From a virus: a stretch of 64,000 bases of DNA. Below are positions 1 to 64,000 of the stretch, piece by piece (position 1 is the first letter of the stretch; each line of letters opens with the position of its first letter). The notes beneath the pieces are model-generated. The model saw only the letters and a program-made list of their open reading frames with translations, ran no database searches and was not told where the DNA came from. Position numbers and translations under genes: made by a program. Location of the stretch: the IMG/VR virus record IMGVR_UViG_3300021964_000017; one strand, written 5' to 3'.

Positions 1-1153
1 TATCAGCAAGAACAACGTTTAGATCGTTAATACTTAATGTTTGACTATTAACAATTGTTTGTGTGCCTTGAACAGTGAGGTTACCACGAACAACTAATGT
101 ACCAGCATAACCACCATCGGAATCGCCAATCGGTGATGGATCCAATACCATTGTGTTGTTGGATCCATCAGTTTGGATCGTGTTACCATTAATGACGATA
201 TTATCGACAACAACACGACCTGAGCCGTTAGGAGTAATATTGATATCACCATTGAGGTCAGTAGAAGAAAGAGTATTACCATTCAGATCAAGATTGTCTA
301 CCGTTAACCGTGTTAAATCCAGAACATCTGAATCTAGATGAACAATTAAACTCGTCCCACTAGCAACCGTGTGGATGTTCGTCCCGCCAGTAAGAGAAAT
401 AGACTCATTGACAAGATCAATAGATCCAGCCCCACCATCAGTGGATGTGTTTAGAGTTGTTGCGACAGGGACTGTTCCAGCCGAGTCAATATGGCCTCGG
501 TCATCAACTGTAAAAACAGGGATTGCTGTAGCTGAACCGTATGTACCAGCTGTAACACCAGAACTATCGTGGGTGATCGAGACTTTATCTGTCGAGACTG
601 CAGTGGTGATAAAACCATCACCTTCAAAGTCTAGAGTTTCTGTGTCTAGGTCAATGTCATCTGACCCGGTGTCGCCGGTGATGGATAATACCGAGTTTAT
701 CTGTAGACCATCAACATATGCTTTGGTAGCAGCGTCTTGGTTCGACACAGGATCTGTTACATTTGAGATCAAAGATGAACTAGCGTTAATAAACCCTGTT
801 CCGTTTGGATCAAGGACTATGTTACCATTAGTATCTGTAGAACTAATTGTATTGCCATCAATTGTAATATTATCGATGTTTATTACATCAATCTTGCTGT
901 TCGTGTCCACAAGAAGAGCACTTGATGCTGTCAGTGTACCAGGCTGATGATCTATTAAATTAGCAAAGTATTCACCACCAACTGCTACTATTGAGGTCGC
1001 GTTGCCTGAACCATCGTCACCCTTACCAAAGAATAAGCGATCACCTCCATTGTTATACTGACCTGTACCCTGTGAATAAGCTAATTCACCAGTTTTTAAT
1101 GATCCTGGAGCCAATTGGCCTGTCGATCTTTTAATTCTAATAATTGCGGCCAT
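1..1153 (-). CDS. Tail fibre / long virion structural protein (5' part; runs off window start)
   Basis: Not in the ORF track; translated by hand from ATG 1153 (TAATG overlap with upstream stop): MAAIIRIKRSTGQLAPGSLKTGELAYS...DNITIDGNTISSTDTNGNIVLDPNGTG...SNQDAATKAYVD...GVTAGTYGSATAIPVFTVD...GNLTVQGTQTIVNS, all typical tail-fibre motifs. Confidence 0.85.
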   Translation of the reverse strand, partial: MAAIIRIKRSTGQLAPGSLKTGELAYSQGTGQYNNGGDRLFFGKGDDGSGNATSIVAVGGEYFANLIDHQPGTLTASSALLVDTNSKIDVINIDNITIDGNTISSTDTNGNIVLDPNGTGFINASSSLISNVTDPVSNQDAATKAYVDGLQINSVLSITGDTGSDDIDLDTETLDFEGDGFITTAVSTDKVSITHDSSGVTAGTYGSATAIPVFTVDDRGHIDSAGTVPVATTLNTSTDGGAGSIDLVNESISLTGGTNIHTVASGTSLIVHLDSDVLDLTRLTVDNLDLNGNTLSSTDLNGDINITPNGSGRVVVDNIVINGNTIQTDGSNNTMVLDPSPIGDSDGGYAGTLVVRGNLTVQGTQTIVNSQTLSINDLNVVLAD

Positions 1154-1416
1154 TAATAACTGCCTCCGTTTATTTCGTGATTTTCTAGTAACCGTGATGG
1201 TGACCAAAGATTATCGTCTGGATTATACATTAACATACTTCCCACCACTGCCCCAGCAGTGCTTATCCCACTTATGTTTGATATGTCTGCTGCAGAAGCA
1301 GACCCCCTAACTCTCCGTATAGGAGTTCCCACTACTACTTTTTTAACTTGAGTAGTACTACCTACTGCAGCTACTGTCTTGACTGTTGTCCCGGATAATC
1401 CAACTTGTATTGCCAT
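1153..1416 (-). CDS. Small virion/tail-fibre-associated hypothetical protein
   Basis: 87 aa, tightly coupled to neighbours, ends in INGGSY. Confidence 0.6.
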   Translation of the reverse strand: MAIQVGLSGTTVKTVAAVGSTTQVKKVVVGTPIRRVRGSASAADISNISGISTAGAVVGSMLMYNPDDNLWSPSRLLENHEINGGSY

Positions 1417-1423
1417 AATATAT

Positions 1424-1774
1424 CTACTTAGTTACAGAAGGTGTTACGAGGATTTTACCCTCTAACACTCTCTCGATGATATTGTCACCATCACTATCAA
1501 CAAATGCCATCTCTACATCATATACATAACGACCAGCACTTAGTAAATCTGTCTGAGCGTTGGTTAAAGAAAGTGTTGCAATTCCATCTTGAGGACTATC
1601 TACTACAGTGGTAAAAACCGTTGTGTTATCACTATCACTATTATATGTTTTTTTCATCTTAGCATCAATAGTGTGATTCTGCAAATTTCTTGCCGTCCCA
1701 TCTTTAGTGATCAGATGGATCTCAATAGCAACGTCAGCACCTTGATCAATTGTTATATCTTCATATTGAGCCAT
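1424..1774 (-). CDS. Virion structural protein (BppU-like Ig fold, tail-fibre associated)
   Basis: ITIDQGAD...ATLSLTNAQT...GRYVYDVE...RVLEGKILVTPSVT pattern typical of T4-like marine phages; downstream of a late promoter. Confidence 0.75.
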   Translation of the reverse strand: MAQYEDITIDQGADVAIEIHLITKDGTARNLQNHTIDAKMKKTYNSDSDNTTVFTTVVDSPQDGIATLSLTNAQTDLLSAGRYVYDVEMAFVDSDGDNIIERVLEGKILVTPSVTK

Positions 1775-1818
1775 TGTTTTCCCATAGATTGAATATATTC
1801 TTAGTGTTTTCTTAGTGT

Positions 1819-1826
1819 TATTTATA
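1819..1826 (-). promoter_or_regulatory. T4-type late promoter TATAAATA
   Basis: Exact consensus in the intergenic gap, 45 nt upstream of the 1774 start. Confidence 0.8.
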
Positions 1827-1876
1827 AGAAAAAAATGCTCTACAATTAAGCATTAATCAGTTTTCCTTCGTGTATA

Positions 1877-2836
1877 TCAAATTCTATATTGATCCATTGT
1901 AAATGTTGATCCTGTCAATCGGTTATAATCAGCGTCAAAGTTAGACCAAACCAAAGCCTCTGGTGCATCATATAACATATCACAGTTTTTACAATAATCT
2001 ATAGAATCAAACTCATGCATCTCATGTGCTTTTCTTAGTTTATTATATTCATCTCCATACCAAATTTCTTCTACTGTTTGATGAGACAGATGACCTAAAA
2101 CTGCTTTGCTATCCTGTCCAAGAACCATACAACATGGGACAACAGCCCCTTCTCTTCCTCCAATACCTCCAGCTCTTACAATTAGATCTGGAGAGAAAGG
2201 TCGTCCACAGCTACGTTTCTTTTTACCAACCCTCCAGTCAACATTAAGCTGACCAGACCAGTTATGCATTTTCCAAATTGAAGCTTTGATACCTGGCACG
2301 TAGTCAATCCAATTTCTTCTGTAAGATTCCACTTCGTAATTAACTCTATTGTTATCTAATATAAGGTGGTATGATCCTATACTACCACCATATTCAATAG
2401 CAGCATTAGCATTATCCATAACATCAAAGAAAGCATCTTTACTCATCTGCTCTTCATATAGTTTAGGAGTGTACCCTGTTACTGATATTCGAGCAAAGTG
2501 CATACCAGCATCAATTGTTCTTTTCATAAGATCATCTTTAAACCAAAAGCCGTTTGTAATGAACGACATCTTGAATCCTTTATCTGTACCAGCTTTTACA
2601 AAGTCAGGCAACTTCTTATTCATTGTAGGCTCACCCGACCCTTCTAAGTATATTTCTTCAACATCTGAATCTTGAAGCTGATCCAATATGTTTAAGAACA
2701 TCTGATAATTCATCATTCTTTTAAATGATTTTTCTCTACCATTATCGAAAGAATGAGGGCAAAATTGACAACTATAGTTGCATGATCCACATATCTCTAT
2801 AACTGCTTTGCTTATTGGTAATTTTACCGTTGCCAT
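1877..2836 (-). CDS. Radical SAM protein with SPASM/twitch domain
   Basis: CNYSCQFC (CxxxCxxC), GSGEPT, C-terminal SCGRPF...VPCC...YCKNC. Confidence 0.9.
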   Translation of the reverse strand: MATVKLPISKAVIEICGSCNYSCQFCPHSFDNGREKSFKRMMNYQMFLNILDQLQDSDVEEIYLEGSGEPTMNKKLPDFVKAGTDKGFKMSFITNGFWFKDDLMKRTIDAGMHFARISVTGYTPKLYEEQMSKDAFFDVMDNANAAIEYGGSIGSYHLILDNNRVNYEVESYRRNWIDYVPGIKASIWKMHNWSGQLNVDWRVGKKKRSCGRPFSPDLIVRAGGIGGREGAVVPCCMVLGQDSKAVLGHLSHQTVEEIWYGDEYNKLRKAHEMHEFDSIDYCKNCDMLYDAPEALVWSNFDADYNRLTGSTFTMDQYRI

Positions 2837-3360
2837 ATCTGTATTCCTGGTTTATTATAGAGACGAGCAATGTGATACCAAGATGTATCGGATCCTACAT
2901 ATAGCTTACATCTCTGTATCTGTCTAACTTTACTTATAACCTGTGACGCGCTTTCAAAGTTTCTTGAGTCTCCAAGATCAATAACATTCTCCATTTCAAC
3001 TTCAACTTCAAGAATTTTTACCTGATGGTGTGGTTTATCTGATGAGAATTGCGATCCTAATATCCAAGAAGACACAACATGGTTTTCTTGATTGTCATAA
3101 GATGCAAGATAGTCTTTCATAAGATGTCTTATTTGATGATTAGTCAGTCCAGGATCAAAGTCTTCTTCTCCGTTGTCTCCAACATAAAGAGTGTTTATGT
3201 TATTAAACATAAAATTGTATACAGGCATATATTCATACACTTCATCAATTAGACCTTGAGGTAAGTAAGAAAGATCACCATCAAAGAATGCATCTGCGTA
3301 AATGGCTCTTTTCAGATTCAACCAAACAGCTCCTTTAAACATTTTTCCATTCCTTTTCAA
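2824..3360 (-). CDS. Hypothetical protein, GT9/heptosyltransferase-like C-terminal lobe
   Basis: CKLYVGSDTSWYHIARLYNKP resembles the GT9 'vg.DSG..HlA.a...P' motif. Confidence 0.5.
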   Translation of the reverse strand: MKRNGKMFKGAVWLNLKRAIYADAFFDGDLSYLPQGLIDEVYEYMPVYNFMFNNINTLYVGDNGEEDFDPGLTNHQIRHLMKDYLASYDNQENHVVSSWILGSQFSSDKPHHQVKILEVEVEMENVIDLGDSRNFESASQVISKVRQIQRCKLYVGSDTSWYHIARLYNKPGIQIWQR

Positions 3361-3847
3361 AAATACTAGTTGCCTCTTGCTCTGTAATGTTATATAAATC
3401 TAACCACTTCAGTCCAGTTAATTCACTTTTATACCAATCATATGCATCCTGTTTAGACCCTAAGGTTACATAATCATCCCAATCAATTAGGTATGGTTTG
3501 TTATCACTTGTTTGATAAATTATATTGTAGTGTTGAAGATCCCGTTTTGACCAATCATATCCTAACGAATCAATTAATGTCAAATAGTTAGATATGTTTT
3601 CACTATAACCTTTAAGGTTTACAGGTTTGTGATCAATGTATCGTTGAGTGACGACATAACAATCATCCCTCGATTCTTCTGAAACAAAAAGTTCTGGTTG
3701 TGCTATCTTCATAAGCCGTGTAGCAAACTTTACATCATCAATAAAGTCTGTAGTAAAGTAATGCTTTTCCACATAAAGATAATCTTTGTTAACAATCAGG
3801 TGAGATCTACCCAGTAGGTACTCACCTTCTTCTAGTGTTATTTTCAA
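3335..3847 (-). CDS. Small kinase-like (PKL fold) protein
   Basis: KRDLQHYNII (catalytic loop) and YLIDWD (DFG-equivalent); TTG start overlapping upstream TGA. Confidence 0.6.
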   Translation of the reverse strand: MKITLEEGEYLLGRSHLIVNKDYLYVEKHYFTTDFIDDVKFATRLMKIAQPELFVSEESRDDCYVVTQRYIDHKPVNLKGYSENISNYLTLIDSLGYDWSKRDLQHYNIIYQTSDNKPYLIDWDDYVTLGSKQDAYDWYKSELTGLKWLDLYNITEQEATSIFEKEWKNV

Positions 3848-3960
3848 TCTTCATTCTCATAGATAAACGTGTGGTCCTGTTGTTCTTTCTTTTTGAAGAA
3901 AGACTTAACACGATATATAAAAAACTTTATTCTATACTTTATATTCTTTGTAATTCTCAT
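3844..3960 (-). CDS. 38-aa basic peptide (MRITKNIKYRIKFFIYRVKSFFKKKEQQDHTFIYENED)
   Basis: Below ORF-track cutoff; fills the only gap in the operon, and its stop overlaps the next start (TTGA). Confidence 0.55.
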   Translation of the reverse strand: MRITKNIKYRIKFFIYRVKSFFKKKEQQDHTFIYENED

Positions 3961-4711
3961 TAAACATCTCCGCTAATTTTTTGTGTCCTTGTTTGTTTGG
4001 ATGCGCGTCGCCATTGCCTACTCTATCTTCAGTAGTTAGATTTTTATCAAAGTAATACCCACCTAGGCTGGGTACAAACGGCCATCCAATAAGATCTATC
4101 TCATTTGAACTATCCATAATATCGAAGTAGTCGCTATTCAACAATTCTTTTGTTATTGTGTTTCTTGTTGACTTATTAAAACCAGCCAACGGTTGAAGCA
4201 TTTGGAATACATGTAATCTAACTCCTCGCTGTTTGCAAAGCTGTTGTAGAATATAGATATCTCTTAATGTATCATCAATCATTGTTTTAATCGATAATTG
4301 AGTATTGAAGATAGCCTTTATTTGAGATTCTTCGTTACCAGTTAGCCTTTCAAGGGTTTGAATGTCCCTTTGGCATATTCGATTTTGTCTTTTTGCATAG
4401 AGAGTATCTTTATTGCGATCATCCACCCCATTAAAGATTTGAGGATTGAATGCTCTACCTCTAATAGAGAATCTTACCCATTGACTCAATGCTATAATTA
4501 TTCTATCAACGTTGGAATGTTTTAATAATGCATCAACAGCATTTCTAATTATTAAATCGTTACCTATCCCCGATTCAGAAACATTAATAACTTTATCGTC
4601 GAAGGATAGCTGATCAGCCCATATTTTCCATGGGGCTTCTATTGATACTCCTGGTTCAATTAAAACTCTTAGATTGTTTTTACTAAAACTATCACCTGAT
4701 ATAATTATCAC
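3932..4711 (-). CDS. SGNH/GDSL hydrolase-like protein
   Basis: GDSFS block I, GIGND, C-terminal DAHPN (DxH). Confidence 0.8.
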   Translation of the reverse strand: MIIISGDSFSKNNLRVLIEPGVSIEAPWKIWADQLSFDDKVINVSESGIGNDLIIRNAVDALLKHSNVDRIIIALSQWVRFSIRGRAFNPQIFNGVDDRNKDTLYAKRQNRICQRDIQTLERLTGNEESQIKAIFNTQLSIKTMIDDTLRDIYILQQLCKQRGVRLHVFQMLQPLAGFNKSTRNTITKELLNSDYFDIMDSSNEIDLIGWPFVPSLGGYYFDKNLTTEDRVGNGDAHPNKQGHKKLAEMFNENYKEYKV

Positions 4712-5471
4712 AATAAGCCTCGTATATTTTATTAGCTATCATTTCGTGACCTCTATCATTGGGGTGACTATCTTCTGGTCCAAATGATTTATCAGTTTCC
4801 TTAATAAGATCATATATCGTACTACCACCCAAAGATTTAATTGCAGGCCAATTGACAAACGTTTCATTGTCTATATGATAAAAAAGATTTTCGTTCAGCA
4901 AAGTTTGAACAACATCTTTAACAGGAGATGTATCTACAACATATTCTATAGGACTGATTGCTTGAATAAAAATATAGTTTATATTGTTAGAACTACAGTA
5001 GTTCTGTATAACATATATGTTTGTTAACCAATCGTTTATTGATTTGCTCATATATCTATTCCACATATCTTGTTCAACAATATACTTTCCTAAAACAATT
5101 GCTGGCTCAATCATTTTTTTATATTTGTTGACTTTATGTACAGAGTTGTTGTAATGTCCAATAGGATCAATGCTGACGTCTTTTGTGAATCCGGTTTTGT
5201 TTATTGTAGACTCCCAATGAGCCACTCTACCAGCATTGGTCCAAGCTATGCAAACACAGTCAGGATTACCATTGACAGCAACGTAATTAAAAAAATCTCT
5301 TGTAATGAAATTATTGCTAGCACCGCAATAAGCTCCATTATAAAGCTGCCAGTCATCACCTAGTTTCTTTTTTAAAATTTCTGGCCAACATGTTGTCAAT
5401 TTTTCTAGATAATTTTTAGACCAGTAGTCCTTATCGGTAAAGCTATCGCCACAACAATATAATTTCTTCAA
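4692..5471 (-). CDS. SGNH/GDSL hydrolase-like protein (tandem paralog)
   Basis: GDSFT, GASN, DSHPN. Confidence 0.8.
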   Translation of the reverse strand: MKKLYCCGDSFTDKDYWSKNYLEKLTTCWPEILKKKLGDDWQLYNGAYCGASNNFITRDFFNYVAVNGNPDCVCIAWTNAGRVAHWESTINKTGFTKDVSIDPIGHYNNSVHKVNKYKKMIEPAIVLGKYIVEQDMWNRYMSKSINDWLTNIYVIQNYCSSNNINYIFIQAISPIEYVVDTSPVKDVVQTLLNENLFYHIDNETFVNWPAIKSLGGSTIYDLIKETDKSFGPEDSHPNDRGHEMIANKIYEAYCDNYIR

Positions 5472-6784
5472 AACACCTTTACTCCATACAGCTTTTCAAA
5501 ACCTTGTGCTTGCTTTATGTTATCAACCATAGGTTTACCTTTTACATTCAAAGAAGTGTTTAGTAACATTGGACACCGAGTTTGTTCATACCACTCTTCG
5601 AGTATAGGCCTTATGATAGACTTGCAGTCAGATTTTACTATTTGAACTCTTGCTGTACCATCAACATGAGTAACACTTTTATGGTCATGCTTTGCTTTGG
5701 CTACATACTGCATGTATTCATTCATTGGTCCTTCGAAATATTCATCAGCAAATTCTTCCAAGATTGCAGGCGCAAATGGTCGAAATTTTTGTCGTTGTTT
5801 AATTTGGTTAACTGTATCCTTAATATCTCGTCTAGGGTCAGCAATAAGGCTACGATTGCCAAGGGCACGAGGGCCAAACTCAGCACGGCCATTTGCAATC
5901 CCGCAATAGTAATTATTAATAAGATAATCAACAACTTCTTTAACATTTATATCTTTCTTTATATCTGTACCTAAGTAAGGATCAATCCAATTTAATTTGA
6001 CGTCTAAATAAGCTGCAGCTGCACCTAAAGAAGAACCTGCATCTCCAGGGTTAGGAAAAATCCACACATGATCAAACATGGGCTTAATCTTTGTATTAGC
6101 AACACAGTTAAGAGCAACTCCACCACCATAGCACAGATATCTGGAGTATGATCTTGCCCTTTTCATAATCTTAATTATTTCTTTTTCGAGGTATTCTTGC
6201 GCACTAGCAGCCAAAGTATTTTTATCTACCGCAGGCATATGCAGCCCCCTACAACCCCTATGTAGATTATACTCAGAAAGATGCGAAAGGTCAACAGGTG
6301 AAGACCCATATGCGGCCATTCCCATTAAGATATATTCATCTTCCATAGGCTTTAAACCAACATAATCTGTAATTGCTGAGTAAAATAATCCTAAAGATTT
6401 AGGATATCTCATTGACCATTTCTTCTTTTTGTTGTACCATATAGAAGCTGTATCCCATTCACCTATAGCGTCTATAACAACGCAAACAGGCTCTTCAGCG
6501 AATGGTCTGGTGTAATAGGCAGCAGATGCATGTGACCAATGATGATCGATATAAGCGTCGTGTTTATCTCTGGTAACCCACCGTTGACCATATAACATTC
6601 TTCTTATATTTTTTTTAATGGGCTTCTCATAAAAGACAGTAAACCCATCTACATTAGTATGAAGATTTCTATCATTCTTTTTTCTTGAGTGCCGCTCGCT
6701 ATGATGAGCTTCAACAATATCTTGCCCTTCTAAATAGCAGTAAGCAGCATCGTGAAACCCATAAGACAATCCAAAAGTAGTCAT
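5468..6784 (-). CDS. Carbamoyltransferase (NodU/CmcH/TobZ family)
   Basis: HDAA, HHWSHASAAYY, GGVALNC, GRAEFGPRALGNRS, FRPFAP, HVDGTARVQ, LLNTSLN. Confidence 0.95.
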   Translation of the reverse strand: MTTFGLSYGFHDAAYCYLEGQDIVEAHHSERHSRKKNDRNLHTNVDGFTVFYEKPIKKNIRRMLYGQRWVTRDKHDAYIDHHWSHASAAYYTRPFAEEPVCVVIDAIGEWDTASIWYNKKKKWSMRYPKSLGLFYSAITDYVGLKPMEDEYILMGMAAYGSSPVDLSHLSEYNLHRGCRGLHMPAVDKNTLAASAQEYLEKEIIKIMKRARSYSRYLCYGGGVALNCVANTKIKPMFDHVWIFPNPGDAGSSLGAAAAYLDVKLNWIDPYLGTDIKKDINVKEVVDYLINNYYCGIANGRAEFGPRALGNRSLIADPRRDIKDTVNQIKQRQKFRPFAPAILEEFADEYFEGPMNEYMQYVAKAKHDHKSVTHVDGTARVQIVKSDCKSIIRPILEEWYEQTRCPMLLNTSLNVKGKPMVDNIKQAQGFEKLYGVKVF

Positions 6785-6794
6785 AGTATATCCA

Positions 6795-7700
6795 ATGAAA
6801 AGATTAGTTTACAGTATTTATATTGACATTCCCAAAGACCTGTTAGATCCTCAGCCACCACACCATGGAGAGACAGAGGATAAAAACCTTAAAGCAAAAC
6901 GTCAGTTTGCTGAACACTATCCGTGGTTGTTACAAAAACAAATGGAATATGCAGATACCATTGGAGCTGAGTATAAACATTTTACATACGATGAGAAGTA
7001 CCAAAATCTAAGGGAATGGTATAACACGTCGTATCCATTTATAACTGAATATAATATTGTAAACTTTTACAAGATTCATCTAATGTATGAACTGGCCGGC
7101 CAGTATGACGAAATACTTTACCTTGATCTGGATGTCTTGCCAGTAACCAAAGAAAACTTCTTTGAAGCTCATGATCTATCCAAAGGAATAGCAATCAAGA
7201 AAAACTCTCATGGGATGTTTATGAATAAAGATTTTATAAAGTATAGAGAAGATCTTTATGAGAGAAAAGGTGAGCCTGGTGGGAGTATAAGGAGTCCAAT
7301 GGCTAAGTGGTGGAACTCAAAGGCTCTGTGTCTGGAATACGGTAATCCTATAGATGATATACCAGTTTACAATACCGGTATCGTGGGGTTTAACAAATAC
7401 TGGCTAGACAAACTAGAATTCTTTGAAGATTTTGAAGAAACGCTTTATGAGATGAAAGAGCTGTGTGAAGATGAGCATACCATGTATCCAAAGTTTGCAC
7501 AGGCTCTATTTGGTTATGACAATGAGACTATCTGGGGATTCAAAGCTCATATGAATGATGTTCCATCAATATGGTTAGATGGAAGATGGCACACGTTTCT
7601 TGATAAGATGACAATTATTCCTAGTAAGTCTAAGTTGGTTCATATTATCAACAAGAGTTTTGATGAAGTGAGAGACTGGTATGAAAAGAATAATCTTTAG
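6795..7700 (+). CDS. GT-A fold glycosyltransferase
   Basis: YDEILYLDLDV (DxD), YNTG, DNET, W-H...LVHIINK. Confidence 0.8.
   Translation: MKRLVYSIYIDIPKDLLDPQPPHHGETEDKNLKAKRQFAEHYPWLLQKQMEYADTIGAEYKHFTYDEKYQNLREWYNTSYPFITEYNIVNFYKIHLMYELAGQYDEILYLDLDVLPVTKENFFEAHDLSKGIAIKKNSHGMFMNKDFIKYREDLYERKGEPGGSIRSPMAKWWNSKALCLEYGNPIDDIPVYNTGIVGFNKYWLDKLEFFEDFEETLYEMKELCEDEHTMYPKFAQALFGYDNETIWGFKAHMNDVPSIWLDGRWHTFLDKMTIIPSKSKLVHIINKSFDEVRDWYEKNNL
6815..6822 (-). promoter_or_regulatory. T4-type late promoter TATAAATA for the carbamoyltransferase operon
   Basis: Exact consensus 31 nt upstream of the 6784 start, lying inside the divergent GT gene. Confidence 0.65.
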
Positions 7701-8475
7701 CATATACGGAGATAATGTCAACAATGTTGGTGAAAGTGTAACAGATTATAAATCAAATAACTTTCGTGCATATAAAGAACAGTTGGTTAAGTGCAAACAA
7801 GTGTATGCAAGTAAATGTAAAGCCGACTTTGTTTTAATAGATAGTTCTCTGAACAACTTCGTAGATATACAATTTGAAAAGATAAGATTGTTAGAAGAGT
7901 TTGCTAACTCATACGATGAGGTTTTGTATTTAGACTTTGATGTTATTCCAAACTTTTCGGCTAGAAGTATTTTTGATAGTGTTGATACTTCAAAGCTGTG
8001 CATGCATCCTCTCAATAGACCGCTTAATGGTTTTTATTTGAGAGGCGTGTTACTATCCGATTCATTAGACTCACAAAGCATGTATGTTAAGACATGCTCC
8101 AAAAAATCTATGCTACTGCTAGAGGGAATAAATGGTAATGATTTAACATACAACACCGGAGTAGTGCTTGGCAACTCTGAGATTATTAAACAAGTTAACT
8201 TTACAGAGCAGCTAGATGTTATGCATGAGTTGCTAGAAGAAGCATGTGAAGACAGTCTTTATCCACCAGAGATATCAAGACACTTTGTCCCCAACAATGA
8301 AGTTTATATTAGCTACCTCGTTGAAAAGAACAACATCCCTCATCATGATCTATCGATGAACTGGAATTTTATTTTAGATGATGTTGAAGAATATGCCCCA
8401 GCGTCTGCCGAACTAATTCATGCCGTTAATAAAAACTTTGATATGTTTAAAATGCTTTTGGATTACAATGCTTAG
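7681..8475 (+). CDS. GT-A fold glycosyltransferase (tandem paralog)
   Basis: YDEVLYLDFDV, YNTGV, NNEV, WNF...LIHAVNK; colinear with the upstream gene. Confidence 0.8.
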   Translation: MKRIIFSIYGDNVNNVGESVTDYKSNNFRAYKEQLVKCKQVYASKCKADFVLIDSSLNNFVDIQFEKIRLLEEFANSYDEVLYLDFDVIPNFSARSIFDSVDTSKLCMHPLNRPLNGFYLRGVLLSDSLDSQSMYVKTCSKKSMLLLEGINGNDLTYNTGVVLGNSEIIKQVNFTEQLDVMHELLEEACEDSLYPPEISRHFVPNNEVYISYLVEKNNIPHHDLSMNWNFILDDVEEYAPASAELIHAVNKNFDMFKMLLDYNA

Positions 8476-9043
8476 AGTTATTTGTGTATGCACAGGAAAT
8501 AAGTTTAAACGATGGTATGTCGACAACTTGAAATATCAGGTCGACAAATACTCTAAGTTGCAGTATGATGAATTTGCAGTTATAACAGACGATAACTATG
8601 ATGGTGTCTTTAACAAACTACAGATGTTTGATAGGTATAGAGATGGACAGAATATTTACTTTGACTTGGATGTTCTAATAAAAGGAGACTGTAATAGCTT
8701 CCTCAAAAAGGATTTCACATTATGTTTTGCTCATTGGAGAGATGAACACCACACTAGAATTAATAGCTCTATAATATCTTGGTGTGGGGATGTGTCCCAC
8801 ATATATGATATGTTCCAACAAGACCCAGATTATTATATGACAAAATACTACCGTGGTATTGACCAAATGTTATATGAAAATATAGATTACAAGGTTTTTC
8901 CTAATATTGATACTTATTGTTCTTATCAAACAGTTACAGAAGAATTACCTTATAGTGTATATCTTTTTAATCAGAGGCATCAGAAGATGCTTGAGCCTGG
9001 CTGGCATCAAAAATTTCAATTGCCGCTCTCAGAGCATCAATAG
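8468..9043 (+). CDS. Small GT8-like glycosyltransferase
   Basis: MLRVICVCTGNKF..YVDNL, FNKLQMF, YFDLDVLI, INSSIISW, GIDQ; start reassigned to ATG 8468. Confidence 0.75.
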   Translation: MLRVICVCTGNKFKRWYVDNLKYQVDKYSKLQYDEFAVITDDNYDGVFNKLQMFDRYRDGQNIYFDLDVLIKGDCNSFLKKDFTLCFAHWRDEHHTRINSSIISWCGDVSHIYDMFQQDPDYYMTKYYRGIDQMLYENIDYKVFPNIDTYCSYQTVTEELPYSVYLFNQRHQKMLEPGWHQKFQLPLSEHQ

Positions 9044-9491
9044 GAGTATTGGACCTACGGATTTTCTTTTTAAGATCTTTGTCCTTACATTGCTTAACGA
9101 ACTCTTTCTCAAACAATTGAAGTTTAAAGAAGAACAATTTTTCTTTATGGAGTTTTTCATCATAAGGATCAAAGATTAGATCGATAAGGATCTTATGAAA
9201 GTCACTAGTACCACCATCATCTAAGTTAACTAACCAGCCTTTTTCTTTAGCAATTTCAATAACTTGATCTTTAAATGCTTGTTCAGATTCCTTGGTATAT
9301 GTCCAAGTGTTTTCATGAATCTCGTCTACAGTCACATGCTCGAGCAGTTCCTTCCACTGAGGATCTTCATCTTTTGTTTCCATAATGATTTCTATAAGCG
9401 CTCCTGGATTGTCGGGGTCTTCCCAGTAACTCATTACAGAATCTCTTTGTTCATTTCTAAAGTATGCATTAATGTATCTAAAATTATTCAT
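8967..9491 (-). CDS. Hypothetical protein
   Basis: 174 aa; N-terminus resembles that of 11127..11822. Confidence 0.65.
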   Translation of the reverse strand: MNNFRYINAYFRNEQRDSVMSYWEDPDNPGALIEIIMETKDEDPQWKELLEHVTVDEIHENTWTYTKESEQAFKDQVIEIAKEKGWLVNLDDGGTSDFHKILIDLIFDPYDEKLHKEKLFFFKLQLFEKEFVKQCKDKDLKKKIRRSNTPIDALRAAIEIFDASQAQASSDASD

Positions 9492-9795
9492 TTGATTCTT
9501 CCTCTACTGTGCACCACTGTATACATTGCCTGAGCGCTTTATCATTAGACCATGATTCTATTAACTCATCCCACCACGGATGTTCATTAATAGAATCAAA
9601 GTCATTTTTAAAAATATTTAGTTCATCTTTATAATCATTATATTGATGCATTATATGCTGGTTTTCTCTATAACCTGATTTTTTTCCTGAAGCTCGACTT
9701 TGATAGTCATTGTTTACTAAGTAGCAACAGGGATATACTTGTCCATCGATATTGATTACCATCTGATTAAGCTCACGCCATTTACATTTAATCAT
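9484..9795 (-). CDS. Stand-alone SPASM/twitch Fe-S domain protein
   Basis: IKC...INIDGQVYPCCY...QCIQWC. Confidence 0.75.
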   Translation of the reverse strand: MIKCKWRELNQMVINIDGQVYPCCYLVNNDYQSRASGKKSGYRENQHIMHQYNDYKDELNIFKNDFDSINEHPWWDELIESWSNDKALRQCIQWCTVEEESNE

Positions 9796-10528
9796 TTAAG
9801 TACACCACTCCTGACGGCATTTTTTTTCTATATATTTCTTCAATAGAGTGTTTAGTTACCATATCAGTAATAGTAGCAGCTTCTAATATATCTTGCTGTC
9901 CATATTCGTTTATGAAATTAAAACTATCGTTTGTAAATGTGGGAGACGAATAAAATCTATCTGTAACAAGCCATTTGTGCAGATGCGCTCCATACGATTT
10001 AACTAAGTCAGATATTTCTGCAATATGCTTTTCGTTATGTTTGAAAACAATAGTTAGAGCATGAACTGTAGCGGATGTGCTTGAGAGCTCTTTCATGTGA
10101 TTCAACACTTTACTTAGATCTGTTTTTCGTCTATACTTAGAATGCATTTCCTGAGTACTACCATCAACAGCAAATACTACTGTAAGTTGTTCTTTCCCAA
10201 CACATCCCAGTTCCCACCAAAACTCTTCATCTCTCATAGCACCGTTTGTATCCATAACAATTTTAGACTTACTGTTATCAGTTATATATTGAACTATGGG
10301 AAGAATGTCTTTGTTCATGGCTGGATCACCCCAAGTACCACAGAAGTTATATTCCTGGTGACGAGAAGGAACAGGGAAAACTTTTTTAAAAGTTTCTAAG
10401 TTCCACTGGAGAAGTGGTAACCAGTCTGCTTTACCAAGTCCATTTGGATTGGTTCTATGACACTGAGGGCAAGCTGCATTACAATATGTTGAAACATCTA
10501 GCCATACATTAGGATCTCTTAACCACAT
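9788..10528 (-). CDS. Radical SAM core domain protein
   Basis: CNAACPQC, FCGTWGDP, TNG, FAVDG. Confidence 0.9.
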   Translation of the reverse strand: MWLRDPNVWLDVSTYCNAACPQCHRTNPNGLGKADWLPLLQWNLETFKKVFPVPSRHQEYNFCGTWGDPAMNKDILPIVQYITDNSKSKIVMDTNGAMRDEEFWWELGCVGKEQLTVVFAVDGSTQEMHSKYRRKTDLSKVLNHMKELSSTSATVHALTIVFKHNEKHIAEISDLVKSYGAHLHKWLVTDRFYSSPTFTNDSFNFINEYGQQDILEAATITDMVTKHSIEEIYRKKMPSGVVYLND

Positions 10529-11127
10529 TAAATAACTCCAATCACCATATATCTATCATGGTTTTCAAAGGACATTGTACCACTGTAGTTAATATTTGAT
10601 AGAGGTGTCTTTATTACAAACTCCTCAAGACTATCAACACAATTTACATGATCGTCTACAGAATAGTAGTTATTAGATTGAACAGCCACTATTGTTCCTT
10701 TGTTTAATGATCTGTAGATATGCTCAACGTATTTCTGTTCGATGTGTTCTATACTAGTGTTAATGTAAACTTTACAGTCAGGAACATTTAAAGTTGTATC
10801 TCTTGTTTCAAAGTTTATATTATATTCATTAAACAGATATTCGCCCATTATTTTACATCCTGGGTCAATGTCAGAATTCACTATTGTATTGTCTGGAAAT
10901 TCTTTTCTAAGAAGATATGATGTAAGTCCTAGCCAACCAGCCGCAACATGTATGTCTTCCATACCAATGTAATCTGAAAGGCAGTTAACTAACCACTGCT
11001 TACCAGACCAATGCTTTGGTCCTAGTCCATTGCCAACTTCTTTTATTCTACTTAGGTTTAATTCGTTGGGATTATCATAGATATATTCAACGAGCTTAAA
11101 ACCTCGTTTTAAAATTTCATCATCCAT
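10528..11127 (-). CDS. Class I SAM-dependent methyltransferase-like protein
   Basis: HVAAGWLG motif I, SDIDP, INTSIEH, QSNNY...HVNC, RYMVIG. Confidence 0.75.
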   Translation of the reverse strand: MDDEILKRGFKLVEYIYDNPNELNLSRIKEVGNGLGPKHWSGKQWLVNCLSDYIGMEDIHVAAGWLGLTSYLLRKEFPDNTIVNSDIDPGCKIMGEYLFNEYNINFETRDTTLNVPDCKVYINTSIEHIEQKYVEHIYRSLNKGTIVAVQSNNYYSVDDHVNCVDSLEEFVIKTPLSNINYSGTMSFENHDRYMVIGVI

Positions 11128-11822
11128 TATATAATTTTGTTGAGCACTCCAACAACTGTCTTAGCTGTAGTTTTCTTATCGGACATTTTCTTTACCATCT
11201 CAACAACGTTTTCTTGATTATTGACAACCGTAAGAAATTCCACAATATCTTTTATTGACTTTTCCATATCTTCTGTCGATACACCAGAGGTTATGAAAGA
11301 GTTAATCTTAGTGATTTGATCATTGATTTGTCCATCTCTTTTTTTAGAAAGAGATTCGTGCATAACTACCTTTTTCTGAAGTTCTTTAATAACATTCTCA
11401 GTATGCAGCTGAGCTGCAATAGCTTTTTTCTTCCAGTCTTCCATTCTCTCACGTTCACGCTCAGCATGAACCCTAGCTTCTAAAGAGTGCTTTTGCCACC
11501 TATCTACTTCAGCCTGATATCTTTCAGCTTCTGCCTGATGTCTTTCAGCTTCTGCCTGACACCTATCCAGTTCACCTTGATACAGATCCGCAGCCGCAGT
11601 TTTAGCAACCTCCACAACACTGGCCATTTGTTGTCTTTTAAATTCAGCTGTAGTATCTAAAATCTTATCATCTGTCCAACCTAGATCTTTTAGCGCTTTG
11701 TGCTGCACTGTGTCTGGCTGAATGTACTCTTCAATAATACCATCTTCTTCAGATTGATGCAACACTAAAATAGTGTCTTGTCGATCATTTGTATATCTTG
11801 CTTCTATGATATCTTTATACAT
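11127..11822 (-). CDS. Coiled-coil hypothetical protein with heptad repeat expansion
   Basis: YQGELDR-CQAEAER-HQAEAER-YQAEVDR. Confidence 0.65.
   Translation of the reverse strand: MYKDIIEARYTNDRQDTILVLHQSEEDGIIEEYIQPDTVQHKALKDLGWTDDKILDTTAEFKRQQMASVVEVAKTAAADLYQGELDRCQAEAERHQAEAERYQAEVDRWQKHSLEARVHAERERERMEDWKKKAIAAQLHTENVIKELQKKVVMHESLSKKRDGQINDQITKINSFITSGVSTEDMEKSIKDIVEFLTVVNNQENVVEMVKKMSDKKTTAKTVVGVLNKII
11499..11583. repeat. 21-bp-period tandem repeat
   Basis: tctttcagcttctgcctga at 11520 and 11541 with degenerate flanking copies. Confidence 0.8.
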
Positions 11823-11831
11823 AATTTTTTC

Positions 11832-12752
11832 CTAAACCTGATAAATTCTTAGATAGTATGTGTCTGCTGTCACAGCAGTACCGTTGGGAAACTCTTGAGC
11901 TCTATAGTCGTCAGCAGTTACAAATCTTGTTTGATAATTACCAGAACCGTTTAAGATTGTGTTTGACATACCAGATCCTCTGTTGGTTCCAGTACCATTT
12001 AGACTATATCTGATTCTTGATCCTGCTACCTCTGATGCTACATGTCTCACACAGTTTTTAAGAATTGCATCAAAGCTAGCTGTTGAGTATTCTTGTAAGT
12101 CGTTATCTGATCTGATAAAAACAGGCGGCGAGTATGATATGGCCGATCCTGCATTTACTCTAAACAAATAATAGTTAGTAACAGTAAATGGTTGATCTGT
12201 TGCTTCTATGATCCCACCTGCTGTATAAGCTCCTGTGTTAGCTCTTGTATCGGAAAATACTGGTGTCGAACTAATGAGTGTACTACCAGCTAGACTGGTG
12301 CTTGTGTGTATACGATAAGTTCCTTGTCTATCATTACCATCTGTAAGAATATCAATTTCAGGATATATGAATGTATCATATATATCAGTCAAAGTCATAG
12401 CCTGGATATTTCCATTATTATTAAAAACTGGAAATGCTCTATTGCTCGTGTCAGCAGTTTCTGATGTATTCTCTGTCGATTGATTTATTCTAGAATAGTT
12501 AACAGTAACTGTTCCAGGCTCAGCTGTCTCAGCTTCGGTAGCAAATCTATCAACTCTTGTAATACCGGCTCCAGCTGTTTTTCTGGTATCACTTATTGTA
12601 CCTAAATTACCACCAGAAGATACAACACTAAGATCTACTGACGGATCAGTACCATAAAGATATCTCACCTGAGATTTTATCTCGTTTATCTGTGTCGTCG
12701 TCATCTCTTGGAGATTGCCCCCATTGAGACGAAGCGGAGTCCGTACTGCCAT
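11832..12752 (-). CDS. Virion structural protein (tail-fibre associated)
   Basis: Thr/Ser/Gly rich; internal repeats (GNLQEMT / GNIQAMT / NDLQEYS; NYYLFR / TYYLRI); coupled to the fibre gene. Confidence 0.7.
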   Translation of the reverse strand: MAVRTPLRLNGGNLQEMTTTQINEIKSQVRYLYGTDPSVDLSVVSSGGNLGTISDTRKTAGAGITRVDRFATEAETAEPGTVTVNYSRINQSTENTSETADTSNRAFPVFNNNGNIQAMTLTDIYDTFIYPEIDILTDGNDRQGTYRIHTSTSLAGSTLISSTPVFSDTRANTGAYTAGGIIEATDQPFTVTNYYLFRVNAGSAISYSPPVFIRSDNDLQEYSTASFDAILKNCVRHVASEVAGSRIRYSLNGTGTNRGSGMSNTILNGSGNYQTRFVTADDYRAQEFPNGTAVTADTYYLRIYQV

Positions 12753-12754
12753 TA

Positions 12755-14095
12755 TTAAGATCCTGCGCCATATAACGTCTTTATAGCTGTTCCTGCTGAG
12801 TTATATATGATAAGTGTTACTACGCTGGCTAGCTCTGCAGACCCAACAGCATCATCTGCTATTTTAGCTTGAGTGACAGAGTTTGAAGCCAGGTGTTCCG
12901 CATCAATTGATCCTGCGGCGTAATGCTCTGAGTTGATAGCGTCATCAGCAATCTTAGCACCGGTGACTACATCATTTGCCAAAGTTGTAGCGAAAGAGAC
13001 GTTACCTAAATTTGTTACAGTTCCTGCACCAGTTACTGCTCCTGTTAACGTAATACTAAAATCACCAACATCAAAATCGAGTGTGTTATCATCATCTTGA
13101 TAAGTTACAGCAATTCCTGACTCTGAGTTGGATGTAACCATTGCACCCACAGTATCAGAGACAAATTCAGATAGACCTGTAATGTTCCCAGTAGTGTGGT
13201 TGTGACTGTTATCAGCAACTGCGACAGTTAGGGTGGCATCACCTAGGTTTGTGAATGTAGCACTACCAGTTGCATCACCATCTAATGTTAGAGTTGGATC
13301 TGCCGTTGTAGCGATACTAACACTACCCAGATTAGTCATTGTACCAGAGCCAGTTACTGCCCCAGTAAGTGTAATCACTGGATCTTTTGCTAGTGATACA
13401 GCACCAGAGCTTACAGAGAAGTCTGCGGAGTCGAACGATGCAATACCCTTGTTGGATGTTGTTGCATCTTCACCCGAAATAGAACCAGAGGAAATATCAA
13501 TACCTTCTCCAGCAGAGAAGTGAGCTCTAACTTCAGTAGCGCTAGGACCTGTGTAAGTAAACACACCAGAAGCCTGATTGTATGAGAACGATCCATCGCC
13601 ACCAGCATCTGTAGCGCTTACTTTATTACGGAAATCTAGATCACTATCAATCCGATCATCAAGTTCGTTAATTGCCGCAACAAGAGTATTCTTTGCTGTT
13701 GTATCAAGATCCGTCAGATTACCAATTTGAGCCAGCTGTTCACTTGACCCAGAATCGAGTAGATCTGTTTGAGTCTTCAATTCATTCAATGCAGACATAA
13801 CAGTTGTTGCTGTGAACGTCGCGCCAAAAGCTCTAGTAGGTTCTATTCTTGCTACTAGTCTGTCTCTGTCAGAATCAAGTTCATTAACCGCTCCGGTGAG
13901 ATTCTTGGCACCTGTTGTTAGGTTAGTGTGTGGCCTTGCTCCAATGTCAGAGTCTAGCTCATTAATACCACCAACAATATCTGAGTCTACTGTCGTTGTA
14001 AGATTTCCTCTCCAACCGACATCAGCAGAAACAATGTTAACTTTCTCTTGAAAAGTTTTTATTGTATCACTTATATTTACAATCTGCTTTGGCAT
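12755..14095 (-). CDS. Tail fibre protein
   Basis: Repeats L.T.AK.L..A(I/V)NELD and ITLTGAVTG.GT.TNLG; GDGSFSYNQASGVFTYTGPS; VT.AKIADDA. Confidence 0.85.
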   Translation of the reverse strand: MPKQIVNISDTIKTFQEKVNIVSADVGWRGNLTTTVDSDIVGGINELDSDIGARPHTNLTTGAKNLTGAVNELDSDRDRLVARIEPTRAFGATFTATTVMSALNELKTQTDLLDSGSSEQLAQIGNLTDLDTTAKNTLVAAINELDDRIDSDLDFRNKVSATDAGGDGSFSYNQASGVFTYTGPSATEVRAHFSAGEGIDISSGSISGEDATTSNKGIASFDSADFSVSSGAVSLAKDPVITLTGAVTGSGTMTNLGSVSIATTADPTLTLDGDATGSATFTNLGDATLTVAVADNSHNHTTGNITGLSEFVSDTVGAMVTSNSESGIAVTYQDDDNTLDFDVGDFSITLTGAVTGAGTVTNLGNVSFATTLANDVVTGAKIADDAINSEHYAAGSIDAEHLASNSVTQAKIADDAVGSAELASVVTLIIYNSAGTAIKTLYGAGS

Positions 14096-14098
14096 ATC

Positions 14099-14320
14099 TT
14101 ACTTCTCTACTAGTTTGGTCAGTAAATCTTTTATATCACTCATATCATTCTTTAGTTGATCTACATCAGATTTTAGTTGATCCTGCTCCTGCTGTTGCAC
14201 TCGCCAATTGTACTTTCGTTGCCTAGCGAGTGCAGCTTCTGGTCTATTTATATTAACAACTGCACCGGTGTTTGCATCTCTAACTAAATCAGCATGACCT
14301 TCTACTTTCAATTTATCCAT
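14099..14320 (-). CDS. Small conserved protein with C-terminal coiled coil
   Basis: KVEGHADLVRD..TGAVVN...LKNDMSDIKDLL, commonly seen after the VrlC-like gene. Confidence 0.75.
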   Translation of the reverse strand: MDKLKVEGHADLVRDANTGAVVNINRPEAALARQRKYNWRVQQQEQDQLKSDVDQLKNDMSDIKDLLTKLVEK

Positions 14321-14321
14321 G

Positions 14322-17300
14322 TTACACCGTCAGAGCAATAATTCTCAGATCGCCAAAGTGTGGTACTTTAGCACTATTGGTTGACTTCATAACTATCTTA
14401 ACTTGGAATTGATCAAAGTCATTGAGGTTCCCACCAATACCACCTGGCAGATATCTATAGTCTCTGTAGATGTTAGGATTGTCGTCTGATGGCATAGGTA
14501 CTTCCGGAGCAATCAATGTAAAGTCTTGATCAAGCAATCTCCCACCACTGTTTGTTCTATAGTAAACATCAAATGAACATGCAGATGGTTTATTCGCCGC
14601 AAGCATAATCTTTAGACCCTTTGCTTTCTCAGCAAGTGTTACAGGCCGTGTGAGGTGCTTAGCAAGAGTTGAACCACCCCGTGCATTAGTTTCTGCTACT
14701 GAATTCAGGGCATTGTTTTGATCTACTCGGTTGTGGATTGTAGAGATAGATGTTCTCTGCATGTCAACCACCGGAGAAACTTTAGTAGAGACTGTTGATA
14801 GATCTACTTTAAACGTAGATGATTTAATCCCTGTTCCAATGTTAGCATCTGCATTTCGTTTAGAAGCCAGCAACTTAGGAGTCTGGAAGTAGATGTTTCT
14901 ATTAATTGGATATGCTGTGTAGCCTGTCTCTTTTTGATATGCAGTCTCTGAACCAGCCAGAGATTTACCAGAAGTTAACTTACCAGATACAGCAACGTTT
15001 GTTGCAGGTGGAAGAATGTTCTCTACTTTCAACATCATTGTCTCAAACATATTCTGTCTTTCGATAATGAAGTTACCACCACCTGTGGTAGCTGAAGTAG
15101 CATTTGCGCCTGCATTAAATGTGAAGTGATCTCCATCAACAGACGTTACAGTTCTTACACCATTAATGTTATTAGCAGCAATACCGCCAACCGCAGATGC
15201 ACCAGTGATGTTTACATCATCACCTACAATGAAACCATGATCTCTACAAGTAATTTCTACTTTGTCTGGGTCAACTGTCTGGGTCTTAATTGTGTTAGAC
15301 AAGTTAACAGAACCAGGTGAGCTGTTTTCAACAATTGCAGATCCACTATTAGCAAACTCAGCACGACTCAGCTTGAAAGTCATATCTTTTGTTTGATCTG
15401 GTTCCCAAGTTTTACCATTTTGAGACTTGAACAATGAGCCCAATGTGGCTTGTTTTGTTAGCTTTCTTTCTGTTGACCCTAGCAAGAATTCACCCGCTTC
15501 GGCAACATATACATTATACTCATTTGAATCAGACAATAGAACAATACTAAAGTCTGTATCACCAGTTAGATAAACTGGCTCTTCAAAAGTGAATGTTGTG
15601 ATAGCCGTACCGTCATCTGAAGTGGTAATTGCACTGGGTGCTTTAAATACGGTTGAACCAGGAACAATTGCACTTGCAGAAGGTACGCCGTTGACCATTG
15701 GTCTAAGTTGTGCTACAACTGGAGTACCACCTTCAGCTGGCTTGGTTTTAAACCTAACATGAATGCTTGTGATAAACACACCAGTTGTATCTTCAATAGT
15801 AAATGATTGAGCAAGAGGATCTTTCCCTCCACCGGCGACACCACCGCCGCCGCCACCGCCGGCGGCACCGCCGCCGCCACCGCCGCCGCCACCGCCCCCG
15901 CCGGCTTCCACTGTAGTAACGAGAGACTGAAGAGGAACATTAGTTTGTGTTACTCTAAGATCTACAAGTCTTGTCGACAATACAGTTTGCTGTCTGTGAA
16001 TTGTAATACCCTGAGCGTAATATTTTGCAGCTGCAAGAGATGTACAATCTTCTTCATTATTCTTGGTGATGTCAATAAGAGTAAATGTCTTATCACCAGC
16101 CGCAAATTTAATGTTAGTTGTGTTAGGTAGGAAGAACGAACCTTCCAACTTACCATTTGCATCTGTAAGCAACGTGCTTGTTGGTGTATTAGGATGCTCT
16201 GTTAGAGCGTTATACCCCGAAGAGTAATCAGAGTCAACGCTAGAAATTCTTCTAAACGTCTCTTGCTTGACCCAGCTTGCAACACTCTTGTTACCAAAGA
16301 ATGGGAAGTGTCTTGTGTTCGGTTTCAAGCCCTGTGCTCTGAAGAAAATCTTGCGTGAGCGCATGAATGGAATAAATGTTCTGTTGACCTCAACACCTTC
16401 TTCATCTATAAAGGTAGTAGATGTTCTTAAGCCAGATACTTGTACAGCCTGATCAATTCTAAACTGTGGGGTTGTGGTTGTGTTTCCAGACCGAACTGCA
16501 TTGGCATTGTCTTGTTGAGTAGCTCCAGTCAGTGTATCTCCAAGCTGGTTACCAACTGCAATGTTCTCTGCGCCAGACCAGTTAAAGCTCCAGTCATCCC
16601 AGATTTGACCATTGATATTTCCTTGTTCAAATCCACCATCAACAACAATTGGATCAACAAACTCTGTTTCAAACCATTCATCAGACGTTGGCGAAAGTTC
16701 CATGAAGCCACGCTTCTGTACAACAGCGAATGGGTTAACATTCTCCGTGCCGGTCATATATTCATTCTCAAGATAATCAACTTCGCTATAATTTAGATAA
16801 AGGTTATCACCTTTGATTACGATATTGGAGTTACCAGCGTTATCACTGTCGTAGAACAAGTTGACGTTTCTATTAGTAAATGTAGGTCTCATTTGTTTAC
16901 GAGAAGGATCAATGGCAGCTTTATAATCAGGAGCAATAACAAAAGATCTAGATTGGTCTCTAAAGTTATCTACAAAGAAACCTGACTTGTTTCTGCTAAG
17001 ACCTGCAGAGTCAAATACATCAAACTGAGATGTTTCTAACTCAAGCAATGTAAGAGCAGTTGTCTCTTCGAGACTTGCAACACGCTGTTCCAATCTACCA
17101 ATATCAGCCATTGTGAACCGCTTGTAAGTCAGCATCTCACTCTGAATATCATTATCATCAATAACATATGGATTCATTGTTACATTGAACAGGTCCATTG
17201 AATTCTCTGGTGACTTAGGCAGCTTAGGATCAATAGCAGCAGCGCCTCTGACAACTCTAATTTTTCCATCGACATCAATCACTACCTTGGCGTCCTGACC

Positions 17301-19460
17301 TTGGTAGTAGTTTACGTCAAATGTGATTAGATCTGTGGGTCTCGGTAGTTCATTAACTTTTGAGCCCGAACCAAAATCACCTGAGCTGTTGACTACTGGT
17401 CTAAAGTCTAGTACATTACGTAGATTGATAACCTGTCCATCGGCCTTTGTAAGGCTAGGAATATTTTCATATGCAACTTGACCTGTATATGAGTTAACTG
17501 CAAAGAAGTCACCACCAGCGCCATGTTCAAAGTACTTGTACTTAACATACACACTAGATGGCGCTGAGTTACCAGCGATAATATTTAGTTTACCAAGATC
17601 GTAAAAATCATCTCTTTGGCCATTATCTGTCTCGTAGATAGAAGTGATACTATCTCCATCAGAGTCTGTATCTTTAATTACTTCGAATGAGTAGATGTCA
17701 GCTTTATCAAGCGTACAATTGCCACTACTATCTGGAGTAATTGTTTGGGTTCTGTCTGTAAGTGTCTTTGTTCTTACAACACCAGCTGATTTGTTAACAT
17801 ACGCAAGAACTTCATATGGGTTTTGAGACAGAGCTGCACCTGAAATGGCAGCAGACTGTGTCCCTGCACCAGATACACTAGCGTTGATATCAACATCAGA
17901 GTCTGAAGCTCCCATTACCCACAGATTAGTATCTGCAAATGTTTCACCTGTTGCTGTAAGAGAGATTGTTGCATCTCCACTACCATTTGTTTGTGTAGAG
18001 AATCTACGCTGTACGGTCAATGAGATATCTGAAATTGATTGTGGTCTGGTAGTTGGAAGATCAAATAACAAAGAGCTGTTAGCAGCATCTTTTAAAACAG
18101 CTTTTGTATTCTCGAGAACTAGGTTCCAAAAGTCTGTTGCACTATCACCAATTGACTTTACGTCCGCAAAGTTTTGACCAGAGTTCATTGAGATCTCAAA
18201 TAGGTATAGTCTATAATCAGCACCATCTTCTTCTACATGCCGAACTCTTGCTGTACCAATTGTCGATCCGCCGTGACCCACCGCACTTCTAAGATTCATC
18301 TCTTGGAAGATGTTAATATCTGGAATACCTTTTGATCCACCTTTACCATCAACAATGATATAGCTACCATAGTTGGCAGCGACAACCTGGTTATTCTGTG
18401 CTGCGGTTGAACGTGGCTTAGGTACTGTAATAATAGTCTCACCAGTAGTAGCAGCTCTATATCCATCAACATATGCAATGCCTGGACTTAGAATGAAATC
18501 TACTTTAGTATTGTCTGAATCATTTGTCTCAAATAAAAGCTCAAATGGCTTTACAATATAGTCACCAGATTCTTCTTTAGTCCGAAGTGCCAGGACATTA
18601 TCAATTTCGTTATAACTATCGATAGCAGTTACTTGAGAGGAAATAACACCATTAACAATCTTTGCGACTTCAATGTAGTTCTCATCTGAGTCAATTTCAT
18701 CACGAGTCGCTATTGTTAATTGAATTCTATATCTGTCTGCACCAGGCGATGCAAGGTTGGGAGTAGCGCCTTGGTTGTCAAACAACGCTTGATTATCTGA
18801 CGACGATACAATATCCTGAGTAACCTTAAAGCCCAAGCTAGCACTAGGTGTGTTAGAATATTTTGAAATAATCTTTGATTGCTCAGCAGCAAATACAAAG
18901 TGTTCTTGAGCAAAGAAGTCACCACCATGAATAGATGCTTTACATCCTTGGCCCACAGCTGGGTTAGAAATAGTATTGGTAGACTGGACAGTGAGAGTAA
19001 ATGATGAACTAGTTAGTTCTTCGCCTGGAGCAACCCTAATAGGCACCGCACCGCTTGTTCCGCTAGATGTGTTGGTGTAAGTGATGTACAGTGTTGCTGG
19101 ATCCACTCCTGCCGCAGGAACAACTTCCAGAACTCTGAATGAAATGGATCCTGCAGATGTAAATTCAACTCCGACCAGATCCGTAATTGTCACAGGTAGC
19201 TGATTAACTGTTGTGTCCAACTTAACAAATTCATACTCGGTGTTTACAGTAACACCACCAGGATTGATTGCAGCACCTTCTTTAAACAGGTGCTTGCCCA
19301 ATCTAGACATTTCTTTTTGAATGATTGTTTGAAGTTGTGTAAGCTCACGAGCTTGAAGAGCGCGCCCACTATTGAACAACACTCTGTGATAGTTATCACT
19401 GTCTTTAAAGTCATCTCTATAAGTAGATGAAAAAATTTCTGAAGTAAACGTCTGAGCCAT
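14322..19460 (-). CDS. Large baseplate/virion structural protein (VrlC / DUF4815-like)
   Basis: YRDDF...YHRVLF..GRALQARELTQLQT, SPGADRY, RTKEESGDY, KSGFFVDNF, DPLAQSF, GSLFKSQN. Confidence 0.9.
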   Translation of the reverse strand: MAQTFTSEIFSSTYRDDFKDSDNYHRVLFNSGRALQARELTQLQTIIQKEMSRLGKHLFKEGAAINPGGVTVNTEYEFVKLDTTVNQLPVTITDLVGVEFTSAGSISFRVLEVVPAAGVDPATLYITYTNTSSGTSGAVPIRVAPGEELTSSSFTLTVQSTNTISNPAVGQGCKASIHGGDFFAQEHFVFAAEQSKIISKYSNTPSASLGFKVTQDIVSSSDNQALFDNQGATPNLASPGADRYRIQLTIATRDEIDSDENYIEVAKIVNGVISSQVTAIDSYNEIDNVLALRTKEESGDYIVKPFELLFETNDSDNTKVDFILSPGIAYVDGYRAATTGETIITVPKPRSTAAQNNQVVAANYGSYIIVDGKGGSKGIPDINIFQEMNLRSAVGHGGSTIGTARVRHVEEDGADYRLYLFEISMNSGQNFADVKSIGDSATDFWNLVLENTKAVLKDAANSSLLFDLPTTRPQSISDISLTVQRRFSTQTNGSGDATISLTATGETFADTNLWVMGASDSDVDINASVSGAGTQSAAISGAALSQNPYEVLAYVNKSAGVVRTKTLTDRTQTITPDSSGNCTLDKADIYSFEVIKDTDSDGDSITSIYETDNGQRDDFYDLGKLNIIAGNSAPSSVYVKYKYFEHGAGGDFFAVNSYTGQVAYENIPSLTKADGQVINLRNVLDFRPVVNSSGDFGSGSKVNELPRPTDLITFDVNYYQGQDAKVVIDVDGKIRVVRGAAAIDPKLPKSPENSMDLFNVTMNPYVIDDNDIQSEMLTYKRFTMADIGRLEQRVASLEETTALTLLELETSQFDVFDSAGLSRNKSGFFVDNFRDQSRSFVIAPDYKAAIDPSRKQMRPTFTNRNVNLFYDSDNAGNSNIVIKGDNLYLNYSEVDYLENEYMTGTENVNPFAVVQKRGFMELSPTSDEWFETEFVDPIVVDGGFEQGNINGQIWDDWSFNWSGAENIAVGNQLGDTLTGATQQDNANAVRSGNTTTTPQFRIDQAVQVSGLRTSTTFIDEEGVEVNRTFIPFMRSRKIFFRAQGLKPNTRHFPFFGNKSVASWVKQETFRRISSVDSDYSSGYNALTEHPNTPTSTLLTDANGKLEGSFFLPNTTNIKFAAGDKTFTLIDITKNNEEDCTSLAAAKYYAQGITIHRQQTVLSTRLVDLRVTQTNVPLQSLVTTVEAGGGGGGGGGGGGAAGGGGGGGVAGGGKDPLAQSFTIEDTTGVFITSIHVRFKTKPAEGGTPVVAQLRPMVNGVPSASAIVPGSTVFKAPSAITTSDDGTAITTFTFEEPVYLTGDTDFSIVLLSDSNEYNVYVAEAGEFLLGSTERKLTKQATLGSLFKSQNGKTWEPDQTKDMTFKLSRAEFANSGSAIVENSSPGSVNLSNTIKTQTVDPDKVEITCRDHGFIVGDDVNITGASAVGGIAANNINGVRTVTSVDGDHFTFNAGANATSATTGGGNFIIERQNMFETMMLKVENILPPATNVAVSGKLTSGKSLAGSETAYQKETGYTAYPINRNIYFQTPKLLASKRNADANIGTGIKSSTFKVDLSTVSTKVSPVVDMQRTSISTIHNRVDQNNALNSVAETNARGGSTLAKHLTRPVTLAEKAKGLKIMLAANKPSACSFDVYYRTNSGGRLLDQDFTLIAPEVPMPSDDNPNIYRDYRYLPGGIGGNLNDFDQFQVKIVMKSTNSAKVPHFGDLRIIALTV
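15825..15905 (-). repeat. Very GC-rich (GGC/GGT)n poly-glycine tract
   Basis: Encodes AGGGGGGGGGGGGAAGGGGGGGVAGGG immediately before KDPLAQSF. Confidence 0.9.
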
Positions 19461-19472
19461 ACTAGTCTTCCA

Positions 19473-29081: not shown

Positions 29082-30200
29082 TTATCCTCCGTACGCATTA
29101 TATACAGCTTTGGCATCGCCAAGTCTTTCTTCATATTCCAGCCTATAGGCTCTAATAATATTACCTTGCTGAGAGTTTCTGCGTAGAAATGCTTGGATTC
29201 CTCCAGATCTTTGATATGATCTCCAGCTTTTAGCTTCTGGATGCTGACGTTTAAAGTTAACAGATACTTGTGGATTTTCATACCAGGCAAAGACCGTTTC
29301 AGTTGCAGACTCAATTGTTTGGTCTTCTTGCAACCAAGTATAAACAAATCGCAAGTCATTTTCTAATTCATGAGCTGCCCAGTTAAGTTGCATAGTGAAG
29401 TTTCCGACATATGCATTGTTGGCTGCAGCATATTGTTCTAACTGAACCCTTCGAGGACCGGTCCATTGAGCAATACCAAACCCTCCTCGACTTCCTGGAA
29501 CAAGAGGATCTACTTCACCAATTGTAGGATCCAATCGGGCGAAAGATTCATTCATAAAGTTGCCAACAAAAGCTGCTGCAACATATCCTGGGTTGTTGTG
29601 GTTTCTTTCTTGGAAGTATTGTTTAAAGAAGTTAAATGCTTGCTCTTGTCTGGTCTGGCCAATAAGATCAGTTGTAAGGTTTCCTGGTCCTGCAACAATA
29701 CCATTCAGAATCTCTACTTGGGCTTGAGTTAAAGGAGCGCCAACAGAGCCTTGAGGCTCACCAGCATCTTCTAGTCTTTGATTAATCGCATTGTTAATCT
29801 CATCACCCTGTTGATATTGACCAATGACTTCTGACTGGACAGGAGACACAAAACCATCAAGCGCGCCATCATACGTATATCTAAATGTTGGATTGTGTGG
29901 AATTGATCCTAGTACTAATGGAACCTGGGAGTGCTTACCATCAATAAACATTCCAAAGACCCTTGCGCCAATCTGAATACCTGTAGGCTGAGTGACGTGC
30001 ATTGTACCACCCTGTGTGACAGGAACCACAACATTTGCCCATGGTAGATCTGTGTTAGCAATCTTGGCTGTGTTTGTGCTGTGTAGGCCAAAGATCCTAA
30101 CTCTAACACGACCAAGTCTATCTGGATCAGCGATTGATTTAACCTCTCCGACAAACCATCTGGCATCGTCGCCATAATATTCTGTGCTAATTGTTCTCAT
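29082..30200 (-). CDS. gp5: gp5 N-terminal OB domain fused to a phage-tail-lysozyme-type domain
   Basis: WFVGEV...DP.RLGRVRVRIFGLH...LPWA...VFGMFIDG...P.VLGS; GNFMNES, GFGIAQWTGPRR, QL.W..HEL, YENP. Confidence 0.85.
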   Translation of the reverse strand: MRTISTEYYGDDARWFVGEVKSIADPDRLGRVRVRIFGLHSTNTAKIANTDLPWANVVVPVTQGGTMHVTQPTGIQIGARVFGMFIDGKHSQVPLVLGSIPHNPTFRYTYDGALDGFVSPVQSEVIGQYQQGDEINNAINQRLEDAGEPQGSVGAPLTQAQVEILNGIVAGPGNLTTDLIGQTRQEQAFNFFKQYFQERNHNNPGYVAAAFVGNFMNESFARLDPTIGEVDPLVPGSRGGFGIAQWTGPRRVQLEQYAAANNAYVGNFTMQLNWAAHELENDLRFVYTWLQEDQTIESATETVFAWYENPQVSVNFKRQHPEAKSWRSYQRSGGIQAFLRRNSQQGNIIRAYRLEYEERLGDAKAVYNAYGG

Positions 30201-31579
30201 TATGTTGATCCTGTCGACTTTGTTAACTTGACAATATCCATTTGGGTATCATAAATACCATCAACAAATTTATGTCTTGCCTTATATACCAAAAACTTAC
30301 CAGATCTATCTGGATCAATTTGAGAATTGTTTGTTGGGTCTGTGGTTGGCATAGCATACTCCAACCTAATAGTTGATCCTACCCCAGCCAATGGATCAAG
30401 AAGGTATGGCTGGCCAGGAACAGAGATAGTGAATACATTATTCATTAGCAACGATCTCAATGCTGCTGATTTAATTTTTAGTTTGTACAATCCAGCATTA
30501 CCATTCTCATCGTGGTATCCAGCAAGCTGTGAACCATCTTCATCGTAAAATTGTTTTGAAGCTACAACAGAGCTAAACGCTTTTGATCTATAGCTACCAA
30601 TGTTTAACAATCCTTTGTTTGTAACTCCGATTTGTAGGTTGTCATCAAATGCAATCCCATCTTCTGGGGCATATCCCAGATCATTCATAAACTGATTAAT
30701 AGTATCTCTACCACTATGAAAACCATCTTGTGATTCTGCACCGGACGTTAAATTATATACATCATATGATGATCCAAGAGCTCCTGACTGAGCCAACCTC
30801 ATTGTGCTTTCGATACTCGATGCTGCATATGATTTTACATGGAACATCTGTCTAAGCTGTGTATCAGGACTGTCAGGGCCAGCAAACATATTGTGTGATG
30901 ATTGTGCATATGTGTATGGAGTATTGACATTCCAAGCTGCTGTGGCAATCAAAGAGGAAAGATCATCTAGGTGAATATCATCACTTCTCAGAGTTGCAAA
31001 CAAAAAGAATGGGCTACCATTTGCTGTAGACATTCTATCTCTCAACCAATCGGCAGCTTCAAGAGGTGTCCACTGAGGGATGATAACTTTCATTTTATTC
31101 TGAGCAGCAAAGTTCTGCAACGCAAAGTTTTCATCATTATATGTTAGCTGTTTTTCTAAATGACTACTCAATATATTTTCAATGATATCTTCAGGAACAC
31201 CTGTGTATGCTTCACTGATCTTTTGAATTGCACTTAGATATGCATGCTCTTCAATAAGAGTTAGCACTCTAACATCAGTACGTTCGTTAACTGATATCTC
31301 TTTAGCGATTCCAGTAACCATAAAGTTTTTAACAATTGGGTTAGAACTACTTGTCGCCTTTATGTGAATGGCTACGCGCTCGGACCCTTTAATACCAATT
31401 GTCGTCTTAAATGCAACATCATCCATCATTGCAATGGATGCAGTAAGATAAGGCAACTCAATATTCTCAAAGATGTTGAGTTCAACTACAGACGTTGTGA
31501 GATCGAAGATCTCTTCTGGAAATCTTTCTGTAGTAAAATCTACTTGCTGAATAATATATTGATTCTGTTCAGTTGACAT
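30200..31579 (-). CDS. Baseplate hub / tail protein (gp27-like position)
   Basis: ELNIFENI..PYLTA, ISEAY.G, P.W.P, ISVPG, SGKFLV...RH.F; located between gp53 and gp5. Confidence 0.65.
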   Translation of the reverse strand: MSTEQNQYIIQQVDFTTERFPEEIFDLTTSVVELNIFENIELPYLTASIAMMDDVAFKTTIGIKGSERVAIHIKATSSSNPIVKNFMVTGIAKEISVNERTDVRVLTLIEEHAYLSAIQKISEAYTGVPEDIIENILSSHLEKQLTYNDENFALQNFAAQNKMKVIIPQWTPLEAADWLRDRMSTANGSPFFLFATLRSDDIHLDDLSSLIATAAWNVNTPYTYAQSSHNMFAGPDSPDTQLRQMFHVKSYAASSIESTMRLAQSGALGSSYDVYNLTSGAESQDGFHSGRDTINQFMNDLGYAPEDGIAFDDNLQIGVTNKGLLNIGSYRSKAFSSVVASKQFYDEDGSQLAGYHDENGNAGLYKLKIKSAALRSLLMNNVFTISVPGQPYLLDPLAGVGSTIRLEYAMPTTDPTNNSQIDPDRSGKFLVYKARHKFVDGIYDTQMDIVKLTKSTGST

Positions 31580-31580
31580 A

Positions 31581-32330
31581 TTATTCTCTCAATAACTTAA
31601 AGTACTCATTTGCTACAGCTGTAATTTGATTGGGTTTGATTACTACTATGCTTTTCAAATTTGTATTAAAATTAATATAATCTTCCATAATTGTAACTGG
31701 AGTTAGACCAGATGTTACTTGGTTATATGGATCAATGTCAACAATTGTCCCAGAAGAATCTTTATAGTATACCACCGAATTATATTGTTCTGTTTCTTTT
31801 ATCACCGTAACAACATTCACAGCCTGTTGTTCAATAGTATCACCAGCTGCGATTTGTTCTGTAGACCCAAAGTTATTATTGACGCCAGCATCATTTTTAT
31901 CTGAAGCAATAATCAACTGTCCTAAGTCTAAGTTTCTTTCTACAATTCTTCCAGTAGTACCAGATGTCTTACCAACAACATTTACACCAGGAAGAAAGAA
32001 CGATGCAATGTTACCTTCAGTGGTTACAGCTCTGTGAGGATACCTCTTTTTAACCATTGTTCTTAATTCATGCTCAGGCATGGGCCAACCAGACTCTCTC
32101 AGTCCATCATTCATAGCAAAGAATGTCCAGTGGTAATCTGGGGTTCCGTATAGCTTCTGAGAAACTATATCTGGTCGATCTCCATCTAGAATTGTGTACT
32201 TCTCATAAAAAGAAATCTCTTGTTTAACCTGATCAATAATATCAATATACGCACTAAGGTTAGGAAACAGTGTTTGTGCTTCATTGTCGCCAAAGTTGTA
32301 TCCTACTAAAGGAAATTTTTTAAAATACAT
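31581..32330 (-). CDS. gp53: Baseplate wedge subunit gp53
   Basis: MYFKKFP.V.Y, Y.I.DGDRPD.VS.KLYG...YHW, WP. Confidence 0.9.
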   Translation of the reverse strand: MYFKKFPLVGYNFGDNEAQTLFPNLSAYIDIIDQVKQEISFYEKYTILDGDRPDIVSQKLYGTPDYHWTFFAMNDGLRESGWPMPEHELRTMVKKRYPHRAVTTEGNIASFFLPGVNVVGKTSGTTGRIVERNLDLGQLIIASDKNDAGVNNNFGSTEQIAAGDTIEQQAVNVVTVIKETEQYNSVVYYKDSSGTIVDIDPYNQVTSGLTPVTIMEDYINFNTNLKSIVVIKPNQITAVANEYFKLLRE

Positions 32331-32332
32331 TA

Positions 32333-33301
32333 TTAGTATCCTTTTCCAATAAGCTCTTTATGGAGTGTTGATGATTCAACGAATGTCATTGAAATATCCA
32401 CTTCAGTGAAGTCCCCACCTTCCAAGAATCCCATACCACTTGAGTTATATGTTGCCGTAAAGTTTCTCAGATATGACGGCAGAATTCTTGTAGCCAATCG
32501 GTTGCTAGTGTTTTTGTAATACATGTTGATATCAAACACATTTGGAAACTCATACCCAGCATTAATACTACCAATCTTAATTACTTCAGGATACAATTCA
32601 GATCTAAAGAAGTTAACAATTTCTTTAATGTTCTGAGTTTCTGTCTTTGATGTAGGAATCATTTTAAATGTAAATGTAAACTCTCTAAGCGGTACACTCT
32701 TAAACAAAGCTCGTGTATTAGGGTTTACAGAAGTTCTAGTTGCCGATCTAACAGCGCCTCTGGCTGCGTCAGACGGGATCTTATTGGCCGCTCTTGTTAC
32801 TGCCAGTCTGCCTACAGGAGTTCCTAGAGGAGCGTTTCCTGTTAGTGTATCTACAAAGGAATCGATACCTTCTACCGTAGCATTCATTAGTGATGGAACA
32901 ACAGCATTACCAGCCTGAAGACCAGCCGCAGCACCAGCGCCTAAGATTCCAAGGTCTACATTATCATATGCAGCAGCATCATTGATCTGAACAGCTTGGG
33001 GTAGATATAATGTACATTTTCTTAGAAAGCGTTCAATCCGCTCACCAGATTCAATAGTCTGGTAAGCAGGATCGTTACCATTCATACCATCAATAATGTT
33101 AGCTCGGGTTGCGGAGGTAGCTCTTACTCTCGCAGCTGCACGTGCCAAACCAGGATCAACCTGGCCAGTACCATATCCAGATACAGGTGTAGCATTACCA
33201 AAGATAGCTGCCACATCAACAGACCGCAATTTAATAGCCTGGAAACTAACTCGTGCTTCATACTTTGTGTCTTGTAAATCAACTGGGAATTGTAGAGCCA
33301 T
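32333..33301 (-). CDS. gp48: Baseplate tail-tube cap gp48
   Basis: LYLP, NPN...LF....LREFTFTFKMIP.S..E...I..IV.FFR, P..F.I, ISMTF.E. Confidence 0.9.
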   Translation of the reverse strand: MALQFPVDLQDTKYEARVSFQAIKLRSVDVAAIFGNATPVSGYGTGQVDPGLARAAARVRATSATRANIIDGMNGNDPAYQTIESGERIERFLRKCTLYLPQAVQINDAAAYDNVDLGILGAGAAAGLQAGNAVVPSLMNATVEGIDSFVDTLTGNAPLGTPVGRLAVTRAANKIPSDAARGAVRSATRTSVNPNTRALFKSVPLREFTFTFKMIPTSKTETQNIKEIVNFFRSELYPEVIKIGSINAGYEFPNVFDINMYYKNTSNRLATRILPSYLRNFTATYNSSGMGFLEGGDFTEVDISMTFVESSTLHKELIGKGY

Positions 33302-33311
33302 TTAATATTCC

Positions 33312-33345
33312 AATAAATAGTGTTAAATCGTTGAAAGTATTTATA
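33312..33345. promoter_or_regulatory. Face-to-face late promoters: AATAAATA (+, 33312-33319, gp4) and TATAAATA (-, 33338-33345, gp48)
   Basis: Both lie in the 43-bp divergent gap. Confidence 0.7.
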
Positions 33346-33857
33346 TGGCTTATTCAGGAAAGTATATTGTAAAACACCGGAGCAAATACAATGGTGACGC
33401 GGATAAGGTGATTTATCGCTCTATGTGGGAAAGACATTGCTTCTATTGGTGTGATATGAATGCTAATATTAAAAGTTGGTCTAGTGAAGAAGTAGTCATT
33501 CCATATCGTTGGGATGTTGATAAACGCATGCATCGTTACTTTATGGATCTCAAGATTACTTATAAGACTGGCAAGACAATACTTGTAGAGATCAAACCAG
33601 ACAAAGAAACCAAACCTCCAAAGAGACCCGACAAGTCTAAACGGTATATCAACGAAGCAATGACATATGTAAAGAATATGAACAAGTGGGAAGCTGCCAA
33701 TGAGTATGCTAAAGATCGGGGATGGGACTTTCAAATCTGGACTGAAAAGACTTTGACTGAAATGGGAATTATGCCCACACAATCAAAGAAGGGAAGTTTA
33801 AAACCTCTCAAGCCGCTAAAGCCTTTTCGAAAGAAAAAGCCTAAGAAAAAGGTATAA
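33345..33857 (+). CDS. gp4: Head completion nuclease gp4
   Basis: MAYSGKY...KY.GD...IYRS.WE, WSSEE..IPY, HRYF.D, EIKP, N..KWEAA. Confidence 0.95.
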   Translation: MAYSGKYIVKHRSKYNGDADKVIYRSMWERHCFYWCDMNANIKSWSSEEVVIPYRWDVDKRMHRYFMDLKITYKTGKTILVEIKPDKETKPPKRPDKSKRYINEAMTYVKNMNKWEAANEYAKDRGWDFQIWTEKTLTEMGIMPTQSKKGSLKPLKPLKPFRKKKPKKKV

Positions 33858-33860
33858 ATA
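33853..33860 (+). promoter_or_regulatory. Late promoter TATAAATA
   Basis: Exact consensus overlapping the gp4 stop, 5 nt before the gp2 ATG. Confidence 0.75.
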
Positions 33861-33865
33861 CCACC

Positions 33866-34450
33866 ATGAGCAATTTATTTCAAACACTAGAGATGGAAGC
33901 ATTCCGTAACGGAATCACACCTCGTACAAAACAATCCAGAGAATGGTTCCGTAAGAAGGCCCAGTCAATGCGGCGTGTCAATCGTAATCAGATTATGAAA
34001 GAAGAGCCAATTGAGTTGAAGAGCAGATTCCAGCCAGGTGCAATGGCCATGTTCTTTTACGATCCTAAGACAAAAGAAAAGCTCCCCTACTATGACTCCT
34101 TTCCATTAACAATTATTGTAGACTCTGCTCCTGGTGGATTCTATGGAATGAATCTACATTATCTTCCTCCAATGCTCAGAGCTAAGTTCTTAGACGTGTT
34201 GTTGGATAATACTAATAATAAGTACTATGATGAAAAGACAAGGTTTGCTGTGTCGTACAACTATCTAAAGAGATCTGCGCGCACTAAGTATTTTAAACCA
34301 TGCTTCAAACATTATCTAACAGACCATGTTAAGAGTAGATTTGCTATTATACCAGCGCCTGAGTGGGAGATTGCAACATTCTTACCTTTGGCTGATTGGC
34401 AAAAAGCTAGTGGTAGTAAAGTATATGCAGATTCAAGAAGGATGCTGTAA
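33866..34450 (+). CDS. gp2: DNA end protector gp2
   Basis: FFYDPKTK..LPYYD.FPL, G.NLHYLP...R, PCFKHYL..HV.S, W..A..LP. Confidence 0.95.
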   Translation: MSNLFQTLEMEAFRNGITPRTKQSREWFRKKAQSMRRVNRNQIMKEEPIELKSRFQPGAMAMFFYDPKTKEKLPYYDSFPLTIIVDSAPGGFYGMNLHYLPPMLRAKFLDVLLDNTNNKYYDEKTRFAVSYNYLKRSARTKYFKPCFKHYLTDHVKSRFAIIPAPEWEIATFLPLADWQKASGSKVYADSRRML

Positions 34451-35019
34451 TGAACATTGATCAATTAAAATCGGTTGCATCTAAGTCAAGAGGATTTGCT
34501 AGCGCAAACCAATTTATGGTTACTCTACCATCCCTTGGTAGATATGATACTAGAGATCTAAATATCCTTTGTACCAATGTTAATATGCCAGGTAGACAGA
34601 TCCTGACACAAGAAAGACTAATTGGTGTTAAAGGTCGTAAGATGCCTAATGGATTCGCATCAGATGATGTGAGTATGACATTTCATGTTATGAATGACTA
34701 TATGATTAAAAACTACTTTGAAGAGTGGCAAGAGTCAACAATTAGTCAAGCAACGCATGAGATTGCATATCCTTCTTCCTATTGTAGGGATGTGAGGATT
34801 GCACAGCTAAAGAAGGGAATGGCTTTTGATTTCCCTGTAGATAAAATCTTTGGTATCAATTTGGATATCGATATTCGTACCAGAGATTCTATCGTCTATG
34901 AATGCAAACTGATGGATGCATTCCCAACAACTTTGAACGCAATTGAATTAAATAACGAGTTGGATGGCCTAGTCCAACTCAATGTCCAGCTTTCGTATAG
35001 AAACTGGGAGAAAGTATAA
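34450..35019 (+). CDS. gp54: Baseplate tail-tube initiator (gp54 / gp19-like fold)
   Basis: G.A..NQF.V, LC..V.MPG, FEEWQ, L.DAFP......L, V.LSYR.W. Confidence 0.75.
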   Translation: MNIDQLKSVASKSRGFASANQFMVTLPSLGRYDTRDLNILCTNVNMPGRQILTQERLIGVKGRKMPNGFASDDVSMTFHVMNDYMIKNYFEEWQESTISQATHEIAYPSSYCRDVRIAQLKKGMAFDFPVDKIFGINLDIDIRTRDSIVYECKLMDAFPTTLNAIELNNELDGLVQLNVQLSYRNWEKV

Positions 35020-35031
35020 GGATGATAAATT

Positions 35032-35733
35032 ATGGCACTACCTAAGATTAATGGAACTCCAAAGTATGATATGACTATTCCTTCAACAAAGGAAACGGTT
35101 AGGTTCAGACCGTTCCTCGTTAAAGAAGAAAAAGTTCTTATGATGGCTATGGAGTCTAATGACAATAATCAAATGTTAAACTCTATTGTAGATACGTTAG
35201 ATGCGTGTGTAGAAAATGGAGTTGATAAACAAAACTTAACAACATTTGATGTTGAGTATATGTTCACCAAACTAAGAGCTAAGTCGGTTGGAGAAACTTC
35301 AAAAGTTGGAGTTCAATGTACACAATGTGATGAACAAAATGAAGTATCAATAAATGTAGAAGATATTCAAATAGATGTCCCCAAAACAGATCATATTATT
35401 GACCTAGGAAATGATATCAAAGTTGAAACTAAGTGGCCTTGTTATTCTGACATTATTAAATTGAATCCAGATGGTAATTCTACCGATCAAGTTTTTGCAA
35501 TTTTGAGAGCAAGTCTATCTGCTGTTCATACTAATGATGAACGGCTCGACTTAAAAGATGAGACTGAAAAAGAAATTCAAGACTTTATTGAGTCGATGAA
35601 TAGAAGTCAGTTTGAGATGCTGCAACATTTTGTTGAAGGAATGCCTTCATTATCACACAATGTTGAATTTAAATGCTCAAGCTGTAGTGCAGAAAATAAA
35701 GTTGTTTTAGAAGGAATGCAAAGTTTTTTTTAG
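35032..35733 (+). CDS. gp26: Baseplate hub assembly protein gp26
   Basis: MALPKI..PKY, RPFLVKEEK.L, FDVEY.F..LRAKSVGE, CxxC twice, LEG..SFF. Confidence 0.9.
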   Translation: MALPKINGTPKYDMTIPSTKETVRFRPFLVKEEKVLMMAMESNDNNQMLNSIVDTLDACVENGVDKQNLTTFDVEYMFTKLRAKSVGETSKVGVQCTQCDEQNEVSINVEDIQIDVPKTDHIIDLGNDIKVETKWPCYSDIIKLNPDGNSTDQVFAILRASLSAVHTNDERLDLKDETEKEIQDFIESMNRSQFEMLQHFVEGMPSLSHNVEFKCSSCSAENKVVLEGMQSFF

Positions 35734-35912
35734 TGTGTCTATCTCACAATGATTTATACACTCATTATCAAACTAACTTTTCTTTAATGCAACACCATAA
35801 ATATAGTTTGAGTGAGATAGACGAAATGATACCTTGGGAACGGGAAGTTTATCTTTCATTACTCATAGACTATTTAAAACAAGAAGAGCAAGCTAGAAGA
35901 GAAGCAGGATAA
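35730..35912 (+). CDS. gp51: gp51-like baseplate hub assembly segment (-1 frame relative to gp26)
   Basis: Hand translation: LVCLSHNDLYTHYQTNFSLMQHHKYSLSEIDEMIPWEREVYLSLLIDYLKQEEQARREAG*; no ATG at the start of the conserved region. Confidence 0.85.
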   Translation, partial: LVCLSHNDLYTHYQTNFSLMQHHKYSLSEIDEMIPWEREVYLSLLIDYLKQEEQARREAG

Positions 35913-35914
35913 CA

Positions 35915-37738
35915 ATGGCAACATTAACAGATGTAATAGACCAGTTAAAAGTTAACAATGTTGGTATTGATAACACGTCAAAAAATATTGACAAGCTCGT
36001 ACAAAGCATTGAACGGTCCCGCCTCGATAACCTAGAAGATAAGTTAGATAAAAATAGAGCTGTGAAGCCTATTGTTGAAAAATCTAAAGCGTTTCAGGCT
36101 GGCGAAAATGTAGGCAGTTTTGGTTTTATGGGGATGTTTAACCCAGCTGCCCTATTAGCACCACTACTAGCAAGTGTCACAGCGTTTGGTGCTGGTATTG
36201 CTGACCTGCGTGGTTGGGAAAAGGGTGCAATAACATCTATTACAAAAGGTCTTACAACACTAACAAGTAGTGCTCTTGATGGCGCTAGAAATTTACGGAC
36301 AGGCATTCTTGGGAAGATGTTTGGCATTGAAGTTGATGCTAAAACAGGTTTGGCGAAATCAGGAGATACGACTAAAAAAGGCTTGGCGATCTATAGGCCA
36401 TTAAGTGAAGTAATCGAGGCACGGTTTGCTTCTCTAAGAACTGGATTCCTTAATGCGTTTGGTGTTGGAGCTGATGGTAAGCCAATTCAAGACCCAAAAA
36501 ACAAAATGAAGGTGAGTACGACAGGCGCGTTTATCACTAAAGCCACCGAGCGGATTAATAAGTTGTTAAGCCCTGTTATGAAAGTGTCGGCAGGTATTGC
36601 TGACTTTATCAAGGGCGCTGGATCGGGGTTATTTAAGTTTTTAGATCCATTCATTTCAGGTGCAAAAGCTTTTGGAACTATGTTTTCTAAAATACTTTGG
36701 CCAGTTGGAGTTATTATGTCTTTGTTTGAAGCTGTGACTGCATACCAGAACGAAGACGGTTCTAAGTTTGACAAATTCAAAGAAGGTTTTGGCACATTCT
36801 TTGCAGACTTTATAGGTGCACCACTTGACCTTCTAAAGTCCGGTATGGTATGGATAATGAGAAAACTGCTAGGAGTTGAGGTTGATGATGATGGTAATAT
36901 CAAGCCAGGGCAAGGCATCTCTGGTGATGCATTAGCTATTATTCAAAAGTTTAGCTTCAAAGAATCTATTAAATCCTTAATTGATGGAGTGTTTAGCATT
37001 GGCGAATCTGCATTCAAGTGGTTTAGCGACTTGTTCTCTGGTGAGAAGTCTATTGGAGAGTCTATGTCTATCTTATGGAAAGCGTGGTTGGGCGCAGCAG
37101 CAGATATAGGTAGCTGGGTTTGGAACAAAGCAATTGCTCCTATCACAGAATGGTTTGCGTCTAAGTTAGGTATTGATTTAGACCTACCTGAGCTTGATAT
37201 CAAAGAAATGGTTGGTAATACATACGAAAGAATCAAGAATAACTTCTTAAACTCTATGGAAAACCTAGCCATATGGTTCATGACTATGCCCAAGAAGATA
37301 GGACTTGCTTTAGAAGAAGAATGGGTATATGCAATAGCAAAACTCAAAACTGGGTTTGTTAAATTTGGTGAATGGATTTCTGGCTTGCCAGATTCTATAT
37401 TCTTAGGATCATTGCAGAAGTTAAAAGATACTGTACCCAATTGGGCATCCAAAGCTCTGGGGTTAAATTCATCAATTGAAAACGCTCAAGCACGTGTTGA
37501 TGCTAGAGGAGCAGGTACAGCAGCGTCAATGGAAAGAATTGACTTCGAGACTGCTAGACAACTTGGAGATATTAATCAAAGACGTCAAGAGTTAGAAACA
37601 TACGCTCAGCAGCTAATTGATGCCAAACAGTATAACTCAACAACTGTGAACTCTGGTGGCATTGTCATGGATGCGACAACTCCCACCACTGATCCTCTCG
37701 GTGGTGGGAGCGCTTACGCATTTGTGGGTGGTAGGTGA
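35915..37738 (+). CDS. Tape-measure-like baseplate hub protein (gp29 position)
   Basis: 607 aa, helical, Gly/Ala-rich with periodic W/F; directly follows gp26/gp51. Confidence 0.65.
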   Translation: MATLTDVIDQLKVNNVGIDNTSKNIDKLVQSIERSRLDNLEDKLDKNRAVKPIVEKSKAFQAGENVGSFGFMGMFNPAALLAPLLASVTAFGAGIADLRGWEKGAITSITKGLTTLTSSALDGARNLRTGILGKMFGIEVDAKTGLAKSGDTTKKGLAIYRPLSEVIEARFASLRTGFLNAFGVGADGKPIQDPKNKMKVSTTGAFITKATERINKLLSPVMKVSAGIADFIKGAGSGLFKFLDPFISGAKAFGTMFSKILWPVGVIMSLFEAVTAYQNEDGSKFDKFKEGFGTFFADFIGAPLDLLKSGMVWIMRKLLGVEVDDDGNIKPGQGISGDALAIIQKFSFKESIKSLIDGVFSIGESAFKWFSDLFSGEKSIGESMSILWKAWLGAAADIGSWVWNKAIAPITEWFASKLGIDLDLPELDIKEMVGNTYERIKNNFLNSMENLAIWFMTMPKKIGLALEEEWVYAIAKLKTGFVKFGEWISGLPDSIFLGSLQKLKDTVPNWASKALGLNSSIENAQARVDARGAGTAASMERIDFETARQLGDINQRRQELETYAQQLIDAKQYNSTTVNSGGIVMDATTPTTDPLGGGSAYAFVGGR

Positions 37739-38653
37739 TTAGTCCTCTGCAGCCAACTTAGCAAAGTAACTCATGGTATCATCTTCCATACCAGACTCTG
37801 CTGTAGCAATCTCTGGTTGAGGCGATCCAGCGATATCAGGCTGGGGAGCTGATGGAAAGTCAGGGATCTCATCATCAAGTTCCAATGAAGCTGCTTGCTT
37901 TTGAGTACGAGGAGCTTGTTCACCAAGAACCATAGCCAAACGAGACTTGAGCTCGTCATAGGTCTTGTAGTTCTTCGGATCAGTAAACTCCGTCATATCA
38001 TGCTGCTTACTATACAGCTCCTCCATTGCCTCGTCTTCACCAATTGCTGATGGAGACTTAAATGAAGAGGCATCATAGTTAGGATAGCCTTCGACCTTAC
38101 GGATCTTAACAGTAAAGTCTGCACCTTCCCACATGTCGAATGGATTAACAGGCTTCTCGTCTGGGAACTGAGGTTGCATGCTATCCATAATCTTGTCAAA
38201 GATCTTCTTACCAAAACGATACAGTTTGATCTGTCCTTCGTTCTCTGGTGCAGATGGATCTGAGATGATCAATACGTTTGCAACATACCGCAAGTTCCGC
38301 TTACGTTGACGTACTGTAGCTTTGTCAGCCTCGACACCAGAGTTCCACATTTTACTGTTTAGCTCTGAGAGAGGATCTTGCTGACCAATAGAAGTCAATG
38401 ACTTCTCAATGTACCACTGACCAGTTGGGCCTTTGAATGCATGGTCCCAGTAGCGGACCCATGGAGTGGCTGCTTCTGCATCTCCTGGCAAGAAGCGAAT
38501 CACAGCGTAACCATTGCCAGCCTTATCTCGTGTAGGCTGCCAGAATCGAGGGTCATCTGATTGTCGTTTAGTTTGACCTCCAGTAGCTTGCTGAGCTTGC
38601 TCTACAAGTTTACCGAGGTCGGCGCGGTTACGTTTTAGCGCTGCGAATGACAT
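37739..38653 (-). CDS. gp32: Single-stranded DNA-binding protein gp32
   Basis: D.RFW.P..DKAGNGYAVIRFLP, H.FKGPTGQWYIE.SL, FGKKIFDKI, NPFD.WEGADF, YFAKLAAED. Confidence 0.97.
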   Translation of the reverse strand: MSFAALKRNRADLGKLVEQAQQATGGQTKRQSDDPRFWQPTRDKAGNGYAVIRFLPGDAEAATPWVRYWDHAFKGPTGQWYIEKSLTSIGQQDPLSELNSKMWNSGVEADKATVRQRKRNLRYVANVLIISDPSAPENEGQIKLYRFGKKIFDKIMDSMQPQFPDEKPVNPFDMWEGADFTVKIRKVEGYPNYDASSFKSPSAIGEDEAMEELYSKQHDMTEFTDPKNYKTYDELKSRLAMVLGEQAPRTQKQAASLELDDEIPDFPSAPQPDIAGSPQPEIATAESGMEDDTMSYFAKLAAED

Positions 38654-38701
38654 ATGTATTCTCCTTATTAAGATATGTGTCGTATGGTTGTATGTTCGTA
38701 T

Positions 38702-38730
38702 ATTATACTACATTATATATGGCTAATCAA
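38702..38730 (-). promoter_or_regulatory. sigma70-type promoter for gp32
   Basis: TTGATT-17-TATAAT. Confidence 0.7.
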
Positions 38731-38953
38731 TAGGTAATTGATTGCCTCGGGGAAGAAAGTTGAGATTCATAGCCTCAGCTTCCAACTTATTTTTGATGAC
38801 TGGAGAGATGAACTTACGCACCTCTTCCAGCTCAACTTCATTTTCTTCACATAGATGAATTATTGCATCCATGTAGGTCAGTCTCTTTTTAGTTACTGCA
38901 CCTTCAATTAACTTGGCAAAACTTGCCTTTGTTAGAAATTGTTTATCAAGCAT
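38723..38953 (-). CDS. gp33: Late transcription coactivator gp33
   Basis: F...IE..V......YMDAI...CEEN........IS..IK.KLEAEA..LNFL. Confidence 0.9.
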   Translation of the reverse strand: MLDKQFLTKASFAKLIEGAVTKKRLTYMDAIIHLCEENEVELEEVRKFISPVIKNKLEAEAMNLNFLPRGNQLPID

Positions 38954-39542
38954 CCTGCTCAGCCATTTCCTTTGTATAGAGTCCCACGTCAGGATAGTAC
39001 CATCCTACGCTGCGTTTTGGAGTTCCGTCTTTATTGTATGCCATAACATACACACGATGAGAGATCTTATTCTGCATCTGCGATCCATAGAAGAAGTCAA
39101 GATAGACCCCATGCCGTAGATACGATTCAAGATTGAAGACGTATGTTTCGATCTGTTGGTACTTCGACCGCTCGTTAGAATCTTTAGAGGTCTTGAAGTC
39201 ACGAATGCCTGCCAGCACCTCTTTGTTCTCTTTGATCCAAGAACGAACATTAACCAACGACAGAGGATTGTCGTCAGGAAGATTACGAACATTCTCAGCA
39301 ATGAGTTTGTTCTGTGATGGTCCTTTACTTGCACGAGCAGCAGCAAGACGATCAGCAGCAGCCTTTTTCTGCTCTTCAGTCATCACACGCTTCTTACGAA
39401 ACTTCTTAGCAGGCTTACGATCGAGACCTAGCTTCTCCAATGCGGCGGCTTTGTTAGCAGCCTTAGTAGCTTTCATCTTTGCAACCTTAGCTGCCATTTC
39501 TTCCTCAGTCAACTTTCTACGTGCCATGTGCACCTCCATCAT
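38946..39542 (-). CDS. Conserved basic hypothetical protein
   Basis: Lys/Arg-rich N-terminus, LPDD.PLS...V..WI, YLR.G.Y.D; has its own promoter and GGAGG RBS. Confidence 0.75.
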   Translation of the reverse strand: MMEVHMARRKLTEEEMAAKVAKMKATKAANKAAALEKLGLDRKPAKKFRKKRVMTEEQKKAAADRLAAARASKGPSQNKLIAENVRNLPDDNPLSLVNVRSWIKENKEVLAGIRDFKTSKDSNERSKYQQIETYVFNLESYLRHGVYLDFFYGSQMQNKISHRVYVMAYNKDGTPKRSVGWYYPDVGLYTKEMAEQDA

Positions 39543-39553
39543 AATATAGAACT

Positions 39554-39582
39554 ATTATCGCACCTTATTGTAATAAAGTCAA
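39554..39582 (-). promoter_or_regulatory. sigma70-type early promoter
   Basis: TTGACT-17-GATAAT. Confidence 0.7.
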
Positions 39583-39585
39583 CAG

Positions 39586-39792
39586 TTAATATTCATCGTG
39601 GAGCTTAATAATTTCAATTTCTCCATCCGAATTTGTTTTATGCTTGAGGTAACCTTCCTGGCAGAGATGGTTAATCGTATCCTCAATAGTATTAGTTGTT
39701 TTTCTTTGACCCCACTCTCTACCTGCCATGAAGGCGCATATACTAGCGCCTCCAATAAGCGCCCACTGGACTAACCCTGGATCAAGATACAT
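39586..39792 (-). CDS. Small membrane-anchored hypothetical protein
   Basis: N-terminal hydrophobic helix; AAGGAG RBS; TATAAATA at 39821-39828. Confidence 0.6.
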   Translation of the reverse strand: MYLDPGLVQWALIGGASICAFMAGREWGQRKTTNTIEDTINHLCQEGYLKHKTNSDGEIEIIKLHDEY

Positions 39793-39828
39793 GTAAAATC
39801 TCCTTATGTGTGCACTTAGTTATTTATA

Positions 39829-40095
39829 TCAGCTAAATGAGATCACGTTTTCTACCCGGAATGATCGGAATGCTGACTTATTGACATCCCAAGCAACAAT
39901 CGTTTGTTCATTGACCGCACGGACCTTTTTCTGTGTCAGCGGATCATCTTTCTTAGCAGGAGGAAGAACATCCTCTTGAAGAGTGCAGACCATGTTACGT
40001 TCTTCACCATTGATCTTTGTAAAGATCACGCGGCACTCACGTTGCTGCAATTCAGTAATCATTTCTTCTCTATTCATATCAGTTATATCCCACAT
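39829..40095 (-). CDS. SH3/WYL-like beta-barrel protein
   Basis: V.FTK.NGE.R.M.CTL...WDV.K..FRSFR.ENV. Confidence 0.8.
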   Translation of the reverse strand: MWDITDMNREEMITELQQRECRVIFTKINGEERNMVCTLQEDVLPPAKKDDPLTQKKVRAVNEQTIVAWDVNKSAFRSFRVENVISFS

Positions 40096-40103
40096 TGTAA
40101 TTA

Positions 40104-40361
40104 TTAATTCCAGTCGTTATCGAACCGAGTAGTTTCATGATATACTTCACCATACCACTCTTTGGCATACTTAGATGCATCAGTATAATAACGCTCGTCT
40201 TTCATAGAATCAGAGTTGTCGAGAAAAGATTTAGCGTTGCTCTTCGAAGGCTTAGCCTCCATACGTACAAATCGAGCTTCGCGAGTCTTTGACTGTTGTA
40301 AGCGTTTCGCAGATGCTTTGATCATTGCAATTCTTTCAGCTTTACTTTGCATTCCAACCAT
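40104..40361 (-). CDS. Hypothetical protein
   Basis: Part of an overlapped run of small early ORFs. Confidence 0.6.
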   Translation of the reverse strand: MVGMQSKAERIAMIKASAKRLQQSKTREARFVRMEAKPSKSNAKSFLDNSDSMKDERYYTDASKYAKEWYGEVYHETTRFDNDWN

Positions 40362-40539
40362 TCTCCTTTAGACGTTGAGTGAACATTATCTTCTCTTCTG
40401 TCGATAAAGTCAACTCTGTTTTTTTACATCGATTAGCAAATTCACGTAGGACCCAAGTTCCCATTCCATTATTGACAAGACTGTAGTGTTTATCATCACC
40501 CCACTTGTCGTGTTTGTAAATCATCCCCAATCCTTCCAA
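40342..40539 (-). CDS. Hypothetical protein
   Basis: Part of an overlapped run of small early ORFs. Confidence 0.55.
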   Translation of the reverse strand: MEGLGMIYKHDKWGDDKHYSLVNNGMGTWVLREFANRCKKTELTLSTEEKIMFTQRLKENGWNAK

Positions 40540-40781
40540 TCTTGGTTAACAGTTTCATTATACTCGAAACCAGCATGATACTCAAGCAATTCTCGCTTGG
40601 TCATCTCACTTTTTTCTATGCGATGAGAAGTAAACGTATCGCCAACAAAATAATGAGGCTGTAAGCCACGACCATAATAACTATCAGCCGATCCACGATC
40701 GAACGGACCTCCATGGCGGAGTGTTTCAGATTTTCCAAATGTGACGTCATAGTCGATTCCTTTATATGTGAAAATTTCCAT
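40521..40781 (-). CDS. Conserved phage hypothetical protein
   Basis: HGGPFDRGSADSYYGR...PHY...Y.AG..YNE....KDWG. Confidence 0.75.
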   Translation of the reverse strand: MEIFTYKGIDYDVTFGKSETLRHGGPFDRGSADSYYGRGLQPHYFVGDTFTSHRIEKSEMTKRELLEYHAGFEYNETVNQDWKDWG

Positions 40782-41017
40782 TACATCTGTCCTCCCAATG
40801 TAGCATATCCATCAGAGTCTTGCAAGAACAGCTCATCCATATGAACATCGAGAGCCTTTTCTTCGCGAGCGATATTATTGATTAGATCACCAATAATCAT
40901 ATCAAGCTCAACTTGGATATCAGACTTGCTCATGTTGAAGGTGTTCGAACGACGAAGAACGCCAGCAAGTTTGTTCTTAACTGTGATTGCATCTTGGATG
41001 TCTTTGACGATAAGCAT
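40781..41017 (-). CDS. Hypothetical early protein
   Basis: AAGGAG RBS, directly behind an early promoter. Confidence 0.65.
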   Translation of the reverse strand: MLIVKDIQDAITVKNKLAGVLRRSNTFNMSKSDIQVELDMIIGDLINNIAREEKALDVHMDELFLQDSDGYATLGGQM

Positions 41018-41043
41018 AATAAATCTCCTTCATTTGATATCCC

Positions 41044-41082
41044 CTTATCCCCTATTGTGAGGATAAGGTCAACAGTTATTTT
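41044..41082 (-). promoter_or_regulatory. Repeated early promoter, copy 1
   Basis: AAAATAACTG-TTGACC-17-GATAAG. Confidence 0.75.
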
Positions 41083-41165
41083 AGCTTTTTATCAAAAAGT
41101 TTCTACGATGGCTGTTGCTACGCAAAGACATACAAAGAACGCTGAACAGAATACAAAAGCTCCCA

Positions 41166-41501
41166 TTACAAAACTTCTCCTGTAATTACGTTAACAACTT
41201 TAGCATTTGGACCAAAAGCTGCTTGAGCCATCATGCGCTCTTCATTCTTTTGTTCTTCTGAACGATTAGCTTGAGCAAACATGTAATCTTTCAACATTGC
41301 TGTCTGCTCGATCTTACGAGTATTCTCAGAAAGCTCGACTTGAAAATCAGCAATCAAACCCAATGTTGCAAAGTCAGTTACCATGTCAAGAAAAGGAACT
41401 CGGTCGTTAGATACCCAACGAACTACATCACCATCCATATATGCACCAGCAAAGTTCTCGATGATCTTTTCTGCTGTGTAACCTGTTTCAAACTTTTCCA
41501 T
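41166..41501 (-). CDS. Hypothetical early protein
   Basis: Ends AAFGPNAKVVNVITGE; AAGGAG RBS behind an early promoter. Confidence 0.7.
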   Translation of the reverse strand: MEKFETGYTAEKIIENFAGAYMDGDVVRWVSNDRVPFLDMVTDFATLGLIADFQVELSENTRKIEQTAMLKDYMFAQANRSEEQKNEERMMAQAAFGPNAKVVNVITGEVL

Positions 41502-41524
41502 GTCTTTTCTCCTTTTGATGCCCC

Positions 41525-41563
41525 TTTATCGGACATAAATAGACAAAGGTCAACAGTTATTTT
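41525..41563 (-). promoter_or_regulatory. Repeated early promoter, copy 2
   Basis: AAAATAACTG-TTGACC-17-GATAAA. Confidence 0.75.
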
Positions 41564-41580
41564 AAGAAAGACTAAAAAAA

Positions 41581-42057
41581 ATGATTAGTTTTGATGTAGA
41601 AAATATAACCAAAGGCATAGGTGTAGTAACAGCAACATTAGCAATGCTGGGTGGCGGTTACACTGTGTGGGACAAGTTCTCAAGCAAGGACATACTTACT
41701 TGGGCACCAGAACACTTTGAAATTAGCAATGCACCTGTTGACGGAACATTTGATGTTATTGTTGCTCGTGAAAAACACAGAGATGATTGTAGTGTTGAAG
41801 GGTTTACGCTTGAAGTCAAAGACAGTGAGTATATGGTACACGAAGCAACTCCTGGTATGACAAAGTTCAGCGGACCTGCTAGTGATAAAATTGATAAGTT
41901 TGGATTTACATTTACTATTGACGAAGAACATCAGCATATGATCCCTGCAGGTGAAGCAACACTGTTAGCTCACATAGATTATCAATGTCCAGAGGGGGCA
42001 GTGGTTGTTAACTATCCAGATCATGAAAATTTAACATTTAAAATACTAGAGGAATAG
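41581..42057 (+). CDS. Membrane-anchored hypothetical protein
   Basis: N-terminal TM helix, beta-rich domain with two Cys; CATAAATA at 41534-41541. Confidence 0.7.
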   Translation: MISFDVENITKGIGVVTATLAMLGGGYTVWDKFSSKDILTWAPEHFEISNAPVDGTFDVIVAREKHRDDCSVEGFTLEVKDSEYMVHEATPGMTKFSGPASDKIDKFGFTFTIDEEHQHMIPAGEATLLAHIDYQCPEGAVVVNYPDHENLTFKILEE

Positions 42058-42060
42058 ACA

Positions 42061-42342
42061 ATGGTAGATTTATTTGATTTTGGATTTACAGCTGTAGATG
42101 AAGATGAGTTAGATGCTGTGCAAAAACAGCAGCAGAAGGCAGCTGAGATAGGTGCAGATGCAGCAAGAGCAGCCTCAGCCGCAAATGATAGACAAGAGAG
42201 ATTAGACAATCTATATAATGCTATCGTGCCATTGCTGAACAACTTAAAAAAGAATCCAGAGAAAGATTATATTCTCTGGCCCAATCGTCTAGCTAAAGTT
42301 GAAGAGTTTGAAGATCACCTGCAAAAGATTTACAACGGGTGA
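42061..42342 (+). CDS. Conserved hypothetical protein
   Basis: DFGFTAVDEDEL...PLLNNLKKNPEKDYILWPNR; GAGG RBS. Confidence 0.8.
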   Translation: MVDLFDFGFTAVDEDELDAVQKQQQKAAEIGADAARAASAANDRQERLDNLYNAIVPLLNNLKKNPEKDYILWPNRLAKVEEFEDHLQKIYNG

Positions 42343-42908
42343 AGCTTTCCGTCTGAGCCGTACTTTGCAAAGCTCCAACCAAAGTCTTTCATAGCACCAA
42401 TACCCACTCTTCGAGCCAACATTGCTCTTTGCTTCTGACCGTCTTCGGCCGAGACATTTCCTAGGTTGTCGTACATCTTAAAGCCATGGGGATATGCAAC
42501 AGCCATAATATTCTCATGTGGTGTTGGCCCTCCATATCCATTTGTCAAGAACTCTCGAAGAAATGGCATGAACTTACGCATTATGTAAACTCGATCTTTC
42601 ATATCAAGTTGTAGCTGATGAAGTGTGGCGCTTTCATATCGCCACGAAACTTCTGCAAGCTCGATATCATAATTAGCTCGTTCATTCAACCTCAAGTTGT
42701 CGTAGATCCCTCTACACTGCTCTAGCGTTTGTTTTTCGTTGTGGCAGATAGCAAATAAAAAGTCTTCCTTCTTCTTATATGCTAGATAGCGAGCAATGAG
42801 TTTTACCTCATCCCCGCTGTCTAAAGGAACTACAATCTCATGTTCATATCCTGTGGGGGGCTGATATTTCTCCATCCACTCCATCAGGAATTCAACTTTA
42901 TTAAACAT
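42330..42908 (-). CDS. Hypothetical protein
   Basis: 192-aa ORF with AAGGA RBS. Confidence 0.65.
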   Translation of the reverse strand: MFNKVEFLMEWMEKYQPPTGYEHEIVVPLDSGDEVKLIARYLAYKKKEDFLFAICHNEKQTLEQCRGIYDNLRLNERANYDIELAEVSWRYESATLHQLQLDMKDRVYIMRKFMPFLREFLTNGYGGPTPHENIMAVAYPHGFKMYDNLGNVSAEDGQKQRAMLARRVGIGAMKDFGWSFAKYGSDGKLHPL

Positions 42909-42916
42909 TATAATCC

Positions 42917-43204
42917 TTACTCAGATGGTTGTTCCATCTCCAACACTTCAATGCGGCTTTCGAGAATCTCTAGCTCATCTTGAGTGGCAGCATTTTCTAA
43001 TTGCTGATTAGCATAGAGAGATGAATGAGCTGCTGCTGTTTTGAGCAAAGTTGTTTCATGAGATTCTAGAACCTTGTTGATTTCTACAATCTCAATTTGT
43101 TGGACGATTGATTGCGCTACTAGTTCATCAATGTGAACCTGTTGCTTTTTAATTTCTGTGTCCATTGCCATCATTGACAAGAACCATAATACCGCTATTT
43201 CCAT
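42917..43204 (-). CDS. Coiled-coil hypothetical protein
   Basis: AAGGAG RBS; hydrophobic N-terminus followed by heptads. Confidence 0.65.
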   Translation of the reverse strand: MEIAVLWFLSMMAMDTEIKKQQVHIDELVAQSIVQQIEIVEINKVLESHETTLLKTAAAHSSLYANQQLENAATQDELEILESRIEVLEMEQPSE

Positions 43205-43224
43205 TTTAGTCTCCTTAGATAATT

Positions 43225-43385
43225 TCTGTGTATGTGCTAACGGTTCAACGCTTTCGCTCCACGCTTTGCACTAACGACATACACCTGCCGGCATACTTGC
43301 ATCGACCCTTTTGTTGTGACTGCGAACTCACTTCAATCATATGGGACTTGGTAACCCATACTAGTTAGTGGCAAACTAACGTGAC
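43225..43385 (-). ncRNA. Candidate structured non-coding RNA
   Basis: No ORF; consecutive stems GTTAG/CTAAC, TATGGG/CCCATA, TGATTG/CAGTCA, GTGTATGT/ACATACAC, and a GC-GAAA-GC tetraloop; starts right after the tRNA-Trp CCA. Confidence 0.45.
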
Positions 43386-43459
43386 TGGCACAGGTGCTAA
43401 GAATCGAACTCAGACTTACGGATTTGGAATCCGTCGTGATACCATTTCACCACACCCTT
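43386..43459 (-). tRNA. tRNA-Trp (CCA)
   Basis: D arm GTGA/TCAC, anticodon arm ACGGA-TTCCAAA-TCCGT, T arm CTGAG-TTCGATT-CTTAG, encoded CCA. Confidence 0.9.
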
Positions 43460-43463
43460 ATTT

Positions 43464-43541
43464 TGGTGATCTCTGTAGGACTCGAACCTACGACCTAGTG
43501 CTTAGAAGGCACTTGCTCTGATCCAGCTGAGCTAAGAGACC
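43464..43541 (-). tRNA. tRNA-Arg (TCT)
   Basis: GGTCTCT/AGAGATC acceptor, AGTGC-CTTCTAA-GCACT anticodon arm, GTAGG-TTCGAGT-CCTAC, encoded CCA. Confidence 0.95.
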
Positions 43542-43717
43542 GTTATACTTATGCACATGGCCTGTTGCCCCGACTTAAAATATCCTCCGCCCATACCGAC
43601 TTCATCACTTAGTGCTTCTCTAGCATGAAAGCACTCAACCATTGAATCGTATGTGTCATACTTAACAACGTATGGATCATCTGCATACAGATATATAAAA
43701 ACCAAAACCCAAGCCAT
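43532..43717 (-). CDS. Small hypothetical protein
   Basis: Hydrophobic N-terminus, M.EC...RE...C; stop codon lies inside tRNA-Arg. Confidence 0.6.
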   Translation of the reverse strand: MAWVLVFIYLYADDPYVVKYDTYDSMVECFHAREALSDEVGMGGGYFKSGQQAMCISITVS

Positions 43718-44187
43718 TATTTCTGAAACTGAACTACGTATCGTTGACCATTTATATAGAAACGAATTGTAGAGTGGCTATAGCGCTCTTGCGTTTGATT
43801 AACATACGAAACGACATCACTACACTGTTGTTGAGTTTCATATCCAACAATTCGACGTTCCGTTCTTGAGCGTGATGCCTGATCAGCACCTATGATTCCA
43901 CCAAGGACAGCCCCCGCAGCTGCTCCGCCATCATCATTGGTTACGCCTTTACCAAGCAAACCACCAATGATCATACCCGCAAGCGCACCGCCTGCTGCAT
44001 CGCCTTGTGTTTGCACATCTTGATAGATTGGCACTTCTATGTTCTGACAACGTGTCTGTGTCTGCGGAACTTGAGTAACAACAGTTTTTGTATGATCAAA
44101 TACCTTAACACGATCCACTGTGTCCGCAGCTACTGTAGTTGCTAGCAGTGAAGAAGCCAGCACGACCTTACCTAAAAAATTTATCAT
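43717..44187 (-). CDS. Glycine-zipper 2TM secreted protein
   Basis: Signal peptide; GALAGMIIGGLLG...GAAAGAVLGGIIG; Cys pair. Confidence 0.85.
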   Translation of the reverse strand: MINFLGKVVLASSLLATTVAADTVDRVKVFDHTKTVVTQVPQTQTRCQNIEVPIYQDVQTQGDAAGGALAGMIIGGLLGKGVTNDDGGAAAGAVLGGIIGADQASRSRTERRIVGYETQQQCSDVVSYVNQTQERYSHSTIRFYINGQRYVVQFQK

Positions 44188-44405
44188 TTTTCGTCTCCAT
44201 GTTCTATAAGCATACTATCAACCATCCAACAAATCCAGTCAACATCTTCTTGGTCGCAAGGTGGGATTACTTTACTATACAACCCCTTAACAATTTCATC
44301 TTCAATTTTTTCTTTATTAGCTTTACCATTTACAAACGGTTGATGATAGCCATGTTCGAGAACATGAAATACCATCGCGCCTTGTTGTTCAGTACTAAGC
44401 AACAT
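44184..44405 (-). CDS. Hypothetical protein
   Basis: Overlapped small ORF. Confidence 0.55.
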   Translation of the reverse strand: MLLSTEQQGAMVFHVLEHGYHQPFVNGKANKEKIEDEIVKGLYSKVIPPCDQEDVDWICWMVDSMLIEHGDEK

Positions 44406-44517
44406 ATCTATTCTCCTTTACGATGACATGGATTGTGGCGACTGACTTATCAGTCTTACTCACAAAGAATTCTAGACCAGCTTCACTGAGCATTTTACGT
44501 ACTTCTTCAATCGTCAT
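44395..44517 (-). CDS. Hypothetical protein
   Basis: Start reassigned to MTIEEVRK (GGAG RBS upstream). Confidence 0.5.
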   Translation of the reverse strand: MTIEEVRKMLSEAGLEFFVSKTDKSVATIHVIVKENRYVA

Positions 44518-44746
44518 GGGGCATCTCCAATCCAGTAAAGTTTGCTTGTAACCAACCGCGGTCCATAGCATGTAGGACAACCATATCTTTGTATGGTTCC
44601 TCGACGTGGCCAGTTTTAATAGCCCATTCCTTCATGTCCTGTCCAACCATAGCAAGTTGATCACCATGTGTATGATGAGCGTGAATACGTTCAGCCTCAG
44701 ACTCAACCATGTTCCACTCGATGTTTTGTTTTTCAAAATTTGTCAT
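44507..44746 (-). CDS. Hypothetical protein
   Basis: GAGG RBS, TAATG coupling. Confidence 0.55.
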   Translation of the reverse strand: MTNFEKQNIEWNMVESEAERIHAHHTHGDQLAMVGQDMKEWAIKTGHVEEPYKDMVVLHAMDRGWLQANFTGLEMPHDD

Positions 44747-44961
44747 TATGCAGCCACCTCAAAGTAGTTATCTACTAGTACACCAATACAATCGTTAAGA
44801 TACTCAGTGTCATAGAAGACAGCCAGCGGAATAAACATATCAGATTCTACAAAGTTCCAGTTAATACCACCAGAGCTATTGATGTTCTCTGGGTTAGTAA
44901 CAGCAGCTTCGAAAGCTTCGATGATGTCGTTTTTGATCATTGCACCGTATGTAGTAAGCAT
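44746..44961 (-). CDS. Hypothetical early protein
   Basis: Start reassigned to MLTTYG behind AAGGAG and the promoter; INWNFVESD motif. Confidence 0.7.
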   Translation of the reverse strand: MLTTYGAMIKNDIIEAFEAAVTNPENINSSGGINWNFVESDMFIPLAVFYDTEYLNDCIGVLVDNYFEVAA

Positions 44962-44985
44962 CTTTGTTCTCCTTTTGATATAATA

Positions 44986-45024
44986 GTTATACCATAGAGT
45001 ACTTATGAGGTCAACAGTTATTTT
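44986..45024 (-). promoter_or_regulatory. Repeated early promoter, copy 3
   Basis: AAAATAACTG-TTGACC-17-TATAAC. Confidence 0.8.
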
Positions 45025-45035
45025 GTTTCTCCATA

Positions 45036-45203
45036 TCACTCATTGATACAGTTTCCTTGAACGATTTGTTTACCAGCAGCAATACACTGTTCTTTTAATT
45101 GTGTGCTATTTTCCATATCAATCGCAATCAAATAACCAATACCCCAAGCACAAAAGAACAATAGGGCAAGAAAGGCCATCATTGGAACATCGTGTTTATA
45201 CAT
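45036..45203 (-). CDS. 55-aa membrane protein
   Basis: Hand translation MYKHDVPMMAFLALLFFCAWGIGYLIAID...QCIAAGKQIVQGNCINE; GGAG RBS. Confidence 0.55.
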   Translation of the reverse strand: MYKHDVPMMAFLALLFFCAWGIGYLIAIDMENSTQLKEQCIAAGKQIVQGNCINE

Positions 45204-45409
45204 TTTCTTTCTCCACGAATACAGTTATTTTGAACTTTTCTTTACCATCTCAACCATGCTCATAGCGCGTCCTAGTGTTATAATATTCACTTCGGTCACG
45301 CCGTTCCAATCGTTGTCCAGAATTCTCCGGCACACTTCTGCTACTGTCACGTTTCAACCATCCTGTTAAATTTTCACCTACAACATCATCACATGGATCG
45401 TCACAAGAG

Positions 45410-45712
45410 TCAACCATCCTTACCTCTTAATTCTGCTATTGCGCCTTTTATACGCGAGGGGTATTTACCCAAAAAAGTTCCTGCACCTAGATCATCTTTT
45501 GTAATATAATCTTTGTGCATGTGTTCTACTTCATCGTAATGTGTTAATAGTTTCTTGCCCATACGATCAAACGACATGTCAGATAGAATAGGATTGTCTT
45601 CAACATAATAAGCATATGCCGCCATTAGATACCATGGCACCAACATGTTGATATTATTGTCCGTTGTTTCCAGACAAAGTTTATCATAATCAGTTGGGTC
45701 GCGTCTGGCCAT
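45410..45712 (-). CDS. Stand-alone NAD-dependent DNA ligase domain Ia-like protein
   Basis: AYAYYVEDNPILSDMSFD resembles YY....P.ISD.EYD. Confidence 0.65.
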   Translation of the reverse strand: MARRDPTDYDKLCLETTDNNINMLVPWYLMAAYAYYVEDNPILSDMSFDRMGKKLLTHYDEVEHMHKDYITKDDLGAGTFLGKYPSRIKGAIAELRGKDG

Positions 45713-46079
45713 TGAATGCCTCCGTTAGTTCTTTATCCATGGCATGCGCTTCGATTTCTTGCCAACGTTGCTCGTATGGGCTCTCGGTATCCATCACCAT
45801 ACAATTTAGATATTGCTTTACATGAACGAGTTCATGCAGAACAGTCGTTATCAGATCAGGGATTGATAGGGAAAGGTCGAGACGAATCGTAAACTCATGA
45901 TCGTCTTCATACATACAGTCGCCAAAAACTCCTTGTTTGCGAATGCCTGATATATTTATAAAGACATCATCAACTTCAGGAAATAATTTATCAGATCCAA
46001 ACGCAATTACATCACAGATTAGATCTTGTTTTTTTCTAGCAAATCTACTATTGAATTCAACTAACATATTGTCCTCCAT
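45690..46079 (-). CDS. Zinc metallopeptidase-like protein
   Basis: LHELVHVKQ (HExxH) plus W.EIEA. Confidence 0.8.
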   Translation of the reverse strand: MEDNMLVEFNSRFARKKQDLICDVIAFGSDKLFPEVDDVFINISGIRKQGVFGDCMYEDDHEFTIRLDLSLSIPDLITTVLHELVHVKQYLNCMVMDTESPYEQRWQEIEAHAMDKELTEAFNGQTRPN

Positions 46080-46090
46080 CTAACTTATAC

Positions 46091-46119
46091 GTTATAGCAT
46101 AAAGTTAAAAGAAAGTCAA
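46091..46119 (-). promoter_or_regulatory. sigma70-type early promoter
   Basis: TTGACT-17-TATAAC. Confidence 0.7.
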
Positions 46120-46715
46120 CCGTTTTTTGTGCGTACCTCGACATTTTTTCCAAGTTTGATCTTAGCATCGTTGTGTTCGTGGTACAGAACAAACTGGGTA
46201 TTGGGAAACTCTTTAAACAGATTCTCCCACACAGGCCGCCAGTTGCTTGCAAGCCTGTTGTTGTTAGTTAGACTTCTATCACTGTTAAGATACATGTCAG
46301 TACAGCTACGAAGATTAAAGTCGAATATAGAATCAAATCCATACATATGAACCACGTCTGCATTCAGCTCATTGGCACTGTAGTGAGTTGCCATGTGTCC
46401 ACAGTTAAAGTCTGTATAGTTGCTCACATAATTAGGTAAAGTAAGATAGAACCCCTTGATGTGCTGAGCGACCCGCATATAAAATTCAGGTCTTTGCTCC
46501 ATCCAAATTTTAGGTCTAAATCCAAGAGTCCACTCCCCAGGGATATGAACAGACCCTTCTGTCATAGCTTTCATCATCTTAAAATCAACAAGACAGGTTG
46601 TATATACATTTGCTACTTCAAACGGAGGGATGTTGCATGTAACCTTAATACCTTTTGATGGTTTATACATTACAGCATTATCGCCATTACCAATTAGATG
46701 AACGGTCCTACTCAT
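46116..46715 (-). CDS. Hypothetical protein, GT29/Maf-like transferase fold
   Basis: HLIGNG, CN, N.GH.A, HMYGFD. Confidence 0.5.
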   Translation of the reverse strand: MSRTVHLIGNGDNAVMYKPSKGIKVTCNIPPFEVANVYTTCLVDFKMMKAMTEGSVHIPGEWTLGFRPKIWMEQRPEFYMRVAQHIKGFYLTLPNYVSNYTDFNCGHMATHYSANELNADVVHMYGFDSIFDFNLRSCTDMYLNSDRSLTNNNRLASNWRPVWENLFKEFPNTQFVLYHEHNDAKIKLGKNVEVRTKNG

Positions 46716-47319
46716 TCATTTGCTTCCTTATCTCTTCTTTTCCAAGTCTACCGGTCCAATGCATAATTTTAATATTAGAAGGAGCGGTGCGATCGATTAA
46801 GTCTAACCTAAGCGTATTCCATTGTTTTGGAATCGTTCGTATATGTATCTCTCTTTTAAGACCTTCTCTAACAATCCCATGAAGAATATCTTGATCCCCA
46901 AACATTGTGCCACGATCTTCTACCATCATTATCGATTCTTCTGCCCAATGGTCCAACACTAGTGGGCGGTTAGCAAACGCTACTACACCACTATTGTGCC
47001 ACCTCTCCCCACGTCTCATGCTCCATGGCTGGTCTTCTACCATTGTTAGTTTATTAGAGTCTATGAGGTCGAATATGGGAGTGATATCTGCTCTTACTTC
47101 ACAGTCCGTATCGAGCCAACAGATCTTCTCTGCCATTTCTGTTGCTAGTCTCATTACAACGGGTTTGTTGAACCAACCCCTACCTGTCTTATCAAAATCA
47201 AACACATGGAGATTAGCATCGGGGTTATGTTTGTAGAAATTCTTCTCAAACCAAGGGAGCATCCATCTCGTGTTCTCATCACACCCAGTAATGAACAGTT
47301 TAGATAATCTTGTAACCAT
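46708..47319 (-). CDS. GT-A glycosyltransferase
   Basis: WFNKP, WLDTD (DxD), NSGVV, GDQDIL, WN.LR, HWTG. Confidence 0.8.
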   Translation of the reverse strand: MVTRLSKLFITGCDENTRWMLPWFEKNFYKHNPDANLHVFDFDKTGRGWFNKPVVMRLATEMAEKICWLDTDCEVRADITPIFDLIDSNKLTMVEDQPWSMRRGERWHNSGVVAFANRPLVLDHWAEESIMMVEDRGTMFGDQDILHGIVREGLKREIHIRTIPKQWNTLRLDLIDRTAPSNIKIMHWTGRLGKEEIRKQMNE

Positions 47320-47941
47320 TGTTATAATTATGCTTTGCTAAGCATCCCTCTGTTCTTTGTATAGTGGTAAAACTGTCTCTTGCTTCTACTGGCCACGGAT
47401 AGTATTCTTGGAGCCATTGAAACACTTCATTATTCAAGAATACATCTGTTGGTCTTGCAAACACTTTAGCCTGAGCAATTAACAAGCTAGCTCCTTGAGG
47501 ACTAACTCTGTATCCATGTGCACCAGGAAAGTACCTTTTAGATGTTAAAGGATTAACACCCAATGTTGTGGGAGTGTTGAACTTACCATAAGAAGGCTTT
47601 CCTAAACTAATACACCCATTATGAATCATTTCTGGAATATAGTCAACCACGACAGCATCATGTTCAAAGATAGTTACTTCTTGATTGATCTCTGTACAAT
47701 GCTTCCACAGTGACCAATGTGAATGAAAAGCTGCCATACAGTTCTCTAAGCGCGAATACTTCTCTCTAAACCCAGCTTCACCAATACCTGCATCCCACAA
47801 AAACGCTGAGAGCAATTCATTAGGAGTAGTTGCTTCCCACTTCTCAATATTAAGATCAAACTTCTTGCCAGAAGCAATACATCGTTCAGCTGCTTGAACT
47901 GACTGAGGAGTCTGAGACATAGTAATGACATAATGTTTCAT
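47300..47941 (-). CDS. GT25-family glycosyltransferase
   Basis: YVI, AAFHSH..LW, IFEHDA, GAHGY.VSP.GA, P.D; start reassigned to MKHYVIT. Confidence 0.8.
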   Translation of the reverse strand: MKHYVITMSQTPQSVQAAERCIASGKKFDLNIEKWEATTPNELLSAFLWDAGIGEAGFREKYSRLENCMAAFHSHWSLWKHCTEINQEVTIFEHDAVVVDYIPEMIHNGCISLGKPSYGKFNTPTTLGVNPLTSKRYFPGAHGYRVSPQGASLLIAQAKVFARPTDVFLNNEVFQWLQEYYPWPVEARDSFTTIQRTEGCLAKHNYNNGYKII

Positions 47942-48630
47942 AGAGATGTTGTACTCTCTGTACCTTGAACCTGTGTATAGAACTTCTTGGTGACTCCTAG
48001 ACGAGGTACAAGCTGACGACACATAAGAGCATCATTGGGCCAAAGCCCATGGTCTCTGACTAGCTTAAGCATTCTACTAGCCCCTTCTGGCTTGATTATA
48101 TATGCACTATTACCAGCCAGCCCTTGAGGGATATCGTAATGATCAATCTTTGGCACCAATTGGATCCACGGTTTGTTATTAATAATTGTTGTGTAAAATT
48201 CACGAGCACGTCTTGTTGCACCTAGCGGGTTGTTAATGCCAATGATATACATCTTAGAATCATTAATATCAAAGTCAATCTTCTCAACAAACTTAGCATC
48301 ATGTTCAAGAATTATCATAGGCTCCTGTGTCTTGACACAGGTCTTCCACAACTTGTAGTGACTAAGAGCGCAAGCAATTCTTGCTTTAGGTCTATTGGTT
48401 TTATACGCATTCTTACGTAAACCTGTTTGCAGACATTGCTCTTTACCTGCCCATGGGTAGTTCCAGACAACATTAAGATCCTTCATTACGCTATCAACTT
48501 CATAGGGAGTGATTGCATCAAATCTGTTAATAGGAAATGTGTTCCCTACATCCTTTGATGATTGGTTTAAAATCTCATAGGACTGTTCAGACAGCTTATG
48601 GCCCTTTATTACAATTGCGTATGCTTTCAT
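47938..48630 (-). CDS. GT25-family glycosyltransferase (tandem paralog)
   Basis: RFDAI, ACALSHYKLW, ILEHDA, GNSAYIIKP.GA, P.D. Confidence 0.85.
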   Translation of the reverse strand: MKAYAIVIKGHKLSEQSYEILNQSSKDVGNTFPINRFDAITPYEVDSVMKDLNVVWNYPWAGKEQCLQTGLRKNAYKTNRPKARIACALSHYKLWKTCVKTQEPMIILEHDAKFVEKIDFDINDSKMYIIGINNPLGATRRAREFYTTIINNKPWIQLVPKIDHYDIPQGLAGNSAYIIKPEGASRMLKLVRDHGLWPNDALMCRQLVPRLGVTKKFYTQVQGTESTTSL

Positions 48631-48634
48631 CCGT

Positions 48635-49246
48635 TCACCGTACTCTTATAATATAGCTATCTGGTTCGCCCGATTGTTTACGAAGATCAAAGCGCTTAGT
48701 GTCTTTGCCATCCAATTCTTTCAAGAACTTGTTCATTTCTAAAATGTTGTATCTGTCCGGATGTTTTTGAATCCACCAGTGTTGCATCTCTTGGGTTGTC
48801 ATAACGTCAAGCGGCCATACATCTTCAACATAGAATCTACCATTCTTTTTTAGTAAAGGAAATAGATTGTGTAGAGTCTTTGCATTGGCATCTGGTGTAT
48901 GCAGCCCATCATCAATTATAATATCAAAACGGATTCGAGGCCACTTCTTTTTAATCTGATCTCGTACCGCAATGTTTGTGCTGTCACATTTAAGCCAATG
49001 GACTCGCTCGTTGTTTAGCACTTCAATGTCATTGGGACTGACTCGCTTGAAGATATCAATACCATAGATTGTGGCATTAGGAAAGAACTCTAGCCAAGCC
49101 TTAATACTGTCACCTCTGAACACCCCAACTTCAAGAATGTTGATTGGTTCGTTCCTTAGAGTATCAAACTCTGGTTCATACACTGTGTGATAGTGATGTT
49201 TAATAGCCTTATCACATCCGTTCTTATTAAATAATATATCAAGCAT
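48635..49246 (-). CDS. Class I SAM O-methyltransferase (sugar O-methyltransferase-like)
   Basis: DK...H.Y, ILEVGVFRG.S..AW..FFP.A.IYGID, FDIIIDDG.H, G..YVED. Confidence 0.85.
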   Translation of the reverse strand: MLDILFNKNGCDKAIKHHYHTVYEPEFDTLRNEPINILEVGVFRGDSIKAWLEFFPNATIYGIDIFKRVSPNDIEVLNNERVHWLKCDSTNIAVRDQIKKKWPRIRFDIIIDDGLHTPDANAKTLHNLFPLLKKNGRFYVEDVWPLDVMTTQEMQHWWIQKHPDRYNILEMNKFLKELDGKDTKRFDLRKQSGEPDSYIIRVR

Positions 49247-49916
49247 ACATTGTGTTCCTTGTCGGGCCTGTATCAAAGTCGTAGCCCCATTGTTCAATAT
49301 CTTTTTTGTACCAATCAGCTACGATCTGAATGGTCTCGGGTGTATATAGATCTTTATATGATCCCTTATTAATTGCAGTTACATTACGAGCTGCACTCAT
49401 CTCTACCAGGTTAAAGTATTTGCATAGATCAGAGTTGAGATGTTCAAATCGAATGATATCGCAACGGACGTTTCCTTTATCATCACTAACATGATCAAAC
49501 GCAGGATACCAACCACGGACAGCTCTATGCCACATGTAGTCTTCGTTACCCCACTTATGCCGCTCTTCTAAAAACGCTTCAAATGAACTGACATCCGCAT
49601 AACTTTTGTCTACTTTCTTTTCAACTTCAATAACCTTTTTTGCAAAAAAGAAACGACTAACCACACGATCCCAGGGGTTACGGACAACAGCAAATGAAGT
49701 GTTGTTTCTACGTATTGATGGATGAATATCGCGCCAGCGAGCATGTTCAAAACCATGATGATCTCCTAGTGAATTCATCTTGTTAAGCACAGCTTGAGAA
49801 TACTGTGGGGACTTGTGAATGTTACTTCCAGCTAACATTATTCTATTGTTTAGCATAGGACTACGACGAATAGTCATACCTGCATTCTTTGGAATGTGAA
49901 TGAATAATTTATACAT
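49239..49916 (-). CDS. Sulfotransferase (Sulfotransfer_2-type)
   Basis: FIHIPKNAGMTI (5'-PSB), VRNPWDRVVS (3'-PB), RFE.L..D, Y..D...GY. Confidence 0.85.
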   Translation of the reverse strand: MYKLFIHIPKNAGMTIRRSPMLNNRIMLAGSNIHKSPQYSQAVLNKMNSLGDHHGFEHARWRDIHPSIRRNNTSFAVVRNPWDRVVSRFFFAKKVIEVEKKVDKSYADVSSFEAFLEERHKWGNEDYMWHRAVRGWYPAFDHVSDDKGNVRCDIIRFEHLNSDLCKYFNLVEMSAARNVTAINKGSYKDLYTPETIQIVADWYKKDIEQWGYDFDTGPTRNTMYA

Positions 49917-50706
49917 ACTTCATTAGCTCCTCAACATTCTCTCCACGATTTGGTAGCTTATCTTTCAAAAAGAAATGAACGAAGTTACATTGTTTAATCT
50001 TATCCATTCCGATACCAGTAAACAACCCATTCCATTTCCAATCAAGATTATTCACAGCCATCTTCTCTTCTTTGACCCACACATTAAGAAGTGTCTGATC
50101 TGTAGACCATTTCCACGCTCCAACACCATCTACGAAAGGTTTGAATCTAGGTCTGCGTAAGAACTGTTGGGGAGTTTCTCCGTTGAGGTATTTCTCAATC
50201 GACTTGTTAACAACCATCAGACCCATGTTATAGAAGTCTGCCCCAGCTTTGTGGTCCCAGTTAAACAGACCACTAAGCCCAGGATGAGCATATTGCATAC
50301 GTGTATAGTTAGCCAGCTTTTGTGTATAAGCTGGTACTGTTGGCATCGATCGTTCTAGAACTCCAGCAAAATCAACACTAGTGCCAGCAGCGGCAAAAAT
50401 GCAATCTTTGCAATCAGGCCGTACGTAAATATCAGCGTCAATAATAGCAATTTGATCATACGACTTGAGGTAGGAGAAAGCATTCTCTTTCTCAAAGATC
50501 GGAAGGAATCCACCATATTTTTCATATGATTCTTTGCTCCTATTGCTAGTAAAGGGGTCAGGTTTAATCATTAGAATAGGTGTTCGTTGCTGAACATAGT
50601 CAGCCCCTATTCGTTTTGCATACTCAGCGACTGATTGGGTACAGTGATTGTACAGCTCGCTCTTCTTGCCCGTGTACACCTGATAGATTAGTTTTTTCAT
50701 TTTCAT
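49909..50706 (-). CDS. GT-A glycosyltransferase
   Basis: YA..IGADY, YDQIAIIDADI, YNMG, DQTLLN, WKWN, FVHF. Confidence 0.8.
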   Translation of the reverse strand: MKMKKLIYQVYTGKKSELYNHCTQSVAEYAKRIGADYVQQRTPILMIKPDPFTSNRSKESYEKYGGFLPIFEKENAFSYLKSYDQIAIIDADIYVRPDCKDCIFAAAGTSVDFAGVLERSMPTVPAYTQKLANYTRMQYAHPGLSGLFNWDHKAGADFYNMGLMVVNKSIEKYLNGETPQQFLRRPRFKPFVDGVGAWKWSTDQTLLNVWVKEEKMAVNNLDWKWNGLFTGIGMDKIKQCNFVHFFLKDKLPNRGENVEELMKYV

Positions 50707-50965
50707 AACTCTTTATAATATCTTTGGCAATTTCCATTGCTTCATCAAACCGCTTGCGGAAGCGATTGTTTTTTGCACCATGATTAATAAAGTAATATAA
50801 ACTATCTATATCACTACTATAGGATGGTAAATCATATGTCTTACGGAACGACACAATATCTTCATACTGCGTTCTAAGATTTAGAATATAGAACACATAT
50901 TCACCCGTTAAGTTGTTGAGGGGGATCTTCGTCGAGGCCTTCATATTCATCGTACATAACCTCAT
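50624..50965 (-). CDS. Hypothetical protein (start uncertain)
   Basis: ORF bridging neighbours with long overlaps. Confidence 0.45.
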   Translation of the reverse strand: MRLCTMNMKASTKIPLNNLTGEYVFYILNLRTQYEDIVSFRKTYDLPSYSSDIDSLYYFINHGAKNNRFRKRFDEAMEIAKDIIKSYENEKTNLSGVHGQEERAVQSLYPISR

Positions 50966-51092
50966 TTAGTTTAAAACCGGGAAGTTTATTGTCATTACCC
51001 ATAACTTTAATTCGTGTTTCTTGGTCTAACGACTTATTCTTATTACGATCTTTTTTCTTGTTGCGAGGGTCGTACCTCTCAAACTTAGCCAT
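50901..51092 (-). CDS. Small hypothetical protein
   Basis: MAKFERYDPRNKKK; GGAGG RBS, TAATG coupling. Confidence 0.65.
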   Translation of the reverse strand: MAKFERYDPRNKKKDRNKNKSLDQETRIKVMGNDNKLPGFKLNEVMYDEYEGLDEDPPQQLNG

Positions 51093-51376
51093 TAGAAACC
51101 TCCTTGGCCGAACTCTCTGGTGTTTTCAATATAAGTGCCAAGTTCGTTAAAACCTCCAATGAACTTGCCGTTATGCCAAATTGCTGGCACTGTTCTAATA
51201 TTAAGGTTATCAATACTAGCTTTTTCTTTCAACGCATCTAGATTAGCTTTACCTTCAAATCTATCGTCTACTGAATAATAATCAAACTCGAGTGAGTATT
51301 GGCTACACAACTCTTTTGCTTTATCACAGTATTCGCACATCTCTTTTCCGTAGATCTGAAACTTATGTCCATTCAT
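51092..51376 (-). CDS. Glutaredoxin
   Basis: IYGK..CEYC.KAK, RTVP.I, IGGF.EL; start reassigned to MNGHKF. Confidence 0.9.
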   Translation of the reverse strand: MNGHKFQIYGKEMCEYCDKAKELCSQYSLEFDYYSVDDRFEGKANLDALKEKASIDNLNIRTVPAIWHNGKFIGGFNELGTYIENTREFGQGGF

Positions 51377-52077
51377 GGTTCTATTCCTAACATCTCTTTC
51401 GTCATTATATAGTCTCTCACAAAATCCGACCGAACGATATCTTCCCAACCAAAATTGATTATCTCAAACTTCTTGAGTTGTTCAACAATTGTCAGAAACT
51501 TAATAATACCATCCTTATCATCTTTGTACTTGAAATCAGATTGCAGATAGTCACCCGCAAAGATAATTCTTGAGTTCTTTCCAACTCGTGTTATGACAGA
51601 GTCCAATTCGTGGAACGAAAGATTCTGCATTTCATCCACTAATATTACAGCATTATCCAAAGTAAGTCCACGGATGAAAGACGTTGATTCAAACTGAATC
51701 TTACCTGCGGTTATAGCTTTGTTCCAGGATGACTTGTCACCAAATAGCTCGTGTGCAATAGCTTTATATGGAGAAGTAAACACATCTTCTTTTTCTTCTT
51801 TGGTACCAGGTAAGAATCCTAAATCTCTTGTGGGCACCATCGAGCGAACAATTACTAAGCGGTCCTGTTCTGTATCTGGTTCTAAGACTTGCTCGAGACC
51901 TAGATACATTCCCAAGAATGTTTTACCGGTTCCCGCAGAACCAGTCAACACCATATTGTAATCATTCTCCCATGCGTCATATACAACCTCTTGATTTTTT
52001 GTAATGGGGTCATGCTCTAACAGATCGTCAATTCTAACCTGTAGTGAGTTGTGCGGTGTTTTATGTCGATTTGCCAT
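51373..52077 (-). CDS. phoH: PhoH-family ATPase
   Basis: GSAGTGKT, GFLPG...EK, SFIRG.T, VDEMQN, TRVG, GD..QSD, DIVRS. Confidence 0.95.
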   Translation of the reverse strand: MANRHKTPHNSLQVRIDDLLEHDPITKNQEVVYDAWENDYNMVLTGSAGTGKTFLGMYLGLEQVLEPDTEQDRLVIVRSMVPTRDLGFLPGTKEEKEDVFTSPYKAIAHELFGDKSSWNKAITAGKIQFESTSFIRGLTLDNAVILVDEMQNLSFHELDSVITRVGKNSRIIFAGDYLQSDFKYKDDKDGIIKFLTIVEQLKKFEIINFGWEDIVRSDFVRDYIMTKEMLGIEP

Positions 52078-52307
52078 TAGACGTTAATTGTATTACCTCG
52101 TCCAGAAGTCTTTTTAATTTGCTTCAAATGATCTTTCCAACCATCTGATGTCATGCTAAGTGTTCCTCTCACGTTAGTGACAATTTTTGGTGCAGTGAGG
52201 GCTTGAGTATATTCACCGGTAGCAAGCAACTCTTCTCGTTCAGACATTGACAAGATCATATCTTGCGCTTCGCCAGTTTCTTTGTTTATCATTGTGTAGG
52301 TTGGCAT
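52077..52307 (-). CDS. FmdB-like small protein lacking Zn-binding Cys
   Basis: MPTY......TGE...; GWKD.L..IKK; position upstream of phoH. Confidence 0.7.
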   Translation of the reverse strand: MPTYTMINKETGEAQDMILSMSEREELLATGEYTQALTAPKIVTNVRGTLSMTSDGWKDHLKQIKKTSGRGNTINV

Positions 52308-52325
52308 TTGGTTTCCTTGGTTGTT

Positions 52326-52352
52326 GGTGGTCAGCCGTGAAAACTGACCACC
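52326..52352. other. Intergenic hairpin
   Basis: GGTGGTCAG-9-CTGACCACC; no U tract. Confidence 0.6.
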
Positions 52353-52366
52353 GCCACCTCCGTGTG

Positions 52367-52519
52367 TTAGATGTGAACAGCAATTCGTGATTCTAAGAAA
52401 TCAAGTTTCTTTGAGAGTTTTGCTACTAGAGTATCTTTTCCTTTAAGGGAAAGTTCTGAGATATACTCTCGAAGTTCTTGAGAATCTTTTTGAAGTACAG
52501 AAAGCTGAAAATCAGTCAT
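52367..52519 (-). CDS. 50-aa helical protein
   Basis: Hand translation MTDFQLSVLQKDSQELREYISELSLKGKDTLVAKLSKKLDFLESRIAVHI; AAGGAG RBS. Confidence 0.65.
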   Translation of the reverse strand: MTDFQLSVLQKDSQELREYISELSLKGKDTLVAKLSKKLDFLESRIAVHI

Positions 52520-52546
52520 ACACATCTCCTTGTGTTTTATTTGAGG

Positions 52547-52975
52547 TTAACTAATCAGTCCTGGAAAGGCCTCCTCTACTAATTTCTTAGTAATGCCTTT
52601 AGCCGGCTGCTTTTTTGCCACCATCTTCAATAGAAGTTCGGCATCTTTAGGATGGATTTGTTCGATCAAACGGATAAAGATTTGTTCTCGTTTGAAGGCT
52701 GGTAATGTGTCGCCTGGACCACCCTTAATTAAATCATTAAATTTTCTGGTTTGCTTCAACAAATTTGAAGGAACACTACGCTCTTCTGCCGCCTCAAAAG
52801 GAGGTCTACCCAGTGGGAGGTTCCATTCAATCTTGCTGTGAAAAGTGCCCACGAGAACATCTTTCAATGCTTGGGTCTCATGTTTTTTTAGAACGGCGAT
52901 CTTGTCTTCTCTCGTCTTTGCTTCAGACGCCATTTCAATTACTTCATGCACTCGTCTAGTCACTTGGTGTGCCAT
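52547..52975 (-). CDS. Conserved T4-like hypothetical protein
   Basis: KI.VL, W.LP.G.PP, KRE.IFI.L.E.IHP.DA.LL, V.EAFP.L; follows rnh. Confidence 0.8.
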   Translation of the reverse strand: MAHQVTRRVHEVIEMASEAKTREDKIAVLKKHETQALKDVLVGTFHSKIEWNLPLGRPPFEAAEERSVPSNLLKQTRKFNDLIKGGPGDTLPAFKREQIFIRLIEQIHPKDAELLLKMVAKKQPAKGITKKLVEEAFPGLIS

Positions 52976-53817
52976 TATACAAATTCCTCAACATTTTCTA
53001 ATAACATTCTACATCTCTTGTCAATGAGGTAAGGAAGCACTTTACCTCTATCAGCCACTTCTTGTACGTTATAATTATATATAATTTCTTTACGGACGGG
53101 CTCAGGTGTTTCTGATAAATCGATTAACTTTTTATTGCGTAGATAGTTACGATAGACCTCTTCACCCAGCGCTTTAGGATCTTTTGTCAGCTCGTCAATC
53201 TTATTCTGTCGTAAAGGCGTTTGGCGGATACCTTCAACAAAGACACTGTCTCCACTAAGAACATTGGGAACTCCATCGGATGTGTCTCCTTTAAGTATTA
53301 GTTCCATAAGCTGCTTGCGTGGTGTGTCGGTTTTAATAAACTTCTTTTGTACGGGAGAGTACTGAGCGACATTATCATACTTCTGTAGCTGTGCAAAGTC
53401 TTTATCGCCAGAGATAATCATCACCTCCTCATGTTGACCAAACTCTTGAGTCTGTTCAACCAAGACACCGATAATATCATCTGCTTCGCAATCCGCTACC
53501 TCTACTACTTTATACGGGAAGTGTTGTTTAAGCTCTTCTTGGACCATATTGGTAATACGAAACAACTCAGTCCAATCCATACTAGATTCTTTACGGGCGT
53601 CTTTACGCTTAAACTTATAAGGAGGAAATACTTCTTTACGCCAGTTGTTCCAACCATCACAGCAGATAACAACTTCACCATACTTAGCTTTGTTCTTTAC
53701 TCGATGCATTCGAATACTATTAAGGATCATGTGCCGAACCATGTTCTCTTCAACTTCCATCTTCATAGCAACAACATTGCTAATAGCAATTGCATTATAA
53801 TCAATCAGAATCATCAT
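52975..53817 (-). CDS. rnh: T4-type RNase H (5'-3' flap exonuclease)
   Basis: WRK..FP.YK..R, EADDIIG, ISGDKDF.QL, GD.SDGVPN, RN..LIDL. Confidence 0.95.
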   Translation of the reverse strand: MMILIDYNAIAISNVVAMKMEVEENMVRHMILNSIRMHRVKNKAKYGEVVICCDGWNNWRKEVFPPYKFKRKDARKESSMDWTELFRITNMVQEELKQHFPYKVVEVADCEADDIIGVLVEQTQEFGQHEEVMIISGDKDFAQLQKYDNVAQYSPVQKKFIKTDTPRKQLMELILKGDTSDGVPNVLSGDSVFVEGIRQTPLRQNKIDELTKDPKALGEEVYRNYLRNKKLIDLSETPEPVRKEIIYNYNVQEVADRGKVLPYLIDKRCRMLLENVEEFV

Positions 53818-54217
53818 TCTTCCTTATATGTTTAGAGTGGATCTTACATCCAATAAACTCATTGTAGTACTCATCGCTGAGCAACACATCATATTGAAAT
53901 TGTAGCTTGGCTTCATAGTAAGAACACTCACCCTTAGTTCTACATAAGTATAGCACATCTCTACGGTAGTTGTCAACACCTTTTTGTTCGACAAGTTGTT
54001 GCACCTCGGTAGATGAGCCATAGTACTTACGCCAATCGCTTTCTACGCGTGTTTTAACGCGTCTCTTGCGGGTCTTAGTCTTGGGGAGGATCTTTGGCTT
54101 CCAGAAGAACTTCTTGCCAATATACTTCTTTCCTGTATCGATTTCGGTTATCATATAGACAAACCCCTGATACTGTTCTGGTGTTTCATCAAACACCTCG
54201 TCATTATAATACCACAT
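53801..54217 (-). CDS. Small GIY-YIG-family nuclease
   Basis: GFVY.IT...TGKKYIGKK, W..YYGS, E...Q, YYN. Confidence 0.85.
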   Translation of the reverse strand: MWYYNDEVFDETPEQYQGFVYMITEIDTGKKYIGKKFFWKPKILPKTKTRKRRVKTRVESDWRKYYGSSTEVQQLVEQKGVDNYRRDVLYLCRTKGECSYYEAKLQFQYDVLLSDEYYNEFIGCKIHSKHIRKNDDSD

Positions 54218-54246
54218 AAAAAATAAGCCCTTTCGGACCTATTTAG
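54218..54246 (-). promoter_or_regulatory. GAAA-tetraloop hairpin with U tract (terminator / RBS-sequestering) and adjacent CTAAATA late-type promoter
   Basis: - strand: CTAAAT-AGGTCC-GAAA-GGGCTT-ATTTTTT-ATG. Confidence 0.55.
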
Positions 54247-54383
54247 TCTTCATCTTCCATTAGCTCATATGAGGTTGGATATCCACACATTGGACAGTTC
54301 TGAGGTACCTCATCATTATCAATAACCATTACCTGTGTTTCTGTATCGCAGGCGACACAGTCTGTCCAATATTCTTCTTCCAT
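54243..54383 (-). CDS. 46-aa zinc-ribbon/rubredoxin-like protein
   Basis: Hand translation MEEEYWTDCVACDTETQVMVIDNDEVPQNCPMCGYPTSYELMEDED; AGGAG RBS. Confidence 0.75.
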   Translation of the reverse strand: MEEEYWTDCVACDTETQVMVIDNDEVPQNCPMCGYPTSYELMEDED

Positions 54384-54433
54384 GTGCTTTGTCTCCTACA
54401 TACACAAATCTTCGTACCTAGAGGTATATAGGC

Positions 54434-54455
54434 GGTGGCGACTTTTGTCGCCACC
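54434..54455. terminator. Hairpin downstream of nrdJ
   Basis: GGTGGCGAC-TTTT-GTCGCCACC; U tract weak. Confidence 0.5.
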
Positions 54456-54474
54456 CCTATGTGATGTGAAGTAA

Positions 54475-56703
54475 CTAAAAAGTAATCTCACATGCGCCCC
54501 CTTGACACGCTACGGCGCCCATTGTATCAATCTCTGTAAAACGCTTCTCATCCAGTTCGTCAACAAAGTCAATAGAGTTAATGTTCTGTTGAATCTTTGT
54601 CCACTTATGAAGGAGGAATACATCTTTGAGACAATACTCTGCTTCTTTGAGATCATTCATAAAATAGTTATCAGCAAACTTATTGAATCGACGAATCCAC
54701 TCAGCGCGTAGATCTGATACTTCACCTTGATATTCTGGTGGTGTCTGAGCGATCATTGTAGCTTCCCACAAATCACGGAACCCTTGCTTACGTGTATCAA
54801 CAATCAAACCAGATGCAAACAAAGCGGCCTTACCATACTTGGATACAATCTGACTCTCAGTAAGTACTTCTGTCATTGGAGCCTGGGCAAAGTCTTTATC
54901 ACCAGAACCTGCCAAGAAACTAATACCAGCAAATGAATGACGGTTTTCGTACACATAGTCTTCTACTTGTGTCCACTGATGTGGCATGACAGTAACAGTG
55001 TTAGACACGTTGTGACGGGTCTTTGGATTGGCACACAACTCATAGTTGGTCCCAGCTTCTACCCAGTTATTCTGTACCAATGATACCTTTTCCAACAAGT
55101 CTGTTGCATATAGGTCTTCACGATACAATGAATTCTCGGGTGAGATAACAGGGAAGCCAATACAATAGTCAGTACCATTAGCTGACCACACTGACTCTTC
55201 TACCATGTATGGATTAGTCTTAGCAATCAGCTGAGCAACCTCGGTATCTTTGTTTAATTGAATATGACGCAGATAACGAGCAGAATGCTCACCATGTATA
55301 CCAGACGCCGTCTGGAGAAGTACGGAAGCGTTTCCAGACGGTTTAACGCACGTTGTTCGAGCGGCCGGATTAATTCCGATAAGTTCCGCAACTTGTTTAT
55401 TAACTTGTTTAACAATTTCAGCTCCTTCTTTTTGAACTTCTACATCGAGAAGAACATCTGGGTTATTCATCCAGCCTGTCACGGAAACCCCTAATAGTGC
55501 TTCGCGCTCAAAGATCTTCTTTGATGTATCCGTTAGATATTTAAAGTCTGTATAGCCAGCCTGCAGTGTACCCATAATAGCACCTGCGCGACAAGCCTTG
55601 AAAAACTCTTCTTTTGATGTACACTTAGATCCGTTGATCTCTGTGAGGTTACACCCCTGCCAACCAGACTCACCATCTAGCTGTGGGAACATACCAATTT
55701 CAACACAAGGGTTGGTTGTGATGTCTTTATCATCTACAAAGAAGAACCCTGGCTCTCCAAACTCTTTGATAGATTTCATCACATTGGAGAACTCTTCTTT
55801 TGTAACTTCATCACGAACAATAACAGCTGAGTTATTGGAACGGCCACGCTGTGGATTGTCGACAAACCAGTTCCCTGTCTTTGCTTTCAACATCTCTTCA
55901 TCATCTTTCGAGAACAAACAGATTGTTGCAGAACGACGAACACCACCAGCAAGTACAGCATCAGCTGCATGCATAGCAATATCATAGATGTCGATAGGAC
56001 GCAGACGAGTTTCACCTTTCAGCACACGCGATTGAATTAGATGCTCAATCTTATCCAACGAACGACGAAGTGGTTCTGGCCCTGGTGCTTTAAAGCCACC
56101 ATTGATCATTGCGCCCTTTGGACGGACTTGGTTAAGGTCAAAGTAAACCTTACGACCAGCCATCTCTGGCATCTGTTGATCGCTGGTAAAGTATGATGAC
56201 ATCAACGCACCTAGTGCATCTGCCCAACCTTCTACCGAGTCTTCTACTACCCAGCCTTTAGCTTGCTTCTTACGTTCAGCAATGCTGGGCATCTTATCTG
56301 CATGATGCTTCTGCACAGAGAATCCTGCACCAGCACCGCATAAGAGCACGTAAAACAGCTCAGAGAAGAACCTTGGACGGTCTGCATAGGTAGAGGTGCA
56401 GTTGTACATTCTCATCATGTGTTTTAGTAGCTGATCGCCACCAAACTGCAATGCACGTTGTGCTCCTAGAGCATACTTCAGCTTATATGAAGACTCAGCT
56501 TCATCAATCAATAGCTGCAGCTCTGGAGTCATTTTTTCTGTATAGAAGTCACGATGCATGTCCATTACGCGTGATACTGATTCGTCCCACATCTCATAGC
56601 GGCCCTTTTCATCATCCCATCTGGAATAGCCTTCATAGAATTTAGTTTGGGACATCAGGTCTCTTGTGTCCCTTTCCCGATTAGTTGGAACTGGTTTTAG
56701 CAT
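54475..56703 (-). CDS. nrdJ: Ribonucleotide reductase, most like class II monomeric (B12-dependent RTPR-type)
   Basis: YNC, G.GAGFSV, GGVRRSA.I.L, TNPCVEI, CNLTEI, TCVKPSG, C-terminal CQGGAC; start reassigned to MLKPV behind GAGG. Confidence 0.8.
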   Translation of the reverse strand: MLKPVPTNRERDTRDLMSQTKFYEGYSRWDDEKGRYEMWDESVSRVMDMHRDFYTEKMTPELQLLIDEAESSYKLKYALGAQRALQFGGDQLLKHMMRMYNCTSTYADRPRFFSELFYVLLCGAGAGFSVQKHHADKMPSIAERKKQAKGWVVEDSVEGWADALGALMSSYFTSDQQMPEMAGRKVYFDLNQVRPKGAMINGGFKAPGPEPLRRSLDKIEHLIQSRVLKGETRLRPIDIYDIAMHAADAVLAGGVRRSATICLFSKDDEEMLKAKTGNWFVDNPQRGRSNNSAVIVRDEVTKEEFSNVMKSIKEFGEPGFFFVDDKDITTNPCVEIGMFPQLDGESGWQGCNLTEINGSKCTSKEEFFKACRAGAIMGTLQAGYTDFKYLTDTSKKIFEREALLGVSVTGWMNNPDVLLDVEVQKEGAEIVKQVNKQVAELIGINPAARTTCVKPSGNASVLLQTASGIHGEHSARYLRHIQLNKDTEVAQLIAKTNPYMVEESVWSANGTDYCIGFPVISPENSLYREDLYATDLLEKVSLVQNNWVEAGTNYELCANPKTRHNVSNTVTVMPHQWTQVEDYVYENRHSFAGISFLAGSGDKDFAQAPMTEVLTESQIVSKYGKAALFASGLIVDTRKQGFRDLWEATMIAQTPPEYQGEVSDLRAEWIRRFNKFADNYFMNDLKEAEYCLKDVFLLHKWTKIQQNINSIDFVDELDEKRFTEIDTMGAVACQGGACEITF

Positions 56704-56782
56704 CGTGCACCTCGTTGGAATATATGTATGGATGTCCATGACTGTATGCCATAGATCTATTGTTTTATTGTTTGTTGGTAGC

Positions 56783-56811
56783 ATTATATAGGATTTTCCC
56801 AAACTGGTAAA
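56783..56811 (-). promoter_or_regulatory. sigma70-type promoter for nrdJ
   Basis: TTTACC-17-TATAAT. Confidence 0.6.
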
Positions 56812-56847
56812 CGCGGGGAAACGCCTATATTTAAAATATATATTTTT

Positions 56848-57255
56848 TTATTTTTCTTCGGGAGATGGCTTGGGCTCATCTGGTGTTAGAGCTTCTTCAT
56901 AGTATGCAATAATGGCCTGTTGGTCTTTCACATACCTACGAAGATCAGCAATACCAATTGCCAAGTTCTCGTACCCCTTAGGAGTAATTGAAAACAAAAC
57001 TACATTGCCAGTCTTAGTGTCAATCTCGGCTAGCTTCTCTTCTAAATTCTCTTCAGTAATAACAAACCAATCAACCGGAGGAAAATCTACAGCCTTCGGT
57101 CTTTCCTGAAGTGGAATGTTCTGTTCTTGGTACTCAGTTGCTACTACTACTGTCGGTTCCGGTGGTCTCCCCAGACATCCCGCCAGCAGGATTGGTGTCG
57201 TCAGAAGGAGGAGTAGTTTCGTCTTGGATCCGCCCAATAAGTTTGTTGACAGCAT
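56848..57255 (-). CDS. Outer-membrane lipoprotein, o-spanin (Rz1-like)
   Basis: Hydrophobic stretch plus lipobox LLAGC, Pro-rich, YENL....DL.RY..Q...I.YYE; overlaps the i-spanin 3' end; start uncertain. Confidence 0.75.
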   Translation of the reverse strand: MLSTNLLGGSKTKLLLLLTTPILLAGCLGRPPEPTVVVATEYQEQNIPLQERPKAVDFPPVDWFVITEENLEEKLAEIDTKTGNVVLFSITPKGYENLAIGIADLRRYVKDQQAIIAYYEEALTPDEPKPSPEEK

Positions 57256-57583
57256 TGTTGACTCTGTCTTCAAGTCCTTGCGCATTTGTTAATGCCTCCA
57301 TTGTCAAGTCGATTTTAGCAAACACACCTCTTAGCTTATCAAGATGTTCTTGTGATTGCTGCAATCTTTTGGTTAAATCATTATTTAGTTGTTCATTCTT
57401 TTTTGCATCAGCAGTAATCTTCTCTACAGTCGCCTGGAGTGTTTCTGTTGCTGTTACCAATTTAACATTGTTTTCTCTCAATGTCCCAATTGTTTCCTGT
57501 GACCACATATAATAACTGTATCCAGCATACCCCACGCCAGACATCAAAGATACAAGAAACAGGAATAAGTATACCTTAGCCAT
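57134..57583 (-). CDS. Inner-membrane spanin (Rz-like)
   Basis: N-terminal TM helix followed by a long coiled coil. Confidence 0.7.
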   Translation of the reverse strand: MAKVYLFLFLVSLMSGVGYAGYSYYMWSQETIGTLRENNVKLVTATETLQATVEKITADAKKNEQLNNDLTKRLQQSQEHLDKLRGVFAKIDLTMEALTNAQGLEDRVNNAVNKLIGRIQDETTPPSDDTNPAGGMSGETTGTDSSSSN

Positions 57584-58130
57584 TTTCTTCCATATGCTTT
57601 CTGAATCGTTTTAACAATACAGGAAGTTTATTCTTCTTCCGTCTACGATCCGTTACGTTAATTTCTTTAGGTCTTTTACCCATGACTGTAGTAGCTGGAT
57701 TAGGAATAGATCCTGTATTCACGGCTGCTACATCTTCGTTCTTTTGTTTACCTTTACGCATATTAATCTGCCAATGTGCTAGTTGTTTCTTACGCTTACT
57801 TGTAGAAGCTGATGATCTAATCTTTTTAAGAGTTGAGATAGAGGCTTTCTTTGGAATACCATGTCTAGCACTATCACCTTTGTCTTGAGGATTGCGGCCG
57901 TCTTGAAAGTTTTCATCTAATTTATCCATAACAAGTTCTTTTGCATACCCTTTGCCTTGAACTGTATTATCCCACTCCCAGTCACGTCTACGCTTATCCC
58001 ACATCATAATCTTATACTCACCTCTATGACGCTCGTTGTGATCCAAAGCCTTCTCAATCTTATATCGTTGACCTTTTATTGTAACTTCTACTTCACCATT
58101 ATTTCCAGCTTTTTTCCATCTAGGGGTCAT
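57576..58130 (-). CDS. Modular basic hypothetical protein (probable internal head protein)
   Basis: Modules separated by LDE/NF and KNE/DV. Confidence 0.65.
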   Translation of the reverse strand: MTPRWKKAGNNGEVEVTIKGQRYKIEKALDHNERHRGEYKIMMWDKRRRDWEWDNTVQGKGYAKELVMDKLDENFQDGRNPQDKGDSARHGIPKKASISTLKKIRSSASTSKRKKQLAHWQINMRKGKQKNEDVAAVNTGSIPNPATTVMGKRPKEINVTDRRRKKNKLPVLLKRFRKHMEENG

Positions 58131-58696
58131 ACCAATAGTTCCTCTACAGAAACATAAACCTTTTGATTTGTGTTGCGATGTGTCATCTCATATATCTGAA
58201 CACCAAAAATCTCGCCAACTGGATAACAATGCTCATCAGCAATAACCGTGTCTTTTTTGTTAACCATTTCATCCATCGATGAATTAAGAACTTTTGCGGT
58301 TGATACTTTATATGATCCTGGAGACAACCTACCATCTTCCAGTATAAACCACTGAGAGCTTTCTGTCAACAGATCTAAGTGATCAACACCAGCTTCTGTC
58401 AATGCTTCTATAATCTTTTTCTCAGATACACTAAACTGCTCTTTAATTAGATATAGAGCACTAACATAAGATCCTAACTTACCACCTGGGATCAGCTTCT
58501 TGATATTATACACCAATCTGTGGAATGGAGTATATGCATTGCGCTCTTCTGAACTATTAGGTCGTTGAATACGTTTACCATCTTTATCAATAATGCCTAG
58601 CTTAAACGCTTCCGTATCCTTAAAGTCTGTTACCAGCAACTTTAAGAATCTAAAAGTATATACTAGATCACCAGCGCGTTTAATGATACCCATCAT
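58127..58696 (-). CDS. Conserved T4-like hypothetical protein
   Basis: DLVYTFRFLKLL...F....AFKLGIID..G, AYT.FHRLV.N.K, AL.LIKE. Confidence 0.8.
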   Translation of the reverse strand: MMGIIKRAGDLVYTFRFLKLLVTDFKDTEAFKLGIIDKDGKRIQRPNSSEERNAYTPFHRLVYNIKKLIPGGKLGSYVSALYLIKEQFSVSEKKIIEALTEAGVDHLDLLTESSQWFILEDGRLSPGSYKVSTAKVLNSSMDEMVNKKDTVIADEHCYPVGEIFGVQIYEMTHRNTNQKVYVSVEELLV

Positions 58697-59040
58697 ATGT
58701 TCCTTAATGCGGCAGCTACAGTTGGGTCTATATCTATGTCCCCCTCTACAGCTTTTAGAAATACTAGAAATGGATTAATTATATTCCAATGGCTCTCCAG
58801 TAGCTTTAATTCCAGTATGTTTAACCCAGCTTCGATACCAAAGACATTGAATATAACTATCAAATGATTGAGAACAAGTCTCTCAGACAGCTTACCCGTT
58901 TCTAGATAACGATTCAACAATCTTTTAATATACTTGAACCTCTTCAGATCCTCTTGAAACTCCTCCGCATCAATATACTTTGGATTATAATAATGCTTTG
59001 CAGCATAGAGATGTAGGTTTTCTTCAGTTAATTTTAGCAT
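58693..59040 (-). CDS. Conserved T4-like hypothetical protein
   Basis: YA.K.Y.NP, EF.EDLKRFKYIKRL, ERL.LNH.I..FNVFG. Confidence 0.85.
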   Translation of the reverse strand: MLKLTEENLHLYAAKHYYNPKYIDAEEFQEDLKRFKYIKRLLNRYLETGKLSERLVLNHLIVIFNVFGIEAGLNILELKLLESHWNIINPFLVFLKAVEGDIDIDPTVAAALRNI

Positions 59041-59066
59041 GATTACCTCAGCAGAAGTCTTTACTC

Positions 59067-59435
59067 CTATTTAGAGGTAATAATACTCTTCATCTGTTCA
59101 ATTAAAGTGTTTTTAGTTTGACGACGATCAAGCTCTACACCATGTTCCCTACCAAGTGCTTCTAACTGTCTCTTTGACATTGATTCAAGATCTGTATCTT
59201 GAGAAGCCTCCTGTTGTTCAAATCTAATCGTCTCAGCTTCAAGTTTACCTTCTGTGATAAGATCAGTCAAATCATTCATTGGAGCTGTGGTGGCTGTATC
59301 CTTCTCTGCCCAGAAACCGTCAATCTCTTCCTGAGTAAATCGTTTGTTCAAAAGAATTTCATTTGTAGCCCAATGCTTCCAACCACTTGCAACTGGAACT
59401 GCCTTGGAGCACCACGAAGGAGGTTTAACAGCCAT
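59067..59435 (-). CDS. Hypothetical protein with C-terminal Rho-N/HeH-like motif
   Basis: LESMSKRQLEALGREHGVELDRRQTKNTLIEQM. Confidence 0.7.
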   Translation of the reverse strand: MAVKPPSWCSKAVPVASGWKHWATNEILLNKRFTQEEIDGFWAEKDTATTAPMNDLTDLITEGKLEAETIRFEQQEASQDTDLESMSKRQLEALGREHGVELDRRQTKNTLIEQMKSIITSK

Positions 59436-59437
59436 GT

Positions 59438-60139
59438 CTAGTTTCCTTTCATTTTAGCAGGGTTAATAACTGACTTGTCACCTTTCATATTGTCATTAGG
59501 ACGAGCTTTGCGAGCTGGTCCAGCGCGACCTGCTTTAGAGACGTCATCATGACCTTTTTCTTCCGTATCATCCATTTTAGCGCCAGCTTCCATATCAGCT
59601 TTTGCTTTCTTAGCTGTAGGAGACAACCCTTCGCCCGCTGGGCTACCTGGGTTAGCTTTGTCATCATGTTTTCTAGCTTCAAGAATACGTGCATATACAG
59701 ATGGAATAGTGCTTTCCATTTGGTCAGCATTTTGAATTGATGCCTTATCTTTTTTCTTAGTTGGATTCATTTCTACTTCATCATCTTTTTTTATAGCTTT
59801 CGAAACCGCTTTACGGCGGTTGTGAAGATACTCGTCGGAAGAATCTGTGTCACCGTCATTGTCGATATCTTTATCGTCGCGATCAGCATGCTTGCCTTTA
59901 AGCTCTTTTTTATCAACAGGGTCCATTTTAGAATTGTATAGTCCCTTTTTCATTTTCTCTTTGGAAGACATTTCTGTCTTCTCTTTATCTTTGTCCCAAG
60001 GAGCCTTAGGAAGCGTTACTGCTGCCTTACCTTTCTCAGAACTAGCCGCAGCTTTCGCCAATGCTTTTTTGTTTGCCATTTGTTGGTTTTCGTTGACTTG
60101 TGCATATGCTTCAGCCAACTTTGCTGTGATATTGCTCAT
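59438..60139 (-). CDS. Charged modular protein (probable prohead core/internal protein)
   Basis: L.EAY..VNE; DIDNDGDTDSSDEYLHNRRKAVSKAI; ILE/ARK; start reassigned behind AAGGAG. Confidence 0.7.
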   Translation of the reverse strand: MSNITAKLAEAYAQVNENQQMANKKALAKAAASSEKGKAAVTLPKAPWDKDKEKTEMSSKEKMKKGLYNSKMDPVDKKELKGKHADRDDKDIDNDGDTDSSDEYLHNRRKAVSKAIKKDDEVEMNPTKKKDKASIQNADQMESTIPSVYARILEARKHDDKANPGSPAGEGLSPTAKKAKADMEAGAKMDDTEEKGHDDVSKAGRAGPARKARPNDNMKGDKSVINPAKMKGN

Positions 60140-60150
60140 GTGTATTCTCC

Positions 60151-60429
60151 TTACATCCAAAGTTGAGCTGCAATTGATCCTGCAATAGCAACAACTGCTA
60201 CCCAGAATAGTTTATTAATTACTTTTACCGTATGTGCATTGTCTTCAACTTTACGATCAATTTCGTCTAGTTTCTGAGATAGTCTATTGACACGTTCATA
60301 CATTTTTTCATGATCATCTTTTAGTCCCGCCATTTTTTCTTCTGCTCTGGCCAAAGATACCATTGCATCAGCTAGTCTATCTAGCTTTTCCTCAATTCTT
60401 AGTAGGCGCGTGTTGGTTGTCTCTGCCAT
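60151..60429 (-). CDS. Coiled-coil protein with C-terminal TM helix
   Basis: RL.RIEEKLD.L.DA.V.LAR.EE; C-terminal hydrophobic helix. Confidence 0.75.
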   Translation of the reverse strand: MAETTNTRLLRIEEKLDRLADAMVSLARAEEKMAGLKDDHEKMYERVNRLSQKLDEIDRKVEDNAHTVKVINKLFWVAVVAIAGSIAAQLWM

Positions 60430-60435
60430 TTGTAT

Positions 60436-60744
60436 TTACCACTTTTCCTTATTTGCCCAATACGCAGCCGATGTTTTACCCTTTGCAATATTTTTAGCAT
60501 GTCTAGCTTTAAACGATGACCGCTTCTTCTTCATGCGATCTGATTCACCTTTTTTAGGGTCCCCTGCCGTTGATGCACCTTGCTCACCAAAACGAATAGT
60601 CTTTACTTTACCCCCATCTTTGACAACCACGATGTGGCTTTTCTTAGGATGGCTTGGAGTTCTTTTAGGTTTACTAAAACCAGATACACCAGCCCTTTTT
60701 AGAGCTGGATGCTTTTCTTCGGAAAAAGTCTTGAACGTAATCAT
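60436..60744 (-). CDS. Small basic protein with capsid-targeting-like N-terminus
   Basis: MITFKTFSEE; KP.RTP.HP.KSH.V, IRFG.QG, SF.ARH, SAAYWA.K.KW. Confidence 0.8.
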   Translation of the reverse strand: MITFKTFSEEKHPALKRAGVSGFSKPKRTPSHPKKSHIVVVKDGGKVKTIRFGEQGASTAGDPKKGESDRMKKKRSSFKARHAKNIAKGKTSAAYWANKEKW

Positions 60745-61886
60745 TTCTTAACCATCTTCTTTAGTCTGTCTAACTTAGTAGTGACGTTGATGGCGCCCTT
60801 CAGTCTATTGTTAGCTTTTCTTGAACCACTAAACGCATCATCACCTTTGGTTTTGTCCCAATATGATTGCATTGTATCTTTAGAAAGCTCATTAACTGAT
60901 TCTACATAACCTTTATCACCAGGCTTCTTACCGTGGTTCATAACCTTTTTACCCATTGGAGTAAGGTTACCTTTTTTATCATACATTTGATTAACAAGTT
61001 TCTTTTCAGCCGCAGTTAACTCATCGATCTGCTCAACTTCTTCACGGATTTTAACTTTAAACATTTTTTCAACTGTTTGTTTACCCATATGCTTGGCCAT
61101 AACCGTAAGAATCTTTTCATATACTTCAGTGTCCTGACCATCAACAAACTTGATAAGAGCCATTCCTGCTTTGCCAGTAGATAACATCTTAGCTGTTTTC
61201 ATAAAGTCAGCTTTATCTATGCCACCACTTTTCTTTGCATATGAGTTAAGTTCATCTGCAGCCTTTTTCATAGCAGGTGTTGCGGCTTCATTAACTGATT
61301 CTGTTGCAGCTACCTTAGCAGCAGATCCTTTGCCTTGCATTTTACGCAACTTGTCATCAGCTCTCTTCTGTCCGCCAATCCTCTTGTCTTGACGTCTAAC
61401 ATCAAAGACGCTGGCATTACCAGCATCAGCTGTAGACTTTCTCATATAGTTACTAAGAGTCTTAGCTGAAACTTCGTTCACGTCTGATACTTTAGTGCTT
61501 TCTTCCATCTTTTCTGACTCCAAATAGTCTCTGACCGAACGAATATAGTCAGTAGCTTTAGTTACTTTAGATTGAACCCACTCAGGAAGATTATCATCAT
61601 CCTTAACCATTGACATTAACTTTTCGTTAGCAGAACAGATCTGACGAAGTTGACCCTTCATCATTGAGCCCTCTTTATCATACTCTTCTGGATCTTTAGC
61701 TTCATTTTTAGACATAGAACCGGTCTTAACAACACCAGATCGTTTGATCTTGTTAATCAGCTTGAGTTTAGCTAATTGACTATTCTCACTCTTGACAACC
61801 TCTCTATCAACTGGTACCATACGAACTTTAGGTTTTCCATCTGGACCAACATACATCTCGGGTTTTTTATCTGCAGATTGTGTCAT
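60741..61886 (-). CDS. Polyprotein-like modular protein
   Basis: Repeated (V/I)xE junctions; LPEWVQSK.T.A.DY module; duplicated VNE-(V/L)S..T...Y module. Confidence 0.75.
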   Translation of the reverse strand: MTQSADKKPEMYVGPDGKPKVRMVPVDREVVKSENSQLAKLKLINKIKRSGVVKTGSMSKNEAKDPEEYDKEGSMMKGQLRQICSANEKLMSMVKDDDNLPEWVQSKVTKATDYIRSVRDYLESEKMEESTKVSDVNEVSAKTLSNYMRKSTADAGNASVFDVRRQDKRIGGQKRADDKLRKMQGKGSAAKVAATESVNEAATPAMKKAADELNSYAKKSGGIDKADFMKTAKMLSTGKAGMALIKFVDGQDTEVYEKILTVMAKHMGKQTVEKMFKVKIREEVEQIDELTAAEKKLVNQMYDKKGNLTPMGKKVMNHGKKPGDKGYVESVNELSKDTMQSYWDKTKGDDAFSGSRKANNRLKGAINVTTKLDRLKKMVKK

Positions 61887-63505
61887 TACGCTAGATCCTT
61901 ATCGTGGTTTAAACCACCTTGTTTTTTCTTTCTAATAAACGCGTTTACACGCGCGTGGCCCCACTGTGAGGGTGTTGTACCAGGTCTATGACCTGTCTTC
62001 CATGCAGCAACCCCTCGTTGATAAACTTTCTTTAGAGTGCCTGTTGAAATTCCTGATGCTTTTGATTTGTCTTCAAAAGATGCCTCTTGAACTGAGTTAT
62101 ATCCAATCCCAGTTGATTTTTTCTTCATATAGTCTTTCTGAGAAATTGGAGGTCCACCATATTCTTGCATGTTCTTTTTCTTCGTATCGTTAAGTCTAGC
62201 ACGATCCATCATACTATCGTGTTTCTTCTTGTCGGCTTCTTTCTCACGATCGATCTTGGCTTTTGCCATAGCTACTCGAGAGTCAGCTTCACCCATCATC
62301 TTGCGAACAAATGTTGTATGTTTAGATGGCTTTGTTTTAGCGTTAGCATCACCAGGGGCTGGACCATCTTTATTAGCTTGAAAGTGACGGTCTCTAGCAA
62401 TCTTTGTTGCTTTAGATAAACCTTTGTGATAACGAGCTGGTTGAGAACCTTCTCTGTCTTTAATATCTGGATCCTGCGCTTCTTGTTGACCTGGAGTCAT
62501 CTTACGAGCATGCTTAGCAGAAGCATCTGTGCCCCACTCATACTTGTATTCTTCAACAGTCTTCTTAGCAACTGAAGTAGCAATGGCCATCTTCTTATCC
62601 ATGGGCATATCAGGATTGTCACGCTCAATCGACTTAGCAACCTTCTCACGCTTCTTCAGTTCAGCTGGTGTGAGTGTCTTCTCTTCGATCTTTTCAACAG
62701 CATCTAACCATTGACGAGTCTTGCGGTCGGCAGTCTCAACAATCACATAGTTAGACCCTAGAACAGTTATCGTACCCACTTCATCTGTTTTCTTGATAAT
62801 AACAGATTCGCCCAACTGGAACAATTCTCCTTGCACAAACTTCTCACGAGTCTCTGAAACAGAATCTAATGCAATGTGCCTCTTGAATTCACTAGCTTCG
62901 CGAAGTCCCATTCCTTTACGCACATCATTAAACAAACGCTTTGCATCTGCTGTCGACATTGTCTTAGGAAGACCTTGAGAGAACTTAGTAAAGTCGTTAT
63001 CGGATGCAAAGCCACGTTGTTTAGTGCCAGAAGCACCCTCTGCGCCCTTAGCATCTGGATCTCTTTGTCCTGCAGATACAATCTTAATACCATTATTAAA
63101 GTTGTAAAAACCATGAGCGCCTTTTTTGCCATTGTACTTGTTCAGACGAATATCATACTCTTGTATTCTATCTGATCCTGCAACCATAACCACTTTACGG
63201 AAGCCTTCATCATATAATGCAGATAGCGCATCGAATGGAGTCTTAACCTTCTTATTAATCATTACTGAACGTGCATGCTTTGGAAACATCTTACGCACAT
63301 GTTTGACTTTGTCCTGATACTGCACAGGATTATCTTTTTTGTCGTTAGATTGTGATAGGAACAGTTTGTATGGATTACGACCAGCCACTGATGCTAGCTT
63401 ATCCATAAGTTTGCCATGACCCACAGTTGGAGGATTCATTCTACCAAAGGCAAAATAAACCACTCGATCCTCTTCTACAAGGTATTGGCTAAAAGAATTA
63501 ATCAT
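61886..63505 (-). CDS. Cytidylyltransferase-like (HxGH) nucleotidyltransferase with modular C-terminal extension
   Basis: FGRMNPPTVGH, VAGSDR, SAG.RDPD..G..G.S.TK.R; C-terminal L..VY.RG.AAW.TGHRPG.T..QW..ARVN.F. Confidence 0.85.
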   Translation of the reverse strand: MINSFSQYLVEEDRVVYFAFGRMNPPTVGHGKLMDKLASVAGRNPYKLFLSQSNDKKDNPVQYQDKVKHVRKMFPKHARSVMINKKVKTPFDALSALYDEGFRKVVMVAGSDRIQEYDIRLNKYNGKKGAHGFYNFNNGIKIVSAGQRDPDAKGAEGASGTKQRGFASDNDFTKFSQGLPKTMSTADAKRLFNDVRKGMGLREASEFKRHIALDSVSETREKFVQGELFQLGESVIIKKTDEVGTITVLGSNYVIVETADRKTRQWLDAVEKIEEKTLTPAELKKREKVAKSIERDNPDMPMDKKMAIATSVAKKTVEEYKYEWGTDASAKHARKMTPGQQEAQDPDIKDREGSQPARYHKGLSKATKIARDRHFQANKDGPAPGDANAKTKPSKHTTFVRKMMGEADSRVAMAKAKIDREKEADKKKHDSMMDRARLNDTKKKNMQEYGGPPISQKDYMKKKSTGIGYNSVQEASFEDKSKASGISTGTLKKVYQRGVAAWKTGHRPGTTPSQWGHARVNAFIRKKKQGGLNHDKDLA

Positions 63506-63965
63506 TTTTTGTATTTGCTCTATCTAGTGAAGCGTTCGATTTACCACGTTTACGCTCTTGTTCAAGTTTACGCATCTTAGGAAGTAGCTTCTTTGCAATT
63601 CTATCGATACGCGGCTTGAGCTTATCTAGTCTCTTTTCTATCTCTTGTTTTCTTGCAAATGATAGATCAGAATAATTACCTTTGGCGAGCTTTTTAGCAA
63701 TCATGTTACGTGCCTGCTTTTGAGCACGACGTTTCAGCCGCTTAGGATCTGCTGTCCTACGAGCGGCCTTTTCTTTACCTATTTTGATGCGGGATGCATA
63801 TTTCTTCATCTGGCGAGAACGCTTCATTCTCTGCTGCAGAGTCAGCGCTTCGTCAACGTCACTATCTTCTACTTTACGTTTCTTAGCATTGTACTTGACT
63901 TGATCAGGCTCACCAGGAGCTAAATCTACGTTTAGATAGTCTTTAAAATTTAGTTTCTTAACCAT
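63498..63965 (-). CDS. Highly basic conserved hypothetical protein
   Basis: LNFKDYL; VDE/ALT.QQR.KR.R; RA.KQAR. Confidence 0.8.
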   Translation of the reverse strand: MVKKLNFKDYLNVDLAPGEPDQVKYNAKKRKVEDSDVDEALTLQQRMKRSRQMKKYASRIKIGKEKAARRTADPKRLKRRAQKQARNMIAKKLAKGNYSDLSFARKQEIEKRLDKLKPRIDRIAKKLLPKMRKLEQERKRGKSNASLDRANTKND

Positions 63966-64000
63966 TAGCTTCTTCCTGGCTTATCCCATCCCTTTAATAT
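63965..64000 (-). CDS. 3' end of an upstream gene (partial)
   Basis: ...ILKGWDKPGRS* with TAATG coupling to the next start. Confidence 0.5.
   Translation of the reverse strand: MLKGWDKPGRS

Follow-up and report, generated by a model that had tools for sequence, protein, structure and literature searches.

The window (the whole 64-kb stretch of DNA that was analysed) derives from a marine T4-like phage of pelagimyophage-like character. It holds an island of genes for soluble enzymes, some of which transfer sugars, add carbamoyl groups or methylate, while others are esterase-like or radical-SAM proteins. Tail-fibre and baseplate genes border this island on both sides; the original prediction, made from the sequence alone, had proposed fibre genes there. 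The flanks include a tail-fibre-assembly-like protein (positions 1424-1774), a fibre-like protein (12755-14095) and a VrlC-like protein of 1712 amino acids. Between the island and the fibre genes lie a coiled-coil protein (11127-11822, minus strand) and f_11832, a conserved orphan of 306 aa (11832-12752, minus strand); searches of Pfam, PHROG and PDB returned no relative for f_11832. Overlapping stop and start codons of these two genes tie the island to the fibre genes, and the methyltransferase, rSAM2, SPASM and acidic protein genes follow the fibre genes with overlaps of the same kind. f_11832 is 34-76% identical across 11 loci (51% in the cultured Pelagibacter phage Mosig) and is adjacent to the island every time. 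The GC content of the island (0.34-0.36) is lower than that of its flanks (0.40-0.42). No island protein has a hydrophobic segment or signal peptide, and Pfam searches of the island ORFs revealed no flippase, polymerase or transporter gene; the island thus carries no membrane or export parts.

Two radical SAM/SPASM systems had been predicted, and both exceed the Pfam cut-offs, the second as two genes. The first, rSAM1 (1877-2836, minus strand), combines a radical SAM domain (57 bits) with a C-terminal SPASM/twitch-like domain (44.5 bits) and has a CX3CX2C motif plus five more cysteines. Its NCBIfam matches were only generic and below threshold, and distant loci and the complete relative C48C1 have homologues at a distance of 2-10 kb from the carbamoyltransferase gene. 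The second comprises rSAM2 (9788-10528, minus strand; Pfam 30.6 bits; PHROG 21308, E = 3e-25), a radical SAM core without an auxiliary-cluster domain and with only generic SPASM-family matches in NCBIfam, and a stand-alone SPASM-domain protein of 103 aa (9484-9795, minus strand; 26.5 bits, cut-off 21.5). This split is stable, with SPASM forming a separate ORF in seven diverged loci. The same unit encodes a class-I SAM methyltransferase-like protein (10528-11127, minus strand). Its 11-sequence profile retrieved methyltransferases and spermidine synthases from the PDB (best E = 2e-4), in line with the predicted methyltransferase, and its invariant residues include G67, D88 and TSxEH. The unit ends with a conserved acidic protein of 174 aa (8967-9491, minus strand), which matched no family in Pfam, PHROG and NCBIfam searches and is kept after the SPASM gene in related loci L046, L003, L017, L009 and L013 and in Mosig (33%).

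The predicted NodU-type enzyme was confirmed as a NodU/TobZ-type O-carbamoyltransferase of 438 aa with a shortened N-domain (5468-6784, minus strand). Pfam scores are 157 bits for Carbam_trans_C and 130 bits for Carbam_trans_N, the match to PHROG 1601 has E = 7e-82, and the PDB matches NovN, GdmN and TobZ align with the catalytic motifs HHxxH, GGVALN, DAGSS, GPRALGNRS and THVDG intact. The enzyme has 187 relatives in IMG/VR, and in about 25 loci an SGNH gene follows the carbamoyltransferase gene immediately. Here there are two, both anticipated: SGNH1 (3932-4711, minus strand), an SGNH-fold esterase or acyltransferase with conserved GDS...GND...DxxH, and its paralogue SGNH2 (4692-5471, minus strand), aligned with SGNH1 homologues. 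An alignment of 17 sequences shows Ser, Gly, Asn and Asp-x-x-His to be invariant or almost invariant. HMM support is weak, consisting of a PDB match to a GDSL-like protein for SGNH1 and Pfam matches to DUF6071 and Lipase_GDSL_2 for SGNH2. SGNH1 has neither a signal peptide nor a hydrophobic segment.

A micropeptide gene (38 aa; 3844-3960, minus strand), recognized from the ORF list and its conserved position, runs from within the 3' end of SGNH1 into the beginning of the kinase gene. It had been overlooked in the earlier reading of the sequence. The peptide consists of a basic N-terminal half, a C-terminal [FY]IYE motif and an acidic tail, with I33 and Y34 invariant. Its gene occupies the identical position in at least 12 diverged loci, and of the 29 small ORFs with [FY]IY[ED] in the whole set of loci, 27 encode this micropeptide, on the same strand as the carbamoyltransferase. 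It matched nothing in Pfam, DUF5989 included, and is absent from loci with a carbamoyltransferase and rSAM1, from Mosig, and from the phages HTVC008M and C48C1.

The neighbouring 170-aa protein (3335-3847, minus strand) is a minimal protein-kinase-like or APH-like phosphotransferase, which bears out the predicted kinase as a minimal kinase fold. K28, D103, N108 and D122 are invariant, and the top 50 VIA matches of its model (pLDDT 61) are all protein-kinase-like folds (Z 4.3-6.2). The best Foldseek/VIA matches, kinase folds throughout, include OspG, NleH, APH, YihE and FN3K, and Atlas leads were APH, Kdo, RIO1 and WaaY. Only five homologue clusters were found; the gene is accessory and restricted to the closest relatives. 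The adjacent 172-aa protein (2824-3342, minus strand), with invariant IDLGDSRNF and GSxxSW, had been called a GT9-like lobe. We rejected this assignment, as Pfam and PDB searches gave no hit and a full HMMER search did not tie the protein to GT9. The HMMER profile search yielded 43 representatives, nearly all of 170-245 aa and none of them GT9; Atlas gave one weak lead (PF01075), and the AF2 model was unusable (pLDDT 47). The protein belongs to a rare orphan family.

Three GT-A glycosyltransferases had been proposed, and two GT8-like GT-A enzymes and a third DxD enzyme are found on the plus strand. GTA1 (6795-7700) leads this divergent operon and is GT8-like, scoring 18.6 bits against Pfam GT8, which is under the cut-off, and sharing 40% identity with Mosig_00091. 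GTA2 (7681-8475), also GT8-like, passes the cut-off (28.6 bits against 24.3) and matches LgtC weakly around the DxD region. DxD, NTG and H..K are invariant in both. GTA3 (8468-9043; PHROG 1962 'glycosyltransferase', E = 8e-5; 43% identity with Mosig_00094) is the third, a glycosyltransferase-like protein whose DxD motif is FDLDV. A GTA3 start at 8420 was discarded as spurious, because homologues begin at MLRVICV and the L046 and L003 loci have upstream stops; the true start is at 8468. GT-A relatives were found on phage-like contigs only, and the four matches labelled as bacterial or archaeal MAGs bear phage fibre and island genes, VrlC being present in one of the four.

An exact T4-type late promoter motif, TATAAATA, was confirmed on the minus strand at 6822..6815, pointing into the carbamoyltransferase gene 30 nt upstream of its ATG (6784), and overlaps the coding sequence of the divergent GT-A gene, within codons 7-10. 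The window has nine TATAAATA sites, six of which precede a same-strand ORF start by 5-44 nt, and structural genes within the window are also preceded by the motif. Late motifs recur among relatives: of 55 distinct loci, 13 carry NATAAATA upstream of their carbamoyltransferase gene, the contexts being of several kinds; other lineages have a late motif before carbamoyltransferase, methyltransferase or SGNH genes in several unrelated arrangements; and in Mosig it heads both enzyme operons. However, the carbamoyltransferase TATAAATA is lost in L007/L009 and L017 despite the same gene arrangement, so its retention in L046 and L003 may mean no more than that these loci are close relatives. We identified no promoter ahead of the GT-A operon on the plus strand; TCTAAATA at 6729-6736 is the sole candidate.

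The island represents the enzyme-coding portion of the 'host recognition cluster' already published for pelagimyophages (SAR11 myophages) (PMC7029224), so that its earlier description as 'inserted' was misleading. Mosig and many IMG/VR contigs also have its core next to these fibre genes. Across the window phage, L046, L003, L009, L013, L015, L017 and Mosig, the carbamoyltransferase, SGNH, methyltransferase, GT-A, rSAM2/SPASM and acidic protein genes remain clustered next to f_11832, the fibre gene and VrlC. A seven-family core persists even in Mosig, where carbamoyltransferase identity is only 31%. Other content varies: the kinase and 172-aa orphan are limited to the closest loci, and rSAM1 is present in some loci and replaced in others. 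In L031, the carbamoyltransferase-SGNH-micropeptide trio sits amid genes for an epimerase/dehydratase, UDP-Glc dehydrogenase, phosphomannomutase, aminotransferase and GT4 and GT17-like enzymes, and in HTVC008M the carbamoyltransferase accompanies a glycosyltransferase, radical SAM, methyltransferase and UDP-Glc dehydrogenase.

In relatives the carbamoyltransferase module lies amid sugar-nucleotide genes, so a glycan-tailoring role is well supported. The enzyme set resembles one module; its product is probably a glycan, and we infer that the enzymes form one pathway. The soluble, cytoplasmic enzymes would be expressed along with the late (virion) genes. GT8-like GT-A enzymes would build a short glycan from host nucleotide sugars, which would then be edited by O-carbamoylation, methylation, phosphorylation and radical-SAM chemistry. 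A carbamoylation relay is conceivable, in which the TobZ-type transferase loads the micropeptide on its invariant tyrosine and the group is then handed on by the SGNH proteins; SGNH transfer from acyl-tyrosine is a precedent for such chemistry (PMC12148441). The acceptor may be peripheral tail and fibre proteins of the phage itself, which would undergo modification in the cytoplasm and then be assembled. The original claim of a tailored glycan made during assembly is thus supported in part, for the module and its sugar-gene context, and decoration of the virion stays at the level of what we infer. The whole scheme, virion-protein acceptor included, is offered tentatively and has a less than even chance of being right in full.

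Alternatively, the enzymes could modify lipid-linked glycans of the host (LPS core, O-chain or capsule units) from the cytoplasmic side of the inner membrane, so that the infected cell surface or debris no longer binds this or competing phages. GT8 enzymes are typically LPS enzymes, and the family is mainly an LPS one. Zaragoza-Solas et al. (2020) read the GT8-rich host recognition cluster in this way, as host O-chain remodelling (PMC7029224). O-antigen-type sugar-nucleotide genes in relatives and the distance of the HTVC008M cluster from tail genes agree with it, and the basic, amphipathic N-terminal half of the micropeptide could bind membranes. We also counted against a virion acceptor the LPS character of GT8, the HTVC008M cluster off the tail module, the position of TATAAATA within GT-A codons, and that O-chain remodelling is the only published reading (PMC7029224). 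However, the island encodes no membrane-embedded enzyme, initiating polyprenyl-phosphate transferase, flippase or ligase, and the phage-only distribution of the GT-A relatives, the four MAG matches included, argues against it. Envelope O-acyl SGNH enzymes also differ from the island SGNH proteins, which lack signal peptides. DltD and the OatA SGNH domain act outside the cytoplasm (PMC12148441). The late motifs and the coupling to fibre genes suit exclusion functions poorly. Such functions are usually early, as with T4 imm/sp. We regard envelope remodelling as only slightly less probable than a virion acceptor.

A peptide-derived or free small-molecule product, with the micropeptide as precursor or carrier, is improbable. 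Its tyrosine would be modified by a SPASM-type radical SAM enzyme and then glycosylated, methylated and carbamoylated, by analogy with mycofactocin, PQQ or the saxitoxin carbamoylation set. Most SPASM radical SAM enzymes do have peptide substrates, the closest families in NCBIfam, all below threshold, are maturases of peptides and cofactors, and the micropeptide I-Y pair is invariant. In the saxitoxin precedent, sxtI, sxtJ, sxtK and sxtL are known as a set encoding a carbamoyltransferase, small proteins and a GDSL protein (PMC2679770). The micropeptide, however, lacks a DUF5989 match, co-occurs with the carbamoyltransferase and SGNH genes rather than with those for radical SAM enzymes, and is missing where carbamoyltransferase and rSAM1 occur together and from Mosig, HTVC008M and C48C1. 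Pfam detected no radical SAM among the ten larger ORFs of L031, and tblastn found no match to the window's radical SAM genes in L032, L029 and L042, a search that would miss diverged ones. Pfam searches of the island also showed no protease, RRE domain or exporter.

It is quite improbable that the genes form no single pathway and are a hypervariable dump of unrelated accessory genes between fibre genes. The region is described as hypervariable (PMC7029224), and the lower GC and the variable kinase, orphan and rSAM1 content fit such a dump, but the seven-family core is kept down to 31% carbamoyltransferase identity and island genes are tightly coupled by overlapping ends. Position by itself is weak evidence for decoration of the virion, because hypervariable regions beside tail fibres are known to collect accessory genes.

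DNA modification had been kept as an alternative, which here would mean carbamoylation (with or without glycosylation) of hydroxymethyl-pyrimidines; T4 glycosyltransferases do modify DNA. A phage-type TobZ-family enzyme makes 5-carbamoyloxymethylcytosine, but a ThyA-like hydroxymethylase accompanies it within 3 kb, and carbamoyltransferases of unmodified contigs accompany glycosyltransferases (Yang et al. 2021; PMC8670742). Expression from a late promoter would come at the wrong time for DNA precursors, and PF00303 (ThyA-like) had no match in the island, C48C1 or four large related contigs, so DNA modification is highly improbable.

Linkage to tail genes, proposed earlier, holds as far as Mosig. 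In HTVC008M, unlike the window phage, the glycosyltransferase-radical SAM-methyltransferase-carbamoyltransferase cluster adjoins ribonucleotide reductase genes away from the tail genes and has no TATAAATA nearby, so tail linkage and late control are not universal. We know of no glycosylated virion protein in any T4-like marine phage. A precedent for virion decoration comes from mycobacteriophages, in which Freeman et al. reportedly described in 2023 virion glycosylation by glycosyltransferase genes that adjoin structural genes.

We mapped the island with Pfam, PHROG and NCBIfam scans, homologue alignments, PDB profile searches and one usable fold. The minus strand encodes a radical SAM protein with a SPASM/twitch tail (rSAM1, 1877-2836, assigned from Pfam and the related scans), an orphan 172-aa protein (2824-3342), a 170-aa kinase-fold protein (3335-3847), a 38-aa micropeptide (3844-3960), two SGNH proteins (SGNH1, 3932-4711; SGNH2, 4692-5471) and a TobZ/NodU-type carbamoyltransferase (5468-6784). 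Divergent from the carbamoyltransferase, the plus strand encodes two GT8-like GT-A enzymes (GTA1, 6795-7700; GTA2, 7681-8475) and a third DxD enzyme, GTA3, whose true start is at 8468. The minus strand then carries genes for an acidic 174-aa protein (8967-9491), a free SPASM protein (9484-9795), a radical SAM core (rSAM2, 9788-10528), a class-I methyltransferase-like protein (10528-11127), a coiled-coil protein (11127-11822) and f_11832, an orphan of 306 aa (11832-12752). From the coiled-coil gene to the acidic-protein gene, this last run continues from the fibre genes via overlapping stops and starts. Hydrophobic segments and signal peptides are absent from all island proteins, and the GC content is 0.34-0.36 in the island versus 0.40-0.42 to its right. 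The 3' ends of the convergent GTA3 and acidic-protein genes overlap by 77 nt (8967-9043), and an overlap is also present in the related locus L046.

The carbamoyltransferase scored 129.9 bits for Carbam_trans_N and 157.2 bits for Carbam_trans_C (Pfam cut-offs 24 and 27). Aligned to NovN, it keeps the metal-binding HHxxH and the nucleotide/carbamoyl-phosphate motifs GPRALGNRS and THVDG, all invariant across 21 homologues. SGNH proteins were judged by Ser in block I, Gly in II, Asn in III and Asp-x-x-His in V; the corresponding residues (S8, G48, N51, D235 and H237) are fully invariant or conserved at 90% or more, with HMM scores below the cut-offs. GTA2 passed the cut-off of PF01501, the GT8 (retaining GT-A) family (28.6 versus 24.3 bits) and GTA1 reached only 18.6, while the GT-A residues D111, D113, N193-T194-G195, H283 and K287, comprising the DxD and the C-terminal H..K, are conserved in 17 sequences. 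Both radical SAM units have a CX3CX2C core and a SPASM domain over the Pfam cut-off. The full seven-cysteine SPASM motif for two auxiliary clusters was not found in the rSAM1 tail or the free SPASM protein; each has five cysteines (C...G....CC...CxxC or CxxxC), a pattern that fits one predicted, twitch-like auxiliary cluster. The rSAM2 core and its SPASM partner are separate overlapping genes (9484-10528, minus strand), and this split is not a frameshift artefact because it is retained in at least seven diverged loci.

These searches bore out the enzyme families named in the original prediction except for one, a "GT9-like lobe" at 2824-3342 that found no homology support; its gene list had also left out the micropeptide. 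Neither the 172-aa orphan nor 36 members of its family matched PF01075 or any other Pfam family, no PDB match was obtained by sequence or by profile, and no relative of GT9 length occurred among 43 full-HMMER matches. The sole pointer to GT9 was an Atlas lead covering 15% of one cluster. The family is rare, with 43 representatives among 1.84 billion, almost all of 170-245 aa, and the AF2 model of the orphan (pLDDT only 47) was too poor for use. Single-sequence PDB searches with the kinase-like and orphan proteins gave no match. The orphan-family profile also matched two larger proteins (P0031 and P0022): one has 2342 aa with a C-terminal GSxxSW-type segment repeated 14 times, and in the other, of 431 aa, the family sequence is fused behind a DxD (GT-A-like) region at the N-terminus. 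The f_11832 protein always lies beside the island, with 34-76% identity among relatives; it has three internal N-G-x-L/I-Q-x-M-T-like repeats and an invariant DDYRxQEFP motif, and no Pfam, PHROG or PDB relative is known from the searches. Between it and the methyltransferase gene, the coiled-coil protein has tandem AEAERxQ heptad-like repeats and occurs in the closest relatives only.

The structural genes of the window match T4-like marine myophages of the Kyanoviridae. Both gp6 and the carbamoyltransferase are ~41% identical to those of Phage C48C1, followed by the Pelagibacter phages HTVC008M and Mosig EXVC030M and the OM43 phage Melnitz, whose paper does not discuss the island. Megablast of 12 kb of the window gave no match in GenBank phages, an exact 44-mer was absent from IMG/VR, and neither collection held a near-identical record. 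We searched IMG/VR with the carbamoyltransferase (187 relatives, 80 loci kept) and compared the window proteins by tblastn. The whole island is retained in loci L046, L002 and L003; in L007-L009, L013-L015 and L017 its gene content varies, but the flanks are the same. These flanks are f_11832, fibre and VrlC genes on one side and a tail-fibre-assembly-like gene and a structural protein gene on the other. An SGNH gene immediately follows the carbamoyltransferase in ~25 loci. In Mosig, homologues of rSAM2, SGNH, the carbamoyltransferase, the methyltransferase, GTA1, GTA3 and the acidic protein share one neighbourhood with those of f_11832, VrlC, gp8 and the small structural protein. The predicted linkage to fibre genes was thus kept in many loci and in Mosig, but the HTVC008M cluster lies elsewhere in its genome.

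By gene content and position, the island is the host recognition cluster (HRC) of pelagimyophages (PMC7029224). Zaragoza-Solas et al. (2020, mSystems, PMC7029224) described the HRC of pelagimyophages and cyanomyophages as a hypervariable island that sits among structural genes, immediately behind VrlC on the gp14 side, and combines fibre genes, GT8 glycosyltransferases, LPS-type genes and radical SAM cassettes. The window mixes the same kinds of genes in the same VrlC-adjacent structural position as their example, Mosig genes 00074-00097. The VrlC-like protein of the window (1712 aa, 14322-19460) shares 32% identity with Mosig VrlC across 81% of its length and is followed by gp8-like and gp6 genes, the gp14 side lying outside the window. 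Differences are also evident: the carbamoyltransferase arm runs in the same direction as the structural genes in the window whereas it converges on them in Mosig, and the window has the kinase-like protein and the 172-aa orphan in addition. The island type is already published and common. The carbamoyltransferase, the SGNH proteins, the micropeptide, the conserved core and late promoters go unmentioned in that paper. What the present analysis adds is a defined conserved core, the recurrence of late motifs, a micropeptide in this lineage and the dismissal of GT9 and DNA modification as readings.

A GT-A profile search of GTDB genome contigs returned only four MAG contigs (L083-L086), all with island genes, from bins labelled Woesearchaeota, Rhodobiaceae, Gammaproteobacteria and Rhodobacteraceae. 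L084-L086 carry the fibre-side f_11832 gene, and L084 also VrlC; because of these phage fibre-module genes, the three look like mis-binned phage DNA and not bacterial homologues. L083 is a 3.4-kb piece with island genes only, too short to judge.

An exact late motif before the carbamoyltransferase had been pointed out and was recovered: TATAAATA lies at 6822..6815 on the minus strand, 30 nt upstream of the ATG, and recurs before structural genes. The window has nine exact copies (4.8 expected), and six of them sit 5-44 nt upstream of a same-strand ORF start, mostly of structural genes. For this reason, TATAAATA behaves as a predicted T4-type late -10 element, a motif that T4-type phages use genome-wide before late genes. 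In 13 of 55 distinct related loci, NATAAATA occurs at most 110 nt upstream of the carbamoyltransferase, in differing contexts: inside GT-A codons (L046, L003), intergenic (L004), directly after a terminator hairpin (L018-L024) or at other positions (L078, L080). Exact copies also precede the methyltransferase gene (L009, L017) and an SGNH gene (L085), and in Mosig three overlapping copies head the two divergent enzyme operons. However, L007/L009 and L017 share the window arrangement, yet synonymous changes abolish the carbamoyltransferase motif.

The plus-strand GT-A operon yielded no convincing promoter. The candidate TCTAAATA upstream of it was not counted as a promoter because its conservation is limited to positions inside carbamoyltransferase codons. 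Predicted sigma-70 promoters and terminators were no more frequent than in shuffled sequence, and we found nothing usable in the literature on carbamoyltransferase timing in cyanomyovirus transcriptomes. Two TATAAATA copies lie only 5 nt before an annotated start, at 33853-33860 (plus strand; ATG 33866) in the window and at 4978-4985 (ATG 4991) in the Mosig locus L082. With such spacing, the late mRNAs may lack a leader or have a very short one, unless the starts are mis-called. A second late-headed operon of Mosig (within 1-5000 of L082) adjoins glycan-type genes and encodes an AspH-like hydroxylase, a fatty-acid-desaturase domain protein, an aminotransferase, an FMN reductase, a peroxiredoxin, a TauD-like dioxygenase and a methylase.

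The island probably makes a tailored glycan, because glycosyltransferases are constant and relatives add UDP-glucose dehydrogenase, epimerase/dehydratase, phosphomannomutase and aminotransferases. We tentatively favour virion proteins as the acceptor. The late motifs, translational coupling to fibre genes and conserved adjacency of f_11832 point this way, as do the wholly soluble enzymes with no export parts. The host envelope is only slightly less likely: Zaragoza-Solas et al. read the HRC as modifying the host O-chain (PMC7029224), the GT8 family has a habit of acting on LPS, and relatives carry O-antigen-like sugar genes. In HTVC008M, moreover, a cluster of glycosyltransferase, radical SAM, methyltransferase, carbamoyltransferase and UDP-glucose dehydrogenase genes adjoins ribonucleotide reductase genes and has no late motif. 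It is improbable that the enzymes yield a peptide-derived or free product, and quite improbable that they are an incoherent gene dump. The alternative of DNA modification, raised in the original prediction, has lost ground and is highly unlikely. The characterised 5hmC carbamoyltransferase belongs to the same superfamily and also occurs in phage contigs, but it needs a ThyA-like dCMP hydroxymethylase, which is on the same contig and usually within 3 kb (Yang et al. 2021, PMC8670742); no PF00303 match was found in the island ORFs, the complete C48C1 genome or four large related contigs.

The tripeptide D-S-D occurs at 23 sites in peripheral tail and baseplate proteins (2-1207, 1424-1774, 12755-14095, 14322-19460, 19473-20840 and 21913-22893), versus ~2 expected from composition; the other ~80 ORFs of the window have almost none. 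Its distribution in related loci is patchy (46 versus 3.8 expected in L025, 16 versus 2.9 in L013, 1 versus 2.2 in L015). Since the enrichment does not track island content, we rejected D-S-D as a glycosylation sequon and did not use it as support.

The micropeptide ORF overlaps the end of SGNH1, and at least 12 diverged loci encode a peptide of 32-69 aa at the equivalent position. The peptides have a basic N-terminal half; at the C-terminal end, a conserved [FY]-I-Y-E precedes acidic residues, and Y34 is invariant. In six frames of all loci, 27 of the 29 small ORFs with [FY]IY[ED] were the micropeptide on the carbamoyltransferase strand, mostly 0.7-2.5 kb after the end of that gene. It is absent where the carbamoyltransferase is less than 50% identical and was not found in Mosig, HTVC008M or C48C1. 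Locus L031 has the carbamoyltransferase-SGNH-micropeptide trio among sugar-nucleotide enzymes and other glycosyltransferases, with no radical SAM gene among the ten ORFs scanned. From this pattern, the micropeptide belongs with the carbamoyltransferase/SGNH pair rather than with the radical SAM enzymes.

We propose that, late in infection, pelagimyophage-type phages may attach O-linked glycans to peripheral proteins of their own tails. The TobZ-type enzyme would carbamoylate the invariant Tyr of the micropeptide, and the SGNH proteins would pass the carbamoyl group on to sugar, in a soluble, MBOAT-independent tyrosine relay. Taken jointly, late tail glycosylation and relay carbamoylation are a speculative and rather unlikely combination, built by analogy. 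If true, no earlier virion glycan would be known from T4-like marine phages, and O-carbamoylation would gain a new route. The trio may also explain why small proteins such as sxtJ and sxtK accompany carbamoyltransferases. Among large marine phages, SAR11-type myophages rank with the most abundant, and they devote 10-40 kb beside their fibre genes to these enzymes. Whether they decorate the virion or remodel the host surface changes the reading of host range, adsorption and superinfection, and the function is testable because Mosig is cultured, on HTCC1062.

TobZ, NovN, GdmN and NodU use carbamoyl phosphate and ATP to O-carbamoylate sugars and sugar-like hydroxyls. The window enzyme shares their two-domain architecture and catalytic motifs; however, it has 438 aa with a shortened N-domain, compared with 570-700 aa, and its companions are SGNH proteins and a tyrosine-tailed micropeptide. 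In the saxitoxin set sxtI-sxtJ-sxtK-sxtL, a carbamoyltransferase occurs with small proteins and a GDSL protein (PMC2679770), much as the window enzyme adjoins a very small protein and GDSL/SGNH proteins. The likeness to SxtK is one of gene-neighbourhood pattern only, and none of 13 peptides matched DUF5989 (PF19451) at E <= 1. In the acyl-tyrosine shuttle of DltX/PatA, the Tyr of an FXYXXF tail hands the acyl group to an SGNH transferase (PMC12148441). The micropeptide likewise has its invariant Tyr near the C-terminus in an F-x-Y context, but acidic residues replace the last F, and it is highly basic and not a transmembrane helix. No MBOAT, AT3 or other membrane protein is present in the island, and in a shuttle-like scheme their role would fall to the carbamoyltransferase. 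The place of the micropeptide beside the shuttle and sxt systems is thus one of analogy, not membership.

We know of no virion glycan demonstrated for any T4-like marine phage. Virion glycosylation of mycobacteriophages was reportedly described by Freeman et al. in 2023. In the mycobacteriophage and chlorovirus capsid systems, soluble viral glycosyltransferases and methyltransferases encoded near structural genes modify virion proteins in the cytoplasm. Their glycosyltransferase families differ from those of the window, and to our knowledge they have no carbamoyltransferase, SGNH or radical SAM enzymes. The island resembles them in that it, too, places soluble glycosyltransferases and a methyltransferase beside structural genes.
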